DNA from: Bacilli bacterium
Lineage (GTDB): Bacteria; Bacillota_I; Bacilli_A; RF39; UBA660
Length of the DNA: 64,000 nucleotides
Direction: 5' to 3'
NCBI GenBank assembly: GCA_017541325.1
Contig: JAFXZI010000014.1
Coordinates: forward strand, 45,741 to 109,740
Shown: positions 1-64,000 of the stretch, piece after piece
Position numbering within the stretch: position 1 is the first letter of the stretch
Layout: each line of letters begins with the position of its first letter
Notes under the pieces: generated by a model
What the model saw: only the letters and a program-made list of their open reading frames with translations
What the model was told of the DNA's origin: nothing
The model's database searches: none
Program-made: the position numbers and the translations under genes

Positions 1-305
1 GTATTCATAATATTAGTATTACCATTTAAATTGCTACCATTCATGTTTCTAAAATTATTACCATTAACATTAGTTGTATTCATATTATTTGAATTACCAA
101 TATTATTCATAAATTCTGGATTATTCATAATATTTGTATTATTAATATTATTTCTATCCATCTCTTTCATAGCATTTAAAGTACTATTAACACTATCCAT
201 TGGATTATTCATAACATTTTGATTGTTCATATTATCTGGATTATTCATATTATCCATACCATTCATGTTATTAGTATTATTCATTCCATTCATATCGTTA
301 TCCAT
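1..305 (-). CDS. Asn/Met-rich low-complexity protein, N-terminal part only (ORF runs off the left edge of the window)
   Basis: Absent from the ORF track because no stop lies in the window. My translation from ATG 305-303 (AGGAGG at 311-316, 5 nt spacer) reads MDNDMNGMNNTNNMNGMDNMNNPDNMNNQNVMNNPMDSVNSTLNAMKEMDRNNINNTNIMNNPEFMNNIGNSNNMNTTNVNGNNFRNMNGSNLNGNTNIMNT and stays open to position 1. Confidence 0.55.
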   Translation of the reverse strand, partial: MDNDMNGMNNTNNMNGMDNMNNPDNMNNQNVMNNPMDSVNSTLNAMKEMDRNNINNTNIMNNPEFMNNIGNSNNMNTTNVNGNNFRNMNGSNLNGNTNIMN

Positions 306-338
306 AAATACCTCCTACTTTGCTTTTAATATTATTTA

Positions 339-1325
339 TTAATCATAATAAATACCCGCAGTTTTAAAATAATATTTTCCATCTTTATATGCAAATATAT
401 ATTTTATTTGTGTTGGAAATTCATCAAGATATGCTCCTTTTTTAGTATCAGGAGCTTTACAATTTCCATATTTATTTGTTTCAGAATTATATTCTTTTAC
501 ATAATAATTAGTAGTTATTGTAAGTAAATTATACTCTTGTTTAATATTATCAATTGAATCATCGCACATATCATAACCGCCAAGTACCAACGTTAAATCT
601 GGTGGTTGATAGTGATTTGCTTCATAAAACAATTTTTTATCCTTGTTATATAGTACACCATATATACCAAATTCTTTCACTTCATCATTTAGTTTTTCAT
701 CAAACATTTTTAAATATTGCTTTTCAACATTTTCAAGCGTTGCATATCTAGTTTTAGTATCTATTTTATACTTACAAGGGCCTCCCCATTCACAATTAGT
801 AACAGATAAATCTGATTCATAACATGAACTCATATGTTGTGCAAGTCCATCTTTATTTAATTGTTCTAAATCCTTACAAGCCATTAAATCTTTTTCAAAA
901 CTATTTCTAACAGCATATTCAAGTTTTAATGCTTCTAAATCAGTTTTATCTCCCAAACCAACTTCTTCAACTAATACATGTAGATAATGATCATAATTCT
1001 TAATTCTATATAATTCAAATAATTCTTTAACTTCTTTACTATCCTTAGTTAGTTTTGGTTGTTGAACAGTTTTATCAATCCAATCTTCTATTTTTATTTT
1101 TTTATTATCATTAGATTCTTTTACTGTTTTTTCTTCTGTCTTTTTGTTGTCTTTTGAAGAGTTGTCTGCTGTTTGAGTATCTTTTTTTTCTACTTTAACA
1201 GTATCTTTATTAGAATTCTCTTTTGATTTAGTATTGTTATACGATGTCTTATTATTTATTGTAGTTCCACAAATAATTGAAACAACACCAATTAAAATTA
1301 TAACAATTCCAATTATGCGTTTCAT
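339..1325 (-). CDS. hypothetical membrane-anchored extracellular protein (N-terminal hydrophobic anchor, Lys/Asn/Glu-rich linker, Cys-containing C-terminal domain)
   Basis: 329-aa ORF with hydrophobic N-terminus KRIIGIVIILIGVVSIICG. The second ATG (1325) is better spaced from GGGTGA. No catalytic motif recognised. Confidence 0.6.
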   Translation of the reverse strand: MKRIIGIVIILIGVVSIICGTTINNKTSYNNTKSKENSNKDTVKVEKKDTQTADNSSKDNKKTEEKTVKESNDNKKIKIEDWIDKTVQQPKLTKDSKEVKELFELYRIKNYDHYLHVLVEEVGLGDKTDLEALKLEYAVRNSFEKDLMACKDLEQLNKDGLAQHMSSCYESDLSVTNCEWGGPCKYKIDTKTRYATLENVEKQYLKMFDEKLNDEVKEFGIYGVLYNKDKKLFYEANHYQPPDLTLVLGGYDMCDDSIDNIKQEYNLLTITTNYYVKEYNSETNKYGNCKAPDTKKGAYLDEFPTQIKYIFAYKDGKYYFKTAGIYYD

Positions 1326-1350
1326 CATATCACCCTATAATAATCATATC

Positions 1351-1388
1351 AAAAAATCAAAAAAAGAGATAAATTTTTATTATCTCTT
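1351..1388 (-). terminator. rho-independent terminator after glyQS
   Basis: 9-bp stem 1364-1372/1380-1388 (aagagataa/ttatctctt), followed on the minus strand by a long T-run (plus-strand A-run 1351-1365). Confidence 0.7.
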
Positions 1389-1389
1389 T

Positions 1390-2763
1390 TTAGAAGTTTA
1401 CTTTTTCCTTTACATAGTCTATTACTTCATCTATAGAAAGAGTTATTTGTTCCATTGTATCTCTATCTCTAACTGTTACAGTACCATTATTTAAAGTATT
1501 ATCATCTATAGTTACTGCAAAAGGAGTACCAACTATATCTGATCTATGATATCTTTTACCAATGTTTCCAGCTTCATCATAATCACACATAAAATGTTTA
1601 GATAGTTTTTCATATATCTCTTTAGCTTTTTCAGAATGATATTTTTTAATTAAAGGAAGAACTGTTACTTTATATGGTGCAAGGAATGGATGAAATTTCA
1701 TATATTCTCTTGTTCCTTCTTCTGTTTCTTCTTCAGTATAACTATTAAATAGTAAAGCAAGACAAGTTCTATCAAGTCCATAAGTAGATTCAATAATAAA
1801 TGGAATAAACTTCTCATTAGTTTCAGGATCTAAATATTCTTGAGATATACCACTATACTCTTGATGTCTAGATAAATCAAAGTTAGTACGATTATGAGTA
1901 CCATTTACTTCACCCCATCCAAATGGAAACTTATATTCTATATCACATGCACTTTTTGCATAATGAGCTAGTTTTTCATGATCATGAAATCTCAAATCTT
2001 CTTCTGGAATACCTAAATCCATATAGAACTTTTTACCATATTCTTTAAAGAAATCATATAATTTCATATCTTCTCCTTCTTTACAGAAAGTTTGATATTC
2101 CATTTGTTCAAATTCTATAGTTCTAAAAGTAAAGTTTCCTGGAGTTATTTCATTTCTAAATGCTTTACCAATTTGTCCAATACTAAATGGTAGTTTAGTT
2201 CTCATACTACGAAGTACATTTAAGAAATTAACATATTCTCCTTGAGCATTTTCTGGTCTTAAATAAACAACTGATTTAGAATCTTGTACAACTCCTCTAT
2301 GAGTTTCAAACATTAACTTAAATTGTCTTATATCAGTAAAATCACTTTTACCACATACAGGACATGGTACTTTATTATCTTTTATATATTTTTGTGCTTC
2401 TTCATTAGTTAATTTATCTCCTAGACTACTATTAGTATAATCATTTAATAGATTATCTACTCTAAATCTATTTTTACAATGCTTACAATCCATTAATGGA
2501 TCAGCAAAAGAATCAACATGTCCGCTAGCTTCCCATACTCTAGGATGCATTAATATATCTGCATCAAGTTCATATGCATTAGGTCTTTCTTGAATAAATC
2601 TTTTTCTCCAAGCATCTTTAATATTATTTTTAAATCTACTACCTAAAGGACCATAATCCCAAGTATTGGCAAGTCCTCCATAGATTTCACTACCTTGAAA
2701 AATGAATCCATATTGTTTACAAAAATTAACCATTTTTTCCATATTCATATTATTACTACTCAT
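1390..2763 (-). CDS. glyQS: glycine--tRNA ligase, single-chain (alpha2) type
   Basis: 457 aa. N-terminus FIFQGSEIYGGLANTWDYGPLG and class II aaRS core. AGGAGG RBS, preceded by a T-box leader. Confidence 0.95.
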   Translation of the reverse strand: MSSNNMNMEKMVNFCKQYGFIFQGSEIYGGLANTWDYGPLGSRFKNNIKDAWRKRFIQERPNAYELDADILMHPRVWEASGHVDSFADPLMDCKHCKNRFRVDNLLNDYTNSSLGDKLTNEEAQKYIKDNKVPCPVCGKSDFTDIRQFKLMFETHRGVVQDSKSVVYLRPENAQGEYVNFLNVLRSMRTKLPFSIGQIGKAFRNEITPGNFTFRTIEFEQMEYQTFCKEGEDMKLYDFFKEYGKKFYMDLGIPEEDLRFHDHEKLAHYAKSACDIEYKFPFGWGEVNGTHNRTNFDLSRHQEYSGISQEYLDPETNEKFIPFIIESTYGLDRTCLALLFNSYTEEETEEGTREYMKFHPFLAPYKVTVLPLIKKYHSEKAKEIYEKLSKHFMCDYDEAGNIGKRYHRSDIVGTPFAVTIDDNTLNNGTVTVRDRDTMEQITLSIDEVIDYVKEKVNF

Positions 2764-2895
2764 AATATCCTCCTAAAAACAAAAACTTCTAGAATTTGTA
2801 AGGACGATTTATCGCGGTTCCACCTTACTTATTCTAGAAGAATCTCTCTTTGTATATAGCTCTGGGATTCCACCCCGTCATCGCTTCAATAACTA
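2764..2895 (-). promoter_or_regulatory. T-box leader (Gly), unusually compact
   Basis: Minus-strand RNA carries the T-box motif AAGGUGGAACCGCG (plus 2813-2826). The canonical antiterminator is GUAAGG / 7-nt bulge UGGAACC / CCUUAC. UGGA matches the U73 discriminator of tRNA-Gly. A 10-bp perfect inverted repeat (2831-2840 / 2786-2795) is followed by a U-run (2775-2785), then AGGAGG. GCGAUGA (GA/K-turn-like) lies near the 5' end. Confidence 0.7.
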
Positions 2896-2928
2896 AAGTT
2901 TAATACTTTTTTTTATTTTTGTAAAGAA

Positions 2929-4983
2929 TTAGTGATCAACTACTTCGATATTACCGGCTTGATGTTCAATTGTTCCTGTTTTAAATTTTTGATTTGCAAT
3001 TTGAGCACCTGTAAATGAAGTCCAGTTCCACTCTTTTCCAGTATTATTAATGATTTTAACTAAATAAGGGTCATTTGTTGCTGTTTTTGCAAAAATACCA
3101 TTATTCATACTAGTAACATATTTTGGAATAGATACAGTACCATATGTTCTCCAAGTATATGTACCTGATAATTTAGTTATTTTAGTCCCGTCAGGGGCAG
3201 TTTCTGGAATTACAAGAGTTCCTGTTGTTCCTGGATTAGGTCCAACGAAATCTGATATTTCATTGTATAAAATAGTACCATTTGTAACTTTAAACATAAA
3301 TCCGTTATGAATATATTCACTATTATTTGTAATAACGTTATGATAAAAAGTATTAGTATCAATTGTTAAATTTGGTACATCTGATATAGGAGGCAAGTTT
3401 AATGTTTTAATATTACAACTTAAGAATGCTGCTCCTGAAATTTTTGTTAATGTTACCCCTTCTTTTTTTGCTGGTATAGTTAAAGCATAATTAGCAACTC
3501 TTCCTCCACCATAACTAACAATAGTTGTATAATCCCATTTTCCCTTTCCAGGATTATCTGGATCGGCTATTCTTTTATAGAAAATACCATCTATTCCATC
3601 CATTTTATTTTGAACAAATGCTCCTCCTCCAATTGATGTAACAGTATCAGGAATATCAATAGATGATAATTGATTTCCTCTAAATGCAGTTGAACCAATT
3701 GTTTTTAAATTTGCAGGTAATTTAACACTTGTTAAACTATTACTATAAAAAGCAGAACTATTAATTGTTTCTACTGAATCTGGAATAGTAACAGATCCTT
3801 TTAATCCAGCACTTTGGAAAGCACTACTATCTATAGTTTTTAATTGATATCCGTTTTTCCATTCAGGAATTACTATATTTTCTCTTGTTTCTCCACCATA
3901 ACCTACAATTGTAGTAAAGTCTTTTGATCCATTAGACTTTGTTTTATAAATAAATGCATTAGCATCAGTAAAATTATTGTTTGAGAATGCTGCTCCACCG
4001 ATTGTTGCATTACTATTTATATCGATATCTGATAAACAGTTACCTTGGAACGCATATGATCCAATACTCTTTAATGAAGCCGGAAGAGTTACATTACAAA
4101 TCTTATTACTTGCAAATCCATATGAACCTATTTTTTCTAGTCCTTCAGGAAGAATTAATTGTTGAATTTTTGAATTATAAAAACCAAAATCTTCAATTGT
4201 TTTAACTGACTTAGATAGTTTTACGCTTTTTAAATTATTTCCTTGGAATGCTGCATATCCAATTGTAACAATTCCATCATATGAACGAACACTTGTTATT
4301 CCTTTACCTTTAAACGCCCTATTTCCTATTCGTGTTACTTTTAAATTACCTATTTTAGAAGGTATATCAACATCTAATCCACAACTAGTATTATAGTTAG
4401 TTATTGTTATTGTCTCATCTTCATTTTCTTCCCACTCATAACAATCTTGTCCTTGTTCTAAGGTTATATTTACTGTAGGTTCTGTTTTTTCTTTATTTCC
4501 TTCTTCATCGACAATAACTATATTATCTCTTCCACCTATTGGGAAAGAATTATTAATAGTTTTATCATCAGTTACATAAATTTTACCAATTGATAAATCT
4601 TTTTCTGCAGTTAAATCAATCTTATGTCCTGTTTCATCTACACTTACCCAGTAATATTTAAATTCTTTTTTATTATTAATTACTACTACTACATAAGCCT
4701 CAACCCATTTTCCATAAGGACTATCTTTAACAGCACCATTATCTGTTTCTAGATTCTCTATATTATAATAATATGTAGTATTAGTATCTCTTGCTATTAA
4801 ATCATTTTTAGAAAGCATATTTGCACATATTTGAATGTACTCTCTAGCAGTATTAATATATAGTTTTCTTTTACTCTTGTCTATATAGTTTGATATTCCA
4901 AGAATTGCAATCATTCCCATTATACCTAATAATACAACTACTGCAATTATTTCTATTAAAGTAAATCCTTTTTGATTTTTCAT
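2929..4983 (-). CDS. type IV pilin-like protein fused to a large BspA-type leucine-rich-repeat domain (modular pilin/adhesin)
   Basis: ATG 4983 has AGGTGA 5 nt upstream; the ORF-track start 4992 is an in-frame GTG. N-terminus MKNQKG|FTLIEIIAVVVLLGIMGMIAIL is a class III prepilin signal (Gly-1, Glu+5). About a dozen degenerate ~23-aa repeats of the form IPxSVxxIGxxAFxxNxLxSVxL follow. Confidence 0.8.
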   Translation of the reverse strand: MKNQKGFTLIEIIAVVVLLGIMGMIAILGISNYIDKSKRKLYINTAREYIQICANMLSKNDLIARDTNTTYYYNIENLETDNGAVKDSPYGKWVEAYVVVVINNKKEFKYYWVSVDETGHKIDLTAEKDLSIGKIYVTDDKTINNSFPIGGRDNIVIVDEEGNKEKTEPTVNITLEQGQDCYEWEENEDETITITNYNTSCGLDVDIPSKIGNLKVTRIGNRAFKGKGITSVRSYDGIVTIGYAAFQGNNLKSVKLSKSVKTIEDFGFYNSKIQQLILPEGLEKIGSYGFASNKICNVTLPASLKSIGSYAFQGNCLSDIDINSNATIGGAAFSNNNFTDANAFIYKTKSNGSKDFTTIVGYGGETRENIVIPEWKNGYQLKTIDSSAFQSAGLKGSVTIPDSVETINSSAFYSNSLTSVKLPANLKTIGSTAFRGNQLSSIDIPDTVTSIGGGAFVQNKMDGIDGIFYKRIADPDNPGKGKWDYTTIVSYGGGRVANYALTIPAKKEGVTLTKISGAAFLSCNIKTLNLPPISDVPNLTIDTNTFYHNVITNNSEYIHNGFMFKVTNGTILYNEISDFVGPNPGTTGTLVIPETAPDGTKITKLSGTYTWRTYGTVSIPKYVTSMNNGIFAKTATNDPYLVKIINNTGKEWNWTSFTGAQIANQKFKTGTIEHQAGNIEVVDH

Positions 4984-5018
4984 AATATTCACCTACTTTA
5001 ATAATAACATTTTGTATA

Positions 5019-5049
5019 GTAAAAAAGAGATATTTTTATTGTCTCTTTT
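5019..5049 (-). terminator. rho-independent terminator after the YitT-family gene
   Basis: Stem aaagagata/tgtctcttt (5024-5032/5040-5048) with a T-run on the minus strand. Confidence 0.6.
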
Positions 5050-5073
5050 ATCTATTTTACTTAAAAATGTAAA

Positions 5074-5961
5074 TTATTTAGTTATTTTTCTCTTTTTCTT
5101 TAAAGTATTCTTAGCTTTTGTAGATTTAATATGATTTCCAATAATCTCAGATATATCAGAAACAGTTACAAATGCACTATTATCTTCATCATTTATAATT
5201 CGTCTAAGTTCTGGAAGTTCTAGTCTTGTTAAAACTACATAAATAATATCTTTTTTACCACTTATTAATCCAGAACCTTTCATAATAGTACAAGTTCTTC
5301 CAAGTCTTTCATAGATTAGATTAGATATTTTATCAGAATGATCTGTAATTATCATTATTTCTTTAGCTTGAGTTAATCCTTCACTTACAAAGTCTATTAC
5401 TTTAAAAGTAATTACATATGTAAGAAGTGAATATAAAGCTCTATCTATCCCAAAAATAAATCCAGCAGTTCCAAATATAATCATATTAAATAGTAATACT
5501 ATTTGCCCTACTGAAAAAGAAGTATTTTTACTAATTACAATAGCAACTGATTCAGTACCATCTACACATCCACCAGAACGAATTACAAGTCCAACACCAA
5601 TTCCAAGTAAAGCTCCTCCATAAACAAGTCCTAAAAGAGGATCTCCTGTAAGAGCTGGACTAGATGCGAACATTTCAAGTAGTAGTGAAAATAAAGCAAT
5701 ACTATATAATGCTTTTAATAAGAATTGTTTTCCTAAATTTTTATATCCAACATAAATAAATGGAATATTAATAAGAAATACAAGTAAACCTAAATTAATT
5801 TTAGATAGTTTATGAATAATGATAGAAATACCAGCTACTCCTCCATCTAAAATAGAATTAGGTATTAAGAACTCTTGTAGAGCAAAAGCTGCTAATAAAG
5901 AACCTAAAGTCATTCCTAAAAAATCGATAAATAGTTTTATTTCTTTACTTTTGTATTTCAT
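5074..5961 (-). CDS. YitT-family membrane protein (DUF2179-type C-terminal domain)
   Basis: 295 aa. Multiple TM helices followed by a soluble C-terminal domain (MIITDHSDKISNLIYERLGRTCTIMKGSG...). AGGTGA RBS. Confidence 0.75.
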   Translation of the reverse strand: MKYKSKEIKLFIDFLGMTLGSLLAAFALQEFLIPNSILDGGVAGISIIIHKLSKINLGLLVFLINIPFIYVGYKNLGKQFLLKALYSIALFSLLLEMFASSPALTGDPLLGLVYGGALLGIGVGLVIRSGGCVDGTESVAIVISKNTSFSVGQIVLLFNMIIFGTAGFIFGIDRALYSLLTYVITFKVIDFVSEGLTQAKEIMIITDHSDKISNLIYERLGRTCTIMKGSGLISGKKDIIYVVLTRLELPELRRIINDEDNSAFVTVSDISEIIGNHIKSTKAKNTLKKKRKITK

Positions 5962-5998
5962 ACCATCACCTATTATTAATTATATCACAAAATATGCT

Positions 5999-7144
5999 TT
6001 ATTCACTTTTTTCTCTATTAAATTTTTCTTCTACTAATCTTACTGGTAATGATTTATCTTTTAATATTGAATCTATAGATTGATCATTATGAATATTATA
6101 AATAATTTGTGCAATTAATTTTGAACAATCTGCAATATGTAACCATTTAGCTTTTTTATATTCTTCTGGAATATAAGATAAGTTTGTTGTATAAAGTCCA
6201 TTAAATTTACCAGCATTATAGTATTCTTCAAATTTATCTATTCCTTTTGTAAATAATGCATATGTAGTAGCAAGATAAATATATTTAACACCTAATTTAT
6301 TTAATTCTTCTATTATATCGAACATAGAGTTACCAGAAGAAATCATATCATCAGAAACAATTGCTGTATATCCATCTAAATCTTTCATACCACTATAATC
6401 ATGAGCAATAATTGGATATTTACCATCAACTAAATTATTATAATCTCTTTGTTTATAAAAGCTTCCTGCTTCACGAGTAATCTTTTTAGAATTAAATGAG
6501 TTTAAATAGACATTACGTCTACCAACAGCACCATTATCAGGAGCTACAAAGACTATTTTTTTTAATCTATTCATACTTAAATCATTAATCATTTTTTCAA
6601 GTATTTGATTTGTAGGAAAGAAGTTATCAAATTCCATATTATGAATAGCATGTTCTACTCCTTGATCATGTGCATCAAAAGTAATAAAACTCTTTACTCT
6701 ACTCATCATATCTAGTTCATGAAGCATCATACCACAAGCTAGATTTTCTCTTGTATTTCTTCTATGTTGTCTACCTGCATATAAAAGTGGCATAACTACA
6801 TTAATACTTTTAGCATGACAATTACATGCTCCTATACCATCTTTTAATTGTTGCATTAAGTCATTAGGACTCGTATGATTAATAAATCCATGCATTTTGT
6901 ATTCTAAAGAGTAATTACCAATATCTGTTAACATAAACATATCTTTTCCACGAACAGTTTCATTTATTTCTACTTTCAAATGCCCATCTTCAAAATAGTT
7001 TTGTTTAATCGGAATTAAAAAAGTATTTTTTTCTTTATCAAGATTATACATTTCTAATAAATGTTCATCTACTTTTTTCCCTAATTCTTCTGCACTATCA
7101 AATACCATTAGTCTTAAATTAATTGTTTCATTTTGTTTCTTCAT
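5999..7144 (-). CDS. ribose-phosphate diphosphokinase (PRPP synthetase) family protein, divergent long form
   Basis: 381 aa. Prs-like motifs: FEDGHLKVEINETVRGKD, PLLYAGRQHRR (canonical PYxxYARQDRK), TFDAHD, VAPDNGAVGRR, and the PRPP loop IVSDDMISSGNS. AAGGAG RBS. Confidence 0.7.
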   Translation of the reverse strand: MKKQNETINLRLMVFDSAEELGKKVDEHLLEMYNLDKEKNTFLIPIKQNYFEDGHLKVEINETVRGKDMFMLTDIGNYSLEYKMHGFINHTSPNDLMQQLKDGIGACNCHAKSINVVMPLLYAGRQHRRNTRENLACGMMLHELDMMSRVKSFITFDAHDQGVEHAIHNMEFDNFFPTNQILEKMINDLSMNRLKKIVFVAPDNGAVGRRNVYLNSFNSKKITREAGSFYKQRDYNNLVDGKYPIIAHDYSGMKDLDGYTAIVSDDMISSGNSMFDIIEELNKLGVKYIYLATTYALFTKGIDKFEEYYNAGKFNGLYTTNLSYIPEEYKKAKWLHIADCSKLIAQIIYNIHNDQSIDSILKDKSLPVRLVEEKFNREKSE

Positions 7145-7162
7145 CTTCTTCTCCTTTTCTAC

Positions 7163-7193
7163 ATAAAAAAGAGTAAGCTAAAAACTTACTCTT
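7163..7193 (-). terminator. intrinsic terminator inside the leader of the Prs-like gene (about 20 nt before its RBS)
   Basis: 8-bp stem agagtaag/cttactct (7170-7177/7185-7192), followed on the minus strand by TTTTTT and then AAAGGAG-ATG. Confidence 0.65.
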
Positions 7194-7254
7194 TGTTTAT
7201 ATTTAAATTACTACATAAATTGGATTTGTTAAACATATTACCATCTCCATTTTA

Positions 7255-7263
7255 AGTATATCA
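7255..7263 (-). promoter_or_regulatory. putative extended -10 promoter (TGaTATACT) for the Prs-like gene leader
   Basis: The minus strand reads ttatGATATACTtaaaatgg, lying between the flippase terminator and the leader terminator. Confidence 0.4.
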
Positions 7264-7269
7264 TAAGAA

Positions 7270-7297
7270 ATAAAAAAAAGAATATTAACTTATTCTT
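7270..7297 (-). terminator. rho-independent terminator of the flippase gene (overlaps its stop codon)
   Basis: Stem aagaata/tattctt (7278-7284/7291-7297), followed by an 8-nt T-run on the minus strand. Confidence 0.65.
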
Positions 7298-8823
7298 TTT
7301 CTTTTAAATATTTTTCTAATTATACTCTTCATTAAATCTAAAAAGTATTTAAATTCCTCAGTATTATGAAATAGTATAAAGAATATTAAATTAGGAATTA
7401 ATACACACATTAGACACTTAAATATAAATATTAATAATACTGGTCCAGTAAGTAAACTAAGTAAATAATACATTATATAGGCTAAAGCAATAGTAAAGAT
7501 CATTCTTAGAATATATTCCATATAATATTTAGAAACACTTACTTTAAACCCATCTTTATAAAGAATAAATACTTCTATCCAGAAAGGAAGTGTAAAATAA
7601 CTAATTAAAGTTCCCAAAAATACTCCAAGTACTCCTAATTTTATAGATAGAATAATAGAAATACCAATATTAGCTATTGCTTCATAAATAGTTATATATC
7701 TATCTTTATAAAAGATTCCACTAGCTTCTCTAAATGAATTAACTACTTTTCTCATTACTGTAAAATAGAATATTAATACTAAAACTAAGACTATTTCTAT
7801 ATTAAATATATATTCTTTTCCCGCTATGATTTCAATAAAATCATTAAATAATACCATTAAACATATTGAACAGAAAAAAGCAATCCAGAAAGTAGCTAAA
7901 TTAGCTTTGTTAAATAATTCTATTCTTCTTTTTTCATCTTGGTCTACCCAAAAGTTTCCTACTCCAGGAGTAAGAGATGTATATACTTGATTAATTATCA
8001 TATATAGTGCATACATAACTAAGTAATAGTTAGAATAAAAACCAACCGCTTCCAAACTAACAAATTTAGATATTACAAGGTTATCAGTAGAATTAACTGC
8101 TACTCCACCTACTTTTTTTAGCATTAATGCTTTAGTGTTTTTAATTATTTCTTTAGTATCTTTCTTATCTAATTTCTTAACATTCTTTTCTTTTAAGAAT
8201 GGATACATTTTATCAGCTTTTTTAGATAATGCCCAGTTAGAAATAATAGTTAAGATAACTTGAATAATTAAATATCCAAAATAATCATGTGACATAAATA
8301 AATATATTATTTGTAATACATTCATTAATATATAAAAACTATATCTATAAATAGTTTCTATATGTCTATTTTGATCTGCTAAAATAAGATTTCTCTTATA
8401 TGAAAAGAAATAAGATACTGCAGTATTTGTTACAAATAACATATATATTATTTCTATGCCTTCGATATCAGGCATATCTTTAATAAAAAATGATAAAAAT
8501 GGTGTTAAAAGAAATCCGATTGCAAATATAACTACACCTATTACAGAATATACATGTTTAAATAAAAGCATTAAGGATTTTATCTTTTCATTATCATGTT
8601 TTGCAAGTGGTCTATATAAAGAATAAGTTATTGCAGTTCCAACACCAAGTTCAGTTAATGATAAAATCGTTAAGATATTTGAGAACAATCCATTTAATCC
8701 CAAATAAGTACTATTTAATACTCTAATAAAAACAATACGGACAATAAAACTAGCTATAATACCTAATGTTTGTCCGATAAGTGACCAATATACATTTCTA
8801 ACCATATTATTTGTTCTAGACAT
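7285..8823 (-). CDS. MOP-superfamily oligosaccharide/lipid-linked glycan flippase (Wzx/MurJ/SpoVB-like)
   Basis: 512 aa with about 14 predicted TM helices. The N-terminal pattern NVYWSLIGQTLGIIASFIVRIVFIRVL is typical of polysaccharide-biosynthesis flippases. GAGGTG RBS. Confidence 0.7.
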   Translation of the reverse strand: MSRTNNMVRNVYWSLIGQTLGIIASFIVRIVFIRVLNSTYLGLNGLFSNILTILSLTELGVGTAITYSLYRPLAKHDNEKIKSLMLLFKHVYSVIGVVIFAIGFLLTPFLSFFIKDMPDIEGIEIIYMLFVTNTAVSYFFSYKRNLILADQNRHIETIYRYSFYILMNVLQIIYLFMSHDYFGYLIIQVILTIISNWALSKKADKMYPFLKEKNVKKLDKKDTKEIIKNTKALMLKKVGGVAVNSTDNLVISKFVSLEAVGFYSNYYLVMYALYMIINQVYTSLTPGVGNFWVDQDEKRRIELFNKANLATFWIAFFCSICLMVLFNDFIEIIAGKEYIFNIEIVLVLVLIFYFTVMRKVVNSFREASGIFYKDRYITIYEAIANIGISIILSIKLGVLGVFLGTLISYFTLPFWIEVFILYKDGFKVSVSKYYMEYILRMIFTIALAYIMYYLLSLLTGPVLLIFIFKCLMCVLIPNLIFFILFHNTEEFKYFLDLMKSIIRKIFKRKRIS

Positions 8824-8876
8824 ATCGACACCTCAAAGAAATTATATCATTTCCATATATTTTCTACAATTAGCAA

Positions 8877-8909
8877 TAAAAAAATAGACATTTGTTGGAC
8901 AAATGTCTA
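8877..8909 (-). terminator. rho-independent terminator after the acyl-CoA ligase gene
   Basis: Perfect 10-bp stem 8885-8894/8900-8909 (tagacatttg/caaatgtcta) with a T-run on the minus strand. Confidence 0.75.
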
Positions 8910-10628
8910 AATTTCGTTATCTCTTTTCTTTTTTTCTTCTTCTTCAAGTTTTGTATAAGCTATTTTACCTATTAAAGTTTTAGGTAATTTATCTCTAAAT
9001 TCATATTCATGAGGCCATGAATAACGAGCTAAGTTTCTTTCACATAATTCTTTAATTGAATCTAGTATTTTATCATTTTTAGGAACTCCATCTTTTAAAA
9101 CAATAAACGCTTTTGCAACTTGAACTTTATATGGATGAGGTACTCCAATAACACAAGCACGTAATACATCAGGATGTGATTCAATAATACCTTCAATATA
9201 TTGTGGATAAAGATTATATCCAGATGATACTATCATTCTTTTTAATCTATTCTTAAAGTAAACAAATCCTTCATCATCCATTGAACCCATATCTCCGGTA
9301 TGAAGCCAAATCCTTCCTTCTTTATCTGGTTTTAATACTTTATTTGTTTGTTCTGGATCTTTTAAATATCCTTGCATGACAGATGGTCCACAAATAGCTA
9401 TTTCTCCTTCTTTTCCATGCTTTACTTCTCTATTTGTACCATGTTTAACTATTTTATAAAGTGTTCCAGGATAGGGAATTCCAATAGAACCAGCACGATA
9501 ATCATAATATGGAGTTAAGCAACTAGCACCACTACTTTCTGTAAGTCCATATCCTTCTCTTACTTGAATATTTACTGCACCATGTTCATGTAAGAAGTCA
9601 TCTACTTTTTTCTTTAAAGAAATAGATAAAGTATCTCCTCCAGAAATAAGTAATTTTAAGAAAGATAAATCCATTTGATTTATTTCTTCATTTTTTAAGA
9701 ACGCTTCATATAAAGTTGGTACTCCAATAATAATATTGGGTTTATATTTCTTTAATAAATTATCAAATTCTTTAGCATCAAATTGTGGTATTAAAATACT
9801 AGTACCACCAAAATATTGAACTGTATGAATACATACTCCAAGTCCAAAAGCATGGAATATTGGAAGTATTGCTAAGCACTTATCTCCTGCTTCTAATTTT
9901 CCACAAGCATAGAATGATTGAAGAGCACCACTATTAAAATTATAATTTGATAACATAATTCCTTTAGGGTCTCCAGTTGTACCACCACTATATAGTACAA
10001 CAGCAGTTTCATCTCCATCAAAATCATCTTTAATTTCACCCCAATATCTTAAAGATAATCTCATGAATTTTCTCCATTTTATAATACATTTATTATATTC
10101 AATATTAGTTTTTCTTCCTCTAGTTAATTTATAACCTATCTTTAAAAAGAAAGGCATAGAATCAGCTGGACTTACTAAAATAACATTCTTAACTCTAGTC
10201 TCATCTATAATATGATTAATTTTATTAAATGCAGAATCAAGTGCAACTACATAGTTGCTTTCAGATACATTTAAATAATATTTAATTTCATTTTCAGCTG
10301 AAAGTGGATGAATCATATTAGCTACTGCACCTATTTTATTTAATGCATAAAAACTAATAATAGCTTCAGGAGTATTAGGCATACATATGCTTACATAATC
10401 TCCTTTTTGTACTCCTAATCTTTTAAATGATTTAGCACATTTATTTATTTGTTTTAAAAAAGCTTTAAAAGTTTTCTTTTTACCAAAATAATCATAACTA
10501 ATATAATTTAAATGATCTTGAGCAGATTTTTCTAATAATTTATATATAGAACAGTTAGGATAATCAATATTTAAACTTTCATCATCATAAAACTTTTTCC
10601 ATATTCTTTCATCTGTTTGTTTTTTCAA
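8907..10628 (-). CDS. AMP-dependent synthetase/ligase (long-chain fatty-acid--CoA ligase-like)
   Basis: AMP-binding motifs YSGGTTGDPKG, GYGLTE, TGDMG and KNRLKRMIVSSGYNLYP. The start is uncertain: the ORF track begins at TTG 10646, and I prefer TTG 10628 (GGAG 7 nt upstream). Confidence 0.85.
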   Translation of the reverse strand: MKKQTDERIWKKFYDDESLNIDYPNCSIYKLLEKSAQDHLNYISYDYFGKKKTFKAFLKQINKCAKSFKRLGVQKGDYVSICMPNTPEAIISFYALNKIGAVANMIHPLSAENEIKYYLNVSESNYVVALDSAFNKINHIIDETRVKNVILVSPADSMPFFLKIGYKLTRGRKTNIEYNKCIIKWRKFMRLSLRYWGEIKDDFDGDETAVVLYSGGTTGDPKGIMLSNYNFNSGALQSFYACGKLEAGDKCLAILPIFHAFGLGVCIHTVQYFGGTSILIPQFDAKEFDNLLKKYKPNIIIGVPTLYEAFLKNEEINQMDLSFLKLLISGGDTLSISLKKKVDDFLHEHGAVNIQVREGYGLTESSGASCLTPYYDYRAGSIGIPYPGTLYKIVKHGTNREVKHGKEGEIAICGPSVMQGYLKDPEQTNKVLKPDKEGRIWLHTGDMGSMDDEGFVYFKNRLKRMIVSSGYNLYPQYIEGIIESHPDVLRACVIGVPHPYKVQVAKAFIVLKDGVPKNDKILDSIKELCERNLARYSWPHEYEFRDKLPKTLIGKIAYTKLEEEEKKKRDNEI

Positions 10629-10679
10629 AGTAATCACTCCAAACAAAAAAATTCCTTATTCATAATAACATATAATACA

Positions 10680-10709
10680 AAAAAAATAAAGAAAACTTAA
10701 GTTTTCTTT
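10680..10709 (-). terminator. rho-independent terminator after the 410-aa hypothetical gene
   Basis: Stem aaagaaaac/gttttcttt (10688-10696/10701-10709) with a T-run on the minus strand. Confidence 0.7.
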
Positions 10710-11940
10710 ATATTACTTCTATTGATTCTTCATATGATTTCTTTATTAGATAAAGCATTATAGAAGATGCTGATACATCAACTGATGCATGTTTTCCATT
10801 CTTTTTTATATATCGATAGAAAATATTACGATATAAATTAATGCTTTCAGTATCTTCTAATTTTAGACCATATAAAGTCTTCATAGATACTAAAGTTTCA
10901 TGTATAATTCTTTCTTTTTTTATTTTTATATTAAATTTCTTATTAAAATCTTTATAGTCGTTTAATATCTTTTCAGCTTGTTTATATGTAACTCCATATA
11001 TAATTGAAAAGAATGAAACCTTAAATAATAATAATTGATTATCATCATTCATAAGTGGGAAATCCTTTAATCTATTAAAAGTATTATTACCAATCTTTTT
11101 ATATCCCTCTACTCCAAACATCATTGTATTAACTAAATCTTTATCAGCATTATAATCTTTTTCTAAATTATCTAAACTATTTAGAATAGGAGGTACATTA
11201 TCAGTATAATATCTATTAATCATTAAATTAAATGAATAATCAATAAGCATTTTTAATTTTTGTTTATCAGTATCTCTTTTCTTTTTATAAATATATTCTT
11301 TATAATAATCCCACAATAATCTTCGGTAATTATTATAATTTAACAAAGAAAGTACAACATCAAAGAATTCATTATCACTTGAATAGTTTTCTAAAACATA
11401 ATTATCCATTAAAGAAACCATTTCTATAAATTTATCATTTCTTGATCTAAGTAGAGCTTTTACTACTTTACCTTTATCATCACTTTTAAAGACATTTAAT
11501 AGTAAATTTCTATATGATTCAACACTAAACTTATCAATTACATCTGCTGATAAAAAGTCAGATACTCTAAATTTATTAGACATAATAAGTTCATCGAATA
11601 ATTTTTCTCTTGTTAAAAAGATATAATCAATATATTCTTTTTCAGTATCATATAATATAAATAAATCTTTTAAATTACCTAAGTCATTTTTTTCTAAACT
11701 CATATAAATATATCTATTATTTCTAAAAGATGAAGAAGTTACTATTTGATAAAACTTACTATATTGATTCATATTTTTAATAGTTAGTATTCTTTTTACT
11801 ATAGAACCTGCAATAGATATAGAATATTCATCTGGGTAGTTATTTAAAGCTAAAAGATCTTGATTCATGATGGAAATAAATTCAGTATCACTTAATGATA
11901 ATGTTTCATCAATAGTTAAAGATAAAACTTTCTTCTTCAT
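10708..11940 (-). CDS. hypothetical cytoplasmic protein (helical, Asn/Lys/Tyr-rich)
   Basis: Long intact ORF. ATG 11940 lies after GGGTGA; the ORF-track start 11952 is a GTG. No motif recognised. Confidence 0.55.
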   Translation of the reverse strand: MKKKVLSLTIDETLSLSDTEFISIMNQDLLALNNYPDEYSISIAGSIVKRILTIKNMNQYSKFYQIVTSSSFRNNRYIYMSLEKNDLGNLKDLFILYDTEKEYIDYIFLTREKLFDELIMSNKFRVSDFLSADVIDKFSVESYRNLLLNVFKSDDKGKVVKALLRSRNDKFIEMVSLMDNYVLENYSSDNEFFDVVLSLLNYNNYRRLLWDYYKEYIYKKKRDTDKQKLKMLIDYSFNLMINRYYTDNVPPILNSLDNLEKDYNADKDLVNTMMFGVEGYKKIGNNTFNRLKDFPLMNDDNQLLLFKVSFFSIIYGVTYKQAEKILNDYKDFNKKFNIKIKKERIIHETLVSMKTLYGLKLEDTESINLYRNIFYRYIKKNGKHASVDVSASSIMLYLIKKSYEESIEVI

Positions 11941-11981
11941 AACTTCACCCACTTTCCTATTCTAAAAATATTTTATCATAC

Positions 11982-12010
11982 AAAAATAAAAAAGAGTATT
12001 TCTACTCTTT
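11982..12010 (-). terminator. rho-independent terminator after yebC (end of the murF..tad..yebC gene string)
   Basis: Stem aagagta/tactctt (11992-11998/12003-12009) with a T-run on the minus strand. Confidence 0.7.
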
Positions 12011-12034
12011 AATTATTAAACTAGTTTACACTTA

Positions 12035-12754
12035 TTAAGCATCTAAATTATGATATACATTTTGTACATCATCAATCTCTTCTAAGGCATCAGCTAAAGC
12101 TAATACTTTTTCAGTAGTTTCTTCATCAAGTGTTACAGTATTTTGGGCAATATATGTTATTTCACTTGTTATAAATTCTTCTACTCCAATACCTTCAAGT
12201 GCAGTTTTAACAGCAATAAAGTCTTCTGGAGAAGTATATATTTCATATCCATCATCAGTAGAAACTATATCTTGTGCTCCAGCATCAAGTGCAGTCATCA
12301 TAACTTCATCTTCATCATATTTTGAATCAATCATAATAAAACCTTTACGATCAAACATATATGAAACAGATCCATCTGTACCAAGGTTTCCTCCACGTTT
12401 TGTAAAAGTAGATCTTACAAGCATTGCAGTACGATTACGATTATCTGTTAGGCAATCAACCATGAATGCCACTCCTGATGGACCATATCCCTCATATCTA
12501 ATAGATTCATAGTTTTCACCTTCGTTAGACTTAACTGCTTTATCAATTGCTTTTTGAATATTATCTTTAGGCATATTATTACTTTTAGCTTTTTCAACTA
12601 CTAGTCTTAAATTAGGATTAGTTGCTGGATCTCCATTTGTTCCTTTAGCAGCTACATATAATTCTTTAGCTATCTTTTGGAATATTTTTCCTCTTTCAGC
12701 GTCTAATAATCCTTTTTTTCTGTGAATAGTTGCCCATTTAGAATGTCCACTCAT
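12035..12754 (-). CDS. yebC: YebC/PmpR-family DNA-binding regulator / translation factor
   Basis: 239 aa. The hallmark N-terminus MSGHSKWATIHRKKGLLDAERGKIF is present. It starts only 10 nt after the tadC-like stop. Confidence 0.93.
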   Translation of the reverse strand: MSGHSKWATIHRKKGLLDAERGKIFQKIAKELYVAAKGTNGDPATNPNLRLVVEKAKSNNMPKDNIQKAIDKAVKSNEGENYESIRYEGYGPSGVAFMVDCLTDNRNRTAMLVRSTFTKRGGNLGTDGSVSYMFDRKGFIMIDSKYDEDEVMMTALDAGAQDIVSTDDGYEIYTSPEDFIAVKTALEGIGVEEFITSEITYIAQNTVTLDEETTEKVLALADALEEIDDVQNVYHNLDA

Positions 12755-12764
12755 ATTTTCCTCC

Positions 12765-13460
12765 TTAACTTAGTTTTAAATATTCTATTATTACCGGTGT
12801 AAGAATTAGTAATAATATTAATGGTATATAAAATAATACCGATATAACAGAAACCTTTACAGGTATCTTGTTAATGATTGCTTTTATTTTTAATACTTGT
12901 CTTTCTCTTATATAATCAATTTGAGTATATATATCTTCAATAATATCATTACCTAAAGTATTAGATTCAGATATATGAAGAATAATACTATTTACTTCAT
13001 CTGATGGAATTCTCTCTCTTAATGAATCAAGTGCTTCGTTAAGACCTTTTCCATATTTCATTTCTTCTAAAGTAATTTTAAATTCATTAGATAAATCATT
13101 ATCTACATTTATAGTTGCAACTTCTATAGAATCAACTATGCTTTTTCCTGATTCTAAGGAAAGTGCCATTACTTCAAAGAATTCCATAGCATTATACTCT
13201 AAATTATCTTTTCTTTTATTTATTGGAATCTCAATTAAATAATAAGTAATTAATTTAAAATAAATAAAAGTAATAATCGGACTAAGTAAATATCCCCAAT
13301 CAAGCATATATAATAACATGAAAAATATAATTAGAGAAGAAAAAGTTCTAAAGTTAAGAAAGAATATACTACTCATATTACTTTTTCCCATTTTTAATTT
13401 CTTTTCAAATTCTTCTATTTTTTTTCGAGGATAAATATAATACCAAAATTTATTTTTCAT
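12765..13460 (-). CDS. tadC: Tad/type II secretion F-family inner-membrane platform protein (TadC-like)
   Basis: 231 aa. T2SSF-type soluble domain (FFEVMALSLESGKSIVDSIE...LNEALDSLRERIP) flanked by TM helices. 4-nt overlap with the upstream gene. Confidence 0.75.
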   Translation of the reverse strand: MKNKFWYYIYPRKKIEEFEKKLKMGKSNMSSIFFLNFRTFSSLIIFFMLLYMLDWGYLLSPIITFIYFKLITYYLIEIPINKRKDNLEYNAMEFFEVMALSLESGKSIVDSIEVATINVDNDLSNEFKITLEEMKYGKGLNEALDSLRERIPSDEVNSIILHISESNTLGNDIIEDIYTQIDYIRERQVLKIKAIINKIPVKVSVISVLFYIPLILLLILTPVIIEYLKLS

Positions 13461-14446
13461 AATTTCACCTCGATGTATACTATTTTTCTAATTATTATTA
13501 TATAGAATACATATAACATTATTATTAACACAAATGCTAAAAATCCTATGGTTGTAGTAAATAAAGTTACAAAGTATGCTGGATTAAGTAATAATAAGAA
13601 TAAAACTAATATCGGTGGCATTGAAACTAAAATACGATAAACGAATCTAGCTTGAGAAGAATTACTTTTAAGTTCTTCTCTTAATTTTTTTCGTGCTAAT
13701 GCATTTTTTTCAATAGAATCAAATACAGATACAATGTTTCCACCAGTTTTACTTAATACACTAATTGAACTAGTTAAGTATGTAGCTTCAACACTTTTTA
13801 CTCTTTTACTAAATCTTTTAAAAGCTTCTTCTATATCTAATCCAAATTTAATATCTTCACTTATACGTTTAAACTCTATAGATATAGGTCCTTGCATCTC
13901 TTTAGCAACTAAGTCTATAGCTTGAATAATACTTTTTCCTGATTTAAAAGCATTATTCATTATTACTATTGCTTCTGAGATATCATTATCTAGTCTATTA
14001 TCTTCATATTTTCCAAGTACATATAAATAAATATCATATAAGAAGAATCCTGCTAAGAAAGATATTAGAATATTTACGATAGTTAGAACATTTTCTTTAG
14101 CAAATGAATTACATATAAGTAATAATAAACATAATAATCCTATAAATATTTTTCTACTAATGTAATTCATATTTGTAAGAAGTTTTTTACTACCTGAATA
14201 CTTTATATATTTTTTACTATAATCATCAAATACATGAGTTTTTATTAGTCTCCTAGATAGTTTTTCTTCTATATTTCTATAACTACTTACTAAAACATCA
14301 ACAATAGAAAGAGTATCATTATCATAATCTACAGTATAATTATTAAATCTTTTAGTTAATTTATAACTGTTATATGATTTTATAAATAACCATACCAATA
14401 ATAGAATTAAACATATTAACAATAATACTAATAAATATAATTCCAT
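13457..14446 (-). CDS. tadB: Tad/type II secretion F-family inner-membrane platform protein (TadB-like)
   Basis: 329 aa. T2SSF domain (MNNAFKSGKSIIQAIDLVAKEMQGPISIEFKRISEDIKFGLDIEEAF) with N- and C-terminal TM helices. Confidence 0.75.
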   Translation of the reverse strand: MELYLLVLLLICLILLLVWLFIKSYNSYKLTKRFNNYTVDYDNDTLSIVDVLVSSYRNIEEKLSRRLIKTHVFDDYSKKYIKYSGSKKLLTNMNYISRKIFIGLLCLLLLICNSFAKENVLTIVNILISFLAGFFLYDIYLYVLGKYEDNRLDNDISEAIVIMNNAFKSGKSIIQAIDLVAKEMQGPISIEFKRISEDIKFGLDIEEAFKRFSKRVKSVEATYLTSSISVLSKTGGNIVSVFDSIEKNALARKKLREELKSNSSQARFVYRILVSMPPILVLFLLLLNPAYFVTLFTTTIGFLAFVLIIMLYVFYIIIIRKIVYIEVKL

Positions 14447-14459
14447 ATTTTACTCCTTT

Positions 14460-15812
14460 CTATTTTTTCTTAGTTGTAGTCTTTTTAGTAATTTTATTTT
14501 TTGCTTTAGATTCAAACATATCTAAAACAATTCCTTTATTTTTAATTTTTTCATATATTTTTGGTACATTTTCATAAAGAATAAATTCTCCGTTTACTTC
14601 TTTATTTTCAGTTATACCATGCTTTAAGAATGCAAATATATCTTCAATAATAATATTTTCTCCATCAAATCCAGTTATTTCTGAAATATTAGTAACTTTT
14701 CTTTTACCATCACTTAATCTTTCAACCGATATTACTATATCAATAGCACTATCTATATACCCTCTAATAGCTTTAATAGGCAATTCTACTTCGCTCATAA
14801 GAATCATTGTTTCAAGTCTATTTAATGCATCTTTTACTCCGTTAGCATGTAGAGTGGTTAATGATCCATCATGACCTGTATTCATCGCTTGTAGCATATC
14901 AAACGCTTCTTTACCACGAACTTCACCAACTATTATTCTATCAGGACGCATACGAAGAGAGTTTCTTACTAAATCTCTTATTGTTATTTCTCCTTCTTTT
15001 TCATAGTTTTCAGTTTTAGTCTCAAGTGAAATAACATGTTCTTGTTTAAGACGAAGTTCAACTGCATCTTCAATAGTAATTATTCTCTCATCATTAGGAA
15101 TAGATCCTGAAAGAACATTTAAAAGTGTTGTTTTACCAGAACCAGTTCCTCCACATATTAAGATATTTAATCTTGCTTTAATACAAGCATCTAAGAAAGT
15201 AGCCATATATGGAGTTAATGTACCATTTCCTATTAAACTATCCATATCTTCAACATCATCTCTAAATTTACGAATAGTTACAACTGGCCCCTTTACTGAT
15301 AATGGTGGAATAATAGCATTTATTCTAGATCCATCAGGAAGACGAGAATCTACCATTGGGTTACTACTATCAATAGTTCTACCTAGTGGTTGAATGATAC
15401 GACTTACTGTTCTTATTATATGTTCATCATTAATAAATGAAACATCATAATCACGAGATATTATACCATCTACTTCAATATATATTTCATCAGGAGAATT
15501 AATCATTATCTCTGTTACATTTTTATCTTTTAATAATTCTGTAATAGGTCCAAATCCATTTAATTCATTATTAATAAGATTTTTTAAATAGTCTCTTTGT
15601 TCATTTAAAAGATCATATTCAACTGCAATTCTATCTATTACTTCTTCTATATTTTCTTCTTCTATTTCATGAGAATCAATTAATTCTTGAATAATCTTAA
15701 TACGTAATTTATCAAGTTCTTCTTTATTCTCAAAAATATCATAATCAGTATTAGTATAAGTATTGGAACTATTATCTTCTAAATTGAACTCTTCCATCCA
15801 ACTATTATTCAT
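14460..15812 (-). CDS. tadA: CpaF/TadA-family secretion ATPase
   Basis: 450 aa. Walker [13 protein letters not shown], Walker [13 protein letters not shown], and His box [12 protein letters not shown]. Confidence 0.9.
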
Positions 15813-16563
15813 AATCTTCCTCCTCTACTAAACTACGTATATTATTACTAAATGTTTCATATTCTTTTTTAGCTTCACCAGTAAATATTTCATTAAAATT
15901 AATTATTTTTTCATCCATAACTAATTCATTATAATTATTTATAAATAATTTATTACTTATAGAATAATCTAATTTTTTAATTACTGTTTTTATATCATAA
16001 ATATCATAATTATCTTTAATATCTCGATATGATTTATTTAGTAGTACAACAACATTATCTACTTTCATATTTTTAGTTATAGAAATGAAACTCTTATTAA
16101 TTTCTAAATTATAAGCATCATCTCCAACTATATCTATAATCTTCATACTTTTATCAAAAAGAAGCATATTAAGTGGGCTTAAAGTATTATTTGTATCAAT
16201 TACTATATATTCATATGAATACATTAATAAATCTAAAACTTGAGACAATGCTTTTACATCTATTTTAGATGATAATCTCATATCTATAGGAGCAGGAATA
16301 AAAGATAAGTTATCTCTTACATAATAAGTATATGGAGTAGAACTTTCATATTTTTTATTTCTTAAATCATCACACATATTATAAATAGTCTTTTTAGGTT
16401 TAATACCTAGTGCAAAAGCAAGATTTCCTCCATATAAATCTAAATCTATTAAAAGAGTACTTTTATTTTTACTTAAAATATCTGCAATCATCATTGAAAC
16501 AGTAGTTTTACCTACTCCACCTTTCATAGATGTTACAGTTATTATCTTAGCTTTATTCTTCAT
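15805..16563 (-). CDS. ParA/MinD-type ATPase (CpaE/TadZ-like pilus localisation protein)
   Basis: 252 aa. Deviant Walker A SMKGGVGKTTVS. 8-nt overlap with the ATPase gene. Confidence 0.75.
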   Translation of the reverse strand: MKNKAKIITVTSMKGGVGKTTVSMMIADILSKNKSTLLIDLDLYGGNLAFALGIKPKKTIYNMCDDLRNKKYESSTPYTYYVRDNLSFIPAPIDMRLSSKIDVKALSQVLDLLMYSYEYIVIDTNNTLSPLNMLLFDKSMKIIDIVGDDAYNLEINKSFISITKNMKVDNVVVLLNKSYRDIKDNYDIYDIKTVIKKLDYSISNKLFINNYNELVMDEKIINFNEIFTGEAKKEYETFSNNIRSLVEEEDYE

Positions 16564-17341
16564 CTAACCAACTCCTATTTTTATTATAATTATTTATTAT
16601 ATTATTTTCTGTTAATAACATATCATATGATTTTACATATTTAATATTCTTAGTATTAATAATTAAATCTCCACTTAAATTATCTATTTCTTTTATAAAG
16701 TCTCCATTTAAATATAGACGTGCTTTGTTAGTACCAACTAAATCTATAATATTTCTTTCATTAACTGGACCAATTAAAATATCATTTAAATACAGACTAT
16801 TATTACTTATAAAGAACCTACTATTACCAATCATAAATTGAGTATCATCTAAATTAGTAAAACCAATTTCTAAAGAATAATTTTCTAAATCAAAATTCTT
16901 TATATTAATTACACCATTAATTATGTTGTAGCCTCTACCATCTAAACTATTTACTTCATTATTATTTATTTCAAAATACATTAAAATATTACTTGTATAT
17001 TTTACTTCTTTTTCTGATGTAACAGTATATTTATCCATACCTATAATTTTTCCAAATATAGGTTTTATATCTTTATGCGTTTTTATATAAATAGATCTGT
17101 TTTCTATTTTTACTTCATCTATAACGATATCTTCATCATTTAAACTATATAATAATTTAATATCTTCATTAGAAACATCAATCTTTTTATTTAAACTAGT
17201 TAAAATATCTTTATTAACGTTATCTAAATAATTTTTATTATAAAACATCAAAGATGAATCTATAATAAAAGCTAAAGCAAGTGTAATAATAGGTAGTAAA
17301 AGTAAGAATAATACCAGTACTTGTCCTTTATTATTCTTCAT
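16553..17341 (-). CDS. TadG/TadE-like pseudopilin-type protein
   Basis: 262 aa. N-terminus MKNNKGQVLVLFLLLLPIITLALAFIIDSSLMF resembles the Flp-pilus TadE/G-like N-terminal segment. Overlaps both neighbouring genes by 11 nt. Confidence 0.6.
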   Translation of the reverse strand: MKNNKGQVLVLFLLLLPIITLALAFIIDSSLMFYNKNYLDNVNKDILTSLNKKIDVSNEDIKLLYSLNDEDIVIDEVKIENRSIYIKTHKDIKPIFGKIIGMDKYTVTSEKEVKYTSNILMYFEINNNEVNSLDGRGYNIINGVINIKNFDLENYSLEIGFTNLDDTQFMIGNSRFFISNNSLYLNDILIGPVNERNIIDLVGTNKARLYLNGDFIKEIDNLSGDLIINTKNIKYVKSYDMLLTENNIINNYNKNRSWLDEE

Positions 17342-17684
17342 TATTAATAGTCCTTTCTACTTTAACACTATATGGATCTTTTATTATTCTATTAATTCCT
17401 GGAGTCATTAAATCAACATCTTTAGTAATAATAATTGTTGTAATAGAACCCTTATCAGTAATATCAACATTAATATTTTTGTATCCAATACTAGCTAGAT
17501 ATGACTCTATTTCATCATTATCACTATTCTTTTGATATAGTGAAATAACTTCATTACTAACTCCTTCTAATTTACTATTTTCAAGTATTATTCTTCCTAA
17601 ATCTAAAAATGAAAAGAGAAGTAATATTATTACTGGTAATATAAGAACAAATTCAATAAGTGCTTGACCCTTATTATTCTTCAT
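17331..17684 (-). CDS. TadE-like pseudopilin / candidate pilin subunit
   Basis: 117 aa. MKNNKG|QALIEFVLILPVIILL has Gly-1/Glu+5 and the TadE-type EFxLxxP motif. GGAAGGTG RBS. Confidence 0.7.
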   Translation of the reverse strand: MKNNKGQALIEFVLILPVIILLLFSFLDLGRIILENSKLEGVSNEVISLYQKNSDNDEIESYLASIGYKNINVDITDKGSITTIIITKDVDLMTPGINRIIKDPYSVKVERTINNEE

Positions 17685-17709
17685 AATAACACCTTCCCTA
17701 TCTTACATA

Positions 17710-17718
17710 ATTATATCA
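17710..17718 (-). promoter_or_regulatory. putative extended -10 promoter (TGaTATAAT) ahead of the tad genes
   Basis: The minus strand reads tttgtTTGATATAATtatg, about 25 nt upstream of the TadE-like start. Confidence 0.45.
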
Positions 17719-17746
17719 AACAAATAAAAAAAAGAGAATAACTACT

Positions 17747-18898
17747 TTAAATATCATGAATATTTATTGTAGTATCCTCTTCTGTATCTTTTCTAAATAT
17801 ATCTTCTTTTCTTAACCTATAATTACTAATTATTAACTGCTCTATATTTCTATCTAAAGTTATATAATCTTCTCTATGAAGGGTATTTATTACAAGTCCC
17901 CATATATTAGCTTCTTTAATTGGTTTTGTTTTTAAAGAAAGACTATATATTCCTAAAAGATCCATATTAAATAATTCTTCTAAAGTTCTTTTATCAATAT
18001 CTTTTATTTTTCTTAAAACAAAATCATAACTAGAAGATACAAAATGTTCAAATGCTCCTAGTAATTTATCTTTACCACCAATAGTATTTAATAACTGATT
18101 AATAGTTAAAGCAAAGAAATTATAATTTATCTTTCTAAAAGCTTCATTTTTATATAAAGATTTAGGTAATGAATCACTAGCTGGATCAAAGAAATAAAAT
18201 CCATCTGCTTCATATTTAGAATCTTCTATATAAATTACAGAAACATATTCAGTATCATCTCTTTTAATTGGAACAATATAAACAGGAATATTTAATCTAG
18301 ATAATATTTCTTTAAATAGATTATTAAATCCTAAAGAATTAGTTTTTCTAGTTCTAACTATATCTGGTAATCTATCACTACTAGTTCTATCTAAATCAAG
18401 TAATTTAACAAAATCATATACTTCCTTTACCTTTTCTAGAGGTGACATTTTCTTATCAATAGATAATATTACTATATTAATATATTCCTCCATCATTCTA
18501 TAATTTGGAAGAGTTGTTATTTGATAAGTACCATCTTTATAACTATAAGAAAATTTCCAAGAATCAGGATTTTCATAAGGAAAAGATAATAATTCCTTAA
18601 CTTCATCCGGATTATTATCTCTTAAAACTAATTTTTCGACACTACTATCAGTAATCATAGGAGATAATTCTAAAACATGTTTAATTGTTTCTATATCTCT
18701 AACTTGAACCTGATCTCTAAAAGTAACTTGCGCTACTGTATTTATAGAAAATAGCATTTTCTTTACTTCTTCTAAAGTGTCAGCAGTTATAGGGGTGCTG
18801 AAGTCTAGATTGGTAATTCCAATGTATTTTAGTAGTTCTTCATCAATTGTCCCTAAATCGGATTCGAAACCATTTTCCAACTCAAAACACCCTCTCAT
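17747..18898 (-). CDS. hypothetical protein, possibly a degenerate transglutaminase-like fold
   Basis: 383 aa. The segment RKTNSLGFNNLFKEILSRLNIPVYIVPIK...GFYFFDPASD has the layout of a transglutaminase-like core, but with Ser in place of the nucleophile Cys and no obvious His. No SD; it starts 10 nt after the ddl stop. Confidence 0.5.
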   Translation of the reverse strand: MRGCFELENGFESDLGTIDEELLKYIGITNLDFSTPITADTLEEVKKMLFSINTVAQVTFRDQVQVRDIETIKHVLELSPMITDSSVEKLVLRDNNPDEVKELLSFPYENPDSWKFSYSYKDGTYQITTLPNYRMMEEYINIVILSIDKKMSPLEKVKEVYDFVKLLDLDRTSSDRLPDIVRTRKTNSLGFNNLFKEILSRLNIPVYIVPIKRDDTEYVSVIYIEDSKYEADGFYFFDPASDSLPKSLYKNEAFRKINYNFFALTINQLLNTIGGKDKLLGAFEHFVSSSYDFVLRKIKDIDKRTLEELFNMDLLGIYSLSLKTKPIKEANIWGLVINTLHREDYITLDRNIEQLIISNYRLRKEDIFRKDTEEDTTINIHDI

Positions 18899-18908
18899 AA
18901 TTATTGTT

Positions 18909-20099
18909 TTACTTTAAATTTTTAACCCCTTTAGTACCTTTAGCACCTTTTAATCCACTAAATCCACTTAAAATATTAGTATCAAATGAATTTATTTTAC
19001 CAGTTTTCTTTTTATAATCTTTAACACCTATGTTAATTAATTCATCAAGAAGTTCAGTATAATTCTTTCCAGCTGGTTCCCATAAATAGAAAGCTAAACT
19101 TCCAGGAATTGTATTAACTTCATTAATATATACTTTTTTCTTTTTATTATCGATTAAGAAATCTATTCTTACATCTCCACTTAGGTTAAGAGCTTTGCTT
19201 GCTTTAACAGCAATGTCTCTAACTTCACTAGATAATTTTTCTGATATATCAGCAGGAATCTTACGAGTAGCAGAAAGCATTCCTTTACTTCCACTACCTT
19301 TCTTTCCACCAACATATTTATCTTCATAAGTAAGAAGTTCATTACCAGTTAATACTCTTTCAATTACACTAGTATCATATCCATCAGGATTTCCTACAAC
19401 ACTAATATTAACTTCGCAAAGATTTTTAATTACTTCTTCTACAACAATCTTACTATCATATGTAATAGCTTCTTCTACTGCTTTTTGTAATTCTTCACGA
19501 TTACTTGCAATATTTATACCTACAGAACTACCTAAAGTAGCTGGTTTAACTATTACTGGATATTTTATTTGTTCTATCATCTTTAAAACCTTTTCAGGAT
19601 TATCTTCATATTCAGAATCAAAGAACCATACATATTCAGGAATTGGTAATCCTTCACTACCCCAAATTTGTTTTTGGAATACTTTATCTTGTCCAATAGC
19701 AGCTCCTGCAATGTCACTTCCTACATATGGAATACCAATTGTTTTTAAATATCCTTGTAAAACTCCATCTTCAACATTAGTACCATGAACAATTGGAAAA
19801 GCAATATCTATTTCTTTAACTACTTTTCTAAATCCTTTCTTACTTTGAAGAACAAATGAACCATACTTATTACGATATAGTACTACATTTTTACCATACT
19901 TTCTAAGTAGACTCATATCTTGGAATGTTTCTATTTCATTTAAGAAGCTTCCTGTATACCATTCTCCATTTTTATCTATATAAATAGGTACTATTTCATA
20001 TTTCTCAGCATCCATTTTATTCATAGCTTGAATAGCTGAAATAATACTTACTTCGTGTTCAACACTTTCTCCACCAAATATAACTCCTACTTTTATCAT
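18909..20099 (-). CDS. ddl: D-alanine--D-alanine ligase (long form)
   Basis: 396 aa ATP-grasp protein with MIKVGVIFGGESVEHEVSIISA, PYVGS and INEVNTIPG. The omega-loop EDKY Tyr is retained, followed by a Gly/Lys-rich insertion. Confidence 0.88.
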   Translation of the reverse strand: MIKVGVIFGGESVEHEVSIISAIQAMNKMDAEKYEIVPIYIDKNGEWYTGSFLNEIETFQDMSLLRKYGKNVVLYRNKYGSFVLQSKKGFRKVVKEIDIAFPIVHGTNVEDGVLQGYLKTIGIPYVGSDIAGAAIGQDKVFQKQIWGSEGLPIPEYVWFFDSEYEDNPEKVLKMIEQIKYPVIVKPATLGSSVGINIASNREELQKAVEEAITYDSKIVVEEVIKNLCEVNISVVGNPDGYDTSVIERVLTGNELLTYEDKYVGGKKGSGSKGMLSATRKIPADISEKLSSEVRDIAVKASKALNLSGDVRIDFLIDNKKKKVYINEVNTIPGSLAFYLWEPAGKNYTELLDELINIGVKDYKKKTGKINSFDTNILSGFSGLKGAKGTKGVKNLK

Positions 20100-20111
20100 A
20101 AAAAATCCTCC

Positions 20112-21752
20112 TTATTTTTCGTTATATGTATCAGGTAAATCATTTTCAAATAATGCATATATTTTTTTCTTAGTTTTCATACTATTAAGTATCATATAAG
20201 CTTTAGTAACATCATTTATTATTTCAATATCTGATTCTTTAAAACCTTTTTCTTTTAATCCTTCAAGTATAGGTTTTGTTTGTTTTTCTCCAACTAGTAT
20301 TACATGATCTGCAACTTCTGCTATATCCTTACCAAATTCTTTATTATAGTATTCTTCTTTATCTCCTAATTCTATCATTCCAGGAGTAACAACTACTTTA
20401 TATCCATCCATCATATTAAGGACTTCTAAAGCTCTTTTTGATCCTTCTGGATTAGAATTATATGCATCATCTATAAATACAAATTTTGGAAAATTCTTCA
20501 TACTTAAACGATGTTCAATTGGTTTTAATCTACCAACTGCTCTTTGTAAATGTTCTACATTGATTCCAAGTTCATAACCTAATGCTAAACAAGAAATAAT
20601 ATTATAAACATTATGCTTTCCAAGAAGTCTTGTTTTAAACTCATATTTCTTTTTATCACCTTTAAATTCTACTGTAAATGTTGTTCCTTCATGATTAACT
20701 TTAATCTTACTAGCACGTACATCAACATCATCTTTAGTATCTATTCCTACCCAAAGTAGTTTACAATGATTTTTATTTTTAAATTTATAATTCTTTTGTT
20801 TTTCATCATCTCTATTTAAAACTCCAACTCCATCTTCTGGTAGATATTCAATTAATTCCATCTTTCCTGATTGAATATTTTCTTCACTACCAAATGTTTC
20901 TAAATGAGCTGTACCAATCTTTGTAATTATTCCATATTTAGGATTTACTAGTTTACATAGTCCATTTATTTCACCTTTAACATAAGCACCCATTTCTGCA
21001 ATAAATACTTCATCAAATTTAGATAATGAATTATTTACTGTTATCATAAGTCCATTAAAAGTATTTAGACTTTTTGGAGTAGCTAGTACATTATATTTTT
21101 CACTTAAAATCTCATTTAAAAAGTTCTTAGTACTAGTTTTTCCATAACTTCCAGTTATTCCAACTACTTTTAAATTTTCCATACTAGCTAGTTTTCTTTT
21201 AGCTTTTTTTTCAAAATGTCTATATACAAAATACTCTATTGGTTTATTAATTAAATAAGCAATATATACTACATAATAATTTAGTACTGACATAACAGAT
21301 AATAATATTATAGAATCACATAAACGTGGAAAATCTATTTTAGTATCTACTAAGATAAATTGTACTGTAATACCTAAAGCACAAACAATAAGATGTAATA
21401 ATATTAAAGTAGCTATAAGTCTTTTAATTCTTGCAGTATATACTAATGGTTTCTTATTTTTTTCCTTCTTTTTCTTTTTTTCTTTTAATAGACAATATCC
21501 ATATAAAATAATAATTAAAGCAAGGAAATAGTAAGAAATTAAAGTATCAACACATAAAGCAAATAAAGAAACGAAGATGATTCCATATATATCTATGTTG
21601 GTAAACATTTCTTTTTTATTCTTCCATACCCATTTTAAGTATCTATTGTTCTCATTATATAGATTTTGCTGAAGCATATGTAATGCCCTTCTAGTTTTTA
21701 ACATTGAATAGATAAAAACTATTGCCATTGTCACATAAATTCTAATTAACAT
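20112..21752 (-). CDS. murF: MurF-type Mur ligase (UDP-MurNAc-tripeptide--D-Ala-D-Ala ligase) with an N-terminal polytopic membrane domain
   Basis: 546 aa. Residues 1-~185 form four or more hydrophobic helices. These are followed by the P-loop GITGSYGKTSTK and the MurF C-terminal motif IDDAYNSNPEGSKRAL...PGMIELG. AGGAGG RBS at the first ATG; ddl is adjacent. Confidence 0.8.
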   Translation of the reverse strand: MLIRIYVTMAIVFIYSMLKTRRALHMLQQNLYNENNRYLKWVWKNKKEMFTNIDIYGIIFVSLFALCVDTLISYYFLALIIILYGYCLLKEKKKKKEKNKKPLVYTARIKRLIATLILLHLIVCALGITVQFILVDTKIDFPRLCDSIILLSVMSVLNYYVVYIAYLINKPIEYFVYRHFEKKAKRKLASMENLKVVGITGSYGKTSTKNFLNEILSEKYNVLATPKSLNTFNGLMITVNNSLSKFDEVFIAEMGAYVKGEINGLCKLVNPKYGIITKIGTAHLETFGSEENIQSGKMELIEYLPEDGVGVLNRDDEKQKNYKFKNKNHCKLLWVGIDTKDDVDVRASKIKVNHEGTTFTVEFKGDKKKYEFKTRLLGKHNVYNIISCLALGYELGINVEHLQRAVGRLKPIEHRLSMKNFPKFVFIDDAYNSNPEGSKRALEVLNMMDGYKVVVTPGMIELGDKEEYYNKEFGKDIAEVADHVILVGEKQTKPILEGLKEKGFKESDIEIINDVTKAYMILNSMKTKKKIYALFENDLPDTYNEK

Positions 21753-21761
21753 AAGTACCTC

Positions 21762-22490
21762 CTATACAAATTCATTAATTATATTAGTAACTTGATTTAA
21801 GTTTTCTAAATAAGCATAATGTGTTGAGTTAGGTAGAATTATTAAAGCAGCATCTTTAAATAATTTTTCTGTTTCTTTAGCTTCTTCTATACTAACTTCA
21901 GTATCATTATCTCCCCAAATTAAAAGTGTTGATGCAGAGACCTTTTTAGCACAATCTGATAAGTCTTCATTAACTGTCTTAACAAGAATATCTCTCATCA
22001 TTGGACTTGCAGCTTTATAATCTCTACTTCCAATATGACGTTTTGCAAATCCTTCTAATTTATTTAATCCTGGAACCTTTTTAAGTTTCTTTAAGATTCT
22101 AACTTTTAAACTAAGTTTCTTTTCTTTACGAATACAAGGACTTCCAAAAAGAATTAATTTATCTACATCATTACGTGATGCATAAACTATACTAATCCTT
22201 CCTCCAAATGAATGACCTATCATCGTAGGATTTTTTACTTTTAACTCGTTTAATAATTTTTCTACAACCTCATTGTAATCATAAATATTCATTACTTCTT
22301 TAGGTTCATCAGATCCTCCAAATCCAGGAAGATCAATTATTATTATGTGATATTTATCTTGTAGTCTATCAGCAAGAGGTCTCATCATTTCTATATTTTG
22401 TCCCCAACCATGTAAGAATACTAATGTCTTACCTTTTTTATTACCATATTCTTTATAATTTATGTCTATATCATTAATATTAAGTTTCAT
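21762..22490 (-). CDS. alpha/beta-fold hydrolase
   Basis: HGWGQN oxyanion region and the nucleophile elbow GHSFGG. I place the start at ATG 22490 (GGGTG RBS), because the ORF-track N-terminal extension overlaps a terminator. Confidence 0.8.
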   Translation of the reverse strand: MKLNINDIDINYKEYGNKKGKTLVFLHGWGQNIEMMRPLADRLQDKYHIIIIDLPGFGGSDEPKEVMNIYDYNEVVEKLLNELKVKNPTMIGHSFGGRISIVYASRNDVDKLILFGSPCIRKEKKLSLKVRILKKLKKVPGLNKLEGFAKRHIGSRDYKAASPMMRDILVKTVNEDLSDCAKKVSASTLLIWGDNDTEVSIEEAKETEKLFKDAALIILPNSTHYAYLENLNQVTNIINEFV

Positions 22491-22513
22491 ATTTACACCC
22501 AATATAATTATAA

Positions 22514-22542
22514 ACAAAAAAAGGTTTAAATACAAACCTTTT
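22514..22542 (-). terminator. rho-independent terminator after yqeH
   Basis: Stem aaggttt/aaacctt (22521-22527/22534-22540) followed by a 7-nt T-run on the minus strand. Confidence 0.7.
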
Positions 22543-22550
22543 GACTAAAT

Positions 22551-23552
22551 TTAGATTAAAGAATCTCTTATAAATTCTGAAACATTTAAATCTATATATA
22601 AATCTATTTTTGCTTTAGATACTATTTTAATAAAACCAAGTCCTGGAATTACTAAATCTTCTCTATAATTTATATCCAAAGTTTTCTTAGATAAATCCTT
22701 TAATAAAGTAGATTTATACATATTATATCTTTTTACTTTAATATCATTAGATAAATATAAAGTAAAACTATTTTTAGCACCTTCTACATAATCTATTCTA
22801 AGAAGGTCTCCTATTACAAGACATTGACCAACTTTAATTTGATATGTTTTAGGTTTAATCTCTTTCTTAGGATTAATTTTCTTAAGTAAAGAATTATCTA
22901 CATAATTAATAATATTACCTCTATCAACAAGTCCTGGGGTATCTATTAAAATTAAATCATCACTCATCTTTATACTTATTTTATTTAAAGTAGTAGATGG
23001 CATTGGAGATATAGTTAATTCTCCTTCATATTCAGAATAATTCTTCATAAGTTTATTAATTAAACTACTCTTACCAACATTAGTATTACCTACTACATAT
23101 ACATTTTTACTAGTTTTATATTTCTTTATCATAGATAATAATTCATCTATATTATAATTTTTCAAAGTACTAATAATAATTATATCTTCAAAATCTAAAT
23201 CTAAATTTTTTAAATAAGAAATAATTTTTTCATCTTTAATACTTTTAGGAAGAACATCTCTTTTATTAAGTACCAATATCATTTTATTATTAATATATTT
23301 TCTTATTTCTTTTAAATCTTTTCCTATATTTAAAATATCAACTATATATAAAACTAAATCTTTAGTATTATTAACATCTTCTAATATTTTAATATATTCA
23401 TCATTTGATTTAGTAACGATTTGATATTCACCATAGTTCTTCATGCGGAAGCATCTATTACATATATCATTTTCTAGATTTGAAGTATATCCTTCTAAAG
23501 TAACATTTTCATCTTGTAATTCTACTCCACATCCTAAACATTTCTTACTCAT
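22551..23552 (-). CDS. yqeH: ribosome-biogenesis GTPase YqeH (circularly permuted GTPase with N-terminal zinc finger)
   Basis: CLGCG...CNRCF zinc finger. NKRD (G4) precedes GNTNVGKSS (G1) and DTPG (G3). Confidence 0.85.
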   Translation of the reverse strand: MSKKCLGCGVELQDENVTLEGYTSNLENDICNRCFRMKNYGEYQIVTKSNDEYIKILEDVNNTKDLVLYIVDILNIGKDLKEIRKYINNKMILVLNKRDVLPKSIKDEKIISYLKNLDLDFEDIIIISTLKNYNIDELLSMIKKYKTSKNVYVVGNTNVGKSSLINKLMKNYSEYEGELTISPMPSTTLNKISIKMSDDLILIDTPGLVDRGNIINYVDNSLLKKINPKKEIKPKTYQIKVGQCLVIGDLLRIDYVEGAKNSFTLYLSNDIKVKRYNMYKSTLLKDLSKKTLDINYREDLVIPGLGFIKIVSKAKIDLYIDLNVSEFIRDSLI

Positions 23553-24063
23553 AGTATTTTCCTCTTTCTAAGATTCCTTTCTTTGATAGATGATTAATTA
23601 TTCTATTTTCAATAAAACGATTAACAAAAGTAACTTTTAAATCCTTCTTACCTAAAGGATCTACTAAAATAGTAAAGCACTTATATCTATTACCTCCAAA
23701 GATATCTGTCATTAATTGATCTCCAATAACACACATTTCAGATTTTTTATAATTTCTTTTTCTTTTAATTTGACGGAAACCTTTAGATAATGGTTTTAAG
23801 GCAAAAGATACAAACTCTGCATTAAATGGCTTACAGAATTTTTCAATTCTATCACGATTATTATTAGATACGATATATATATCAAAATCTTTAGATAACT
23901 TACCTATAAAATCTAATACTTTTTTAGGTGGTAAGCCTTCTGATATAAGAGCCAAAGTGTTATCTAAATCAAATAGAAGTGCTCTAATTCCTTCATTTCT
24001 TAATTTTTTATAATCGATATCATATATAGATTTGTAATACCTATTAGGAATAAATACTTTCAT
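23545..24063 (-). CDS. yqeG: YqeG-family HAD phosphatase
   Basis: 172 aa. FDLDNTL HAD motif I and GDQLMTDI motif. 8-nt overlap with yqeH. Confidence 0.85.
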   Translation of the reverse strand: MKVFIPNRYYKSIYDIDYKKLRNEGIRALLFDLDNTLALISEGLPPKKVLDFIGKLSKDFDIYIVSNNNRDRIEKFCKPFNAEFVSFALKPLSKGFRQIKRKRNYKKSEMCVIGDQLMTDIFGGNRYKCFTILVDPLGKKDLKVTFVNRFIENRIINHLSKKGILERGKYYE

Positions 24064-24127
24064 AAAGTCCTCCCTTTAGCAAAAAAATGATAAATAGATA
24101 AAATCTAAGTATCATTTTTTCTATTTA

Positions 24128-25699
24128 TTATAAATTAAGTTCTTTAGTTGTCAACTCTTTAGTTGCTTCAAGTTCAGGATCAGGATCTGGTTCTACTGGC
24201 GGTTCACCATTTCTTCTTCTTTCCCTTCTTGGCTCTACGATTAATTGTTTTTCTTCTTTTTTCTTTTCTACTTTTTCTTCTATTATTTTATCTTCTTTAG
24301 GATTCTTTTCTTCTTTTTTTCTTTTTATCCATAATACAAGTATTACTATTAAAATAGCAAATATTAAGAATAATTCTAATAATAAGAAGAAACTAACTCT
24401 TTTATCTTTTTCAATAACGATTGTATATTTACTAGACTCTCCATCAATTCCTGTAATAGTTATCTCTATTTCATCCCCAACTTTTAAGTCTTTTATTAAT
24501 TCTTTATTATTATTAATATCAGGATTCATAGTAACTGTTACTTCATCTTCCGGACTTACTGTTGTGTAATAAATTTTTAAATCTTCAAATTTCAATCTAT
24601 TATAATTTATCTTATATTGATAATTATTTTTATCAAAACTTATATCATATCCTTTTATAGATAATGATTTTAACATCTTACTAATACTTTTATCTAGATT
24701 GTTAACTATTACTGTATATGTAGCTTTTTCTCCTTTTTCAGAAGTAACTATAATTTTAAATTCATTATCTCCAACAAGTAATTTTTGTGGACCAGTAACT
24801 TCTGCTTTAGCATTAGGATCATTTGTTATCGCTTCTATTTTAACAGTCTCTGCTTTATATTTCTTAATAGTATATTTATATTTATTGGATTTAAATTCTT
24901 CAAGAGCAGTACCATCTATTGTAATTCCTGATAAAGTTGCATCAGTACTTCTTGTATCTTCTCTAGTAATATTAAGAGTATATATTTGTTCAGTACCACT
25001 TTCAGATACAACATTTAATTTAATTGTATTATTTCCATATTCCAAATTAACTGTTCTAGGTCCTAAACCATTTTTAAATGATGCTTTAGAAGATGTAGTT
25101 GTTGCTTCTATCTTAGCATTTGCAATATCACCTGTAACACTAACATCATAAGTTAAATTTTCAGAATGAAATTTTTCTACACTCACACCATTTATTTTAA
25201 TACCAGATAAACTAGCATCACTTGATTTGATGCTGATGGTTTTAGTGATTTTAGTACCCAGTTGTGTCACATCTCCAGCAGCATTTGTTATTTGTGTTGT
25301 ATTAAATGTTAGATTTGCACTATTTGCAGTTGGTTTTGATGTTACTTTGAAAACTAGCCTTCCAACTTCATTAGAGCAATTACCGGTTTTACAATTAAAT
25401 ACTACATCTTTACCAGAAATCCCGGGTTCTGATTGATTTTCCCAATTCCCAGATTGTTTAATAGCTTTAAAAGTAAACACCTTAGAATCATAACTAATTT
25501 GGGTAGTAAATGTAGTACCAGTCGTTGCTTGTATCCCATTAACATAAATTATATATTCAAATTCTTCAGATGGAGATACTGCAGTCGGACCAGTTATATT
25601 AACTTGAGGTTGACTTTGTGCATAAGCAAAAATAGGCATAAAAAATGCTAATATGCTTACTAGAATCCCCTTTACTTTCATCTTTTTTATTCTATTCAT
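24128..25699 (-). CDS. cell-surface protein: signal peptide, Ig/cohesin-like domain, three cadherin-like beta-sandwich repeats, C-terminal TM anchor
   Basis: 523 aa. Signal peptide ends ...FMPIFAYA. Repeats begin DASLSGIKINGVSVEKF, DATLSGITIDGTALEEF and LKSLSIKGYDISFDKNNYQY. TM segment FFLLLELFLIFAILIVILVLWI is followed by a charged tail. Confidence 0.7.
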   Translation of the reverse strand: MNRIKKMKVKGILVSILAFFMPIFAYAQSQPQVNITGPTAVSPSEEFEYIIYVNGIQATTGTTFTTQISYDSKVFTFKAIKQSGNWENQSEPGISGKDVVFNCKTGNCSNEVGRLVFKVTSKPTANSANLTFNTTQITNAAGDVTQLGTKITKTISIKSSDASLSGIKINGVSVEKFHSENLTYDVSVTGDIANAKIEATTTSSKASFKNGLGPRTVNLEYGNNTIKLNVVSESGTEQIYTLNITREDTRSTDATLSGITIDGTALEEFKSNKYKYTIKKYKAETVKIEAITNDPNAKAEVTGPQKLLVGDNEFKIIVTSEKGEKATYTVIVNNLDKSISKMLKSLSIKGYDISFDKNNYQYKINYNRLKFEDLKIYYTTVSPEDEVTVTMNPDINNNKELIKDLKVGDEIEITITGIDGESSKYTIVIEKDKRVSFFLLLELFLIFAILIVILVLWIKRKKEEKNPKEDKIIEEKVEKKKEEKQLIVEPRRERRRNGEPPVEPDPDPELEATKELTTKELNL

Positions 25700-25787
25700 A
25701 AATATAACTCCTTCGTTATAAGAAACTTCTTATTATTAATAATATTATATGATTATTTTTCTTATTTGTCTATAAAACAGATGTTCT

Positions 25788-26636
25788 TTATTTTAAGTAT
25801 TTTTTGATATCTTTTAATCTAGACTTTGTATCACTTACTCCTAAGTCATATTGTTCTTGCATAATATTAGGATCTTTTTCTACTCTACTAATTTTAACAA
25901 GTCTTGTAGGTTTAATTACTAATATACGTCCTTCATCTTCTAATCTATTCATTTCCATTAAAGTATTATTATACATTTTATCTCGATTAATAAACGCTTC
26001 AGCAAACTTAGGATATTTTCTATACATTACTTTAGCATAAGGTCTTCTTTTATGTTTCATACGATAACTATCAACTCTAGTAGTTACTACTATTACTTTT
26101 TCATATCCCATTTCAATTGCTTTTAAAACAGGAATAGAATCTCCTATTGCACCATCTAAATATAAATCATTTCCTATTTTAACTGGTTTTGATAAGCATG
26201 GCATAGATCCACTTGCACGTAGTTTTTCCATATCTTCTTCTTTTCTCATATCTTTTACTAATTTATATTCAGCTTTACCAGTCTTTAAATTTGTTACTAC
26301 AGCATAAAAGTCTACTTTAGAATTTTTAAAAGTATCATAATCAAAAGGATCAAGTTCATTTACTAAAGTATCAAAACAAAATTCTTTATTCATTATATTT
26401 CCTGTTGTAATAAGAGAATGAAATCCCATATATCTCTTATCAGCTCCATATTTTTGATTATAACGAAGTGCTCTTCCTTTTTGTTTTGAACAATAATTAA
26501 CTCCAAATAAAGCTCCAGCAGATACTCCAATAATACAATCAACCTTGATATTTTCTTCCATTAAAACATCTAGTACTCCTGCACTATATATACCTCTTAA
26601 TCCTCCACCTTCTAATACTAAAGCAGTCTTTTTCAT
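25788..26636 (-). CDS. patatin-like phospholipase
   Basis: GGGLRG oxyanion motif, GVSAG nucleophile (GxSxG) and DGA catalytic Asp motif. Confidence 0.85.
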   Translation of the reverse strand: MKKTALVLEGGGLRGIYSAGVLDVLMEENIKVDCIIGVSAGALFGVNYCSKQKGRALRYNQKYGADKRYMGFHSLITTGNIMNKEFCFDTLVNELDPFDYDTFKNSKVDFYAVVTNLKTGKAEYKLVKDMRKEEDMEKLRASGSMPCLSKPVKIGNDLYLDGAIGDSIPVLKAIEMGYEKVIVVTTRVDSYRMKHKRRPYAKVMYRKYPKFAEAFINRDKMYNNTLMEMNRLEDEGRILVIKPTRLVKISRVEKDPNIMQEQYDLGVSDTKSRLKDIKKYLK

Positions 26637-26656
26637 AACATCACCTATTTCATTAT

Positions 26657-26689
26657 AACAAAAAAGACAACTTATTTTAAGTTGTCTTT
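26657..26689 (-). terminator. rho-independent terminator after proS (overlaps the stop)
   Basis: 11-bp stem 26664-26674/26678-26688 (aagacaactta/taagttgtctt) with a T-run on the minus strand. Confidence 0.75.
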
Positions 26690-28369
26690 AATATATTCTT
26701 TGATTTTATTAGTTATATCTGATAGTTGTATATCTTCTGCTTCAGCTTCACTTCTTAATTTAAATTCTACTAAATTATCAGATATCTTTTTACCAACTGT
26801 TACTCTAATTGGTATTCCTACTAAGTCCATATCTTTAAATTTAACTCCAGGACGTTCTTCTCTATCATCATAAATAACTTCAATACCAGCATTTGTTAAT
26901 TCTTCATAGATAGATTCTGCTACTTCTGTTTGTTCTTTATTATTCATATCAATTTGTACTAATGCTACTTGATATGGTGCAATATTAATAGGTAGAATCA
27001 TACCATGTTCATCATTATTTTGTTCAACAATTGATGCAAGTATTCTTCCTGGTCCTATTCCATAAGAACCCATTAATGGATATTGCTCTTTATTATTTTC
27101 ATCTAAGTAAGTAATACCTAAATCACGACAATAGTGATCTCCTAATTTAAATAAATTACCTATTTCAATTCCGTGTTTAAAGTATAATTTTCCTCCACAT
27201 TTAGGACAAACATCTCCTTCAACAACATTTGAAATATCAGCAGCAAGATCATAATTAATATCTTTAACATTTGCATTTATATAGTGATAATCTTCTTTAT
27301 TAGCACCACAACAGAAATTCTTCATTTTTAATACTTCATTATCAACTACTATCTTACATCCACTTAAATTAATTGGACCAGTAAATCCAGGATAAGCATT
27401 AGATTCAGCTATTTGTTCATCATTAGCAAAACCTATTTCTTTTCCACCAACTGCTTTTAAAGCTTTTTCTTCATTTAATTCTCTATCTCCTCTAATAAAG
27501 AAAATAGTTAGTTTACCATCAACATGCATAAGTAATGCTTTTACAGTATGTTTAATATCAAGTTTTAAATAGTTACATACGTCTTCAATAGTATGAGCAT
27601 TTGGAGTATTTACTTCTTCAAGAGTCTTTTCTTCTTCCTCTTCTTCTTCTATTTTAAAATTAGCAACTTCCATATTTGATGCATAATCACATTTATCACA
27701 TAAAACAAGAATATCTTCACCAATATCAGTTAATGCTTGATACTCTTCAGATAAAGTACCACCCATTGCACCAACAGATGCTCTAACTATTTTATAATCA
27801 ATACCCATTCTATTAAAAATATTACAATAAGCATCATACATCTTTTTATAAGAAGAATCTTGCATCTTTTCATCTCTATCAAATGTATAAGCATCTTTCA
27901 TAATAAATTCTTTTACTCTAACTAATCCATAACGAGGACGCATTTCATCTCTAAATTTATCAGCTTGTTGATAAATATTAAAAGGTAAATTCTTATAACT
28001 TTTTAAATACATAGAAGCAGCAATTGCAAATAATTCTTCATGAGTTGGACCTAAAACCATATGAGCGTTTTTTCTATCTCTTAAATTAAACATATTATCT
28101 CCAAATGCTTCTACACGACCACATTTTTCATAATACTCACTTGGTATTAAGGAAGGCATTAATAATTCTTGTGCTCCTGTTTTATCCATTTCTTCTTTAA
28201 TAATATTCTTAATTTTATCTAAAACTCTGTAACCTAAAGGTAGATACATATATATTCCTGCACCTACTTTTTTAATCATTCCACTACGTACTAAAAGATT
28301 TCCACTTTTACTTTCTTCGTCTTTAGCGTCTTCTCTTAAAGTATAAAAATAACTATTACTTATTCTCAT
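26672..28369 (-). CDS. proS: proline--tRNA ligase (bacterial type with editing insertion)
   Basis: 565 aa class II aaRS. N-terminus MRISNSYFYTLREDAKDEESKSGNLLVRSGMI; preceded by a Pro T-box. Confidence 0.95.
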   Translation of the reverse strand: MRISNSYFYTLREDAKDEESKSGNLLVRSGMIKKVGAGIYMYLPLGYRVLDKIKNIIKEEMDKTGAQELLMPSLIPSEYYEKCGRVEAFGDNMFNLRDRKNAHMVLGPTHEELFAIAASMYLKSYKNLPFNIYQQADKFRDEMRPRYGLVRVKEFIMKDAYTFDRDEKMQDSSYKKMYDAYCNIFNRMGIDYKIVRASVGAMGGTLSEEYQALTDIGEDILVLCDKCDYASNMEVANFKIEEEEEEEKTLEEVNTPNAHTIEDVCNYLKLDIKHTVKALLMHVDGKLTIFFIRGDRELNEEKALKAVGGKEIGFANDEQIAESNAYPGFTGPINLSGCKIVVDNEVLKMKNFCCGANKEDYHYINANVKDINYDLAADISNVVEGDVCPKCGGKLYFKHGIEIGNLFKLGDHYCRDLGITYLDENNKEQYPLMGSYGIGPGRILASIVEQNNDEHGMILPINIAPYQVALVQIDMNNKEQTEVAESIYEELTNAGIEVIYDDREERPGVKFKDMDLVGIPIRVTVGKKISDNLVEFKLRSEAEAEDIQLSDITNKIKEYIKDNLK

Positions 28370-28581
28370 AAATACCTCCTATAAATAAAAAAGAATGATA
28401 CCTAAGGAGTGCATAAGCACGGTACCATCCTCTATTTAACTCAAATCTTTAACGGAACTATCCGGAAGCGATTAACTTCTCTTATGGGTAGGAATTAATT
28501 ACTATTAATATTTGGTTCGCACTATCCCAAACTCACTTAATTAAGGAAATAACTAATTATGTCCCATTCATCGATTTAACT
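28370..28581 (-). promoter_or_regulatory. T-box leader (Pro)
   Basis: Minus-strand RNA has UCGAUGA (GA motif), the Pro codons CCU-A/CCC-A in UUCCUACCCAUAAG, the T-box AGAGGAUGGUACCGUG (plus 28418-28432; UGGU matches A73), and a terminator with U-run before AGGAGG. Confidence 0.8.
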
Positions 28582-28587
28582 ACATGT

Positions 28588-28616
28588 AATATAAAACAAA
28601 TATTTAAATTTGTCAA
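28588..28616 (-). promoter_or_regulatory. sigmaA-type promoter of the proS leader
   Basis: TTGACA (28616-28611), a 17-nt spacer, then TATATT (28593-28588). Confidence 0.7.
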
Positions 28617-28658
28617 TTTTCTTTGTATAATAAAAAATATAAAGAAAAGGAGTTATTT

Positions 28659-28877
28659 ATGGATAATATTAAAGAAAAGATTGATGAAATCGTAAACAAA
28701 GTTAAAAACGATAAAGATTTCGCTAGTAAATTTCAAAAAGATCCAGTTAAAGCAGTTGAAAGTGTTTTAGGAGTTGATTTACCAGATGATCAAATTAAAA
28801 ATGTTGTAGATGCTGTTAAAACAAAAGTAAACGTTGATAACGCTGGAAGTTTTTTAAAAGGATTATTAAATAAATAA
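28659..28877 (+). CDS. small hypothetical protein (72 aa, helical, Lys/Asp-rich)
   Basis: ATG 28659 follows AAAGGAG; the ORF-track start 28623 lacks an RBS. No motif recognised. Confidence 0.5.
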   Translation: MDNIKEKIDEIVNKVKNDKDFASKFQKDPVKAVESVLGVDLPDDQIKNVVDAVKTKVNVDNAGSFLKGLLNK

Positions 28878-29288
28878 TCTTTTTTTTTCATTTAAAATAT
28901 CAATTGTTAATTGGTCTAATTCACCATGATAGTACTTATCTAATACTTTTTTATATATTTCTTCATTACTAGCTAAATAAAATAAAGTCATTGAAGATCT
29001 TAATTTTAAAGAATCGACTGTTCCAAAAATATTTATAGGATTTGATGTATCTAACTTCAATAATTCACTACAAATATTTTCTAAATTATTTCTTAAATAA
29101 TCATTATCTAAATACTCTTTAGCTTCATCTAAATCGTTAATTGCATATTCTATAGAAGTAGCTGTTTGTCCAAGGCCTTTTATTTGTGGAAAAATATACC
29201 ACATCCAATGTGTTTCTTTTTTTCCATTTTTAATCTCACTTAAAGCTTGATTATATTTTTGTTTTTGTATTTCTATAAATCTTTCCAT
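28866..29288 (-). CDS. DUF1810-family protein
   Basis: 140 aa. FIEIQKQKYNQALSEIKNGKKETHWMWYIFPQIKGLGQTATSIEYAI matches my memory of the DUF1810 signature (HWMWYIFPQ). Confidence 0.7.
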   Translation of the reverse strand: MERFIEIQKQKYNQALSEIKNGKKETHWMWYIFPQIKGLGQTATSIEYAINDLDEAKEYLDNDYLRNNLENICSELLKLDTSNPINIFGTVDSLKLRSSMTLFYLASNEEIYKKVLDKYYHGELDQLTIDILNEKKRLFI

Positions 29289-29291
29289 ATC

Positions 29292-29963
29292 TTAAATAAA
29301 ACTACTCTTTTTTCTTTCATTTAAGAATAATATTCCTGTATATAATACAGATAAAAGAAATAAAGAAATAATAATTCCACCAATAATATCAGTAAACCAA
29401 TGTACTCCAGATAATGTTCTTCCTACTACAATTAATATCATTACTATTAAAGATATAGTATCTATATATTTTTTTGTTTTTAAATTAGTTATAAAATACT
29501 TACTAGTTAAAAGTGAACTTCCACAAAAACATAAAGCTAAAATAGTATGACTAGATGGAAATGATGCTTCAAGTTCTCCATCTATTATTACTGGTCTATA
29601 GTTAATAGCTAATTTTTCAAATAAAATATATACTAGTAATACTACTACATAAAAACATCCTAATAATATTAACTTCTTATTTACTTTAAATAAACTTTTC
29701 TTTTGAATTAACTCATATAATCCTATTAATGCATACATTACAACTAATAGTATTGGTACTACTCCAAGATATTTAGTTAATTTATATAAAATATCATTAT
29801 AACCAAATACTTTATGAAAAGATTCATTAATTGTACTTAAACCGACACTAGTATTATTTGGTCCGATTGTTCTAACATCAACATTTTTAATTACTATAAT
29901 ATATAAAATAGATATTATAAGTAAAAATAAACTAATAATTAAAAAAACATATTTCTTTTTCAT
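29292..29963 (-). CDS. PAP2-superfamily membrane phosphatase
   Basis: 223 aa with 5-6 TM helices. Motifs KLAINYRP, SFPSSHT and SGVHWFTD. Confidence 0.75.
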   Translation of the reverse strand: MKKKYVFLIISLFLLIISILYIIVIKNVDVRTIGPNNTSVGLSTINESFHKVFGYNDILYKLTKYLGVVPILLVVMYALIGLYELIQKKSLFKVNKKLILLGCFYVVVLLVYILFEKLAINYRPVIIDGELEASFPSSHTILALCFCGSSLLTSKYFITNLKTKKYIDTISLIVMILIVVGRTLSGVHWFTDIIGGIIISLFLLSVLYTGILFLNERKKSSFI

Positions 29964-30011
29964 ATATCCTCCAACTCTAAAATAAGTATATCACAAAATA
30001 ATAAAAAAGAA

Positions 30012-30383
30012 CTAAGAGTTCTTCATATCATTATCAATCCATTTCATTATTAATAAAACTAAATAGTTAATTTGATTATCTGTTAGTTCTACTCCTTTTT
30101 CTATATGATGCCATTTATATAGGCAAGATCTACAACAACATCCGGTAGCATGTTGAGCGATAAATACTGGATGATTTTTCATTGGAGTTTGTTTACCATC
30201 ATTTATAGGATTTTCTGGTTTTAGATTTTTGTTTAAAAAATCATAAGCATGAACACTTATCTTAGAATATCCTTTTTCTTTAACATATTCCTTCATCTTT
30301 TTATTAAGATGAAAACTACTTCTAAATTTAGATTTAGATAATTCTTCTAACTTATTATTAATGATTGCTTCTTTATTATTCAT
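30012..30383 (-). CDS. DUF4186-family protein
   Basis: 123 aa. HPVFIAQHATGCCCRSCLYKWH matches my memory of the DUF4186 Cys cluster. Confidence 0.65.
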   Translation of the reverse strand: MNNKEAIINNKLEELSKSKFRSSFHLNKKMKEYVKEKGYSKISVHAYDFLNKNLKPENPINDGKQTPMKNHPVFIAQHATGCCCRSCLYKWHHIEKGVELTDNQINYLVLLIMKWIDNDMKNS

Positions 30384-30384
30384 A

Positions 30385-30579
30385 TTAACTAATTACTTTT
30401 AAGAATATTAGAATAACAGATAAAACAGCAATTAATCCAGTTAGAATCATAGATATATCAATTCTAATAGATAATCCCTTTTTATTATCTTTATTCTTTT
30501 TAAAATATCTTATAAATTCTAAATAAGATAATAGATTTAATACTATTAAAGTAATAATTACAATCATTAATATTTTCAT
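30385..30579 (-). CDS. small membrane protein (64 aa, two TM helices)
   Basis: Strong AGGAGG RBS 5 nt upstream of the ATG. Two hydrophobic helices. Confidence 0.5.
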   Translation of the reverse strand: MKILMIVIITLIVLNLLSYLEFIRYFKKNKDNKKGLSIRIDISMILTGLIAVLSVILIFLKVIS

Positions 30580-30587
30580 TAGTCCTC

Positions 30588-31526
30588 CTATAGTCTAATT
30601 AATCCTTTTTGAGGATCTTTCTTTTTCTCAAATCCATCTACAGAGTAGTCTCTTTCAGTATCATAATAGAAGAAATATGATTTATCTTTTGCTTTTATAA
30701 CACAAAAATCATCTAATTTTAAATGTTTTTTTCCATAAACAAAACTATCATAATCTTCTTGAGTAAAATCATCTAATAAAACCATATATGGAGCTTTACC
30801 ACAAAAAGAACCAGCCTCGTTATATACATCTACTCCATTAGCCATATCAAGCAAACTATAATCATCTTGTTTATAAGCAGCCATTGAAAAATTATGAACT
30901 TCTCCATCTACTTTTCCACATAAAAAAATAGTAGAAAAATCAAATAGACATAAAATATTAGAAGTCATTGCCGAGTATTCAGTACACATTGCTGCACCAT
31001 TACCTTTATAATCACTTATTCCATGTCCTAGTTTAGGTTCGATATATTTTCCGTCTTTATCAACTAAAACAGTATGCATTTCTTCTCTTGTTATTCCGTT
31101 TATCTTAAAAGCACCCAAATAACTATATAAAAAATCAAATACTATTGGTATCAATTTATATGGACTACTTAAAACTGGTTTTAAATCTCTTAAATAAAGA
31201 CAAAAATCTTTTAGATAGTCTTCACTATCCATATAAAAGTATCTTCCTTTATTACTACCAAAACCACTTCTTCCATCAAGTTCTCCACCATAAACTATTT
31301 TCATACCTTTAGGTATATAATCTATCCAATTATTTATAATATTAAAATTAACTTCTTTATGTTCTGGATCTTTAAATACTTGATGATCAAGCTCTATTTC
31401 ATATCCAATAACATCATAATGTCCATTATAAGTTATAGATGCATTTGTTAATTCTTGTATTCTTGTAGTTAGAATCTCATCTAATTCTTCATCTTTACAA
31501 TTAAGAATCCTTTCCAAAAAATCCAT
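30588..31526 (-). CDS. hypothetical protein with a transglutaminase-like / papain-like Cys-His-Asp arrangement
   Basis: 312 aa. GNGAAMCTEYSAMTSNILCLF...GEVHNFSMAAY...SLLDMANG reproduces the C...H(aromatic)...D spacing of transglutaminase-like cores. GAGGTGG RBS. Confidence 0.5.
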   Translation of the reverse strand: MDFLERILNCKDEELDEILTTRIQELTNASITYNGHYDVIGYEIELDHQVFKDPEHKEVNFNIINNWIDYIPKGMKIVYGGELDGRSGFGSNKGRYFYMDSEDYLKDFCLYLRDLKPVLSSPYKLIPIVFDFLYSYLGAFKINGITREEMHTVLVDKDGKYIEPKLGHGISDYKGNGAAMCTEYSAMTSNILCLFDFSTIFLCGKVDGEVHNFSMAAYKQDDYSLLDMANGVDVYNEAGSFCGKAPYMVLLDDFTQEDYDSFVYGKKHLKLDDFCVIKAKDKSYFFYYDTERDYSVDGFEKKKDPQKGLIRL

Positions 31527-31544
31527 AACCCCACCTCTAAATAA

Positions 31545-31892
31545 TTAGTCTTTTTTCATAAAATTAATTAATTCTAAATCAGGATCATCTTTTTGATGAT
31601 ATTCCTCTCTAGTTTTTTCATATAATCCATTTAATCTTTTACTTATAAAAATATCTATTTGTCTATCAGTTAATCTTTTTTCTTTATTAAGAAGTTTTAT
31701 TTCATCTTCATCCATATCTTCTTCATAAAAACTATCTTTTAATAATCTTTTCATCTCTTCATCAGATAAACCTTTATATTTTAATTTATGTTCTTTACAC
31801 TCTAGAGTTAATTCTTTATGATTCATTTTATTTACTTGATCTCTGTAATCTCTAGCAAGTTTAAGTTCTAGTCCTCCCCATTTATCGTTCAT
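31545..31892 (-). CDS. hypothetical acidic/basic helical protein (115 aa)
   Basis: AGGAGGG RBS and intact ORF. No motif recognised with confidence. Confidence 0.5.
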   Translation of the reverse strand: MNDKWGGLELKLARDYRDQVNKMNHKELTLECKEHKLKYKGLSDEEMKRLLKDSFYEEDMDEDEIKLLNKEKRLTDRQIDIFISKRLNGLYEKTREEYHQKDDPDLELINFMKKD

Positions 31893-31911
31893 ACTATCCC
31901 TCCTAAATCTA

Positions 31912-32574
31912 TTATAAACTATTTTTATTATCTAAAAAACTAAAATAAGTATTATTGCCAATAATTATATGATCTAGTACCGGTATATTTTGTACTTCTC
32001 CAATACCAATAATTGCTTGAGTAAGTTTAATATCTTCTCTTGATGGAGTAACATCTCCACTTGGATGATTATGAATACATATTATTCCTGATGCTGACAA
32101 TAAATAAGCATATTTAAATATTTCTCTAGGATGAACTACACTTTTATTAATAGTTCCAATAAATAATAATTTCTTATCTATTACAATATTCTTATTATTT
32201 AAATAAATACAATAAAAAAGTTCTTGTTTTTGATTATCAAACAAATACTTATAATTATTATAAATATCCATAGATCTTTTTATTTTAATAGAACTAATAC
32301 TAATATCACTATTTATTCTTTTAGATAGTTCTATTATAGCCATTACTTCTATTGCTTTTACTTTACCTATTCCTTTAATAGATAATAATTTGTTATATGT
32401 TAGATCTTTTAAATTACCTAAAAGTAATATTTCATTAGATAAATCTTTAACTGATTTATTCTTAGTACCACATCTAATAATAATAGATAGTAACTCTCCT
32501 GTTGATAATTTATCTATTCCGTCTATTAATGCTCTTTCTCTCGGTCTTTCAAGTATTGGTAATTCTTTTATCAT
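31912..32574 (-). CDS. radC: RadC-family JAB/MPN-domain protein
   Basis: 220 aa. HhH-like N-terminus (LSIKGIGKVKAIE) and JAMM motif HNHPSGDVTPSREDIKLT. Confidence 0.85.
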   Translation of the reverse strand: MIKELPILERPRERALIDGIDKLSTGELLSIIIRCGTKNKSVKDLSNEILLLGNLKDLTYNKLLSIKGIGKVKAIEVMAIIELSKRINSDISISSIKIKRSMDIYNNYKYLFDNQKQELFYCIYLNNKNIVIDKKLLFIGTINKSVVHPREIFKYAYLLSASGIICIHNHPSGDVTPSREDIKLTQAIIGIGEVQNIPVLDHIIIGNNTYFSFLDNKNSL

Positions 32575-32663
32575 AATTCACCTCTATTAGTATTATTATC
32601 TTTAAATACTAATTTTACTTATTTTATTTTTAAAGTATAATATTAGAAAAAGGAGGAATTCTT

Positions 32664-33764
32664 ATGAAAACTATTGGTATTATTTGTGAATATAATCCAT
32701 TTCATAATGGTCATATTTATCATATTAATAAAATAAAAGAATTATTTCCTGATTCTTTAATCGTTTTAGTAGTTACTAACAATTTTACTGAACGCGGAAG
32801 TATAAGCGTTTTAAATAAAAAAGAAAAAACAGAAATTGCTCTTAATCATAATATAGATTTAGTAGTAGAATTACCATTTAAATTTGCTTGTTCTAGTGCT
32901 GATACTTTTGCAGAAGGATCTATAAAAATACTTAAAGAATTAAAAGTAGATTATTTAGTCTTTGGTAGTGAATCAAATAATATAGATAAATTAATTAATC
33001 TAGCTAATATTCAATTAAAAAGCAAAGAGTATTCTAGTTTAGTTAAATCTTATCTAAAAGAAGGAATTAATTATCCAACTGCTTTATCTAAAGCATTAAA
33101 AGAAATAACAAATACAACTGTTGAAGAACCAAATGATCTATTAGGTCTTTCTTATGTTAAAGAAATAATTAAACAAAAAACAAATATTAACGCAATAACT
33201 ATAAAAAGAAGTAATGATTATCACAAAAGTTCTACAGATATTAGAAATAGTTTAAATAAAAATAGTATAAAAGAATTTGTTCCTGATGATGTATACAAAG
33301 TACTTAAGAATAAAAAAGATATTGATTACTTTAAATATATAAAATATAAAATATTAACAGATAAAGATTTATCTATATATTTAGATGTAGATGAAGGTAT
33401 AGAAAATAGATTATTAAAATATATAAATGAGTGTAATAATTTAGATGATTTTATAAAACATATAAAGACCAAAAGATATACTTATAATAAGATTAATAGA
33501 ATGTTAATACATATATTAACTTCTTATACAAAAATAGATAATAATACAAATTTAGATTATATTAGAATACTCGGATTTAATAAATTAGGAAAAGAATACT
33601 TAAATAAGATAAAGAAAGATATTAATGTACCAGTAATAACTAATATAAAAAAGAAAGATGAAGTATTATTAAATACAGATATTAAAGTAGAAAAAATATA
33701 TAGTTTAATAACAAATAATGATCTTAATAGTTATAAAGATCCAGTAATATATTTAGATAAATAA
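32664..33764 (+). CDS. tmcAL: tRNA(Met) cytidine acetate ligase TmcAL (YlbM/UPF0348 nucleotidyltransferase)
   Basis: 366 aa. N-terminus MKTIGIICEYNPFHNGHIYHINKIK (HxGH-type). AAAGGAGG RBS. Confidence 0.8.
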   Translation: MKTIGIICEYNPFHNGHIYHINKIKELFPDSLIVLVVTNNFTERGSISVLNKKEKTEIALNHNIDLVVELPFKFACSSADTFAEGSIKILKELKVDYLVFGSESNNIDKLINLANIQLKSKEYSSLVKSYLKEGINYPTALSKALKEITNTTVEEPNDLLGLSYVKEIIKQKTNINAITIKRSNDYHKSSTDIRNSLNKNSIKEFVPDDVYKVLKNKKDIDYFKYIKYKILTDKDLSIYLDVDEGIENRLLKYINECNNLDDFIKHIKTKRYTYNKINRMLIHILTSYTKIDNNTNLDYIRILGFNKLGKEYLNKIKKDINVPVITNIKKKDEVLLNTDIKVEKIYSLITNNDLNSYKDPVIYLDK

Positions 33765-33796
33765 AAAAAGGAAGTTTAATTACTTCCTTTTTATTA
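33764..33796. terminator. bidirectional terminator between the convergent tmcAL and giant pilin genes
   Basis: Stem aaaggaagt/acttccttt (33767-33775/33782-33790), flanked by an A-run upstream and a T-run downstream. Confidence 0.75.
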
Positions 33797-36700
33797 TTAA
33801 TAGTAAACAGTTGCTCCGTTACATGCTACATCTCCATAAGAAGCTGTACATGAGCTTGTTGGATAATATGTACCTGTTCCTGACCAACCATTCCATATTT
33901 TACATCCCCAAGCTGCACTATAACATGATTTTGCACATGTATCACATACAAACTCGGTTGTAGATTGATAATGACATGTACAGAATTGTTGTGAATCATC
34001 AGTACCTGTTCCTGTATCAGAACAAGAACATACGTGAGGACTACAGAACGCTCTACATCTTGCTTCAGCTCCTGTACCTCTAAAGGCATTGTCTATTGTT
34101 TTTCCAACACAGTTACAATCTTCTGTTCCACATACACTTGAACTTGGTCCACCCCAATTATGTTGATAACATGTATTCTTTTGATACATATATGCTGATG
34201 ATACAGATACAGTACAACTATTTGTTAGCCCTGCACCGTTTGTACATGTATATGTTTTATCAGATGTTTGATTAGTATTTGAGAAAGAAGCTGTTACAAC
34301 ACCACTTGTACCGTCTGCACATGTTGCTCCTGTTGTTACCCCATTTGAATGATATTGATGGGATTTACTTGGTGTACATGACGGAACAGATGCATCTCTC
34401 TTAAATTTTATTGAACATGTATTAGTGTTTCCAGCATTATCTTTTATATGTCCTGTATATGTTACACTTTTTGTATCAGTAGTATGTGATGCTGTTTTGC
34501 TTCCAGTTACTGAATCTATTCCATATGATGCTGTTCCACTTAAGTCATCTCCAGTATTACCTTTTCCACTTACAAAGCTAACACTTACATTTGATGTATA
34601 CCAATTATCATTTCCAACTGTTCCAGATGTAGTTAACTTACAATATGGTTTTGTTTTATCTAGTTTAAACCAAATCTCACATTTATTTGTTCTTCCTGCT
34701 TTATCCTTTATATATCCATAATATGTTATTCCTGATGTTGTTGTATTAGTAGATTGTGTTTTCTTTGTGCTTTTATTATAACTTGGCGTTGCTGATGTTG
34801 TTATATCCCATGATGCTTTATCACTCATTGAATTATCTTTTTTAACATCTTCATATTTTTTAAATGTTACATCTACATTTCCTTCTTTATACCAATTATT
34901 ATCTCCTTTAGTACCAGTAAGTTGTAATTCACATGTAGGATTTTGTGAATCTTTTTTAACTACACTACTACAATCTTTTAAGTTTCCAGCATTATCTCTT
35001 ACATATCCATACCATGTATGACTTGTTGTATCTTTTGTTTGAGTTCCTGTATCATTTCCATTATATTCTAATCCACTTGAATTTTTTAATCCATAGTTTC
35101 TTGTTCCTGATTTTGTATATTTATTTGCAATTTCAGCATTATCATCTTTTGTTAATTTAACTGGAACATTTTCCCAGAAATAATCATTTTCATGTCTTAC
35201 GACTCTATCACTACCAAATGTTATTGTACATTTTGGCTCTGTTTTATCTATATTTGTTATTTCTCTTGTTTCTGGTAAACTTTCATTTCCTGATGTATCT
35301 TTTACTTTCATTATTACTGTTGCAAGAGTTGGATAAGTATAACTATTATCTTTTTGCCATGGATTATTATCAAATTTGTAGTCTCCTCTTCCTGATACTG
35401 AGTCTGTTGCATTTATATATAATGTTACATCTCTATTTGTATAATATCCTACTGTATCATCTCTTGTTAATAATTCTATTCTTGTTACATTATTTAACTC
35501 TGTTGCACTTGCAAATGATATTTCTAAATTACTAAATGAAGTTGGAGTTGCAAAATAGTTTCTTGCCTTTGATGTTGATGTTGGAATTGTTACAGTTAAT
35601 GTTTTATTTTTTACTGTATCTTTTATTGTTGCAGTTCCACCCTTTCCTGATGCCATATATACATATACTCCATATATATTACCGTACTCACCAGTTATGC
35701 TCGTTAAACTAATTTTTGTTGATGTTTTAGAAGCAAGTAAATCAGCTTTATCTTTTTCTGTACCTACTCCATATACTACTGTTCCATAGTCTATTGATTT
35801 AATAACTGGAATTACTGGATCATATGGAATTTCTCTATAACATGTTCCTACATTTCCAGCATTATCTTTTACATATCCATATACTGTTGTTATACCATCT
35901 TGTACTTCATATTCTGTTTCTTTATTAAAGTCGTAATTACTTCTACTAACTCCCATTCCATATGTTGCAATTCCACTTGTATCTCTTTCATCTACTTTTA
36001 ATTTAACTACTGGTCTTGGACTTGCTTTATACCATCCATTTTCCCCCATAGTTCCTTCAACTTCTAATGTACATTTTGGTGGTGTTTTATCAATATAAAC
36101 ATCTACTGGACACGCATTTGTTTTTCCAGCATTATCGGCAATTGTTATTGTTCCAGTTTCTCCTTCTTCAGTGAACTTCTTTGTAAACGTATCTTGAACA
36201 CATCCTGTACAATTATCACTACATCCAATAGTTATAGTTCTATCTTTATTTGTCCACACTTTAGAATCTCCTTGTGCAACACCACAAAGAGGAGGTTCAT
36301 CATCCATTTCTTCAGTACAAACACGTTGTGGTGGAATTCTTTTACTTAAATCTTCACATTTTCCTGATTGATAATCTCCACAAACTAAACATACTTCATA
36401 TGATAAATTTGTTATGTTTGGTCCTTCATTTTTAACTAAAACGAAACTTTGGAAAGGATCACAATCTTTAGAATCATCTTTAGGATCTCTTAACTTATTT
36501 GAATATCCTGTAGATATTAATTCTGATAAAGTTACTTTTTTATACTTATCTACTCCAGGAATGCAAATAGTATCATTTTTTTCTACACATTCAGTCATTA
36601 GATTTTGTGCAGAAACCTTCATATCAGCTTCATACATTTTATAAGTATTATTTCTTGTATCAATTATGTACCTTGAAATAGCAGGGAATAATAAACCCAT

Positions 36701-36943
36701 TAATAAACCTAGCAATACTACTACTGCTAGCATTTCTATCAAAGTAAAACCAAAACCAATTGTACCATTCTTTTTTTCATGTTTCTTTGGAGTTTGGTCT
36801 TTTCTTTTTATATTTGTTTGTAAAACTTTAATATCTTTTTTAGGTTTTTTAGTAGTTTTTGCTTCATTAGTAACCTTTTTTGTAATCTTTTTATTGTTAA
36901 TACTACTACTTTGTCCCCTTTTTTTAGTTTTATTCTCACTCAT
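33797..36943 (-). CDS. giant modular type IV pilin-like protein (65-aa Lys-rich leader, pilin N-terminal helix, tandem Ig-like modules, Cys-rich C-terminus)
   Basis: 1048 aa. AGGTGA (36948-36953) lies 4 nt before the only in-frame ATG. The ...NGTIGFG|FTLIEMLAVVVLLGLLMGLLF prepilin motif starts at residue 66. Four to six ~95-aa modules each begin P-x-C and end [YH][VI][KR]D[NK]AG[NR]xxxC. The last ~125 residues contain 16 Cys. Confidence 0.8.
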   Translation of the reverse strand: MSENKTKKRGQSSSINNKKITKKVTNEAKTTKKPKKDIKVLQTNIKRKDQTPKKHEKKNGTIGFGFTLIEMLAVVVLLGLLMGLLFPAISRYIIDTRNNTYKMYEADMKVSAQNLMTECVEKNDTICIPGVDKYKKVTLSELISTGYSNKLRDPKDDSKDCDPFQSFVLVKNEGPNITNLSYEVCLVCGDYQSGKCEDLSKRIPPQRVCTEEMDDEPPLCGVAQGDSKVWTNKDRTITIGCSDNCTGCVQDTFTKKFTEEGETGTITIADNAGKTNACPVDVYIDKTPPKCTLEVEGTMGENGWYKASPRPVVKLKVDERDTSGIATYGMGVSRSNYDFNKETEYEVQDGITTVYGYVKDNAGNVGTCYREIPYDPVIPVIKSIDYGTVVYGVGTEKDKADLLASKTSTKISLTSITGEYGNIYGVYVYMASGKGGTATIKDTVKNKTLTVTIPTSTSKARNYFATPTSFSNLEISFASATELNNVTRIELLTRDDTVGYYTNRDVTLYINATDSVSGRGDYKFDNNPWQKDNSYTYPTLATVIMKVKDTSGNESLPETREITNIDKTEPKCTITFGSDRVVRHENDYFWENVPVKLTKDDNAEIANKYTKSGTRNYGLKNSSGLEYNGNDTGTQTKDTTSHTWYGYVRDNAGNLKDCSSVVKKDSQNPTCELQLTGTKGDNNWYKEGNVDVTFKKYEDVKKDNSMSDKASWDITTSATPSYNKSTKKTQSTNTTTSGITYYGYIKDKAGRTNKCEIWFKLDKTKPYCKLTTSGTVGNDNWYTSNVSVSFVSGKGNTGDDLSGTASYGIDSVTGSKTASHTTDTKSVTYTGHIKDNAGNTNTCSIKFKRDASVPSCTPSKSHQYHSNGVTTGATCADGTSGVVTASFSNTNQTSDKTYTCTNGAGLTNSCTVSVSSAYMYQKNTCYQHNWGGPSSSVCGTEDCNCVGKTIDNAFRGTGAEARCRAFCSPHVCSCSDTGTGTDDSQQFCTCHYQSTTEFVCDTCAKSCYSAAWGCKIWNGWSGTGTYYPTSSCTASYGDVACNGATVYY

Positions 36944-36962
36944 AGTATCACCTACTATAACA

Positions 36963-36971
36963 ATTATATCA
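36963..36971 (-). promoter_or_regulatory. putative extended -10 promoter (TGaTATAAT) of the giant pilin gene
   Basis: The minus strand reads tatttTTGATATAATtgtt, just downstream of the pyk terminator. Confidence 0.45.
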
Positions 36972-36980
36972 AAAATAGTA

Positions 36981-37010
36981 TAAAAAAAGAAATATAATAT
37001 TATATTTCTT
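36981..37010 (-). terminator. rho-independent terminator after pyk (overlaps the stop)
   Basis: 10-bp stem aagaaatata/tatatttctt (36987-36996/37001-37010) with a T-run on the minus strand. Confidence 0.7.
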
Positions 37011-38412
37011 CTATTTTTATAAAATTAGTTTCATTTGGCTTACCACGTCTATGAATTCCACCTGTAATAATTATTACATCACCTTTTTCTAAGTCTAAAA
37101 TCTTTTGAGAAGTTTTACGTGATATTTCAGTTAATTCATTAAAATCATCAACTACTGGAACCACTACTGGTATAACACCAAAAGCAAGAGATAGTTTTCT
37201 CGCAACATCTTCTGTTGGAGTTGGTGCAACAATAATTGGTTTTGGTTTTAAATTACTCATTACTCTTGCACTATGTCCTCCCATAGTAGGAACTACTACT
37301 GCTTTAGCATCAACTTCTGTAATACTTGCAACAACTGCTTTAGCTACAGCTGCAGTTATAGCTTTATCATGTTCATATTCAAAATAATAATCATAATCGT
37401 AATTATTTTCTGCTTCACGACAAATTCTACTCATATATGAAACTGCTTCAACCGGATGAAGACCTACTGTTGTTTCAGCACTAAGCATTACAGCATCACA
37501 TCCATCTAACACGGCATTAGCAACATCAGTTACTTCTGCTCTTGTTGGACGAGGTGCTTTTTCCATAGAAGCAAGCATTTCAGTAGCAACTATACATATT
37601 TTTCCTTTTTCACGACATTTTTGTACTAACATCTTTTGAATAATAGGTAATCTTTCAACAGGAATTTCTACTCCTAAATCTCCTCTTGCTACCATTATTC
37701 CATCTGATGAATCAATTATTTCATCAATGTTTTCTAGTGCTGTTTCGTTTTCTATTTTAGATATTATTTGCATTGTACTATTATTATTATCAAGAACTTC
37801 TCTAACTTTTAATATATCTTCTTTACTACTTACAAAAGAAAGTGCTATAAAGTCTCCATTTTTACTACAAGCATAAGTAATATCATTAAAATCGTTTTCA
37901 GACATAAACGGAAGATGAAGATCTCTTCCTGGAACTGATACTCCTTTATGAGATGATACTTCTCCACCACTAATTACCTTACATGTTATACCATCTTTTT
38001 CAACAGATACTACTTTTAAAACTATTAAACCATCATTTATTAAAACAGTATCATCTACTTTTATATTTTTAATAACTTCATTATGATTAACTAATAAACC
38101 ATTTTTAGTACCAATTGAACCTTTTTTTACAATACGGATATTTTCTCCTTCTACAAGATTAATACATCCATTTTCAACATCTAATAATCTAAAATCAGGT
38201 CCTTTTGTATCAAATAAAATACCAATTTGTTTTTTAGATTTTTCTCTTACTTTTTCAACTAGTTCTACTACTTTATCATATTCTTCATAAGTACCATGAG
38301 AAAAATTAACTCTTACTACGTCCATTCCTTCATTTACTAAACTTGTAAGAATTTCAACATTTTCAGTAGCTGGTCCAATACTAGCAATTATTTTAGTTCT
38401 TTTAATATCCAT
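37000..38412 (-). CDS. pyk: pyruvate kinase
   Basis: MDIKRTKIIASIGPA...VVRVNFSHG...MVARGDLGVEIP. Start placed at ATG 38412 (AGGTGA RBS); the ORF-track start is 6 codons upstream. Confidence 0.93.
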   Translation of the reverse strand: MDIKRTKIIASIGPATENVEILTSLVNEGMDVVRVNFSHGTYEEYDKVVELVEKVREKSKKQIGILFDTKGPDFRLLDVENGCINLVEGENIRIVKKGSIGTKNGLLVNHNEVIKNIKVDDTVLINDGLIVLKVVSVEKDGITCKVISGGEVSSHKGVSVPGRDLHLPFMSENDFNDITYACSKNGDFIALSFVSSKEDILKVREVLDNNNSTMQIISKIENETALENIDEIIDSSDGIMVARGDLGVEIPVERLPIIQKMLVQKCREKGKICIVATEMLASMEKAPRPTRAEVTDVANAVLDGCDAVMLSAETTVGLHPVEAVSYMSRICREAENNYDYDYYFEYEHDKAITAAVAKAVVASITEVDAKAVVVPTMGGHSARVMSNLKPKPIIVAPTPTEDVARKLSLAFGVIPVVVPVVDDFNELTEISRKTSQKILDLEKGDVIIITGGIHRRGKPNETNFIKIEEI

Positions 38413-38489
38413 ATTATCACCTATTATCATTATATATCATTTATTACAAAAACAATTTAAAAAGAAGAATCTACTTGTAAAAATTGACA

Positions 38490-38516
38490 TAAAAAAGGAC
38501 TTAATCTCTAAGTCCT
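38490..38516 (-). terminator. rho-independent terminator after aspS (overlaps the stop)
   Basis: Stem aggactta/taagtcct (38496-38503/38509-38516) with a T-run on the minus strand. Confidence 0.7.
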
Positions 38517-40234
38517 ATTCCTAATTCTTTTAATTGTTTTTCATCTACTACATTTGGGGCATCACTCATTAAACAATATGCACTAGCAGTCTTAGGGAAT
38601 GCTACAACGTCTTTTATGTTATCAGTATCACATAAAATCATTATTAATCTTTCAAGTCCAATACCTACTCCACCATGAGGAGGTGCACCATATTTAAATG
38701 CATCAATAAAGAATCCAAATTTAGCTTTAGCTTGTTCTTCAGTAAGACCAATCGCTTCAAATACTTTTCTTTGTGTTTCAGAGTCATGTATACGAATTGA
38801 TCCACTTAATAATTCATATCCATTTAAAACAAGGTCATATGCTCTTGAATAACAATTTTCTTTATCTGTTAATAATTTATCAATATCTTCACGTCTTGGT
38901 GAAGTAAAAGGATGATGTGCTGCTTCGAATCTTTGTTCTTCTTCGCTCCACTCATACATTGGGAATTCTGTTACCCATAAGAAATTATATTTAGAGTGAT
39001 CAATTAAATCTAAATCATGTCCAAGTTTTACTCTTAATGCACCAAGTGCAGTTTTAACTATTTTTTCTTTTCCAGCTAAAACAAGTACTAAGTCATTATT
39101 TTCAAGATTAAATTTACTAATTAATCCATTCTTTTCTTCGTCACTCATAACTTTAGCAATTGAACCACTTAACTCTCCATCAGTAAGTTTTAAGTAAGAT
39201 AGTACATTTGCTTTATAAGTTTTTACAAATTCTTGTAATTTATCTATTTCTTTACGAGAATACTTGTCAGCAGCATCTTTTACTACTAAACAGTTAATAA
39301 TTCCTTTTTCTTCTAAAATACCTTTAAATATTTCAAAAGTAGTATTTTTAAATATATCTGTAATATCTTGTAACTCCATTTCAAAACGAGTATCAGGTTT
39401 ATCAGATCCAAATCTATTAATACAATCTACATATTTTAATCTTTCAAACTTAGGAAGATCTATTCCTTTAATATCTTTAAAGATTGCTTTCATTGTACCT
39501 TCTACTACTTCCCAAATATCTTCTTCTTCAACAAAACTCATCTCGATATCTATTTGAGTAAATTCTGGTTGACGGTCAGCACGTAAGTCTTCATCTCTAA
39601 AGCATCTAGCAATTTGGAAATATTTTTCCATACCACCAATCATTAATAATTGTTTATATATTTGTGGAGATTGAGGAAGTGCATAGAATTTACCATTAAA
39701 TACTCTTGAAGGTACTAAATAGTCTCTAGCTCCTTCTGGAGTAGATTTACATAAAATTGGAGTTTCTACTTCAACAAATCCTAAACTATTTAAATAGTTT
39801 CTTACAATTAGAGTAACTTTATTTCTTAATATTAAGTTATTTTTAATATTTTCTCTTCTTATATCTAAATAACGATATTTTAATCTTGTATCTTCTAAGG
39901 CAGTAGTATCTCCATTTATTTCAAACGGAATATCAATACTATTATTAATTAGTTCAAGATCTGATACTATTACTTCGATATCTCCTGTTTTAATTTTAGT
40001 ATTCTTACTTTCCCTTTCAGATACTTTTCCAACAGCTTTTATAACTGCTTCAGTCTTTAAGGAAGATGCTACTTCATTTCCTTCTTTTAGAACTAATTGA
40101 ATAATTCCACTTCTATCTCTTAAATCAATAAATGTAAGTCCACCTAAATCACGTTTCTTTTGAACCCATCCAAAAAGTGTTACTTCTTTTCCAACATCTT
40201 TTATACTTAGATCTGTATTATTAATTGTTTTCAT
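38501..40234 (-). CDS. aspS: aspartate--tRNA ligase
   Basis: 577 aa. OB-fold N-terminus (GWVQKKRDLGGLTFIDLRDRSG) and class II motifs FRDEDLRADRQPEFTQID and GGVGIGLERL. Confidence 0.95.
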   Translation of the reverse strand: MKTINNTDLSIKDVGKEVTLFGWVQKKRDLGGLTFIDLRDRSGIIQLVLKEGNEVASSLKTEAVIKAVGKVSERESKNTKIKTGDIEVIVSDLELINNSIDIPFEINGDTTALEDTRLKYRYLDIRRENIKNNLILRNKVTLIVRNYLNSLGFVEVETPILCKSTPEGARDYLVPSRVFNGKFYALPQSPQIYKQLLMIGGMEKYFQIARCFRDEDLRADRQPEFTQIDIEMSFVEEEDIWEVVEGTMKAIFKDIKGIDLPKFERLKYVDCINRFGSDKPDTRFEMELQDITDIFKNTTFEIFKGILEEKGIINCLVVKDAADKYSRKEIDKLQEFVKTYKANVLSYLKLTDGELSGSIAKVMSDEEKNGLISKFNLENNDLVLVLAGKEKIVKTALGALRVKLGHDLDLIDHSKYNFLWVTEFPMYEWSEEEQRFEAAHHPFTSPRREDIDKLLTDKENCYSRAYDLVLNGYELLSGSIRIHDSETQRKVFEAIGLTEEQAKAKFGFFIDAFKYGAPPHGGVGIGLERLIMILCDTDNIKDVVAFPKTASAYCLMSDAPNVVDEKQLKELGIGLRD

Positions 40235-41554
40235 CTATTCACCTTCTACTATTTCTTCTTCTATTTCTAATTCATCAAATAATTCTTCTGATAGTTTTTC
40301 TTCAAAGTAATATAATATATAATCTACTCCAACTAAAGTTTCTTCTTTAGTTTTATTATCTTTTATTTTAATTTGATCATTCTTTAATTCTTCATCATTC
40401 AAGATAATAAAGAATCTACTATTTAGACGATCTGCTTGTTTAAATTGACTCTTTAGGCTTCTACCTAGATTTTCCATTTCTATTTTATAACCATTCATTC
40501 TTAAATATTGGCATAAAGTAACTGCATAATCTTTTTCTGTATCAGATACATACATAATATAAGCATCAAGTGCTTTATCAACAGGTAGTTCTACTTTTTC
40601 AAGATCTAACGCCATAATAAGTCTTCCCATACCTAAAGCAAATCCTATTCCTGGAGTTGATGGCCCATCTAATTGTTCTGCTAGTCCATTATATCTTCCC
40701 CCACCAGCTAAAACATTATTAGAACCAAATCCATCTACTTTAGCTTCTATCTCAAATACTGTATGGTTATAGTAATCAAGTCCTCTTACTATATTAGGAT
40801 TTACTTCATAATCTACTTCAAGAAGTGATAAATATTTTTTAACTGTTTCAAATCTTTCTTTACTCTCTTCATTTAAATAATCAATAGTTTTAGGAGCATT
40901 TTTTAATATTGGATTATCACAATCTACTTTACAATCAAGAATTCTTAAAGGATTCTTTTTAAATCTTTCTTGGCAGTCTTCACATAAAGTATCAATATGT
41001 GGACGAAAATACTCTACTAAAGCTTCTCTATAATTATTACGAGATTCATTATCACCTAAAGTATTAATATTAACTTTTACTTCTTGTAATCCTAATAATT
41101 TAAATAAATTAACTGGAATAGATATTACTTCAGCATCTATATATGGATCATCACACCCTAATACTTCTACACCAAATTGTGTAAGTTCTCTATCTCTTCC
41201 TGATTGAGGTCTTTCGTAACGATACATTGTACCATTATAGTAAATCTTAACTGGTTGAGCACCATCTCCATACATTTTGTTTTCAATATAACTTCTTACT
41301 ATTCCTGCAGTTCCTTCTGGACGTAGAGTCATATTACGTCCACCTCTATCTACAAAATCATATGTTTCTTTTGTAACTATATCAGTTGTATCTCCTACTC
41401 CTCTATGGAATAATTCACTAGATTCAAAAATTGGTGTACGCATGAAATCATAATTATATTCTTTCATTAAATCATCAATTACTTGATCAACATATTTAAA
41501 TTTTCTAGCTTGATCACCATATATATCATGGCATCCTTTTGGTTTAGTTATCAT
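40235..41554 (-). CDS. hisS: histidine--tRNA ligase
   Basis: 439 aa with KGCHDIYG, MYRYERPQSGRDRELTQFGVE and GGGRYNGL. Its stop abuts the aspS start. Confidence 0.95.
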   Translation of the reverse strand: MITKPKGCHDIYGDQARKFKYVDQVIDDLMKEYNYDFMRTPIFESSELFHRGVGDTTDIVTKETYDFVDRGGRNMTLRPEGTAGIVRSYIENKMYGDGAQPVKIYYNGTMYRYERPQSGRDRELTQFGVEVLGCDDPYIDAEVISIPVNLFKLLGLQEVKVNINTLGDNESRNNYREALVEYFRPHIDTLCEDCQERFKKNPLRILDCKVDCDNPILKNAPKTIDYLNEESKERFETVKKYLSLLEVDYEVNPNIVRGLDYYNHTVFEIEAKVDGFGSNNVLAGGGRYNGLAEQLDGPSTPGIGFALGMGRLIMALDLEKVELPVDKALDAYIMYVSDTEKDYAVTLCQYLRMNGYKIEMENLGRSLKSQFKQADRLNSRFFIILNDEELKNDQIKIKDNKTKEETLVGVDYILYYFEEKLSEELFDELEIEEEIVEGE

Positions 41555-41771
41555 AAATACCTCCTAAAAATGCAAAAAGATGATACCAGTATAAGGACGA
41601 ATCTCTCGTGGTACCACCTTAATTCATAACAATAGTTATCTCAAATATCTTAACGCGATATAACGTTCTATGTTTATATAAAGTGTCTTCAATACATATT
41701 AGCTTAAGTATTTTCACCAACCATACTTTCTCTAAAAGCAATTACATATTTACTCCTCTTTCATAGAAGTT
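41555..41771 (-). promoter_or_regulatory. T-box leader of the hisS-aspS operon
   Basis: Minus-strand RNA has the T-box AAUUAAGGUGGUACCACG (plus 41607-41620). A terminator stem GGUACCA/UGGUAUC with U-run precedes AGGAGG. The candidate specifier context UUGAAGACACUU (plus 41683-41687 = GACAC) overlaps GAC and CAC. Confidence 0.8.
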
Positions 41772-41777
41772 AACCTA

Positions 41778-41806
41778 ATTTTATATCTAAAACACCTTTT
41801 TTTCAA
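41778..41806 (-). promoter_or_regulatory. putative sigmaA promoter of the hisS-aspS leader
   Basis: TTGAAA (41806-41801), a 17-nt spacer, then TAAAAT (41783-41778). Confidence 0.5.
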
Positions 41807-41808
41807 GT

Positions 41809-41840
41809 GAAAAAAATAGAAACATATAAATTGTTTCTAT
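41809..41840 (-). terminator. rho-independent terminator after greA (overlaps the stop)
   Basis: Stem atagaaaca/tgtttctat (41816-41824/41832-41840) with a 7-nt T-run on the minus strand. Confidence 0.75.
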
Positions 41841-42304
41841 TTAATTTCAGTAATCTCTATTTTATAAACTCCGTTTGGACTTTCAACTTCAACAATGTCT
41901 CCAACTTTTTTATTTAAAATTGCTTTAGCAATTGGACTTTCATTAGATATTTTGCTCATAAATGGATCTGCTTCTTGACTACCAACGATTTTATATTCAT
42001 CAGTATCATCATCATCTACATATTTAACAGATACAGTTGACCCAATAGATACTTTATCAGTTTTAACTTCATTGATAATTTCTGCATTTTCTAACATTTT
42101 CTCTATTTTCTTAATGCGTCCTTCGATTTCTGCTTGTTCATTTTTAGCAGCATCGTAGTCTGCATTTTCTGACAAATCTCCTAAAGCACGTGCTTCTTTA
42201 ATAGCAATAATATTTCTTGGACGTTGTACATTAATTAAATCATCTAGCTCTTTTTTTAGTTCATCTAATCCTTCTTGAGTTAAATAGGTTTTCTTTTCTT
42301 TCAT
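41837..42304 (-). CDS. greA: transcription elongation factor GreA
   Basis: 155 aa with YLTQEGLDELKKELDDL and GDLSENADYDAAKNEQ. GAGGTG RBS. Confidence 0.95.
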   Translation of the reverse strand: MKEKKTYLTQEGLDELKKELDDLINVQRPRNIIAIKEARALGDLSENADYDAAKNEQAEIEGRIKKIEKMLENAEIINEVKTDKVSIGSTVSVKYVDDDDTDEYKIVGSQEADPFMSKISNESPIAKAILNKKVGDIVEVESPNGVYKIEITEIK

Positions 42305-42391
42305 AGTAATGCACCTCTTTCAAACACATACTTTTAACAAGATACTACAAATAGGCAAAAAAGTCAAGTTGTTATGGTATGAACTTAACAA

Positions 42392-42416
42392 TAAAAAAAA
42401 GACCTATAAGGTCTTG
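42392..42416 (-). terminator. rho-independent terminator after the NfeD/SPFH pair
   Basis: Stem aagacct/aggtctt (42399-42405/42409-42415) with an 8-nt T-run on the minus strand. Confidence 0.7.
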
Positions 42417-42419
42417 TTT

Positions 42420-43319
42420 TTAACTTTCTTTGTCTTTATGATCCTTAAACATTTCTTCAATAGTTGTTGATAAAGTAGCAATATTTTGTAAATCTGATGG
42501 AACAATAATCTTTGTAGACTTTCCATCTGCTACCTTAGCAAGTGCTTCAAAGCTCTTTAAAGTAAGAACTGATTTATCAGCTTTAGCTTCTTTTAATAAC
42601 TTAATTCCATTTGCTTCAGCCTCTTTAATTCTAAGAATTGCTTCTGCTTGTCCTTCTGCTTCTTTAATAGCAGTTTGTTTAATAGCTTCTGCTCTTAAAA
42701 TAGCACTTTCTTTTTCTCCCTCAGCAATAAGGATTGCAGATTTCTTTTCTCCTTCTGCTTGAAGAATTTTTTCACGTCTTTCACGTTCAGCACGCATTTG
42801 TTTTTCCATTGCTTCTTGAATATCACGAGGTGGAATAATATTTTTAACTTCTACTCTGTTTATTTTAATTCCCCATGGATTTGTAGCTTCATCAAGAATA
42901 GCGCACATTTTTTCATTAATAGCATCCCTACTTGTTAAAGTTTGGTCTAATTCTAGTTCACCAATTAAGTTACGAAGTGTAGTTGCAGTTAAATTTTCAA
43001 TTGCAACAATTGGATTTTCAATTCCGTAAGTATATAACTTAGGATCTGTAATTTGATAATATACGATAGTATCTATTTGCATACTAACATTATCTTTTGT
43101 AATAACTGATTGTGGTAAGAAATCTCTAACAATTTCTTTTAAAGTAATTCTGTTAACAATTCTGTCAACGAATGGTAATTTGAAGTGTAGTCCATTATTC
43201 CATGTTTCTAGATATGAACCAACACGTTCAATAACTACTGCTTCTGCTTGTGATACAACTTTTACACAAGTAAGTATGATAATAACAGCAAGTATTAATA
43301 AAAACCAAAATAATTCCAT
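42420..43319 (-). CDS. SPFH/band-7 (stomatin/QmcA-like) membrane protein
   Basis: 299 aa. N-terminal TM helix, SPFH core (VVIERVGSYLETWNNGLHFKLPFVDRI) and Ala/Glu-rich coiled coil. TAATG 1-nt overlap with the NfeD gene. Confidence 0.9.
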   Translation of the reverse strand: MELFWFLLILAVIIILTCVKVVSQAEAVVIERVGSYLETWNNGLHFKLPFVDRIVNRITLKEIVRDFLPQSVITKDNVSMQIDTIVYYQITDPKLYTYGIENPIVAIENLTATTLRNLIGELELDQTLTSRDAINEKMCAILDEATNPWGIKINRVEVKNIIPPRDIQEAMEKQMRAERERREKILQAEGEKKSAILIAEGEKESAILRAEAIKQTAIKEAEGQAEAILRIKEAEANGIKLLKEAKADKSVLTLKSFEALAKVADGKSTKIIVPSDLQNIATLSTTIEEMFKDHKDKES

Positions 43320-43738
43320 TAATCTTTTTCCTCCTCTACGACTAATTTTACCCCATCAATTCGAAGTATTTTAACTGTAGCACCTACTTCAATCTTTTTA
43401 TCAGCTACAGCAGTCCATCTTTTTCCATCAACTTTAACTTCTCCATTTTCGTTTTTAGTTATTTCTTTAGTAACTACACCAGTCATTTCTAAAACACGAT
43501 CTAGATTAGTTTTGTGTTTAGTTTTATTAAGCCACTTAGTAAGTTGTTTTCTTGTAGTTATTAATAGAACAATACCTAATACTACAAAGACAGCAAATTG
43601 TACTGCGAATGGTATATCAAAGAAAGATAATATCCATGCAACAATTGCACTGGCAACAAACCATACTGTAACTAAATTAATAGTAATTAGTTCAATAAAA
43701 CTTAAAACTAAAATCATTACAAACCAAAAGTACTCCAT
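43319..43738 (-). CDS. NfeD-family membrane protein
   Basis: 139 aa. Three TM helices plus a C-terminal OB-like domain (GEVKVDGKRWTAVADKKIEVGATVKILRIDGVKLVV). Classical partner of an SPFH protein. Confidence 0.85.
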   Translation of the reverse strand: MEYFWFVMILVLSFIELITINLVTVWFVASAIVAWILSFFDIPFAVQFAVFVVLGIVLLITTRKQLTKWLNKTKHKTNLDRVLEMTGVVTKEITKNENGEVKVDGKRWTAVADKKIEVGATVKILRIDGVKLVVEEEKD

Positions 43739-43769
43739 AATCTACCTCCTGGATATATTATACCATAAA

Positions 43770-45404
43770 TTAGTCTTTTTTTGAAGATGGATAATACTCA
43801 TTTATTCTTTTTTCTATACGAGTTTTTCCAAGTATTTTTAAGATGTTATAAAGATTTGGAGTATTATCTTTAGTAGTCATAGATATTCTAATCATATTAG
43901 AGATATCAACAATACTTCCAGGATATGAATCTGGTTCTTCTTTATAGGCTTTCATATCAGTTGCATATCCATATTTAGATGCAAGATCTTTCATCTTATT
44001 AAACCACTCTTCTTCAGTATCAGAACTATCATAATAATTATTAAAATAATCTATTATAATTTCACTATTATCTAAACTCTTCTTTTCTTTAAAAAACAAC
44101 TCATCAAACATGTACCACATATTATCTTTAACTTCACTAAAACTAGAATAATCTTTTCTTGGTTTTTTTCTTTCTCTTTCAATATTAATAAATTCTATAG
44201 AATCATCTTTATATTTAACTAATAAATTGTAAAACTCTGAATCATATTCTTTAGTATATTCTAATAATCTATTATAAAAATCAGATGCACTTAAATAACT
44301 TAAATAATTTTTAGAAATATTAAGTAGTTTTTCCATATCAAAAAGAGAACCACTACTAGAAACTTTTTTAAAATCAAATTTAAATTTATCAATACTTTCA
44401 CGAGGATTAGCATTGTACCATTCCTCAAAATTACTATTAGCTATTGTTAATAAATATAATTTAATTGCTTCTTTTGGAACTCCAAGTTCATGATAGAAAG
44501 AAATTGCTGCTTCTTTATCTTTTCTCTTACTAAGTTTTCTTCTTATTTCTCCATCTTGAATCATTATAGGAGATAAATGGCAATACTTAGGTAATTTATA
44601 TCCTAATACTTTAAATAATTCATAGTGAATTGGAAGAGAACTTAACCATTCATCTCCACGTATAACATGAGTAGTATGCATTAAAGAATCATCTACTGCA
44701 TGAGCAAAATGATATGTAGGAAAACCATCTCCTTTTATTAGTACAACATCTATATTATTTTCTGGAAATTCTAAATCTCCTTTTATTAAATCTTTTATAT
44801 GAATTCTTTTATTTATATCACCTTGTGATTTTAATCTAATAATATATGGTTCTCCATTTTTTATTTTTTTAATTCTTTCTTCATCACTTAAATCTCTATA
44901 TTTAGCAAACGCCCCATAACATCCTATTTCTAGTTTATCTTTTTCTTGAATTTCTCTCATCTCTTCTAATTCTTTTTCAGTTAAAAAGCAAGGATAAGCA
45001 AGATCAATACTCATAAGATAGGAAGCAAAGGACTCATATATTTCTTTACGATGAGTTTGAATATAAGGACCATATATTCCAACCTCTCCATTAGATGTAA
45101 CACCTTCATCTATCTTAATATCAAAATTATCAAGATCTCGAATAATATTTTCTATTCCATTTTCTACTTCACGTTTTTGATCAGTATCTTCTATTCTTAA
45201 AAAGAAAACACCATCAGTATCATGTGCTGCTTTACTTGAAACATATGCAGAAAAAAGTGATCCCATATGAACAAATCCTGTTGGAGATGGTGCAAAACGT
45301 GTAACAACTGCACCTTCTTTTAAATCTCTTTTTGGATATTTTTCTTCATAGTAAGATTTATCTTTTACATTAGGAAATATTAATTTTATTAATTCATCTT
45401 TCAT
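43770..45404 (-). CDS. gltX: glutamate--tRNA ligase
   Basis: VVTRFAPSPTGFVHMGS (HIGH-type) and KLSKRK (KMSKS). Start placed at ATG 45404 (GAGG RBS); the hydrophobic 21-aa ORF-track extension is spurious. Confidence 0.93.
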   Translation of the reverse strand: MKDELIKLIFPNVKDKSYYEEKYPKRDLKEGAVVTRFAPSPTGFVHMGSLFSAYVSSKAAHDTDGVFFLRIEDTDQKREVENGIENIIRDLDNFDIKIDEGVTSNGEVGIYGPYIQTHRKEIYESFASYLMSIDLAYPCFLTEKELEEMREIQEKDKLEIGCYGAFAKYRDLSDEERIKKIKNGEPYIIRLKSQGDINKRIHIKDLIKGDLEFPENNIDVVLIKGDGFPTYHFAHAVDDSLMHTTHVIRGDEWLSSLPIHYELFKVLGYKLPKYCHLSPIMIQDGEIRRKLSKRKDKEAAISFYHELGVPKEAIKLYLLTIANSNFEEWYNANPRESIDKFKFDFKKVSSSGSLFDMEKLLNISKNYLSYLSASDFYNRLLEYTKEYDSEFYNLLVKYKDDSIEFINIERERKKPRKDYSSFSEVKDNMWYMFDELFFKEKKSLDNSEIIIDYFNNYYDSSDTEEEWFNKMKDLASKYGYATDMKAYKEEPDSYPGSIVDISNMIRISMTTKDNTPNLYNILKILGKTRIEKRINEYYPSSKKD

Positions 45405-45459
45405 ATATAAACCTCGATTCATATAAATAATATCATAAAATAAAAATAATAGTATTATT

Positions 45460-45499
45460 AAAATCAAAAAAGCACTTAATTATAATAATTAAATGCTTT
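45460..45499 (-). terminator. rho-independent terminator after the 512-aa secreted protein gene
   Basis: ~13-bp stem aagcacttaatta/taattaaatgctt (one mismatch) with a T-run on the minus strand. Confidence 0.6.
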
Positions 45500-45506
45500 T
45501 AAATAT

Positions 45507-47045
45507 TTATCTTTCTGTTAAGTGAGGACAAGATTGATTTCCTTTGTAAGCTGCAATATATTTTTTTAACATTTCATAATATTTAGATCCATGTCCACCT
45601 GACATTGGTTCAATATCACGACTACATTCTTGAGTATACTCATCAGTAAATGTTCCACCATATAAACATAATGCAGTCCACTCATTCCACCAAGTAACTG
45701 TTACAACCTTTGGATGATATTTAAATGCTGTTTTCCATTGATTATAGAAAGTTTCACCATTTCTTCTACAAACAGCATCAGATGATGACATATAACTTCT
45801 TTGCATGGCAACACTAACACCAATTTGTTCAACAGCTCCGTTTTTATCTCTAGCAGGTTTATCATTATCTACTTCTAAATATGTCCAATCATATCTACTT
45901 ACTCCATTTAATCCCCACATACTTCTAACTGTAATATCTCTTTCTGGATTCCTTGTAGGAGGACTTGTTGTTAAAAAGAACGGTTTGCTATTCCAATAAA
46001 CCCAAATATTCTCATATTTACTATTTTTATAGAAATCATCATATATTGCATTTACACTTTGCCATCCTTCAAATTGGTTATTTCCACCAGAATTACCTGT
46101 CCATACCCAATTCATTACATAAGGAGTTTTTTCTCCTTCACTTCTCATTTCATATACAGTTTCAAGAATAGCTTTTAATGGTGAATCAACATGAGCATTC
46201 CATCCACTAGAATGATGAGCAAAACCAGCATTTGGATTCATATTTGTATAATCTATAATTATAAAATCTACTCCAGCAGCTGCTAACTGCTTCATATGAG
46301 TCCTTATAACATTTTTATCGTTACTATTGTAAAAACCTAACGCAGGTTTTCCCCAATAATATTCAGCACCACCTTCACAAAAACTAGATTGTTGAGAAAT
46401 AATTCTAACTTTACTTTGATTAGGATGATGCCATGTCGTATAGAATATTCCTACTAAATTTTTAGAATTAGCTATATCAAGTTTAGTTCCACCTAATCTT
46501 TTTTGTTCTTCTTCTAAAAGTTTCTTTATAATATCATCATTTTTCTTTTCATTAGCTTCTCTTGCTTTTTCTCTTTTCTTTTCTCTTTCTTCTCTTTCTT
46601 CACTTTCTTTTTTAGCATTTTCAAATTCTTTAGTATTATCTTTTTTTAATTCTTTATCATAATAATTGCATATATCATTATCATTTATAAAGCAATTAAT
46701 ACATTCAATCATTGAATTTTGTTCTAGCATTTTAAATAACAATTGTGCACCAAAAACTACAAAGAATACTGCTGCTGCAGCAATAAATTTAGGTACTACT
46801 TTTCGTCTTAATCTGTCTAAATCTGGATCTTTATTAATTACAGTTTTAAATATATCTATTCCTGCATATAAAACTAGCAAAATTGGAATTAATATTTTTA
46901 TAATATCAACTGATGTCTTTATAACTGCTGGTACAGCAGCTGGTACCCCACTTATATTTCCACACGAAGCAAAATGTTCGGCAAAAACAATATCAGACGG
47001 AAAAACATATAGTATTAAAAATAAATAAACTAATCTTTTTTTCAT
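45507..47045 (-). CDS. membrane-anchored secreted protein with a C-terminal TIM-barrel glycoside-hydrolase-like domain
   Basis: 512 aa. Signal-like N-terminus, two further hydrophobic helices and a Glu/Lys/Arg coiled coil. The catalytic-looking domain (IFYTTWHH, AAGVDFIIIDYTN, VTVTWWNEWTA) recalls the xxNEW motif of GH99/WbsX-like hydrolases. The family assignment is tentative. Confidence 0.55.
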   Translation of the reverse strand: MKKRLVYLFLILYVFPSDIVFAEHFASCGNISGVPAAVPAVIKTSVDIIKILIPILLVLYAGIDIFKTVINKDPDLDRLRRKVVPKFIAAAAVFFVVFGAQLLFKMLEQNSMIECINCFINDNDICNYYDKELKKDNTKEFENAKKESEEREEREKKREKAREANEKKNDDIIKKLLEEEQKRLGGTKLDIANSKNLVGIFYTTWHHPNQSKVRIISQQSSFCEGGAEYYWGKPALGFYNSNDKNVIRTHMKQLAAAGVDFIIIDYTNMNPNAGFAHHSSGWNAHVDSPLKAILETVYEMRSEGEKTPYVMNWVWTGNSGGNNQFEGWQSVNAIYDDFYKNSKYENIWVYWNSKPFFLTTSPPTRNPERDITVRSMWGLNGVSRYDWTYLEVDNDKPARDKNGAVEQIGVSVAMQRSYMSSSDAVCRRNGETFYNQWKTAFKYHPKVVTVTWWNEWTALCLYGGTFTDEYTQECSRDIEPMSGGHGSKYYEMLKKYIAAYKGNQSCPHLTER

Positions 47046-47086
47046 ACAATGGTACCTTTCTTTATTATTATTCTAAATAAATAATA

Positions 47087-47803
47087 TCACATCGTTTTAT
47101 AGAACTCTATTATTTTATCTAAAGTATCAAAATCAATTGTCTCTTTACTGTCACATAAACTTTGACTTGGATCATAATGAACTTCAATTAATAGTCCATC
47201 CGCTCCTGCTGTTAAAGCAGCACAAGACATAGATTCAACCATGTAAGATAGTCCACTAGCATGAGATGGATCAATTATTATTTTATAATCTGTATTATTC
47301 TTTATATATGGAATCGCTTGTAAATCAAGTATATTTCTAGTTTCATTTGAAATAGTATTTCTAACTCCTCTTTCACATAAAATAATATTTGTATTACCTT
47401 CTCTTTTTATATATTCTGCTGCTTTAATCCATTCATTATAAGAAGCTGCAAAATTTCTTTTTAAAATAACTGGAGTTTTTGTTTTTCCTACTTCTTTTAA
47501 CAATTCATAATTATACATATTTCTTGTACCTATTTGAATTATATCTATTTTATCTCCGTACTTTTTAACCTGTTCAATAGTAGTTAACTCAGTAACTATT
47601 TTAATATCTAGTTCTTCTTTTAATTTAAGAAGCATTTCCATACCCTCATCTCTTAACCCTTGAAAAGAATTGGGATCAGTTCTCATTTTAAAAGTTCCAG
47701 CTCGAAAATATTCAATTCCTCTTTCTTTTAAAAGAGATGCTATTTTTTTAATCTCATCATAACTTGCGAAAGTACATGGACCAGCAATAATTATTTTATT
47801 CAT
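47087..47803 (-). CDS. 3-deoxy-7-phosphoheptulonate (DAHP) synthase, class I-beta core / KDO8PS-like
   Basis: 238 aa with AGPCTFAS, FRAGTFKMRTDPNSFQGL, QIGTRNM and IDPSHASG. No other aro genes nearby. Confidence 0.75.
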   Translation of the reverse strand: MNKIIIAGPCTFASYDEIKKIASLLKERGIEYFRAGTFKMRTDPNSFQGLRDEGMEMLLKLKEELDIKIVTELTTIEQVKKYGDKIDIIQIGTRNMYNYELLKEVGKTKTPVILKRNFAASYNEWIKAAEYIKREGNTNIILCERGVRNTISNETRNILDLQAIPYIKNNTDYKIIIDPSHASGLSYMVESMSCAALTAGADGLLIEVHYDPSQSLCDSKETIDFDTLDKIIEFYKTM

Positions 47804-47921
47804 AATATCACCCTCTACATTTTTATTATATCACTATTGTTTTACAATAATATACATTAAAAAGACTAAAATATTTACGTAAACAAATTATATTTGATAT
47901 GATTAAATTGAGATGATAAAT

Positions 47922-48734
47922 ATGAATAAAAACAAATTAATAATAGTTAGTATTATTTGTATCTTATTATTTTCTTTTAGTTTTTATTATATATCTTTTA
48001 ATAAAGAGAAAAATAATAAAGAAATTAATAAAAAAGACGAACCAATTATAAATAATGAAAAAGATGATAATAAGAAAGATGAAGAAACGCAAGTAATAGA
48101 TAGTACAGAAACAAAAGATGATAAACAAGAAGTAACCGAAACAAATACTAATACAACTACAAACAATACTAATACTACTAAAGAAACAACTACTAATACT
48201 AAAAAGAGTAATACAACTTCTACTAGCAAAAGTAATACAACAAAAAAGAGTAATACTAATACTAGTACAAATACAAAAAAACCAACTAGTCAAAATAATA
48301 CTAATCATTCTAGTAGTACTACTCAACAAAATAATAACACAAGCACTAGCAGTAACAACAATAATACAAGTAGTAGTAATAACAACACTTCTACTACACC
48401 ACCAGAAACACCTTCAACACCTACAATTACATATTCTTGTCCTAGTGGATATACTCTAAATGGTACTAAATGTACAATAACTGTAAATGCTAGTTTAGTA
48501 TGTCCAGATAATACAACGGAATCTATTAATGATAGTTGTATCAATCTAAGTGAAGGGTATGAAAGTCAAAGCGAAGAATGTCCAAGTGGATATATTATGA
48601 TTAAAATGATTGGTATTGGTATACCTGATAAATATATGTGTCATCCTGCACACTCAAAAGTATATAGATGTGAAAGTGGTTATACTTTAAGTAATAATAA
48701 ATGTACTAAAACAATTGATGCAACACAAAATTAA
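47922..48734 (+). CDS. membrane-anchored secreted protein: Thr/Asn/Ser-rich stalk plus Cys-repeat C-terminal domain
   Basis: N-terminal anchor LIIVSIICILLFSFSFYYISF and a ~110-aa T/N/S low-complexity region. Three C-x-SGY-x-[LM]-x(4,5)-C motifs (CPSGYTLNGTKC, CPSGYIMIKM, CESGYTLSNNKC). The start is ambiguous between 47913 and 47922. Confidence 0.6.
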   Translation: MNKNKLIIVSIICILLFSFSFYYISFNKEKNNKEINKKDEPIINNEKDDNKKDEETQVIDSTETKDDKQEVTETNTNTTTNNTNTTKETTTNTKKSNTTSTSKSNTTKKSNTNTSTNTKKPTSQNNTNHSSSTTQQNNNTSTSSNNNNTSSSNNNTSTTPPETPSTPTITYSCPSGYTLNGTKCTITVNASLVCPDNTTESINDSCINLSEGYESQSEECPSGYIMIKMIGIGIPDKYMCHPAHSKVYRCESGYTLSNNKCTKTIDATQN

Positions 48735-48764
48735 AACTATTAACTTAATGTTAATAGTTTTTTA
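48735..48764. terminator. bidirectional terminator between convergent genes
   Basis: 10-bp stem aactattaac/gttaatagtt (48735-48744/48750-48759) with T-runs on both strands. Confidence 0.7.
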
Positions 48765-49454
48765 TTTGGTATGATTTCTAATTGTACTTTCAGATTTTAC
48801 TTCAGCAATATCCCTATCTAATAATTGATAATCAGCACGTAATCTTTTTTGACTTTGAAGCGGTAATAAAACATTATCTAATGAAACAAATCCACTCATA
48901 GTATGAATAATACTATAATTATCTTCTTTAAAAGAATTTGTACCAACAAATACTTTTTCATGTTTAGGATCTTTAAAAGATAAATACTTCGTTTTATCCA
49001 AACTATCTAGACTTCGACATATAGTAATAACTTCAGGTCTTGTTTCATATAAAGATTTATCTAGTATTTCAAATCCATAAGTTTTTAATAAATATAGTAA
49101 AAATGGTTTTCTTTGTTTAGGATTAACTCCTAAAAAATCATATCCATTATTAAGACACATATCTATCCATGAAGCAACCAAAAAAGAACCAATATTTAAA
49201 TCGCGAAACTCAGGATTTACTTTTATACCTATAAAATCACTTCTTTTTTGTTCATGATCTAAATAGAAATATAAATATCCTTGCATCACTAATCTGTCTC
49301 CAATAGGTGAAAAAGCATTTATGTAAAATTTAGGGCGATGAGAACCATCATCAAAAGATCTTCTTAAATATAATTTTTGATCATAATTTCCTGAAAATAC
49401 ATCATCTTTATATATTATTTCTTCCCCTTCAGGAATTTGTTTAAAAGTATCCAT
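48762..49454 (-). CDS. GNAT-like (acetyltransferase-fold) protein with a C-terminal extension
   Basis: ~230 aa. IGIKVNPEFRDLNIGSFLVASWIDMCLNNGY...KPFLLYLLKTYGFE resembles GNAT motif A/B with a degenerate RxxGxG. ATG 49454 follows AGAGGTG, which directly abuts the TAA of the upstream gene. Confidence 0.5.
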   Translation of the reverse strand: MDTFKQIPEGEEIIYKDDVFSGNYDQKLYLRRSFDDGSHRPKFYINAFSPIGDRLVMQGYLYFYLDHEQKRSDFIGIKVNPEFRDLNIGSFLVASWIDMCLNNGYDFLGVNPKQRKPFLLYLLKTYGFEILDKSLYETRPEVITICRSLDSLDKTKYLSFKDPKHEKVFVGTNSFKEDNYSIIHTMSGFVSLDNVLLPLQSQKRLRADYQLLDRDIAEVKSESTIRNHTK

Positions 49455-49464
49455 ATGCACCTCT

Positions 49465-52400
49465 TTAATTTCTACTAACAGTTCTATCAGTTGTAAGAGA
49501 ATCTGTTAAGTGTGTTGATCTATCTTGTATTCTTGTTTCTGTACCTTTCATATATTTTCTACAAGCTTCAACCATATTACGGTATCCCTCTTCTCTCATA
49601 TTATCTGATACAAATTCATCAAATCCTTTTCCATAAAAGTTTCTACCAAAGTCATATACTTTATATTTTTCTTTAAATTCTTCAAAAGATACCATTCTTC
49701 CATCAGGAGTTAAAGCAGCTGATAAGAAACTTCTACAAGCGTCAGTAAAACTTCCTCCATTTTGTAAAATCCAGTTTTCTACACCAACTCCACCTAAACC
49801 TCCTGTACTATCTGGAGAATGTGCTGGTTTATAACATTCATTTTCTTTTAAGAACTTTTTAGCAAATATAATATTATCTAGTACTCTCTGATATTTTAAA
49901 GGATCTTGTCGTTTAATATTTTCTAATCTATCTTTTAAACATTCATCTGTACTATAAAAATCCATTTCATCTTTTTTAACGTAAGATATATCTAAATCAA
50001 CCGGTTCTTCAAGTCCTGGAATAACTACTCCTTTTAACCTTAAATTACCATTTGCAAGTACTTGTCCATCTTCTACAGCTTTTTCATAATTAATTCCTAA
50101 TTTAGCACATATAGTTTTACTTAATTCTTCTGGTTTTTCACGTACATCTATTCTCATAATAAAATCAAAGTCACTTGTTATTTCTGTATTAGTTCCTCTT
50201 CCAGTTGAACCTGTATCGATTAAATCTACTCCTCCTAAAGTTAAATCTTCAGATTGAGATGAACTAAATCTTAAACCTCTTTCACTCATAGCTTCAGCAA
50301 CAACTCTATTAATATGAGCTCTTTTGTTATTAGAGTCTTCTATTAATTTTTGATTATTATAATCTGGAACATCATCTAAATGAGATGAGAAAGTATATTC
50401 TTCACATCCATATCTAGATAATCCAGACATTTTACTTCTTATTAAATCATATTCTTCTGGTGTAAATAGTAGTTTCCCAGTATTTTTATCATATACCGGA
50501 ATATAAAAACCATTTAAAGCGATTGCAAATTTAGTATCTTCAACAAGCATTTCTCTTCTTTTTAATTCATCTTCATTTAGATTATCTGTATCACCTTTTT
50601 TTATAGTAGGATCAATTATGACATAGTCTATATCACAAGAACCAAATCCAGTTCTAATTCCCCATTCAATTCCTGTTGAAAAGACTTCTTTTCCATAACA
50701 TACTTCAGAAGACTTCTTAGTATCTGCATCTCTAGTCACTTTAAATCTTCCATCATTTTTAATAACAAACCAAATTGGTCCCCATCCACTAGAATATGAA
50801 TTATCTACTCTATCTTTTACTTTTCTTTCTTTTCCAATTCTTGTAAGATCTGTATCACATGGAGTTTGATCACTTCCAGGAGTCCCTACCCCTAAATATT
50901 CTTTGGCTAGAGAACCATTTTGTAATATATCATATAAGAATTGTGTATCTCCAATTCCTTTTAAGAAATCTCCTTCTTCAAGTGAAATCCCTTCTCTTGC
51001 ATATCTTCTTCCTCTTATATCTGCTCTTGTTTTTGATTCATCCATCATTGTTTTTAGTTGTTCAAAAGATTTAATACCACCCATAAATCCAAACATTCTA
51101 ACAATTCTATCTGGAAGATCATATCTTGAAGTAGTTCCAAACAAAGAATGAAGTTTATTTAAATCTTCTTTAGTATCACCAGATAATTCGACTGGATGTT
51201 CTCTTCCTGCTTTTGATTGATTATAAACCGCCTCTAAATGTTTTAAAAAAGTAGTAAGTATCTTTTTATTTCTATCATCTAAACTCTCAATATCTACTTC
51301 ATTTGATGTTATTAGTAAATATAGAGCATTTCCTCTTTCAATAGTATTTAAATAATTTCTTAAAGATAGATTATTAGATTCTGCAGCTATTCTAATTAAA
51401 TCACCTAAAATAACCATATTTCTTCTTTCATCATCTATATTAGATAATGTTGGACTCATCATATCTTCTTTAACTGTTTCAAAATCAAATTCAGGATACA
51501 TTATTTTATATATTAAAAATCTTTTTGCCATTTCCGGAAGATTATTATGAATAAATACATTTTCTATTTTTGCAAGTTTATCTTCATAATTATCTGGATT
51601 ATTTAAAATTTGTCCTAGTATTTCACAAAAGAATTTATTTAATTCTTTACAATTGGAATTCTCCATATGTTTTTTTAAACACTCGTAAACTTCAATTAGT
51701 TTTGATGCTTTTTTATCATCTATACTAAGGAGTGAACCATCAGAAAATATTTTATCTATTAATACTCCAGCTGAATCATAATTACCTCTTGATATTTTAA
51801 TTAAAACTTCAAACATTGATCTTGAAATACCTAATTTTTCATAATCATATTCATCTAATAAATTCATATTATATTGTTCGATATATTCAAAAACATGTAA
51901 TAGGTTAATTTTACCAATAAACTCTCTAAAATGATCTTCATTAAACATTAATTCCCCTGATTTACTAAGTCTAAATACTTTATTAAAATCTATTGTTTCA
52001 TTTTCTTCATCATGAAAAACATGTCGTCTAAAATCCATAAATAAATAATATGGATAATAAGATGACTCTAATATTTTTAATTCTACTTCTGTTAAATGTT
52101 TTGCAAGTTCTGGTATTACTTTACCATCTTGAATAAATGGCCTTGATGTAGATTCAAACGGATCAATCAATTCATATAACTTATCATTAACTAATAAATA
52201 ATATCCATCAATAGAAAATGCTTCTTTTATATTATTTCTATTTAAACTCCCTTTTTTTAATAAATTCTTAATTAAACTAAAATATTCATCTACATTAGAT
52301 TTTCTTTTATAGTTACCATCTCTAACAACAGTAATAAATTTAGAAACATCTTCTCCAAATAGTTTTTTTATAAAATCACTTGAAAAAGTATTTTTACGAA

Positions 52401-52914
52401 AATAAAAATTTATATTTCCATCAATAAAATAATCAGCACCTTTACTTAATAATAAATCATAGAATTCTGATTTAATTTTATTATTTTCATCAAATATATC
52501 TGAAATAGTTAATCCTTTAAATTTTAATAAATATGTAAGTACACATCCTAAAAGTGCTCTATCATTTGGTTTAAAAGACTTAGTTAATTCTCTAAACGCT
52601 TCTGCTTTTTTTAAATCTTCTTCACTAAAAGAGTTTTCCCAGTTAACACCAAGATTAGATAAGAATTTTTGAACATCAGGTGATAATAAAATAGCCGGAT
52701 TTCCATTAAATGTTCCATTTGAATTAATGAAATCTAATAAATTTTGTGCTGATAAATGTTTTTTATTTAAAATTTTAGAAAAAGAATCTGTAACTGATGA
52801 ATAATCATAATAATGACTAATTGTTTCTCTAAGTTCATCTAATGGTCCTCTTCTTAATAATCTTTTAAATCTTCTTTTACCATATAAAAACCATGTAAAA
52901 GCATTATATCGCAT
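49465..52914 (-). CDS. large cytoplasmic protein (~1149 aa) with a C-terminal Pol-beta-superfamily nucleotidyltransferase plus class-I CCA-adding/PAP-like helical domain
   Basis: ATG 52914 follows GGTGA; the ORF-track start is a GTG 4 codons upstream. NTase signature DLIDTGSTGRGTNTEITSDFDFIMRID (nt 50164-50211) and third acidic strand PVDLDISYV. Next comes FAKKFLKENECY...GGLGGVGVENWILQNGGSF. No TM or signal, and no motif recognised in the first ~850 aa. Confidence 0.65.
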   Translation of the reverse strand: MRYNAFTWFLYGKRRFKRLLRRGPLDELRETISHYYDYSSVTDSFSKILNKKHLSAQNLLDFINSNGTFNGNPAILLSPDVQKFLSNLGVNWENSFSEEDLKKAEAFRELTKSFKPNDRALLGCVLTYLLKFKGLTISDIFDENNKIKSEFYDLLLSKGADYFIDGNINFYFRKNTFSSDFIKKLFGEDVSKFITVVRDGNYKRKSNVDEYFSLIKNLLKKGSLNRNNIKEAFSIDGYYLLVNDKLYELIDPFESTSRPFIQDGKVIPELAKHLTEVELKILESSYYPYYLFMDFRRHVFHDEENETIDFNKVFRLSKSGELMFNEDHFREFIGKINLLHVFEYIEQYNMNLLDEYDYEKLGISRSMFEVLIKISRGNYDSAGVLIDKIFSDGSLLSIDDKKASKLIEVYECLKKHMENSNCKELNKFFCEILGQILNNPDNYEDKLAKIENVFIHNNLPEMAKRFLIYKIMYPEFDFETVKEDMMSPTLSNIDDERRNMVILGDLIRIAAESNNLSLRNYLNTIERGNALYLLITSNEVDIESLDDRNKKILTTFLKHLEAVYNQSKAGREHPVELSGDTKEDLNKLHSLFGTTSRYDLPDRIVRMFGFMGGIKSFEQLKTMMDESKTRADIRGRRYAREGISLEEGDFLKGIGDTQFLYDILQNGSLAKEYLGVGTPGSDQTPCDTDLTRIGKERKVKDRVDNSYSSGWGPIWFVIKNDGRFKVTRDADTKKSSEVCYGKEVFSTGIEWGIRTGFGSCDIDYVIIDPTIKKGDTDNLNEDELKRREMLVEDTKFAIALNGFYIPVYDKNTGKLLFTPEEYDLIRSKMSGLSRYGCEEYTFSSHLDDVPDYNNQKLIEDSNNKRAHINRVVAEAMSERGLRFSSSQSEDLTLGGVDLIDTGSTGRGTNTEITSDFDFIMRIDVREKPEELSKTICAKLGINYEKAVEDGQVLANGNLRLKGVVIPGLEEPVDLDISYVKKDEMDFYSTDECLKDRLENIKRQDPLKYQRVLDNIIFAKKFLKENECYKPAHSPDSTGGLGGVGVENWILQNGGSFTDACRSFLSAALTPDGRMVSFEEFKEKYKVYDFGRNFYGKGFDEFVSDNMREEGYRNMVEACRKYMKGTETRIQDRSTHLTDSLTTDRTVSRN

Positions 52915-52947
52915 TAATATCACCACACTTTATTATTATCTATTTTA

Positions 52948-52956
52948 ATTATAACA
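52948..52956 (-). promoter_or_regulatory. putative extended -10 promoter (TGtTATAAT) of the NTase/GNAT-like operon
   Basis: The minus strand reads agtcgTGTTATAATtaaaa, about 30 nt upstream of the start and downstream of the tRNA terminator. Confidence 0.45.
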
Positions 52957-53002
52957 CGACTAAAGATTTAAATAATTCTATTTGACAACTAATCCGTAAA
53001 AC

Positions 53003-53034
53003 AAAAAACAAAAAAAGTCCTCAAAAAGGACTTT
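53003..53034 (-). terminator. rho-independent terminator of the tRNA operon
   Basis: Stem agtcct/aggact (53016-53021/53027-53032), followed by TTTTTTTGTTTTTTG on the minus strand. Confidence 0.75.
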
Positions 53035-53044
53035 AATAACAACA

Positions 53045-53121
53045 TGGTGACCAGTACGGGATTCGGACCCGTGTATCCTGCCGTGAAAGGGCAGTGTGTT
53101 AAACCGCTTCACCAACTGGCC
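53045..53121 (-). tRNA. tRNA-Glu (anticodon UUC), CCA encoded
   Basis: Hand-folded cloverleaf. Acceptor GGCCAGU/ACUGGUC, anticodon arm CUGCC-CUUUCAC-GGCAG, T arm ACGGG-UCCGAAU-CCCGU, then A-CCA. Confidence 0.9.
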
Positions 53122-53126
53122 ATAAA

Positions 53127-53203
53127 TGGCGCCTCAACTGGGACTTGAACCTAGGACCCCTTGATTAACAGTCAAGTGCTCTAACCAACTGAGCTATTGA
53201 GGC
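53127..53203 (-). tRNA. tRNA-Asn (anticodon GUU), CCA encoded
   Basis: Acceptor GCCUCAA/UUGAGGC, D arm GCUC-AGUUGGUUA-GAGC, anticodon arm CUUGA-CUGUUAA-UCAAG, then G-CCA. Confidence 0.9.
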
Positions 53204-53206
53204 AAC

Positions 53207-53283
<77 letters not shown>

Positions 53284-53323
53284 ATACTTACAACTTCTTC
53301 TCTCAAATCAGTCATACTTCTAA

Positions 53324-53352
53324 ATTGTATAATAAGAAATAGAAAAATGCAA
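53324..53352 (-). promoter_or_regulatory. sigmaA-type promoter of the tRNA operon
   Basis: TTGCAT (53352-53347), a 17-nt spacer, then TACAAT (53329-53324), about 40 nt upstream of tRNA-Ile. Confidence 0.6.
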
Positions 53353-53367
53353 GTATTTTTTTCTTTT

Positions 53368-54012
53368 TTATTTAATGTCAAAGTCTTTTACTTTGCCATA
53401 ATCCTTATATTCTAATTCAACTATTACCTTTCTTGCTGCTTCTCCTCTTGCAATAGCATAATTAGTATAATCAATAGTTACTTTACTTATATGATTATCC
53501 TTATATTTTATTTTAATTGTATTTAGACTTTTATCATTTACTTCAATATCATATGCTAAAGCAAAATTAGTAGTTGAAAGTTTATATATTTTATCTTTTT
53601 TATCATATTCACTCATATTAATTATTTTATTAATTTCATTTATATTAAAATAATCAATATAAAAATAAGGTTTTTTAGTTAATACATAATCATTATCTTT
53701 TTTTATTAAAGCAATATCTTTATATATATAATAATCATTTTCTTCTTTATCTTTAGTTACTCTAAATGATTCTTTATCATTGAATTTTTTTCCTTCATAT
53801 ATATAAGTATCATCATTAATAGTTAACTTATAAGTATAATAATAATTATTTTTAGTAAGATTATCTTCTTTAACAGGATTTTCTTGAATTTTAGAATCAT
53901 TTATTCTTACTATTACTATCATAAAGATAATTATTAATAAATAAATAGCACCAACTACATAATTCTTTATTCTCTGTTCTTTCTCAGTTTCTTTTTTTGT
54001 TTTCTTTTTCAT
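53368..54012 (-). CDS. hypothetical membrane-anchored protein (214 aa)
   Basis: Basic N-terminus and one TM helix (YVVGAIYLLIIIFMIVIV), then a Lys/Asp/Tyr-rich ectodomain. Its start abuts the fmt stop. Confidence 0.55.
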   Translation of the reverse strand: MKKKTKKETEKEQRIKNYVVGAIYLLIIIFMIVIVRINDSKIQENPVKEDNLTKNNYYYTYKLTINDDTYIYEGKKFNDKESFRVTKDKEENDYYIYKDIALIKKDNDYVLTKKPYFYIDYFNINEINKIINMSEYDKKDKIYKLSTTNFALAYDIEVNDKSLNTIKIKYKDNHISKVTIDYTNYAIARGEAARKVIVELEYKDYGKVKDFDIK

Positions 54013-54013
54013 T

Positions 54014-54961
54014 TTATTCCCCTTTATTAAAGATTTTTCCTAATAATTTATCTCCATCATGTCCATTAAAATAATCCTTCATAAGTACTCTTTTACCACC
54101 AGCAAATTTTATATCTGTAATTATTACTTCTCCATCTTTACAAGCAACACCAATTCCATCTTTATATATTTTTCCAATTTCACCTAGTTGTTTTTCTGTA
54201 TAAAAATCATTTGTTTTACGAGAATTATATATCTTTACTATTTCTCCATCTAACACTGCATATCCTCCTGGGAATGGAGATAACGCTCTAATTTGGTTAT
54301 ATACAGTATTAGCATCTTTACTAAAATCAATTAACTCATCATCTCTCGTAATAATTGGTGCAAAAGTAGCTTCACTATCATTTTGTTTAATACTTTCATT
54401 AGTACCATTAATAATATCAGGTAATGTTTTTAAAAGAAGATCTCTACCTACTATAGATAATTTATCATGTAATGTTTCAAAATTATCATCTTCTTTAATT
54501 TCTACTACTTCTTTAGATATCATATTTCCTGTATCCATATGTTCATCCATATACATTATAGTGATTCCAGTTTCTTTTTCTCCATTTAATATTGCTCTTT
54601 GAATTGGAGCTCCACCTCTATATTTTGGAAGTAAAGATGCATGAACATTTATACAACCAAGTTTAGGTGTTTCAAGTATCTCTTTTGGAATTATTTGACC
54701 ATATGCACAAGTTACTATTAAATCTGGTTTTCTCATTGTTACTTCATTATATTCTTTTCTTATTTTTTCAGGTTGAATAACAACTATTCCATATTTTTCA
54801 GCTAATAACTTAACTGGACTTTTTCTTAATTCTTTATGTCTACCTACTTCTTTATCAGGTTGAGTAACAACTGCTATAACATTATAATTATCTATTAAAC
54901 TTTGTAAAATAGGTACACAAAAATCAGGAGTACCCATAAAAATAACATCTATCTTTTTCAA
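54014..54961 (-). CDS. fmt: methionyl-tRNA formyltransferase
   Basis: IDVIFMGTPDF and HASLLPKYRGGAPIQ. I place the start at TTG 54961 (GGTGA RBS), giving 315 aa; the hydrophobic ORF-track extension is unlikely. Confidence 0.9.
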   Translation of the reverse strand: MKKIDVIFMGTPDFCVPILQSLIDNYNVIAVVTQPDKEVGRHKELRKSPVKLLAEKYGIVVIQPEKIRKEYNEVTMRKPDLIVTCAYGQIIPKEILETPKLGCINVHASLLPKYRGGAPIQRAILNGEKETGITIMYMDEHMDTGNMISKEVVEIKEDDNFETLHDKLSIVGRDLLLKTLPDIINGTNESIKQNDSEATFAPIITRDDELIDFSKDANTVYNQIRALSPFPGGYAVLDGEIVKIYNSRKTNDFYTEKQLGEIGKIYKDGIGVACKDGEVIITDIKFAGGKRVLMKDYFNGHDGDKLLGKIFNKGE

Positions 54962-54985
54962 TTTAATCACCAATCTAATTATAAA

Positions 54986-55019
54986 ATAATAAAAACTAAT
55001 AATCAATTAAGATTATTAG
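54986..55019 (-). terminator. rho-independent terminator after the 846-aa gene (overlaps the stop)
   Basis: 9-bp stem ctaataatc/gattattag (54996-55004/55011-55019) with a T-rich run on the minus strand. Confidence 0.6.
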
Positions 55020-57556
55020 TTTAATTCTGTAGGTGGTTCTTCCAAAGCTTGTTCACCATCTAATTCTCTTTTTTCTCCAATTGTTGTTGTATTTACTTCT
55101 GTCATCATAACTTTAACAGTTTCTCCCTCTTTATCTGGTGTAACATTAGAGGTTTTATGTGATCTATATCTTTTTGCAGTTGTTGAATTATCATAAGTAG
55201 TCTTACTACTTGAATAATCTTTTTCAGCAATTTCTGCAGCTTTTGATTTTACTTGCCACTCAGTATAAGCATTACTTCTTCTCTCGTTATATGCTTCTGT
55301 TGATTCTCCTTCATATTGACCAGTTTCAATTACTTCACGATATTTATTCTCTGCAGCTTGTGCAGCGACAATAGCATTTTTCAAATTATCTCTACTTGTT
55401 TCCAGTGCCTTTCCACCTAAATTAGTTTTTCTATATTGAGCATCAGCTCTACTTTTGTTAACACTATTTTGGAAGGCTCTATTTACACTTCCTTTTAATC
55501 TATTAGCATCTAATTGAGTCTCACTATCAATTGTATTCCAAGCATTTCTTAATTGGTCGTTCGCAGCACTTCTATATCTTTCGTTCATACCACGAACACC
55601 TTCTTTAAGACTTCCTCTAATTCCAGCACCACTAGCAAGTCCTGATACTAAACCAGATCCAAATCCTAAAACACCACCAGTTACATTTCCTAAGAAACTA
55701 CCATTATGTGTATCAAGTCCAAAGAATTTATTTAAGTATTTAGGTGACTGATAAACAAATAGTAATAAGCCAACTATTAAGAATGATTTTAAATATAAAA
55801 GTCTAAGTGGCGTTATACCAGTACCTTCTGCACCTTCCCAAGTAATAAATAAATCATTTATTTTTATTTCAGAAGCTAAATATAAAATCATATACATTAA
55901 GCCAATTTTAATAAATAAATCTACAAATGTAATTGCTGTTTCTTTTAACCATTCTTTTAATGGATCATTTTCATCTCTATATGGACTAATATTAAGAAGG
56001 ATTGGAATTGGTGCTAACATTTCTAATACTAAAAGTCTAAAGAACCTAACTCCAGCACTTACTGTTATTCCAACAAGAAGGAATAATGTAATCATTCCAA
56101 CTATAGTAGATAATAAATATCTATATTCATAACTATATCCAGGATTTTTACCATCTCTTCCAAATGGACTTACATCATTTATATGTTTTACAAAATCATC
56201 AATTGATGCAATATCTTTACTTCCATCAATAGATGCAAATTCTTGTTTTTTATTAGTATAATTTGGATGAAAGAATGGAGATAATACAACTACTGCTAAA
56301 TCATCCGATATTTTTTCTATATCTTTCTGCGCTTCATCTTCGTTTTGACCCAATAATACTTTTGGAACTATTGGTATAAAAGTATATTGAATTCTATATG
56401 CAAGTTCAAATAAACCAGGAGTCATTAATAAAAGTATTAACATTGCAATTGTTTTAAATATTAAAGTTCTACTTCCTTTAAATCTATCCGTTAATTCATC
56501 TGGATTAAACATATATCTTATAAATGTTAAACTAAGTCTAAATAGCATTATAATACCTAAAACTACATATATCTTATTTCTAACATTACTAACAATATCT
56601 GTATATATTCTAAGTCTTGCTATATCGAATAAACCTTGAATTACCCAAATAATAGATGAATATATATAATAATCTAAAGTAAAGAATACACTTCTTACAA
56701 CATTAACAAATTTATATCCTTTAAATATTGTTAATTCTGTAGATTGAACATTTATATTTCCTAGAACTGCACTGCTATATATTTCTCCAGTTTCATAAAG
56801 TAATAACGCTTTATTTTCTGATACAGTAAGAGATACTAAGTTATTATTACCAACTTTCATTTCATTAGATATATAATATGTTTTTTTATGTTTTCCTCTT
56901 AAATCAAATATATATATTACATTTCCATTTTTCTCAACAGAATCAAATATCTTTTCTCCAGTAGAATTATGAGTTATTAAATAAACATATCCCGTACTAT
57001 AACTTAAATCATTTCTAGTACCTCTAATATCTACATCAAAATTATTTTCTAACTTTTTCTCTTCGCTATAGACACTACCTTTTTTACCATCGTATGTAAA
57101 ATATCTATTAAATCTATTAGAAAAAGCAATATGACTACCAGATAAATTTATAGTACTTGTCTCAGTTAAAGTTTCCATATCAATAACTGAATATTGTCCA
57201 CTGCCTTTACTTGCTAATAAAGTATTAGTATTAGGATCATATGAAATACTTGCACTACTACTTAAATTAAATCTTTTTTCTTCTAAAACACTATATGTAT
57301 TTTTATCTAAAAACATAAGTGTACCATTACCTCTAGATACAACTAAATAATCTCTAGTTGAAGCAATAGATTTAAAAGTACTATTACCACCTAAGCCATC
57401 AGTCTTAGATAGTTTTTTTTCTAAACTAATATCTATTACTTCTGTAAGTCTTTTTTTAGATAATCCTCTTAAGTTATTTTTAATATCTTCAACCGCAAAA
57501 ACACTTACAGGAATCATAAGTAATAATAAAATTAATACTAAATATCTTCTCCTCAT
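55016..57556 (-). CDS. large polytopic membrane protein: signal peptide, beta-propeller-like ectodomain, VirB6/TrbL-like multi-TM core, Gly-rich segment, coiled-coil/disordered tail
   Basis: 846 aa. Signal peptide ends ...MIPVSVFA. Repeated strand-like blocks (YLVVSRGNGTLMFLD, LLASKGSGQYSVID, VIYIFDLRG, ALLLYETGEIY). About 8 TM helices (res ~285-640), then GNVTGGVLGFGSGLVSGLASGAGIRGS. AAGGTGG RBS. The family assignment is tentative. Confidence 0.55.
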   Translation of the reverse strand: MRRRYLVLILLLLMIPVSVFAVEDIKNNLRGLSKKRLTEVIDISLEKKLSKTDGLGGNSTFKSIASTRDYLVVSRGNGTLMFLDKNTYSVLEEKRFNLSSSASISYDPNTNTLLASKGSGQYSVIDMETLTETSTINLSGSHIAFSNRFNRYFTYDGKKGSVYSEEKKLENNFDVDIRGTRNDLSYSTGYVYLITHNSTGEKIFDSVEKNGNVIYIFDLRGKHKKTYYISNEMKVGNNNLVSLTVSENKALLLYETGEIYSSAVLGNINVQSTELTIFKGYKFVNVVRSVFFTLDYYIYSSIIWVIQGLFDIARLRIYTDIVSNVRNKIYVVLGIIMLFRLSLTFIRYMFNPDELTDRFKGSRTLIFKTIAMLILLLMTPGLFELAYRIQYTFIPIVPKVLLGQNEDEAQKDIEKISDDLAVVVLSPFFHPNYTNKKQEFASIDGSKDIASIDDFVKHINDVSPFGRDGKNPGYSYEYRYLLSTIVGMITLFLLVGITVSAGVRFFRLLVLEMLAPIPILLNISPYRDENDPLKEWLKETAITFVDLFIKIGLMYMILYLASEIKINDLFITWEGAEGTGITPLRLLYLKSFLIVGLLLFVYQSPKYLNKFFGLDTHNGSFLGNVTGGVLGFGSGLVSGLASGAGIRGSLKEGVRGMNERYRSAANDQLRNAWNTIDSETQLDANRLKGSVNRAFQNSVNKSRADAQYRKTNLGGKALETSRDNLKNAIVAAQAAENKYREVIETGQYEGESTEAYNERRSNAYTEWQVKSKAAEIAEKDYSSSKTTYDNSTTAKRYRSHKTSNVTPDKEGETVKVMMTEVNTTTIGEKRELDGEQALEEPPTELN

Positions 57557-57575
57557 GGCTTACCACCTTATTATA

Positions 57576-57584
57576 ATTATATCA
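57576..57584 (-). promoter_or_regulatory. putative extended -10 promoter (TGaTATAAT) of the 846-aa gene
   Basis: The minus strand reads tctatTTGATATAATtataataaggtgg, downstream of the Bat-like operon terminator. Confidence 0.45.
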
Positions 57585-57609
57585 AATAGATAAGCATTAT
57601 TAAACAAAA

Positions 57610-57641
57610 TATAAAAAAAGAAAAAGACTTTACAAGTCTTA
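57610..57641 (-). terminator. rho-independent terminator after the TPR gene (end of the MoxR/VWA operon)
   Basis: Stem aagact/agtctt (57624-57629/57635-57640) followed by a long T-rich run on the minus strand. Confidence 0.65.
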
Positions 57642-58310
57642 ATAGTTTTTTCCTTTATATTGATATCTAGTATCTTCTTTTCTATTGATGTCGTCTCTTT
57701 CTCTATCATTTCTATCTTGTTGCGTTTGTTTTTGTTGTTCTTTTATTTGTTCTTCTAATTCTTTTTCTTTAGAATCATCATCATTATTATTATTTTGATT
57801 TTCTTTATTATTATCTTTATCTCCAGTACTTCCACCTTTTGAAGATTTTTCTTGTTTTAATTTTTCTAACTCATTATATATTTCTTGTGAATTACTATCT
57901 TTACCACTTACTAAGTCTTTTGCAGCACAATTATTAACTAAAAGAATATCTTGAATATATTCTATATCATCTATTAAATCTTCTTTAGTTAAGTTAAGTA
58001 TTTTCATATATGAAAGTGATAAATTATTTCTAACTTTGCATTCTCTTTTTTTAGATACTGTTTTTAAAGCTTTTTCATATTCTAAAATAGCATCACTATA
58101 TTCTCCTAAATTATATAAATTATTTCCTTTATTATAGTATGCTATATAACTTTCAGGAAAATTTAAAATAAATAATTGTTCTACTAAACTACTATTATAA
58201 TAACCTTTATTACTTTTAGAAATATATGCTTCATTAATTACATATCTAATTGATAAATGAAATAAGAATAAAGACATAATTACTAGTACAAATATTATTA
58301 TTTTTTTCAT
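57639..58310 (-). CDS. TPR-repeat membrane-anchored protein (BatC-like) with an acidic/basic low-complexity tail
   Basis: 223 aa. N-terminal TM helix, TPR-like AYYNKGNNLYNLGEYSDAILEYEKALK, and a C-terminal D/E/K/Q/N-rich region. ATGA overlap with the upstream gene. Confidence 0.65.
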   Translation of the reverse strand: MKKIIIFVLVIMSLFLFHLSIRYVINEAYISKSNKGYYNSSLVEQLFILNFPESYIAYYNKGNNLYNLGEYSDAILEYEKALKTVSKKRECKVRNNLSLSYMKILNLTKEDLIDDIEYIQDILLVNNCAAKDLVSGKDSNSQEIYNELEKLKQEKSSKGGSTGDKDNNKENQNNNNDDDSKEKELEEQIKEQQKQTQQDRNDRERDDINRKEDTRYQYKGKNY

Positions 58311-59245
58311 AATCTTACCTTCCTATAATTATATAATTCTATAAGTAAAAGAATACCTATTAAAGGAGTTATAAAATAATATGTATCTTTATAAATATAC
58401 TTTTTTTGATCTCCCTTAACACTATTTTTTTCTTTACTAATTTCATTTATACTTTTATCTACTTCATTTGTACTAGTCATATGAATATAGTCAATTCCAA
58501 GATCTAATGCAATATTTTTCATATTATCTTCATCTATTTTAGAGAATGCTTTTGTACTTCTATAATTTTCATCATAATAATATAAATCTTCTGCTTCTCC
58601 GTAATAAGTATCTATCTTTATAGTAGATCCTTTTGTCGTTCCATATCCTAAAACTGCTCCACCATCTATATATTTTTTTAAATGATTTAGACTATCTTCT
58701 CCAGAGTCACTTGTATTTTCTCCATCTGTAAAAATATATACTATTACTTTATGATCAGTATCTTTTTCTTTTTCTAACATTTTTTCAAGTTGATTTCTAA
58801 ATAAAGTTACTTTTGTACCTCTTGCATAATATTTATTGATTACAGTTATAGAATCAACCGATGCTGAAATAGCATTAGCATCTTTTGTCATAATCATTCT
58901 TGTATAGGCATTATTATCAAAAGTTATAGTAGCATAACTTGCTCCTGCAGTTTTATCAATTATATAATTAATATCTTTTTTTACTTGATCAAGTCTAGTA
59001 GGTTTAACATCATTCGCAGCCATACTAAGAGTTGAATCAACAATAAATATAATATCTAAATTGTTTTCAAATACTGTTATATCTCCATTAGGTAGCATTA
59101 TTCTTAAATTAACGATAAATAATATTACTAATAATAAAAATCTAATTAGTTTTTTTATTCCTGTACTATAAATTAATACCATCAATAGTATAAATATAGA
59201 TAAAGGAATCATTATCCATAAAGATATAATAGGATTAATTATCAT
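58307..59245 (-). CDS. von Willebrand factor A domain membrane protein (BatB-like)
   Basis: 312 aa. Two N-terminal TM helices, MIDAS IIFIVDSTLSM, and a C-terminal TM helix. Confidence 0.75.
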   Translation of the reverse strand: MIINPIISLWIMIPLSIFILLMVLIYSTGIKKLIRFLLLVILFIVNLRIMLPNGDITVFENNLDIIFIVDSTLSMAANDVKPTRLDQVKKDINYIIDKTAGASYATITFDNNAYTRMIMTKDANAISASVDSITVINKYYARGTKVTLFRNQLEKMLEKEKDTDHKVIVYIFTDGENTSDSGEDSLNHLKKYIDGGAVLGYGTTKGSTIKIDTYYGEAEDLYYYDENYRSTKAFSKIDEDNMKNIALDLGIDYIHMTSTNEVDKSINEISKEKNSVKGDQKKYIYKDTYYFITPLIGILLLIELYNYRKVRL

Positions 59246-60231
59246 CTAATCAACTCCTTATCTATAAATAGTAAAACAACAAAAGAAATCATTAATAGAA
59301 TAAATGGTACTTCTGGTTGATCATACTCTACTTCTTGCTTTTTTCCTTCTAATAAGCTTGTTTCTTTTTTATTTATTTCATTAACAATTACACTAACATC
59401 ATCTGTTTGAATATATGATTTACCTCCAGTTGTTTTAGCTGCTTCTTGAAGTATACTAATATCCTTTTTAAAAGCAAAAGTAGGTGCGATAGTATAAAGA
59501 GTTATATCTTTCTTTTTAGCTAATTTAGAAGCTTCAGTAACATCTATTAATTCTTTTCCTAATACATCGTTATCTGTAACTAAAATAATTGATCTAGTTC
59601 TTTTCTCATCTAATTTTGGAAAAGCAAAAATACAAGAAGCTAATCCATCTCCTATTAAAGAAGAACCTCTACTTCTATCAGTTAAAGTACCATCTGTTAC
59701 ATACATATCATGAGTTGTAAACATACATGTTAAATCATTACGGCAAGTTAATGACTTATTCATTTTAGTTAATACTTCTTTTAAATAATCATAATCTTCT
59801 GTAAGAGGTGCTAATAAGTAAGAAGTACTATTAAAAATAGAAATACCAATTCTTTCTCCTTTTAATCCATCTATTAATTTTATATATTCATCTATAAACT
59901 CTATATTTAACTGATCAGTTGATGATGAAACATCTAAACATAACATAATATCTCTATTATATTTTTCTTCTTTTATAATGCTTCTATTAACAATTCTAGA
60001 AGATAATACTGAAGATGAGATAATTCCTAAAAATAAGACACCATAAATAAGATATAGTAATACTCTATATCTAAACAAAATATTTTTATAATACGCTGTT
60101 CTTTTTACTATATTAGTATTAGCAATTTTAATATTATTTTTCTTTTTTTCTTTTTTTAATCTACTAATAAAAAATACAATAATAAAAAGAACAATGAATA
60201 TAAATATAAATGCTGGATATCTTATTTCCAT
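59242..60231 (-). CDS. von Willebrand factor A domain membrane protein (BatA-like)
   Basis: 329 aa. N-terminal TM helices, MIDAS IMLCLDVSSSTD, and a C-terminal TM helix. Confidence 0.75.
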   Translation of the reverse strand: MEIRYPAFIFIFIVLFIIVFFISRLKKEKKKNNIKIANTNIVKRTAYYKNILFRYRVLLYLIYGVLFLGIISSSVLSSRIVNRSIIKEEKYNRDIMLCLDVSSSTDQLNIEFIDEYIKLIDGLKGERIGISIFNSTSYLLAPLTEDYDYLKEVLTKMNKSLTCRNDLTCMFTTHDMYVTDGTLTDRSRGSSLIGDGLASCIFAFPKLDEKRTRSIILVTDNDVLGKELIDVTEASKLAKKKDITLYTIAPTFAFKKDISILQEAAKTTGGKSYIQTDDVSVIVNEINKKETSLLEGKKQEVEYDQPEVPFILLMISFVVLLFIDKELIR

Positions 60232-60677
60232 TCTTCTATTACCTTCCTTGTTTTATTAATGGAAGAAATAATGTCTCCCTTATTATTCTTTGAAAATTCT
60301 GGTTCATAATACTCTTTAATTAGATCATATAAAATACCAGTATCTTTTTCTTTTATTTCCGATAAACTACTTTTAAGTAAATCTATATCTGTAGCATCTA
60401 ATACAAAACTTCTTATTAAAACACTCAATCTATTATAAGCAGTTCTACTTTTTATTTTATTAGAATTTATTTCATTATAAAGACTATCTATTTGATATAG
60501 ATATTTCTTTTTTATTATTAAAATATCTTTAGTTATAATATTATTCTTTGGGGTTGGTTTATGTTTAAAAAGTACATATAAAAAATATGCTACTAAAGAT
60601 ACAAGTAATATTATAAAAAGAATAAAACCAACGATATTATAACTAAATTGTCCTTCTAAACTAACTTTTGACTGCAT
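60222..60677 (-). CDS. small single-pass membrane protein of the MoxR/VWA operon (position of DUF4381-type proteins)
   Basis: 151 aa. One TM helix (IVGFILFIILLVSLVAYFLYVLF). Overlaps both neighbouring genes. Confidence 0.5.
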   Translation of the reverse strand: MQSKVSLEGQFSYNIVGFILFIILLVSLVAYFLYVLFKHKPTPKNNIITKDILIIKKKYLYQIDSLYNEINSNKIKSRTAYNRLSVLIRSFVLDATDIDLLKSSLSEIKEKDTGILYDLIKEYYEPEFSKNNKGDIISSINKTRKVIEEWK

Positions 60678-61536
60678 GATTATGCCTTTCTAATAAATCA
60701 ATAATTTTATTAACTATTTCATTTTTGCTATTAATTGTTGTAGAACTTACTCTGTACTTAGTAAATAAATAAGATTGTTCTTCAATTAATTCTTGTTTTA
60801 TATTTTCTTCTACTTGTTTTAAAGCATAATTCTTAGAAAATAATTTAGGTACATTATTTTTAGAATCCAAATCATATAAATCATCACCAAATAAAGATGC
60901 ATCAGATATATTTATAAATAATAAATCATGAGATGCAGTAACATTTTTTAATAATTGATTATCTATACTTTCCATTCCCGAAATATCAGAAATAATTACA
61001 AAAATCATCTTTCTTTTAGAATTATCCATACAATAATTAATTCTATCTAAAAGAGTATAATTATTCTCTTCTGTTACATGGTTTTCTAAGTCATTTAGAG
61101 TTAATTCTACATTTAATATACTTTCTTTAAAACTAGTCATATATAAAGTATTTTCTTTTACATAAGAAGTTGCGACCTCATCTCCATTTTTACAAACTAA
61201 ATAAGCAAGAGTTCCATATACGTACATTAGAACATCTCTTTTGTGTTCATAACTTGAAGTAACTCCATCCATCTTTATATTGTTATCAATTATAAAAACA
61301 ACATTATGTCTTTTTAATGCTTCATACCTTCTAACTAAAAGAGAACCATTTCTAATAGATGATTTCCAATCTATATCTTTACTTTCATCTCCTAAAGTAT
61401 AATCTCTTAAATCATCAAAATCCATACTACGACCTTTATAAATAGAACGATATAGCCCATTTAATAAAGCGATTGCTTTTTTAGATGAATTAATAGATAT
61501 ATTTGCTTTTATTTTTTCTATATATTTTGTTTTCAT
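60661..61536 (-). CDS. DUF58-family protein (VWA-like, MoxR partner)
   Basis: 291 aa. The signature FDDLRDYTLGDESKDIDWKSSIRNGSLLVRRYE is present. Confidence 0.85.
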   Translation of the reverse strand: MKTKYIEKIKANISINSSKKAIALLNGLYRSIYKGRSMDFDDLRDYTLGDESKDIDWKSSIRNGSLLVRRYEALKRHNVVFIIDNNIKMDGVTSSYEHKRDVLMYVYGTLAYLVCKNGDEVATSYVKENTLYMTSFKESILNVELTLNDLENHVTEENNYTLLDRINYCMDNSKRKMIFVIISDISGMESIDNQLLKNVTASHDLLFINISDASLFGDDLYDLDSKNNVPKLFSKNYALKQVEENIKQELIEEQSYLFTKYRVSSTTINSKNEIVNKIIDLLERHNHAVKS

Positions 61537-62516
61537 GGAGTATCTATTGCTCCTACAATAGCATCTATAATTTGTTCTGTAGTAATTCCATCAGCAACAG
61601 CAGCATAATTAAGTTCAATTCTATGTCTTAAAATACTATGAATCATCTCTTTACAATCATCTGGTGTAACATAATTACGACCATTTAAAATAGCTAGAGC
61701 CTTACTAACATTCATAATAGCAATACTTCCTCTAGGAGATGCTCCAATTTCTATATAATTAGCTAAATCTTCATGAATAAATTCATGTGGATGACGTGTT
61801 GCATAAATAATTCTAGAAATATAACTCTTTATAGTTCCATCTACATAAACTTTCTTTGTTAATTCTTGTAAATATTTAATAGCACTTATATCTAATATTT
61901 TAGGATTATCAATAATTACTCCACTTTCTACTCTATTTAATATTTCTATTTCTTCTTCTATAGTTGGATAATTAATAACTTCTTTTAGCAAAAATCTATC
62001 TAATTGTGCTTCTGCAAGTAAATAAGTACCTTCTTGTTCAATAGGATTTTGTGTTGCAATAACTATAAAAGGATCTGGTACATTATAAGTTACACCAGCA
62101 ATAGTTAATTTCTTTTCTTGCATAACTTCAAGCATAGCACTTTGAGTTTTTGCACTAGATCTATTTATTTCATCTAATAGAACAAAGTTAGCATTAACTG
62201 GTCCAATTATAGTTTCAAATTTATTAGTAGAATAATTGAATATTTGTGTTCCAACTATATCACTAGGAAGTAAATCAGGTGTACATTGAATTTTACTAAA
62301 TTTAGCAGAAAAAGCATCTGTTAATACTTTAGCAGCAGTTGTTTTTGCAAGTCCTGGAACAGACTCAAGTAAAATATGCCCTTCTGTCATTAAAGCTACT
62401 AGTAGTGCCTTTTTTAAATTACTTTGCCCAACTATTCTATAATCATAATATGCTGATATCTTATTTATAATTGTAGCTGCTTCATTTAATTCTTCTTCTC
62501 TTAATTCATTATTCAT
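61533..62516 (-). CDS. MoxR-family AAA+ ATPase
   Basis: IVGQSNLKKALLVALMTEGHILLESVPGLAKTT (Walker A) and FVLLDEINR (Walker B). Start placed at ATG 62516 (AGGTGA RBS). Confidence 0.9.
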   Translation of the reverse strand: MNNELREEELNEAATIINKISAYYDYRIVGQSNLKKALLVALMTEGHILLESVPGLAKTTAAKVLTDAFSAKFSKIQCTPDLLPSDIVGTQIFNYSTNKFETIIGPVNANFVLLDEINRSSAKTQSAMLEVMQEKKLTIAGVTYNVPDPFIVIATQNPIEQEGTYLLAEAQLDRFLLKEVINYPTIEEEIEILNRVESGVIIDNPKILDISAIKYLQELTKKVYVDGTIKSYISRIIYATRHPHEFIHEDLANYIEIGASPRGSIAIMNVSKALAILNGRNYVTPDDCKEMIHSILRHRIELNYAAVADGITTEQIIDAIVGAIDTP

Positions 62517-62536
62517 ATACACTTCACCTATTATAA

Positions 62537-62545
62537 ATTATACCA
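62537..62545 (-). promoter_or_regulatory. putative extended -10 promoter (TGgTATAAT) of the MoxR operon
   Basis: The minus strand reads ttatTGGTATAATttataatagg, immediately after the LemA terminator. Confidence 0.45.
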
Positions 62546-62571
62546 ATAAAAAAAGACTAAAAGTAGTCTTT
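62546..62571 (-). terminator. rho-independent terminator after the LemA gene
   Basis: Stem aagacta/tagtctt (62553-62559/62564-62570) with a 7-nt T-run on the minus strand. Confidence 0.7.
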
Positions 62572-62577
62572 TATTTA

Positions 62578-63123
62578 TTAAACGTCAACCTTTACATCTG
62601 CTTTTTTCTTTTCATCTGCTTCAAAAAATTCTTTTTTAGTTAAACCTTTTGAGTTAGCAATAACACTTTTTGGAAATGTAACTAGCATTTGATTAAAATG
62701 AGAAACATTTGCATTATACATTCTTCTAGCAGCTTGTAAATGTTCTTCTGTATCAGCAATTGCTTGTTGTAATGTTTTATAATTTTCACTAGATTTAAGT
62801 TCAGGATATGATTCTGCTAAAACATTAATTTTTTCAAAGTTAGCATCCATTTTTTCACTTTCTTTAGCTTTTTCATCAACACTCATACCTTTTCTTAAAT
62901 TAATAACTTCAAATAAAGTTTCTTTTTCATGTTTAGCATATCCTTTAACTACATCAATCATTTTTGTTAAAACATCATATCTTTTTTCTAAAGCTACATC
63001 TATTCCAGATTCTGCTTCTTCAATTTTAACTTGTGCTCTATTTAAACTATTAGAAATTGAAATAACACATAATATAATTATTAAAACTACTGCAACAATT
63101 ATTCCGACATATAATAGATCCAT
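62578..63123 (-). CDS. LemA-family membrane protein
   Basis: 181 aa. N-terminal TM helix, then the LemA pattern NSLNRAQVKIEEAESGIDVALEKRYDVL...YPELKSSENYKTLQ...RMYNANV. GAAGGAGGTG RBS. Confidence 0.88.
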   Translation of the reverse strand: MDLLYVGIIVAVVLIIILCVISISNSLNRAQVKIEEAESGIDVALEKRYDVLTKMIDVVKGYAKHEKETLFEVINLRKGMSVDEKAKESEKMDANFEKINVLAESYPELKSSENYKTLQQAIADTEEHLQAARRMYNANVSHFNQMLVTFPKSVIANSKGLTKKEFFEADEKKKADVKVDV

Positions 63124-63165
63124 AAGTTCACCTCCTTCATATCATGATTTAATTATAACAAATTA

Positions 63166-63978
63166 CTATTCATTTTTAAATAATTCTTTATTATCTTCTA
63201 TTTCATCTGAAATACTTTTTATAAAACTAATTTGATCAGATAATTCTTTTATAGCAGTTTCTGAATTATTATGTATTTTATTTAGATTAAATAAATTATT
63301 AGAACTTTTTAAAAGAACATGCATCTTATCTGATTCAAAAATTACACATATAGGACACTTAGCACGATTTTTTATTCTTTTAATTTGTTCAATAACGGTT
63401 GGAGTTAAAACATAAAAAACTTCTTGTTCATCGCTGCCACTAATATTAAAATTTTCCATAAAACTAGCATCTTCTATTTTATACTTTTCTCCTATGGCTC
63501 TCATTCTTTTATCACAAACATATATTTCACTTTTTATTTCTTTATAAAAATCAAAAACTAACCATTGGCCAGTAAACTCGGAAGGAAAATTCTGATCACT
63601 ATTATCAAAGTAAAAGACATCATATATTTCTATTGTTTTATTATTATATTTTCCTTTAAAATAATCATTTATAATATTAAAATGAAACACAAACTTCTTT
63701 GTATTAAGATATAATTCCATGTCTTCTATCAGATTATCATCATGACGGAATACATTGTTACCGAATTCTTTTTCTAATAACTCTTTAACTATTGTATCTT
63801 TTATTTCTTTAGATTTATCATCCATCATAGATAAAATGCAAAAGAATAATACAACTCCAATACCATATGTAACAAAATATGCAATAAAATTAGGATATTG
63901 AATATTCGTCTTAAAAATAGCATTAATAATCATTAGAATAAATGGGGAAAAGAATAAAATAAACATAACAGTCCACAT
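63166..63978 (-). CDS. membrane protein, probably DUF3137-type (common LemA neighbour)
   Basis: 270 aa. Two N-terminal TM helices and a soluble C-terminal domain. The assignment rests on architecture, LemA adjacency and my recollection of the family. No SD before the ATG. Confidence 0.45.
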   Translation of the reverse strand: MWTVMFILFFSPFILMIINAIFKTNIQYPNFIAYFVTYGIGVVLFFCILSMMDDKSKEIKDTIVKELLEKEFGNNVFRHDDNLIEDMELYLNTKKFVFHFNIINDYFKGKYNNKTIEIYDVFYFDNSDQNFPSEFTGQWLVFDFYKEIKSEIYVCDKRMRAIGEKYKIEDASFMENFNISGSDEQEVFYVLTPTVIEQIKRIKNRAKCPICVIFESDKMHVLLKSSNNLFNLNKIHNNSETAIKELSDQISFIKSISDEIEDNKELFKNE

Positions 63979-64000
63979 AAGAATATACTGAATATTTATT

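What the first reader, a model, noticed from the sequence alone, without database searches (positions are those of the whole stretch)
2929..4983. Type IV pilin N-terminus fused to a ~450-residue BspA-type leucine-rich-repeat adhesin domain, read straight into the glyQS leader
Seen in the sequence:
- MKNQKG|FTLIEIIAVVVLLGIMGMIAIL is a canonical class III signal with a short 6-aa leader.
- A ~170-aa pilin-like globular region follows, then about a dozen IPxSVxxIGxxAFxxNxLxSVxL repeats (BspA-like LRR_5 type).
- No terminator separates this gene from the glyQS T-box leader 30 nt downstream.
- It is the second orphan modular pilin in the window and lies 30 kb from the first.

Inference: this is an LRR-tipped pilin or pseudopilin used for host or matrix binding. 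Two such genes, dispersed among housekeeping genes, imply a filament system whose subunit repertoire is scattered around the chromosome.
Basis: partly seen in the sequence, partly recalled or inferred. Interest (0 to 1): 0.5.

Follow-up and report, generated by a model that had tools for sequence, protein, structure and literature searches.

The report
Leucine-rich-repeat adhesin fused to pilin
An uncultured gut bacterium (class Bacilli) encodes a protein whose front end looks like a type IV pilus subunit and whose back end is a BspA-type leucine-rich-repeat binding domain; the design is already catalogued but uncharacterised, so this is a new member of a known kind.

Summary
Window 2929-4983 (minus strand) encodes a 684-aa protein with three parts:
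- a class III (prepilin) signal, MKNQKG|FTLIE;
- a predicted pilin-type head (residues 7-203);
- a 480-residue BspA/TpLRR-type solenoid.

It belongs to a family of about 90 or more sequence clusters in uncultured low-GC Bacilli. In 73 aligned members Phe+1 and Glu+5 are invariant and Gly-1 is present in 72.

The N_methyl + BspA-LRR architecture is already listed among the commonest "modular pilin" designs (Raynaud et al. 2021). It is therefore a new member of a known kind.

Most likely it is a minor, tip-displayed adhesin pilin. The assembly machine and the prepilin peptidase were not found. The only filament machinery in view is a Tad-type operon, which has its own Flp and TadE subunits.

Such pilin genes are dispersed, often in tandem copies, and never lay beside machinery in any context examined. 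Adjacency to glyQS is private to this lineage. No terminator follows the gene, but glyQS has its own promoter 3 nt after the stop codon.

By-product: the glyQS leader is a roughly 110-nt T-box with a hairpin-sized Stem I and no Stem II. It recurs, with covariation, in 37 distinct metagenomic leaders.

The parts
2929..4983 (-). Coding sequence of the 684-aa LRR modular pilin (stop codon TAA at 2931-2929)
   Evidence: ORF and translation. Pfam N_methyl and LRR_5. The identical protein occurs on 15 metagenome contigs.
4966..4983 (-). Leader peptide MKNQKG (residues 1-6), ending in Gly-1 of the class III signal
   Evidence: Among 73 family members, Gly-1 is present in 72, and Phe+1 and Glu+5 in all 73. 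TIGR02532 hit.
4375..4965 (-). Pilin module (residues 7-203): helix alpha1 (residues 9-58), 4-stranded antiparallel sheet (69-126), and a linker subdomain (131-203) with invariant Cys181 and Cys201
2932..4374 (-). BspA/TpLRR-type leucine-rich-repeat solenoid (residues 204-684): about 14-15 units in 4 blocks, with 3 beta-hairpin inserts
4989..5009 (-). Putative promoter of the pilin gene itself (extended -10 TGTTATTAT, 5009-5001) and Shine-Dalgarno AGGTGA (4994-4989)
   Evidence: Read from the sequence. The block is conserved in the 57%-identical relative L007. Inference only; there are no expression data.
5020..5047 (-). Terminator-like hairpin of the upstream yitT-like gene (AAGAGA, 11-nt loop, TCTCTT, then a T-run), which isolates the pilin gene transcriptionally
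   Evidence: Conserved in L007, where the stem is one pair longer (AAGAGAA/TTCTCTT). The consensus scan missed it because the stem is A+U-rich.
2897..2925 (-). glyQS promoter-like site TTTACA-17 nt-TAAACT, starting 3 nt after the pilin stop codon
   Evidence: Promoter scan. Conserved as TTTACA-17-TAAAAT in L007. Related leaders carry TTGACA-like and TATAAT-like boxes at the same place.
2775..2884 (-). Compact glyQS T-box leader. It comprises: K-turn GCGAUGA...AGAGC (2884-2859) around a GGG/CCC stem and a GUGGAAU loop; Stem III (2843-2831); T-box sequence GGUGGAACCGCG (2824-2813); terminator arm AUUCUAGAAG (2795-2786), which pairs with 2840-2831; and a U-run (2785-2775)
   Evidence: Rfam T-box, 41 bits, E 7.6e-8. 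Fold. 37 related leaders with covariation.
12765..17684 (-). Context only: Tad-type (type IVc) operon of TadE-like x2, a TadZ-like ATPase, TadA/CpaF, TadB and TadC. It is the only filament machinery visible near the gene
   Evidence: Pfam TadE, AAA_31, T2SSE and T2SSF x2. N-termini MKNNKG|QALIEF and MKNNKG|QVLVLF. The operon is conserved across the clade.
33797..36943 (-). Second prepilin-type giant protein (1048 aa from ATG 36943). The motif GFG|FTLIEMLAVVVLLG starts at residue 64, after a Lys-rich extension
   Evidence: Motif scan and translation. TIGR02532 scores 17.6 bits against a cut-off of 16.3. 946 representative homologues at E<1e-10, most with short leaders.

Best explanation
The gene encodes a modular type IV pilin, that is, a filament subunit carrying an adhesin.

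Proposed mechanism:
1. The protein is inserted into the membrane by its hydrophobic N-terminal helix.
2. A prepilin peptidase cuts after Gly6, leaving Phe as the new N-terminus.
3. The conserved helix, with Glu at position +5, lets the small pilin head join a type IV filament built from short prepilin-type pilins. The filament machine is encoded elsewhere in the genome.
4. The 480-residue leucine-rich-repeat solenoid is too bulky for the filament body. The subunit therefore most likely sits at the tip as a low-abundance (minor) pilin and binds a protein or glycan ligand in the gut.

Shown here: the signal motif and its conservation, the predicted fold, the LRR domain, the family, and the dispersed gene arrangement.

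Inferred: cleavage, polymerisation, tip location and ligand binding.
For: - Prepilin signal. The protein scores above the curated cut-offs of Pfam N_methyl and NCBIfam TIGR02532.
- Conservation of the signal. In 73 full-length relatives that are only 32-58% identical overall, Phe+1 and Glu+5 are invariant and Gly-1 is present in 72. From established knowledge of type IV pilins, a buried Glu5 is needed for filament assembly rather than for membrane anchoring.
- Where conservation is highest. The N-terminal half of the helix is the best conserved segment, at 58% mean pairwise identity against 31-49% elsewhere. Five tandem paralogues in one relative keep the helix at 88% identity while the LRR drops to 55-59%.
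- Sequence homology of the head. It is homologous to stand-alone pilins of 113-192 aa in the same clade. It also matches a Brevibacillus pilin next to PilD and an assembly ATPase.
- Precedent. Modular pilins are an established class, and in Streptococcus sanguinis PilB the grafted module is the adhesin (PMC8179133).
Against: - No A24 prepilin peptidase motif and no PilB/ComGA-type ATPase was found in the 64-kb window, in the roughly 10 kb examined beyond its low-coordinate end, or within 10 kb of any related pilin gene in uncultured Bacilli.
- The only machinery in view is Tad-type.
- There are no expression, processing or localisation data.
- No short major pilin gene was seen in the stretch of this genome I could read.
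Confidence: 0.6

Rival explanations
1. The protein is a membrane-anchored surface adhesin that is never polymerised. The pilin-like N-terminus serves only as a cleavable anchor and stalk that holds the LRR domain at the cell surface. It would substitute for sortase-type anchoring in a reduced-genome lineage.
For: - These genes are always orphans, far from any assembly genes.
- The clade carries many prepilin-type proteins of 110 to about 1400 aa.
- A published survey reports that the related orders RFN20 and ML615J-28 lack srtA/B sortases (PMC10868615).
Against: - Invariant Glu+5 and the very high conservation of the N-terminal half-helix are not needed for a simple anchor.
- Stand-alone pilins of major-pilin size, homologous to the head, exist in the same clade.
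- The window organism's order is not established. One relative that carries the Tad operon has a weak sortase hit.
Confidence: 0.2
2. The protein is incorporated into, or primes, the Tad (type IVc) pilus made by the operon 8 kb upstream, and is processed by the same peptidase as Flp and the TadE-like proteins.
For: - The Tad operon is the only filament machinery in view. It is highly conserved in the clade, with TadA 68-78% identical in more than 100 clusters.
- In this lineage the pilin gene lies between the operon and the flp gene.
- Leaders are alike: MKNQKG|F (target), MKNNKG|Q (TadE-like) and MRNNKKG|Q (Flp). The target, Flp and the 117-aa TadE-like protein all have Glu at +5; the 262-aa TadE-like protein has Leu there.
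- LRR-pilin relatives P0002 and P0006 and TadA relatives P0124 and P0130 list longest contigs of identical length (147,284 and 133,645 bp), which suggests they share contigs. For P0002 the linkage is seen directly on another contig.
Against: - The target matches N_methyl/TIGR02532, not the Flp_Fap or TadE families.
- The Tad system already has its own Flp pilin and two TadE-like pseudopilins.
- No Tad operon examined contains an N_methyl gene.
- More distant LRR pilins are not near Tad genes.
- I know of no precedent for such a hybrid.
Confidence: 0.1
3. The protein is an accessory subunit of the competence (Com) pseudopilus, which is common in Bacilli.
For: Com pilins carry the same N_methyl-type signal, and Com systems are common in Bacilli (general knowledge; PMC12153270 appeared in the search but I did not read it).
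Against: - No comG genes were seen.
- The head is most similar to pilus-type pilins, including one from a pil operon.
- Com minor pilins are small and lie inside comG operons (general knowledge).
- Tandem amplification of an LRR adhesin does not fit a DNA-uptake role.
Confidence: 0.08

Closest known systems
Modular type IV pilins, type example Streptococcus sanguinis PilB (vWA module) and PilC (lectin module) (PMC8179133, PMC9934059)
   Same: A short class III signal and a small pilin module, followed by a bulky, independently known binding domain grafted on the C-terminal side. Both occur in monoderm hosts. For PilB a tip location and an adhesin role have been proposed.
   Different: - The grafted module here is a 480-residue BspA-type LRR solenoid rather than a vWA or lectin domain.
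- The gene is an orphan rather than part of a pil locus.
- A 70-residue linker subdomain with two invariant cysteines joins the modules, instead of a short loop.
- Nothing has been tested experimentally.
InterPro architecture IPR012902-IPR026906 (prepilin N-terminal motif + BspA-type LRR) in Dataset S1 of Raynaud et al. 2021
   Same: This is the same two-signature architecture. The survey lists 18 proteins with one LRR signature and 6 with two, making it the seventh commonest architecture. [quoted passage not shown]
   Different: That survey only counted the architecture and classed the extra domain as having no clear function. It gave no family description, structure or genomic context. The present family (about 90 clusters in uncultured gut Bacilli, with tandem arrays) is much larger than those 24 entries.
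BspA/TpLRR-type surface LRR proteins (Treponema pallidum TpLRR 6mlx, pneumococcal PcpA 4cp6, gut Bacteroides and Eubacterium LRR proteins 4fs7 and 4h09; streptococcal HupY/LrrG)
   Different: Those proteins reach the surface by other routes, such as choline binding for PcpA (named 'choline binding protein') and, from general knowledge, lipid or cell-wall anchors or the type IX system. Here the LRR domain is carried by a pilin module. The HupY model scores 107 bits against a cut-off of 1250, so this protein is not an orthologue.
Large tip-located minor pilins CofB (ETEC type IVb pili) and GspK (type II secretion)
   Same: A pilin module carries extra domains, and the subunit is placed at the filament tip (as summarised in PMC8179133).
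   Different: Their extra domains are system-specific folds, and the genes lie inside the machinery operons.
Tad/Flp pilins and TadE/TadF pseudopilins (type IVc)
   Same: A short basic leader ending in Gly, with Glu at +5. Such genes lie 8-10 kb on either side of the target.
   Different: They belong to different families: Flp_Fap and TadE against N_methyl. Flp is about 56 residues when mature and has no globular head.

Membership tests
Type IV pilin (type IV filament subunit) | Class III signal peptide: a short basic leader ending in Gly, then a hydrophobic stretch of about 20 residues with Glu at +5 | tested here: met
   MKNQKG|FTLIEIIAVVVLLG. Pfam N_methyl scores 29.5 bits against 21.2. TIGR02532 scores 25.7 bits against 16.3. 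Gly-1 is present in 72 of 73 relatives, Phe+1 and Glu+5 in all 73.
Type IV pilin (type IV filament subunit) | Pilin fold: an N-terminal helix of about 50 residues packed against an antiparallel beta-sheet | tested here: met
Type IV pilin (type IV filament subunit) | Cleavage (and N-methylation) by an A24 prepilin peptidase | not testable with these tools
   No GxGDxK-type peptidase ORF was found in the window, in L092, or in any uncultured-Bacilli locus. The rest of the genome could not be read.
Type IV pilin (type IV filament subunit) | Polymerisation by an assembly ATPase plus platform protein, normally with a short major pilin | not testable with these tools
   Only a Tad-type ATPase and platform are in view. 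No PilB/ComGA-like ATPase lies within 10 kb of any related pilin gene. Candidate short pilins exist in related genomes.
Modular pilins (sensu Raynaud et al. 2021) | An N-terminal IPR012902 motif plus an additional domain that is not specific to type IV pilus biology | tested here: met
   N_methyl plus LRR_5. This architecture is listed in the paper's Dataset S1.
BspA-type LRR (Pfam LRR_5, PF13306) | Repeats of about 22-23 residues matching the LRR_5 profile and forming a TpLRR-like solenoid | tested here: met
Tad/Flp pilins and TadE/F pseudopilins | A match to Flp_Fap (PF04964) or TadE (PF07811), with the G|xxxxEY-type motif | tested here: not met
   The target has no such Pfam hit even at E up to 1. 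The neighbouring true TadE-like and Flp genes do match.
Com (competence) pseudopilins ComGC-GG | Small subunits encoded inside a comG operon with ComGA/ComGB | tested here: not met
   The protein is 684 aa. No comG-type ATPase or platform lies in the window or near any relative.
T-box leader (Rfam RF00230), for the element downstream | Reaches the Rfam gathering score, with a full Stem I (specifier loop plus distal platform) and an antiterminator/terminator | tested here: not met
   41.3 bits against a gathering score of 93, with 87 model positions absent. The discriminator is canonical, comprising a purine string, Stem III and the UGGAACC bulge. Stem I is reduced to a hairpin.

The most novel reading that the evidence does not exclude
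In this reduced-genome, possibly sortase-poor group of gut Bacilli, prepilin-type signals may be the general route for displaying large adhesins. The conserved Tad-type machine, the only filament system seen, would share one peptidase with these N_methyl-type modular pilins and assemble or prime them. The result would be hybrid Flp filaments tipped with LRR pilins. The evidence does not exclude this. Leaders are alike, the gene lies between the Tad operon and flp, and no PilB/PilC/PilD genes were seen. However, only a small part of any genome could be read.
Probability: 0.1. Interest if true: 0.65.

Novelty: new member of a known kind. Interest (0 to 1): 0.3.

Why it matters
If the reading is right, this family would be among the candidate adhesins of an abundant but uncultured group of animal- and human-gut Bacilli. 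The tandem, diverging LRR copies on a constant pilin stalk suggest a set of binding specificities presented on one filament.

It also gives the "modular pilin" concept a large natural family with a confident structure model. That makes the family a convenient test case for how a very bulky module is carried by a filament.

The value is incremental, because the architecture was already catalogued and nothing here shows function.

The by-product may matter more. A roughly 110-nt T-box lacking both the tRNA-elbow platform and Stem II would challenge the current view that one of those two is needed for tRNA binding.

Tried and rejected
- Rfam at gathering thresholds missed the glyQS leader. It appeared only at relaxed thresholds.
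- The consensus terminator scan found nothing in 2500-5400. By eye and by comparison with L007 there is an A+U-rich terminator upstream of the gene.
- The single genome-contig scan used only the N-terminal peptide pattern. It therefore returned mostly generic pilin N-termini and did not recover the window's own genome.
- A regular-expression search for the A24 peptidase motif, and tblastn with TadA, found peptidases and ATPases only in true Bacillus and Paenibacillus pil loci and one Clostridium locus. None was found in any uncultured-Bacilli locus.
- Walking the source scaffold beyond the window's high end failed, because the last gene product is not on record.
- Foldseek of the pilin module against the PDB gave no significant match.
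- Small genes upstream of the Tad operon in relative L094 were checked as possible N_methyl pilins. They are not: they carry a different N-terminal signal type.
- Two papers on related uncultured lineages contain no information on pili or competence. A paper on a pilin from the gut clade TANB77 was checked for prepilin-related terms and added nothing usable.
- A link between LRR pilins and aminoacyl-tRNA synthetase genes was considered, given glyQS here and pheST in L097. I rejected it as an effect of dense housekeeping genomes, because about 50 related glyQS loci have no such gene.
Full report
**What is there**

On the minus strand, 2929-4983 encodes a 684-aa protein that starts MKNQKGFTLIEIIAVVVLLG. 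It passes the curated cut-offs of three profiles:
- Pfam N_methyl, 29.5 bits against 21.2;
- NCBIfam TIGR02532, 25.7 bits against 16.3;
- Pfam LRR_5, 167.7 bits, E 1.3e-49.

The window has 26% G+C. The same protein occurs on 15 metagenome contigs, and the window maps to a 169.6-kb scaffold from one metagenome assembly. The window's Tad ATPase is identical to a protein that NCBI names "CpaF family protein [Bacilli bacterium]". The host is therefore an uncultured member of the Bacilli.

**Family**

A protein search returned about 90 clusters of 630-740-aa proteins with the same two Pfam domains. They are 30-57% identical over the full length. Where named, they are called "leucine-rich repeat protein [Bacilli bacterium]" or [quoted passage not shown].

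In an alignment of 73 full-length members:
- Phe+1 and Glu+5 are invariant, and Gly-1 is present in 72.
- Two cysteines at the junction of the modules (C181, C201) are invariant.
- The N-terminal half of the helix is the best conserved segment, at 58% mean pairwise identity. Other regions range from 31% to 49%.

**Structure**

With this alignment, AlphaFold gives a confident model (pLDDT 93.6, pTM 0.81). It contains:
- a helix at residues 9-58;
- a four-stranded sheet at 69-126;
- a small linker subdomain at 131-203;
- a solenoid from about residue 204 to the C-terminus, in four LRR blocks separated by three beta-hairpin inserts.

Sequence evidence is independent of this. Residues 6-120/165 align at 25-43% identity with stand-alone pilins of 113-192 aa in the same clade. 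They also align with a Brevibacillus pilin that lies beside a PilD-type peptidase and an assembly ATPase.

**Genomic setting**

Reading along the minus strand, the order is: a yitT-like gene, a conserved A+U-rich terminator hairpin (5047-5020), an extended -10 box (TGTTATTAT, 5009-5001), the ribosome-binding site AGGTGA, and then the pilin gene. The gene therefore appears to be its own transcription unit.

No terminator follows the gene. Three bases after its stop codon lies a promoter-like site, TTTACA-17-TAAACT. This site is conserved in a 57%-identical relative. glyQS therefore has its own promoter. Read-through from the pilin gene would meet the T-box terminator.

Eight kilobases upstream is a Tad-type operon: two TadE-like genes, a TadZ-like gene, TadA/CpaF, TadB and TadC. 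An Flp pilin gene lies about 10 kb downstream, just outside the window.

Their leaders resemble the target's:
- TadE-like proteins: MKNNKG|QALIEF and MKNNKG|QVLVLF;
- Flp: MRNNKKG|QALVEY;
- target: MKNQKG|FTLIE.

However, they belong to other families. The Tad operon is conserved across the clade without any N_methyl gene or peptidase inside it.

No A24 peptidase motif and no second assembly ATPase was found in the window, in the roughly 10 kb examined beyond its low-coordinate end, or near any related pilin gene.

**Comparative context**

The closest relative shares the window's gene order. More distant members lie in unrelated places:
- after uvrC;
- after an ABC transporter;
- before pheST;
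- as a tandem pair;
- as five tandem copies in a Hadza-gut MAG.

In those five copies the helix stays 88% identical while the LRR falls to 55-59%.

About 60 loci from low-GC uncultured Bacilli carry prepilin-type ORFs of 110 to about 1400 residues with leaders of 3-9 residues. They are often in tandem, and none had an ATPase or peptidase within 10 kb.

The link to glyQS is not general. About 50 related glyQS loci have no such gene.

**Interpretation**

The combination points to a subunit that is cleaved and polymerised rather than merely anchored. The relevant observations are an invariant Glu+5, a highly conserved assembly helix, a pilin-like head homologous to stand-alone pilins, and a diverging binding module. 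Its size points to a tip position.

This is the "modular pilin" design shown experimentally for Streptococcus sanguinis PilB (PMC8179133). That paper's survey already lists the architecture IPR012902-IPR026906, with 18 proteins plus 6 carrying two copies. IPR026906 is the BspA-type LRR region. A full-text search found no paper that pairs leucine-rich repeats with modular pilins.

I therefore rate the finding as a new member of a known kind, with cleavage, assembly, partner machine and ligand all untested.

Three rivals remain open: an unpolymerised membrane anchor, incorporation into the Tad pilus, and a Com-pilus accessory. The decisive test is a search of a complete genome for the peptidase and machinery.

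**Second prepilin-type protein**

The protein at 33797-36943 has the motif at residue 64, and TIGR02532 scores it just above the cut-off. It has 946 representative homologues at E<1e-10. Most align their residues 5-12 to the query's residues 64-65, meaning they have short leaders. A few share the Lys-rich extension.

**By-product: the glyQS leader**

Rfam scores the leader only 41 bits, with 87 model positions missing. Between the K-turn halves GCGAUGA and AGAGC there is only a 3-4-bp stem and a 7-nt loop, GUGGAAU. A linker of 34 nt follows, holding the purine string and Stem III. Then come a canonical T-box bulge and antiterminator, and a 10-bp helix that pairs the Stem III region with the bases just before the U-run.

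A pattern scan of metagenomes found 100 matches, of which:
- About 55 lie in contigs of 23-33% G+C. Every one with a recognisable downstream ORF precedes a GlyRS homologue.
- Four mid-G+C matches lie before AspRS homologues. Three of them carry CUGACA in the loop and the fourth UUGACG; GAC is an Asp codon.

Among the 37 distinct low-G+C leaders:
- The loop holds U-GGA-A (31), U-GGC-A (3) or U-GGG-A (3).
- The mini-stem covaries, with 19 distinct stems recorded by an automatic parse, a few of which are mis-parses. At least 31 of 37 form three or more pairs, against a mean of 10 after shuffling partners.
- The Stem III/terminator helix is at least 7 bp in 31 of 37, again with compensatory changes.

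Reviews state that truncated Stem I is known in actinobacterial ileS leaders, where Stem II then becomes essential (PMC7583486). A 2024 survey of glycyl T-boxes had no text matches for truncated or short Stem I variants. I did not test function, and my literature coverage is partial.

Noticed in passing
window 2775-2925 (minus strand); related leaders in L099-L184: The glyQS leader is a roughly 110-nt T-box. Stem I is only a K-turn plus a 3-4-bp stem and a 7-8-nt loop carrying U-GGA-A. There is no distal platform and no Stem II. The terminator helix pairs the Stem III region with the bases just before the U-run, enclosing the antiterminator. 37 distinct metagenomic leaders share the design, with covariation. 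Four analogous leaders with a GAC (Asp) codon in the loop precede AspRS genes. The T-box papers I consulted do not describe this design.
   Followed up: partly
window 33797-36943 (minus strand): A 1048-aa protein has its prepilin motif (GFG|FTLIEML) 66 residues from the only plausible ATG (Shine-Dalgarno GGTGA), behind a very Lys-rich extension. Most of its 946 representative homologues have leaders of 5-12 residues, and a few share the long extension. Either this is an unusually long leader or the start codon is non-canonical.
   Followed up: partly
window 12765-17684; L092:18481-18672; L094-L096: The Tad-type operon (TadE-like x2, TadZ, TadA, TadB, TadC, then yebC) is strongly conserved in this clade, with TadA 68-78% identical. 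In the window and in two of three relatives examined it sits beside the cell-wall genes ddl and a Mur ligase. Its Flp pilin gene lies about 25 kb away. No prepilin peptidase lies in or near the operon.
   Followed up: partly
L013:4537-15300 and L098:10001-14102: LRR pilins occur as five tandem paralogues in a Hadza-gut Bacilli MAG and as a tandem pair elsewhere. In the five-copy array the helix is near-identical while the LRR modules diverge. This pattern suggests diversification of binding specificity.
   Followed up: partly
L094:5969-8407 and 14018-15409: Next to the Tad operon of one relative lie four paralogous genes of about 170 aa and a 463-aa gene. All share a different N-terminal signal (…AVA(F/Y)AAF.T.L.(I/V)NGTA(S/T)I…). 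A type I signal peptidase, a weak sortase hit and a VWA protein lie nearby. Possibly this is another fibre system.
   Followed up: no
window 24128-25699: A 523-aa protein has three Cadherin-like beta-sandwich domains, so it may be another surface protein. Cadherin-like proteins also lie near pilin-type genes in relatives (L011, L095).
   Followed up: no
window 57639-62522: A gene run of MoxR-type AAA ATPase, DUF58, a 151-aa ORF with no Pfam hit, VWA x2 and a TPR protein, with a LemA gene just upstream.
   Followed up: no
window 41590-41770: A second T-box, of canonical length (96 bits, above the gathering score), precedes the 439-aa gene at 40235-41554 and the 577-aa gene after it. I used these two as HisRS and AspRS queries by size and position; I did not scan them against Pfam. 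It contrasts with the compact glyQS leader in the same genome.
   Followed up: no

Follow-up and report, generated by a model that had tools for sequence, protein, structure and literature searches.

Machinery half of a likely split Tad/Flp (type IVc) pilus system in an uncultured low-GC gut bacterium of the Bacillota

Introduction

Can a Tad pilus be built from an operon that encodes the motor, the platform and two TadE-like proteins, but no Flp pilin? Such a question is raised by a 64-kb stretch of DNA (hereafter, the window) from a monoderm gut Bacillota lineage of GTDB order RF39, with a GC content of 25%. A first-pass annotation of the window described a Tad operon without flp, embedded between murF-ddl and yebC. 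Herein, we show where the pilin gene lies, and we argue with good confidence that the window holds the assembly genes of a split Tad/Flp (type IVc) pilus system, with the pilin gene at a separate site.

Results

Gene content of the locus

For comparison, we used 61 related loci from species-level relatives, 53 of which were evaluable for the position of flp; these were MAGs labelled Bacilli, Tenericutes or Mollicutes, plus CAG:710 and CAG:822. In the window, six co-oriented ORFs occupy positions 12765-17684 of the minus strand in the order tadE-117, tadF-like-262, tadZ/cpaE, tadA/cpaF, tadB and tadC, followed by yebC, and matches to Pfam, NCBIfam and solved structures cover all six tad genes (Table 1). 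The six genes are thus real, but the uniform coupling by overlaps of 4-11 nt, as initially described, holds for only four of the five junctions (11, 11, 8 and 4 nt), tadA and tadB being separated by a 13-nt gap.

Table 1. Features of the tad locus and of its surroundings, in window coordinates
Feature	Position	Strand	Evidence or remark
LRR N_methyl pilin, 687 aa	2929-4992	same as tad operon and flp	
AT-rich hairpin AAAGAGTA-GAAA-TACTCTTT with T tract, after yebC	11982..12010	-	sequence and fold
yebC	12035..12754	-	NCBIfam YebC/PmpR 337 bits; 10 nt after tadC
TadC platform protein, 231 aa	12765..13460	-	one T2SSF domain, 44.7 bits
TadB platform protein, 329 aa	13457..14446	-	one T2SSF domain, 54.4 bits
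TadA/CpaF secretion ATPase (motor), 450 aa	14460..15812	-	Pfam T2SSE 217 bits
TadZ/CpaE-like ParA/MinD-family ATPase, 252 aa	15805..16563	-	Pfam AAA_31 58.3 bits, CbiA, ParA
TadF-like modular minor pilin (predicted), 262 aa	16553..17341	-	weak TadE/Tad N-terminal match
TadE-like minor (pseudo)pilin, 117 aa	17331..17684	-	Pfam TadE PF07811 37.5 bits, cut-off 22.9
Extended -10 promoter-like element TGATATAAT	17710..17718	-	read from sequence
Intrinsic-terminator-like hairpin with T tract	17722..17783	-	RNA fold -19.8 kcal/mol, z -4.56
Ig-repeat N_methyl pilin, 1048 aa	33797-36943		

The 117-aa TadE-like protein starts with a class III signal peptide, MKNNKG/QALIEFVLILP (the slash stands after the conserved Gly), with Glu at +5. 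Its orthologue was called in 58 of the 61 related loci, while in the remaining three a contig end cuts the gene off or a pilin insertion disrupts it. The TadZ protein also gave partial matches to the NCBIfam models MinD-like and CpaE_hom_Actino; unlike proteobacterial TadZ, it is devoid of a receiver-like domain at the N-terminus, and its gene lies directly upstream of tadA here and in all 61 relatives. For TadA, the best solved relative is Caulobacter CpaF (8rjf, 8rkd, 9e24; E 1e-97), with matches to FlaI (E 1e-38) and VirB11 (E 1e-36) lying far below, and by sequence we class this ATPase as CpaF-type and not PilB/ComGA-type. The platform is made of two separate single-T2SSF proteins encoded by adjacent and overlapping genes; in relatives, TadB comes in a 330- or a ~500-aa form. 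No domains of the secretin RcpA/CpaC or of RcpC/CpaB were found in the scanned window proteins or in the called genes of L081, L087, L089 and L093, an absence that is expected in a monoderm and does not disqualify the locus as a Tad system. Overall, these genes make up an ordinary operon for the assembly of a Tad (Flp-type, type IVc) adhesion pilus.

The flp gene lies just outside the window

Neither a scan for G-x4-E[YF] with a hydrophobic tail nor an HMM built from the Flp proteins of 26 relatives retrieved any Flp in the 64-kb window. However, two public metagenome scaffolds match the window: L088, with an overlap of 100% identity, and L087, which overlaps positions 1-11328 at 99.98% and runs 9.66 kb past the window. 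On L087, a 63-aa flp gene is found ~7.2 kb beyond window position 1, that is, ~20 kb downstream of tadC and on the same strand. The encoded protein, MRNNKKG/QALVEYVLIIALISV..., carries the signal KKG/QALVEY, scores 33.1 bits against Pfam Flp_Fap (cut-off 32.2), matches the HMM of the relatives' Flp with 120 bits (E 1e-39), and ends in a C-terminal two-Cys loop, with Cys...Cys being conserved. An identical protein, named "Flp family type IVb pilin" by NCBI, is present on 21-24 contigs. The locus is therefore split and not pilin-less, with flp located on the same contig; what was stated about a missing Flp remains true of the operon and of the window, but not of the genome.

On L087, flp is paired with a divergent gene for a DUF192 protein on the opposite strand (32.6 bits, cut-off 27). 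Among the related loci, flp is immediately upstream of tadE in 26 of the 53 evaluable ones, and a divergent DUF192 gene lies at that place in 21; L096 and L097 likewise have orphan flp genes. We propose that a DUF192-flp pair upstream of tadE could have been the ancestral arrangement, judging from these gene orders.

As for the prepilin peptidase, the earlier observation that no TadV/FppA enzyme is encoded at the locus agrees with our data: the A24 motif GxGDxK is absent from every frame of the 64-kb window. Since no prepilin peptidase or Peptidase_A24 annotation was found in ~90 kb of scaffold or within 10 kb on either side of the tad loci of the 61 relatives either, we infer that an A24 enzyme is encoded elsewhere in the genome; the pilins would be processed after the conserved Gly. 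The suggestion that pilin and peptidase are encoded elsewhere is thus borne out directly for the pilin.

A predicted modular TadF-like protein

The N-terminus of the 262-aa protein, MKNNKG/QVLVLF, has no Glu at +5, and its TadE/Tad match (18.8 bits) is under the Pfam cut-off. Its AlphaFold2 model (pLDDT 83; built from 6 sequences) features a pilin-like N-terminal helix and, after the TadE-like pilin module, a lectin-like beta jelly-roll that spans residues ~119-239 towards the C-terminus. Foldseek matched this single model, from which the lectin-like call derives, to the jelly-roll of neurotoxin HCN and to Streptococcus sanguinis PilC (7oa7, E 8e-7), with TM scores of 0.33-0.39 over the whole chain. 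In relatives, the second TadE-like slot is taken by a short form of 116-136 aa, and only five long-form homologues were found. We therefore predict from the model that the 262-aa protein is a modular minor pilin of the second TadE-like slot, which may serve as a tip subunit or adhesin; this would be one modest extra beyond an ordinary Tad locus.

Transcription units and neighbouring genes

The murF and ddl genes and a 383-aa ORF indeed precede the operon with short gaps (12, 10 and 62 nt), and yebC starts as close to tadC as was claimed. Nevertheless, the linkage to murF-ddl does not seem meaningful. The hairpin at 17722-17783, the strongest of the region, overlaps the stop codon of the 383-aa gene (377 aa as called) immediately upstream of tadE; it is followed by UUUUUUUUAUUU, none of 200 shuffles was as stable, and the congener L091 has a shorter hairpin with T8 at the equivalent position. 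The signal after yebC, confirmed by sequence and fold, is therefore not the only clear terminator. Downstream of the hairpin stand the extended -10 element, missed by the -35/-10 scanner (weak -35), and a conserved leader/RBS, AGGGAAGG, at 17692-17699, with the tadE ATG at 17684. The same combination, TGnTATAAT or TGnTATACT with a purine-rich ATAGG(G/A)-type leader at an equal distance to the tadE start, recurs in L091, L098, L001, L002, L008, L013, L014 and L019. These terminator-like and promoter-like signals appear to insulate the tad operon from murF-ddl and the 383-aa gene, and because they stand before tadE, we regard murF-ddl as neighbours and not operon partners; this neighbourhood is, moreover, restricted to a narrow clade.

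At the other end, yebC is probably co-transcribed as the last gene, given the 10-nt gap with no signal in between, but it is a housekeeping passenger and no Tad component: the gene after tadC is yebC in 7 of the 61 relatives, murC in 25, and ruvA or others in the remainder. The hairpin after yebC, rejected by the terminator scanner for having only 2 G-C pairs, likely ends this transcript. Two transcription units might thus be envisaged. One would run from tadE-117 to yebC, starting at the extended -10 element and ending at this AT-rich hairpin; the other would be a monocistronic flp, which has a conserved TTGACA-17 nt-TAAAAT/TAAACT promoter-like element and a hairpin terminator of its own.

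Discussion

By analogy with known Tad systems, we suppose that Flp and both TadE-like proteins (TadE-117 and the 262-aa protein) would be cut behind the conserved Gly by a presumably unlinked A24 peptidase, and that the TadB/TadC platform and a TadA hexamer would then polymerise Flp, with TadZ positioning the machine and the two TadE-like proteins priming the filament. The model of the 262-aa subunit lacking Glu5 suggests that it might cap the tip and mediate attachment, probably to glycans, through its exposed lectin-like jelly-roll.

Two other readings of the operon are very unlikely. One takes the 117-aa TadE-like protein for the major subunit of a truly Flp-less system, as might be suggested by its place as the first operon gene, its perfect G/QALIEF class III signal with Glu5, and the lack of flp in the operon and window. 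Such a role is unnecessary given the canonical flp that the same scaffold carries at a distance of ~20 kb, and it is contradicted by the 26 relatives in which flp coexists with the TadE-117 orthologue and a second TadE-like gene; TadE-117 therefore fills a minor-pilin slot. The flp promoter-like element, with its perfect TTGACA, also has a stronger consensus than that of tadE, and we find this reading very improbable. We give no more credit to the view that a rearrangement removed flp and left the operon behind as a decaying or silent remnant. It is true that flp is separated from the cassette and that in two assemblies, L082 and L084, a stop occurs at or just before tadA codon 44. Yet 61 species-level relatives have an intact cassette, and 21 contigs of the window species have an identical one. 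In the window, L081, L083 and L086, none of the six ORFs is interrupted and the junctions are coupled (L083 has no substitutions in any tad gene). The congener L091, whose 262-aa protein is ~52% identical, and the family-level relative L098 show the same split with intact genes, and the promoter-like element of tadE is conserved. The two stops may themselves be assembly artefacts, because the differences cluster near contig ends: two of the three in L082 fall within 10 nt of the point where the L084 contig stops, and the one in L084 is 12 nt away from the end of that contig.

A somewhat more probable, albeit still unlikely, idea is that the Tad motor also or instead handles the many scattered modular pilins of the N_methyl (GFTLIE) type, which have LRR or Ig repeats and reach >1000 aa, mounting them as interchangeable tip or minor subunits on Flp or assembling them into their own filaments. 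It is established that PilD-type peptidases and PilB/PilC or ComGA/GB machines act on F+1 N_methyl pilins, which counts against this idea. Still, such genes are embedded in the cassette of three relatives, namely L007 (flp, 151-aa pilin, tadE), L059 (flp, 1074-aa LRR pilin, tadE) and L034 (between tadA and tadB), and abut it in five more (L041, L060, L024, L004, L020). In the window genome, the 687-aa pilin gene lies between the tad operon and flp, in the same orientation; In L096, genes for two giant N_methyl pilins stand 5 kb from the orphan flp, and all these N-termini share the pattern G/xxLxE. Across the ~90 kb of the genome covered by the window and the scaffold stretches, no PilB/ComGA ATPase, PilC/ComGB platform or PilD/ComC peptidase was found. 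Variable tips of Tad pili also have a reported precedent in Myxococcus Kil (PMC12075869). On the other hand, the enrichment near the cassette is weak, ~2.5-fold (11 genes in 239 kb vs. 7 in 375 kb further out), and these genes are frequent throughout such genomes, two of them in our window. Furthermore, a separate ATPase of the PilB/GspE type (TIGR02533, 488 bits) is encoded no more than 10 kb from the cassette in at least four relatives (L037, L043, L053, L061), and in L037 and L053 an N_methyl-type pilin gene lies beside or near it. The proposal that the machine assembles orphan modular pilins gains some weight from the eight relatives but loses it by the low enrichment and the separate ATPases. 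If it were true, a tiny Flp fibre would show a changeable repertoire of giant adhesins, type IVa-style pilins would be used cross-class by a type IVc motor, and the lectin-tipped TadF-like subunit, which is genus-specific, would illustrate the interchangeable-tip principle in a fixed form.

Comparison with known systems

Returning to the split Tad/Flp pilus, the present system has in common with Caulobacter crescentus Cpa and Aggregatibacter Tad the CpaF/TadA motor, the split TadB/TadC platform, a ParA-like CpaE/TadZ, Flp, and TadE/TadF pseudopilins with G/xxxxE[YF]. In contrast to these two, the components of diderm systems, namely the RcpA/CpaC secretin, RcpB, RcpC/CpaB, TadD and TadG, were not found in our window. 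The pilin module with a C-terminal lectin-type jelly-roll in S. sanguinis PilC is the structural likeness of our 262-aa model, but PilC shows no sequence similarity to it (10% identity) and belongs to a type IVa system (PilB/PilC/PilD machine, N_methyl signal), whereas the present module sits on a Tad-type TadE/TadF-like subunit without Glu5.

Among Bacillota with reduced genomes, the uncultured gut clade TANB77 has a conserved Tad machinery cluster with non-canonical pilin-like genes (PMC11680825). Its cluster encodes CpaB, a TadB-TadC fusion, a TadA of 640 aa and six pilin-like proteins of 143-237 aa, while the present system has a canonical small Flp. In low-GC Bulleidia extructa (Erysipelotrichales), which also has a reduced genome, a DUF192 gene is consistently found beside the Tad genes, the pilins have no globular domain, and TadE/TadF/TadG bear added C-terminal domains (PMC12786226). 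Its single operon of 13 genes opens with tadV and two pilin genes, whereas in our lineage flp and DUF192 lie apart from the operon and tadV presumably does so too.

The Tad pilus of Bifidobacterium plays a role in gut colonisation, as is known from work on B. breve. Like the present locus, it is a type IVc system of a monoderm without secretin (e.g., tad2003 of B. breve UCC2003), and it can be split into two clusters, with tadV consistently outside both (PMC13091076). The present split differs in having flp alone on one side and tadE-tadF-tadZABC on the other, with tadE first, as well as in the C-terminal Cys...Cys loop of Flp, the DUF192 partner of flp, a TadZ without the N-terminal domain, and a TadF-like subunit with a predicted lectin-like module.

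The flp gene lies on the same scaffold

The tad locus of the window encodes a Tad/Flp pilus system of the standard monoderm kind; it belongs to an uncultured gut lineage and is present here as a split locus. The first-pass annotation had described it as lacking a Flp pilin, which is correct for the operon and the window: a search of all six frames with a motif regular expression and a custom HMM, built from the Flp of 26 relatives, matched only the N-termini of TadE-117 and of the 262-aa TadF-like protein. For the genome, however, the description does not hold. Exact-sequence look-up of the window proteins led to the ENA scaffold XIEF21-1_SAMN15830041_METAG-scaffold_174 (169.6 kb; 99.995% identity over 20 kb), and the window species was found on about 20 further contigs. 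A stretch of this scaffold, L087, is 99.98% identical to window positions 1–11328 and extends 9.66 kb beyond them. It carries a gene for a 63-aa Flp some 7.2 kb past position 1 of the window, on the same strand as tadC and about 19.9 kb downstream of it. The protein scores 33.1 bits on Flp_Fap (cut-off 32.2) and 120 bits (E 1e-39) on the HMM of the relatives' Flp, and an identical protein carries the NCBI name "Flp family type IVb pilin [Bacilli bacterium]". The genome thus encodes a conventional Flp, and the earlier suggestion that the pilin is encoded elsewhere proved right.

Of the 53 related loci with sufficient upstream sequence, 26 have an ORF of 63–80 aa directly upstream of tadE; its product starts with K-G|QALVEY, and a hydrophobic helix comes next. 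In all, 939 related proteins were listed in a database search with Flp. A divergent gene of about 100 aa precedes flp in 21 of the 61 related loci (L001–L061). The divergent DUF192–flp pair remains joined when flp is displaced from the cassette, both on L087 and in the lineage member L096; in the window genome it is merely separated from the machinery genes. L097, a further member of the lineage, has an orphan flp as well. The cohesion of the pair after displacement offers a testable lead to the function of DUF192.

Features of the tad locus, its surroundings and displaced flp genes (window coordinates unless another stretch is named)
Feature	Position	Size	Remarks
tad operon	12765–17684, minus strand		six ORFs in one orientation
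TadE-117		117 aa	TadE family match, 37.5 bits (cut-off 22.9)
TadF-like protein	16553–17341	262 aa	weak TadE/Tad match at N-terminus
TadZ/CpaE-like protein		252 aa	ParA/MinD-type ATPase; AAA_31, CbiA and ParA matches
TadA/CpaF		450 aa	T2SSE ATPase; closest solved structure is the Tad motor CpaF (8rjf, E 1e-97)
TadB		329 aa	platform protein, one T2SSF domain
TadC		231 aa	platform protein, one T2SSF domain
tadA nonsense variants	15635–15691; L082 7583–7639; L084 7588		premature stop at or just before codon 44
Variant TadF-like gene	L085 4430–5221	263 aa	one strain
Hairpin after yebC	11982–12010		real, weak
Ribosome-binding site			GGGAAGG, in the 62-nt gap upstream of tadE
Extended promoter-like element	17710–17718		TGATATAAT, in the same gap; read from sequence
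Hairpin with T tract	17722–17783		overlaps the stop of the 383-aa gene, directly 5' of the tadE element; −19.8 kcal/mol, z −4.56
383-aa ORF	17747–18898	383 aa	377 aa as called
ddl			upstream of the tad operon; 308 bits
murF	20112–21752		best NCBIfam match murF, 238 bits, below cut-off 288.6
Giant pilin	2929–4992	687 aa	N_methyl motif, BspA-type LRRs
Giant pilin	33797–36943	1048 aa	GFTLIE after a basic, unusually long leader (~65 residues); Ig-like repeats, Cys-rich tail
Bat-like operon	57639–63123		TPR, two vWA proteins, DUF58, MoxR ATPase, LemA
WXG100/DUF4176 genes	L089 1–8052		right-hand scaffold extension
flp	L087 18481–18672	63 aa	MRNNKKGQALVEYVLIIALISVIVIGIINTFGGYIKDSITKTSCSISDKEYVEGKNPGDGYCK
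DUF192 gene	L087 18098–18391		strand opposite to flp; 32.6 bits (cut-off 27)
Orphan flp	L096		DUF192–flp adjoining lon
Orphan flp	L097		between rpoZ and M16 peptidase genes
GYAAF(S/Q)T genes	L001 6569–8381	~170 aa each	three tandem copies

Genes of the operon and their predicted transcription

The window has a GC content of about 26% overall (22–31% in 2-kb bins), and nearly all genes lie on the minus strand. Gene identities were assigned by family and structure searches; in the search of solved structures, the 450-aa ATPase matched CpaF far above FlaI and VirB11. Of the proposed coupling of six genes through overlaps of 4–11 nt, four junctions are as described (11, 11, 8 and 4 nt), but tadA and tadB are separated by a gap of 13 nt. 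The short gaps reported upstream, along murF, ddl and the 383-aa ORF, were measured as 12, 10 and 62 nt, and yebC (337 bits) indeed starts 10 nt past tadC. MurF has an N-terminal membrane extension of about 190 residues with several hydrophobic segments.

A consensus promoter and terminator scanner gave a lower number of promoter-like sites here than in shuffled sequence and overlooked the AT-rich terminators; signals were instead assessed through folding and conservation across loci. The first-pass annotation had placed the only clear terminator after yebC, yet the strongest hairpin overlaps the stop of the 383-aa gene; it is the most stable of the region, with no shuffle equally stable. Directly downstream, the element TGnTATAAT/TGnTATACT is conserved 5' of tadE, together with a purine-rich leader of the ATAGG(G/A) type (ATAATAGGGG in most) some 10 nt after it, whether flp is adjacent (L008, L013, L014, L019) or not (L091, a congener; L098, a family-level relative; L001, L002). 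With this terminator-like hairpin and conserved promoter-like element before tadE, a functional tie of the operon to peptidoglycan-precursor genes was not borne out, and the murF–ddl–383-aa gene group is predicted to be insulated from the tad operon. At the other end, yebC is probably co-transcribed with the tad genes as a passenger.

In the window genome and in relatives, flp has a promoter-like element of its own (TTGACA, 17 nt, then TAAAAT/TAAACT/TATACT) and its own hairpin with a T tract. Judging from these signals, flp and the machinery genes appear to be independent transcription units, which would explain the repeated displacement of flp, as the gene could move without loss of function.

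We also asked whether the 383-aa protein is part of the Tad machinery and rejected the idea: its gene travels with ddl, which it follows in the window as well as in L001, L091 and L098, variable inserts part it from tadE in L001 and L098, and its only distant relatives carry Transglut_core (PF01841). Its family, specific to this lineage, comprises about 60 hypothetical proteins.

Conservation across the lineage

Scanning species-representative genomes with TadA gave the 61 loci (58–70% identity), all from MAGs labelled as uncultured Bacilli, Tenericutes, Mollicutes or Erysipelotrichaceae and including Clostridium sp. CAG:710, Firmicutes bacterium CAG:822 and Candidatus Coprosoma. We take this lineage to be the GTDB order RF39. 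Where the contig reaches, the related loci hold TadE (~115 aa), a second TadE-like protein (~125 aa), a CpaE-like protein, TadA, TadB (330 or ~500 aa) and TadC, with one member uncalled in a few loci. The flanks are variable and of housekeeping type: obg or mutS upstream and, directly 3' of tadC, murC in 25 loci (TIGR01082, 364.6 bits, cut-off 335.1), yebC in seven and ruvA in a few others. Only a narrow clade (the window, L001, L091 and L098) combines murF, ddl and the 383-aa gene upstream with yebC downstream. That the cassette repeatedly lies close to Mur ligase genes looks like the outcome of a housekeeping gene order conserved in small genomes. The apparent anomaly is removed, the operon being neither pilin-less nor functionally tied to peptidoglycan-precursor genes. 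An intact Tad cassette amid housekeeping genes in at least 61 species-level relatives suggests that the pilus belongs to the core traits of this lineage, plausibly serving attachment in the gut. Overall, the interest of the locus lies chiefly in a resolved puzzle and two small leads, the DUF192–flp coupling and a lectin-tipped TadF-like subunit.

The 262-aa TadF-like protein

The protein begins with MKNNKG|QVLVLF, and this N-terminus matches that of the second TadE-like protein in every relative; Glu at +5 occurs in none of them. It is about 140 residues longer than its counterparts, and only five long-form homologues were found (52–96% identity). An AlphaFold2 model (pLDDT 83, alignment of six sequences) has a long helix at the N-terminus, a small pilin-like part of alpha/beta type and a beta jelly-roll at about residues 119–239. 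Foldseek searches of the PDB matched the HCN subdomain of clostridial neurotoxins, which is lectin-like, and AbnA (5ho0), a GH43 arabinanase from Geobacillus; the third-ranked hit is PilC of Streptococcus sanguinis, a modular minor pilin (7oa7, E 8e-7). Subunits lacking Glu5 are located at the tip of other type IV filaments. By analogy, we infer that the 262-aa protein may be a tip-located adhesin; its lectin-like module on a Glu5-less TadF-like subunit makes it a concrete candidate.

In one strain (L085), this pilin differs at 10 alignment columns, including a 3-nt indel. Its neighbours tadE, the 383-aa ORF and ddl are identical, and murF has one nonsynonymous change. Such a local diversity hot spot is consistent with a surface-exposed subunit.

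Decay and alternative substrates

Decay in related strains was not borne out: L081, L083 and L086, contig stretches of the same species, carry all tad genes intact, as does the window. L083 has no substitutions across the tad genes, so within-species polymorphism was uninformative as a test of selection. The premature stops in tadA of L082 and L084, two assemblies of this species, might be read as a real strain variant and a sign of decay. We discount them because the differences sit near the contig end of L084: its own difference lies 12 nt from that end, and two of the three in L082 lie at most 10 nt from the L084 end point. The stops are likely an assembly artefact, a real variant being the less likely reading.

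The Tad motor might conceivably handle the giant N_methyl pilins: no PilB, PilC or PilD was found within about 90 kb, and genes of similar type occur inside the cassette in L007, L059 and L034 and adjoin it in L041, L060, L024, L004 and L020. However, the density of N_methyl pilin genes near the cassette (0.46 per 10 kb) is only about 2.5-fold that at 2.5–10 kb (0.19), and in four relatives an ATPase of PilB/GspE type is encoded no further than 10 kb from the cassette, with an N_methyl-type pilin gene beside or near it in two. Handling of the giant pilins by the Tad motor is hence a conceivable reading but not the best one.

Other neighbouring genes

Genes similar to the giant pilins are frequent in relatives (about 0.2–0.5 per 10 kb). 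Genes for secreted proteins of about 170 aa, with a conserved GYAAF(S/Q)T motif after the signal anchor, adjoin the cassette in L001, L035, L045, L048, L052 and L053. They gave no Pfam match, and their N-terminus is, as we take it, reminiscent of TasA/SipW-type proteins. As an alternative fibre subunit they were rejected, since they lack a class III signal and no homologue occurs close to the operon of the window. The window also holds a Bat-like operon, and the scaffold extension just past its right edge contains only WXG100/DUF4176 genes, a cluster that hints at a substrate region for type VII secretion.

Prepilin peptidase and comparison with known systems

The reported lack of a prepilin peptidase at the locus was confirmed: the A24 motif GxGDxK is absent from all frames of the window and from all ORFs of the 61 loci. 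Likewise, no A24 peptidase was found in scaffold coordinates 3203–93660 (~90 kb, Pfam labels of four scaffold stretches) or within 10 kb on either side of the cassette in the 61 relatives. An unlinked peptidase gene is normal in Bifidobacterium: tadV there always lies apart from the Tad clusters, and the locus itself is split in two (PMC13091076). In the window genome, too, the locus is split, and a peptidase gene, absent from those ~90 kb, would be unlinked. DUF192 genes adjoin Tad genes in Bulleidia and Helcococcus as well, according to a 2025 paper (PMC12786226). In the window genome and the 26 relatives, Flp differs from the minimal form known in model systems by a C-terminal extension with the conserved loop C-x11-12-G-x-K-P-G-E-G-x-C, in which both cysteines are invariant.

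Follow-up and report, generated by a model that had tools for sequence, protein, structure and literature searches.

The window, i.e., the whole 64-kb stretch of DNA that was analysed, carries on its minus strand a cassette of three genes in the order alpha/beta-hydrolase, membrane murF and long ddl, and the membrane murF is the sole Mur ligase within the window. The genes and their features are listed below by position in the window; residue numbers refer to the MurF protein.

21762..22490, minus strand: alpha/beta-hydrolase gene, cassette gene 1 (Pfam Abhydrolase_1/6, Hydrolase_4)
21758..21763, minus strand: Shine-Dalgarno sequence AGGAGG, 5 nt ahead of the murF ATG
20112..21752, minus strand: ORF of the membrane-embedded MurF, 546 aa plus stop, uninterrupted
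21696..21749, minus strand: TM1, residues 2-19, N-terminus outside (hydropathy; AF2 helix 2-31, pLDDT >90; positive-inside pattern)
21597..21695, minus strand: cytoplasmic loop 1, residues 20-52, with the motif LHMLQQNLYNENNRYLKWxxKN (residues 24-45, nt 21618-21683)
21486..21596, minus strand: helical hairpin TM2/TM3, residues 53-89 (hydropathy; AF2 helices 55-66 and 72-95)
21414..21485, minus strand: cytoplasmic loop 3, residues 90-113, with a Lys-rich stretch and the motif QNKKPLVxTxRxKRL (residues 98-112, nt 21417-21461)
21243..21413, minus strand: helical hairpin TM4/TM5, residues 114-170 (hydropathy, AF2)
21174..21251, minus strand: cytoplasmic stalk helix, residues 168-193, running on from TM5, with INxPxE and AKxKL (AF2 helix 158-190)
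21126..21161, minus strand: P-loop GITGSYGKTSTK, residues 198-209; G201, S202, G204, K205 and K209 invariant
20580..21158, minus strand: Mur ligase central (ATP-binding) domain, residues 199-391 (PF08245 Mur_ligase_M, E 5.8e-41)
20184..20513, minus strand: Mur ligase C-terminal domain, residues 414-523 (PF02875 Mur_ligase_C)
20124..20147, minus strand: C-terminal family signature ENDLPDTY, residues 536-543; L534, D538 and L539 invariant
18909..20099, minus strand: ddl, cassette gene 3, 396 aa, long D-Ala-D-Ala ligase subfamily, 12 nt after murF

The ATG start codon of the membrane murF occupies positions 21752-21750 and its Shine-Dalgarno sequence shares bases with the TAG stop codon (21762-21764) of the hydrolase gene. 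Reading of the sequence confirms what had been noticed in the first-pass annotation, i.e., an ORF continuous from its ATG, a perfect AGGAGG overlapping the hydrolase stop, and ddl as the next gene. Of 88 related loci, 82 have a Shine-Dalgarno core ahead of the main ATG, but an internal Met is preceded by one in only 1 of 79 loci, for which reason no soluble isoform is expected; an internal start giving rise to a soluble ligase was ruled out on the same grounds. For the hydrolase the ATG at 22490 is the likely start, and the longest ORF reaches a TTG at 22535. The membrane murF is translationally coupled to the upstream hydrolase and the downstream Ddl in a cassette that is conserved across Bacillota. 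The hydrolase gene immediately precedes murF in about 85 of 90 loci with a median gap of 9 nt, and ddl immediately follows it in about 85 of 90 with a median gap of 11 nt.

According to hydropathy and AF2, residues 1-190 form an all-helical five-span membrane domain without any strand, in which TM1 and the two hairpins are parted by the Lys/Arg-rich loops at residues 20-52 and 90-113, the latter including KEKKKKKEKNKKP. Four or more hydrophobic helices with Lys-rich loops had been proposed for residues 1 to about 185, and the five spans are in line with this proposal. The predicted topology places the N-terminus outside and the C-terminus inside. The membrane domain matches no family in Pfam, and a profile search against the PDB returned only a rhodopsin with an E-value of 0.25, i.e., no known fold.

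The TM helices drift in sequence, whereas three cytoplasmic juxtamembrane motifs are near-invariant down to 34% identity; strong conservation in this domain is confined to the two Lys/Arg-rich cytoplasmic loops and the stalk helix. In loop 1, 64 close relatives agree without exception at M26, Q28, Q29, N30, Y32, N33, E34, N35, R37, W41 and N45. In the wide family, whose 36 sequences reach down to 34% identity, the motif takes the form HMLQ[QL]NSYRxxRY, with Y32 invariant and Q28 conserved to at least 90%. In loop 3 the close relatives share K100, K101, V104, T106, R108, R111 and L112 without exception; R108 and R111 are invariant in the wide family as well, in which T106 is at least 90% conserved. 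The number of Lys plus Arg residues amounts to 3-9 in loop 1 (23 of the 36 family members scored) and to 5-11 in loop 3, and the TM2/TM3 hairpin is nearly without charge in all members. The stalk helix contains P171 and E173, both invariant family-wide, and its C-terminal half is the counterpart of the linker helix preceding the central domain of canonical MurF; the alignment to 3zl8 begins at query residue 181, which corresponds to chain residue 70. The outer turn of TM4/TM5 contains a 10-residue insertion, FILVDTKIDF (residues 132-141, nt 21330-21359), that is missing from 18 of 18 relatives aligned with this MurF.

Canonical MurF possesses a soluble N-terminal domain of about 90-100 aa, domain 1, that contacts the UDP moiety of UDP-MurNAc-tripeptide. 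Judged by sequence comparison and structure prediction, this domain is missing from the membrane MurF. Pfam finds no match to PF01225, which in a canonical Bacillus MurF covers residues 26-101, and alignment of the membrane-domain profile to canonical domain 1 gives an hhalign probability of 0.35%. N-terminal to the central domain only the last approximately 10 residues of the stalk helix are alignable to canonical MurF, namely to its linker helix. A remnant of domain 1 in residues 100-190 was ruled out by Pfam, the coverage of TIGR01143, the all-helix AF2 prediction and hhalign, and no canonical N-terminal domain can be aligned there. The suspected loss of the UDP-binding domain is thereby borne out. 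The term membrane-tethered MurF used in the first-pass annotation is right in that the protein is predicted to be integral to the membrane, but tethering is too weak a word for a domain whose conserved parts are cytoplasmic loops.

The remaining part of the protein is MurF-like, as the motifs DDAYNSNP and PGMIELG had suggested and as the matches in Pfam, TIGR01143 and the PDB agree, and the P-loop follows shortly after the membrane domain, as had also been recognised. The P-loop fits the ATP-binding pattern GxxGKT/S, and of the Mg-binding residues of the central domain E253 never varies, whereas H283 reaches at least 90% conservation. The C-terminal domain contains the MurF-type motif DDAYNSNP at residues 428-435 (nt 20448-20471) and TPGMIELG at residues 456-463; N434 is invariant, and conservation reaches at least 90% at R415, D429, N432 and P435. 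Alignments with canonical MurF do not extend into the ENDLPDTY signature, where E536, N537 and D541 reach at least 90% conservation in the wide family. Among the NCBIfam models TIGR01143 murF scores best with 238 bits, compared to 87 bits for the MurE model, and the alignment runs from residue 192 onward against model positions 72-385 of 418, leaving positions 1-71 unmatched. As the score lies below the curated cut-off of 288.6 bits, the membrane MurF is not a trusted family member by the rule of NCBI. The best PDB sequences are MurF proteins (4qdi, residues 118-416; 1gg4, residues 100-393), and the best fold matches in Foldseek are MurF structures, with MurT also among the fold matches. To a canonical Bacillus MurF the identity is 34%, query residue 193 onward being aligned against its residue 105 onward.

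This architecture is not peculiar to one genome. It is found in 120 of the 120 best homologues (529-546 aa), 111 of which cover at least 98% of the query, and the collection with one genome per species yielded 361 matching stretches. Clustering at 50% identity gave 1063 clusters, and full-length matches all have 515-565 aa. These numbers, together with loop motifs that persist while the TM helices drift, indicate that the fusion is real and under selection. The phylogenetic survey suggested by the first-pass annotation identifies the membrane MurF as the standard form among uncultured gut Bacilli with small genomes, a large group, with a spread through Bacillota that includes Clostridia as well as cultured Bacillaceae and Paenibacillaceae; cultured carriers are Evansella, Alteribacillus, Pseudalkalibacillus and Gorillibacterium, and one of the carrier genomes is complete with 1.31 Mb. 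No plasmid record in PLSDB was found with at least 80% coverage, by which a plasmid-borne resistance cassette was ruled out. The membrane MurF is thus common in its lineage, as had been considered, and is labelled simply MurF by automated pipelines, but it is not an already described form as far as full-text searches reveal, in which most matches concern the muscle protein MuRF.

The idea that the ORF is a product of frameshift or mis-assembly, with a membrane-protein gene fused onto a murF lacking its 5' end, could draw on the A-rich run encoding KEKKKKKEKNKKP, which is prone to error, and on database entries that give the membrane domain as a separate short protein. It is already refuted: in each of 84 loci, all from independent assemblies, the membrane and ligase parts fall within a single tblastn HSP, and intact fused ORFs of 515-546 aa are present in 88 independent loci, so that no frameshift splitting the ORF was found. 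The stand-alone genes for the membrane domain (P0194, P0236) were rejected as frameshifted; the long-read assemblies they stem from have breaks in ddl and further neighbours too. A word-index search with the membrane domain only returned mostly gene fragments on short contigs.

Of the partner proteins in the cassette, the hydrolase is lipase/esterase-like (EstV, 6i8w, 4opm); its closest NCBIfam model is the EstV lipase with 154 bits, under the cut-off of 300. Its triad of Ser (GHSxGG), Asp and His is kept in nine diverse loci, and the enzyme is predicted to be catalytically intact. The cassette Ddl passes the cut-offs of NF002528 (307.7 versus 262) and TIGR01205 (270.4 versus 245.65), lies far under those of the VanA, VanC and VanG models, has S. 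aureus Ddl (2i87) as best PDB match and retains the omega-loop DKY. By the cut-offs and the omega-loop Tyr it would be a D-Ala-D-Ala ligase rather than an enzyme of the D-Ala-D-Lac type. In nine diverse loci this Ddl has a C-terminal tail and a conserved insertion in the omega-loop. In a Bacillales MAG locus (L086) the cassette sits exactly where Bacillus sp. N5-665 has its canonical ddl-murF pair, with DEAD helicase, rhomboid, acpS, ydcC, alr and mazEF as common flanks. In large Bacillaceae genomes the contexts vary: in Evansella the cassette adjoins CRISPR-Cas, and downstream of it in Pseudalkalibacillus lie genes for a VanX/VanY-type M15 peptidase and a class B PBP. This adjacency to an M15 peptidase occurs in 1 of 9 diverse loci.

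Compared to canonical MurF (EC 6.3.2.10; TIGR01143; 1GG4, 4QF5, 4CVM, 3ZL8), the central and C-terminal domains are alike, including the P-loop, the Mg-binding Glu and His, the DDxYNxNP motif, an identity of 26-34% and the pairing with ddl. The two forms differ in that the soluble alpha/beta domain 1 (PF01225) of the canonical enzyme is replaced by the five-helix domain with its own cytoplasmic motifs, in that GDMxELG becomes PGMxELG, and in the terminal ENDLPDxY. Moreover, the gene order is murF-ddl with a hydrolase gene in the membrane form and ddl-murF in the canonical one. The poly-gamma-glutamate synthetase PgsB/CapB is a further member of the Mur ligase superfamily that has no UDP-binding domain and is anchored in the membrane through an N-terminal hydrophobic segment. 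PgsB/CapB has a single anchor, is FPGS-like and uses other substrates, in contrast to the five-helix, MurF-like protein described here, and no PgsB model is among the NCBIfam matches of the latter.

MurT is a Mur ligase homologue that does not rely on an N-terminal uridine-binding domain and whose substrates are lipid I and lipid II, not UDP-linked precursors (PMC6085368). It resembles the membrane MurF in this respect, in acting at the membrane stage (PMC6085368) and in the fold match. However, MurT is a soluble protein that amidates D-Glu together with a glutaminase partner and has a C-domain of the DUF1727 type, whereas the membrane MurF combines a MurF-type C-domain with a Ddl partner; at the locus studied here, Pfam assigns the C-domain to Mur_ligase_C and not to DUF1727, and the neighbours are the hydrolase and Ddl, with no glutaminase. 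Natural Mur chimeras such as MurD-FtsW, MraY-MurG and MurE-MurF, the last without the N-terminal 'cap' of MurF, are likewise Mur enzymes joined covalently to another component of the pathway, sometimes to a polytopic membrane protein (PMC10214165). These chimeras consist of two recognisable enzymes and keep the N-domain of the ligase, whereas in the membrane MurF a domain of no known family or fold replaces domain 1. The survey was restricted to proteins of more than 600 aa and would therefore have missed the form with 515-565 aa (PMC10214165).

As the conserved parts of the membrane domain are cytoplasmic loops and not helices, the domain probably takes part in the binding of a substrate or partner; from the topology we infer that these loops lie beside the active site. 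The protein is most likely a D-Ala-D-Ala-adding enzyme at the inner face of the membrane. We favour, with a probability of roughly 60%, a MurF-type ligase built into the cytoplasmic membrane that uses UDP-MurNAc-tripeptide as acceptor and in which a juxtamembrane module replaces domain 1. The cassette Ddl would supply D-Ala-D-Ala, and the ligase domains would use ATP to activate the terminal carboxylate of the MurNAc-tripeptide precursor and then attach the dipeptide, like canonical MurF. The module, comprising Q28/Y32, K100/K101/T106/R108/R111 and P171/E173, perhaps together with the acidic C-terminal ENDLPDxY tail, would take over from domain 1 the task of gripping the acceptor by its (pyro)phosphate-nucleotide 'handle', and the product would be let go at the membrane surface beside MraY. 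In the small-genome gut Bacilli the enzyme is probably the housekeeping MurF. A housekeeping role is supported by the canonical ddl-murF slot in L086, the lack of another Mur ligase in the 64-kb window and the 1.31-Mb carrier. The TIGR01143 score below the cut-off, the variable contexts in large Bacillaceae genomes and the conserved omega-loop insertion of the cassette Ddl were weighed against this best explanation.

Alternatively, D-Ala-D-Ala might be added to undecaprenyl-pyrophosphoryl-MurNAc-tripeptide (lipid I/II tripeptide), the lipid pyrophosphate being bound by the basic juxtamembrane loops. The membrane module sits precisely where a Mur ligase otherwise has its uridine- and pyrophosphate-holding part, its conserved residues are basic and lie at the predicted membrane surface, MurT gives a precedent for action on lipid I/II without the uridine-binding N-domain (PMC6085368) and is among the Foldseek fold matches, and the partner hydrolase is lipase/esterase-like. 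However, MraY would have to transfer the tripeptide precursor routinely and the ligase part is like MurF and not like MurT, which makes a lipid-linked acceptor unlikely. A membrane-bound D-Ala-D-Ala-adding complex, in which the long Ddl and the lipase-like hydrolase dock onto an enzyme using such an acceptor, is improbable to a similar degree.

A different role would be that of a second Ddl/MurF set beside canonical ddl-murF, serving an altered dipeptide (D-Ala-D-X) or special conditions such as antibiotic stress or sporulation. The divergent Ddl of the cassette with its conserved insertion and tail, the non-canonical contexts in cultured Bacillaceae and Paenibacillaceae, of which the variable Bacillaceae ones would be compatible with a specialised accessory copy, and the M15 peptidase and class B PBP in Pseudalkalibacillus point in this direction. 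This role is nevertheless unlikely, as the Ddl passes the D-Ala-D-Ala ligase cut-offs far from VanA/VanC/VanG and keeps the omega-loop Tyr, the M15 adjacency is restricted to a single one of the nine loci, the cassette has taken the canonical slot in L086 and was not found on PLSDB plasmids at the coverage given above, and its occurrence in reduced genomes of 1.3 Mb renders redundancy unlikely. Finally, the membrane domain might merely localise a self-sufficient two-domain ligase, e.g., to the divisome or elongasome, without any part in substrate binding. The poor sequence conservation of the TM helices and the known fusions of Mur enzymes to membrane proteins, MurD-FtsW and MraY-MurG (PMC10214165), would agree with such an anchor; yet anchoring requires neither five helices nor three cytoplasmic motifs that stay near-invariant at 34-49% identity, and the known membrane fusions retain the canonical N-domain, which is missing here. 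We regard a pure anchor as very unlikely.

In the textbook view MurC-F are soluble cytoplasmic enzymes, and it has long been debated whether they form a membrane-associated complex that passes precursors to MraY. Here, by contrast, a whole branch of Bacillota has fixed MurF in the membrane and discarded the domain thought to hold UDP, and murF is inherited in a cassette together with the genes of a dedicated Ddl and a hydrolase. This raises the testable questions whether domain 1 is dispensable for MurF chemistry, how the acceptor is recognised without it and whether stem peptides may be completed on lipid-linked precursors; if the latter were true, the last step of stem-peptide assembly would be shifted from the cytosol to the membrane. 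Both MurF inhibitor design and automated annotation presuppose a soluble enzyme with three domains. The membrane form predominates in abundant uncultured small-genome gut Bacilli, and the cultured carriers make it experimentally tractable.

A single Mur ligase is encoded within the 64-kb window (G+C content 26%), and this membrane murF lies between two further genes on the same strand:

18909-20099, minus strand: ddl, 12 nt downstream of murF
20112-21752, minus strand: membrane murF, a single ORF of 546 aa
21762-22490, minus strand: alpha/beta-hydrolase gene, directly 5' of murF across Bacillota, with stop and start often overlapping

The murF start codon (ATG, 21752-21750) is preceded at a spacing of 5 nt by an AGGAGG (21763-21758) overlapping the TAG stop of the hydrolase gene; the continuous ORF and the overlapping ribosome-binding site described in the first-pass annotation were both found on reading the sequence. 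Pfam places Mur_ligase_M at residues 199-391 and Mur_ligase_C at residues 414-523. The top NCBIfam model is TIGR01143 (murF) with 238 bits, followed by MurE as the next ligase type with 87, and the best PDB sequence matches are MurF enzymes, with alignments starting at residue 100 of 1gg4 (E. coli), 118 of 4qdi (A. baumannii) and 70 of 3zl8 (T. maritima). This agrees with the earlier description of a MurF-like C-terminal part followed by ddl. MurF is the closest relative of the protein, and from its sequence it is likened to MurF in its working. However, it differs from members of the MurF family in two respects, i.e., it lacks domain 1, the soluble UDP-binding N-terminal domain (PF01225), and its score falls short of the curated TIGR01143 cut-off of 288.6.

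The loss of domain 1, suspected from the sequence alone, is borne out by several comparisons. A canonical Bacillus MurF (L095:8689-10065, 458 aa) carries PF01225 at residues 26-101, ahead of its M and C domains, whereas residues 1-198 of the window protein gave no Pfam match. The alignments to MurF begin at residue 193 in BLASTP (34% identity, matching residue 105 of the Bacillus enzyme) and at residue 192 in TIGR01143 (model position 72 of 418), so that no canonical N-terminal domain could be aligned within residues 100-190. Comparison of the N-domain profile with residues 1-110 of the Bacillus MurF resulted in an hhalign probability of 0.35%. The loop-1 segment ALHMLQQNLY (residues 23-33, nt 21654-21686, minus strand) resembles SALQMLAKNY (L095 8959-8988) within the linker helix of the Bacillus enzyme, but at this probability the match lacks statistical significance. 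An AlphaFold2 model based on a 64-sequence alignment is confident (pLDDT 87.4, pTM 0.78) and shows residues 1-190 as all helix (2-31, 37-44, 46-50, 55-66, 72-95, 107-136, 142-156 and 158-190), the first strand starting at residue 195; the N-domain modelled by itself reached similar confidence (pLDDT 89.4, pTM 0.81). In Foldseek, MurF structures match the ligase part only, over ~365-371 columns, and a PDB profile search for relatives of the N-domain returned nothing relevant.

The fusion is not due to an artefact. The best 120 database homologues all have 529-546 aa; query coverage is 98% or more in 111 and 94% in the lowest. No frameshift splitting the ORF into a membrane protein and a MurF was found: one tblastn HSP covers both parts in 84 loci from independent assemblies, and the fused ORF is intact in 88 loci (515-546 aa). 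The main ATG has a Shine-Dalgarno core in front of it in 82/88 loci, the internal Met close to the domain border in 1/79 only, therefore no soluble isoform is expected. Database entries consisting of the N-domain only were rejected as stand-alone genes. Some are partial genes from short contigs; the others carry frameshifts and derive from long-read assemblies, where ddl and further neighbouring genes are also disrupted. Frameshifts abound in long-read metagenome assemblies of these AT-rich genomes and fill databases with false stand-alone N-domain proteins; in two ENA long-read contigs (L093, L094), murF, ddl and neighbouring genes are split into short ORFs.

Kyte-Doolittle analysis revealed hydrophobic segments at residues ~1-19, 49-90, 107-139 and 144-168, separated by strongly basic loops such as KEKKKKKEKNKKP, in line with the four or more hydrophobic helices and Lys-rich loops noted previously. 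The membrane architecture of the proposed "tethered" MurF thereby holds, though tether is too weak a word for it. Scoring was possible for 23 of 36 family members; these have 3-9 Lys/Arg residues in loop 1 (following TM1) and 5-11 in loop 3 (preceding TM4), and both hairpin regions are nearly uncharged. Applied to these counts, the positive-inside rule places the N-terminus outside and both loops and the ligase domains in the cytoplasm, as an ATP-dependent ligase requires. The transmembrane helices drift (mean column conservation 0.66 for residues 1-185, 0.83 for the rest), and amid them three cytoplasmic elements are nearly fixed:

Element 1, residues 24-45: LHMLQQNLYNENNRYxxWxxxN
Element 2, residues 98-112: QNKKPLVxTxRxKRL
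Element 3, stalk helix, from TM5 through to the first central-domain strand: INxPxE and AKxKL

In a 36-sequence alignment reaching down to 34% identity, Y32, R108, R111, P171 and E173 are invariant, Q28, T106 and A184 are conserved to at least 90%, and loop 1 reads HMLQ[QL]NSYRxxRY. A further family signature, ENDLPDxY, lies C-terminally, past the region alignable to canonical MurF. Together the juxtamembrane elements comprise ~70 residues, close to the size of the lost domain 1. The continuity of TM5 and the stalk helix implies a position beside the central domain, and they may contact the active site. In the outer TM4/TM5 turn the window protein carries a 10-residue insertion, FILVDTKIDF (residues 132-141, nt 21330-21359, minus strand), lacking in 18 aligned relatives.

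Scanned with two N-domain motifs, a collection of 185,579 species (one genome each) yielded 361 confirmed stretches. The best 80 of these are all from gut metagenome-assembled genomes, one being a complete 1.31-Mb chromosome (OZ006981.1); their titles (uncultured Bacilli, Clostridium sp. CAG:710, Mycoplasma sp. CAG:877, uncultured Erysipelotrichaceae, Tenericutes, Mycoplasmatota) presumably correspond to small-genome RFN20/RF39-type Bacilli. When the N-domain profile was used for an exhaustive HMM search, 1063 clusters (50% identity) matched at E<=0.001 and 370 at E<=1e-10; full-length matches all have 515-565 aa with the domain at the N-terminus, and no other architecture carrying it was found among the matches. 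Named members include Clostridia, Christensenellales and Bacillales MAGs as well as the cultured Evansella halocellulosilytica, Pseudalkalibacillus sp. SCS-8, Alteribacillus spp. and Gorillibacterium sp.; in PLSDB, no plasmid carries the gene. The source labels most of the named members UDP-N-acetylmuramoyl-tripeptide--D-alanyl-D-alanine ligase, and a few just "Mur ligase middle domain protein" or "Mur ligase family protein". The form is thus widespread and auto-annotated as MurF, but no account of a polytopic MurF in the membrane turned up in full-text literature searches. The Mur fusions described so far (MurE-MurF, MurD-FtsW, MraY-MurG) differ in joining recognisable enzymes; the published survey of Mur chimeras took in only proteins above 600 aa (PMC10214165).

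Gut Bacilli share the order alpha/beta-hydrolase, membrane murF, ddl with all of nine diverse loci (Clostridia, Bacillales, cultured species), with median gaps of 9 nt (hydrolase-murF) and 11 nt (murF-ddl) and several 4-nt overlaps. The hydrolase retains its Ser-Asp-His triad and is only generically lipase/esterase-like (EstV 154 bits, cut-off 300; PDB 6i8w, 4opm, 10xn). The ORF as called mechanically (21762-22535, minus strand) begins at a TTG, giving an additional leader of 15 residues that is hydrophobic; alignments with homologues set in only at the ATG at 22490, and this ATG is the more probable start codon. The cassette Ddl exceeds the cut-offs for D-Ala-D-Ala ligases and has retained the Tyr of the omega loop, and in the nine diverse loci it forms its own long subfamily (391-408 aa). 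After DKY, the omega loop of this subfamily carries a conserved insertion with [SA]KGM; the segment PGSL[AS]FYLWEP is shortened, and the C-terminal tail, F[ST]xD[ST]N[LI][LF]S...GxKGxK, is conserved. These elements may serve for docking or alter specificity.

The best-supported reading is that the membrane MurF is a genuine D-Ala-D-Ala-adding enzyme at the inner membrane face. The cassette Ddl would supply this enzyme, the conserved basic juxtamembrane module would do the job of domain 1, the acceptor would be UDP-MurNAc-tripeptide and the product would be delivered next to MraY. The genes that come after the cassette in a Bacillales MAG (L086), namely DEAD helicase, rhomboid, acpS, ydcC, alr and mazEF, are those found behind the canonical ddl-murF pair of Bacillus sp. 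N5-665, so that in this MAG the cassette replaces the canonical pair. The main rival reading, in which the acceptor is lipid-linked, is improbable; it draws on the fact that exactly the uridine- and pyrophosphate-binding part was replaced, and on MurT, which has no such domain and whose substrates are lipid I and lipid II alone (PMC6085368). Just as doubtful is an accessory pathway making an altered dipeptide, to which the cassette's separate Ddl subfamily and its changing surroundings in larger genomes would point; in Evansella the cassette adjoins CRISPR-Cas, and in Pseudalkalibacillus sp. SCS-8 (L089 12976-15965, CP143541.1) it is followed by Peptidase_M15 (VanX/VanY-type) and class B PBP genes.

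The Pseudalkalibacillus arrangement, one of the nine diverse loci, is reminiscent of van-type clusters. Directly downstream of ddl in the window, a 383-aa ORF (17747-18898, minus strand) without Pfam or NCBIfam match is kept in this place at 30-55% identity in gut Bacilli loci and not in Clostridia or Bacillales loci. A Tad-type pilus gene set occupies 14460-17684 (minus strand), including a T2SSE-family ATPase (14460-15812) and adjacent TadE-like ORFs (16553-17341 and 17331-17684) with the common N-terminus MKNNKGQxL.
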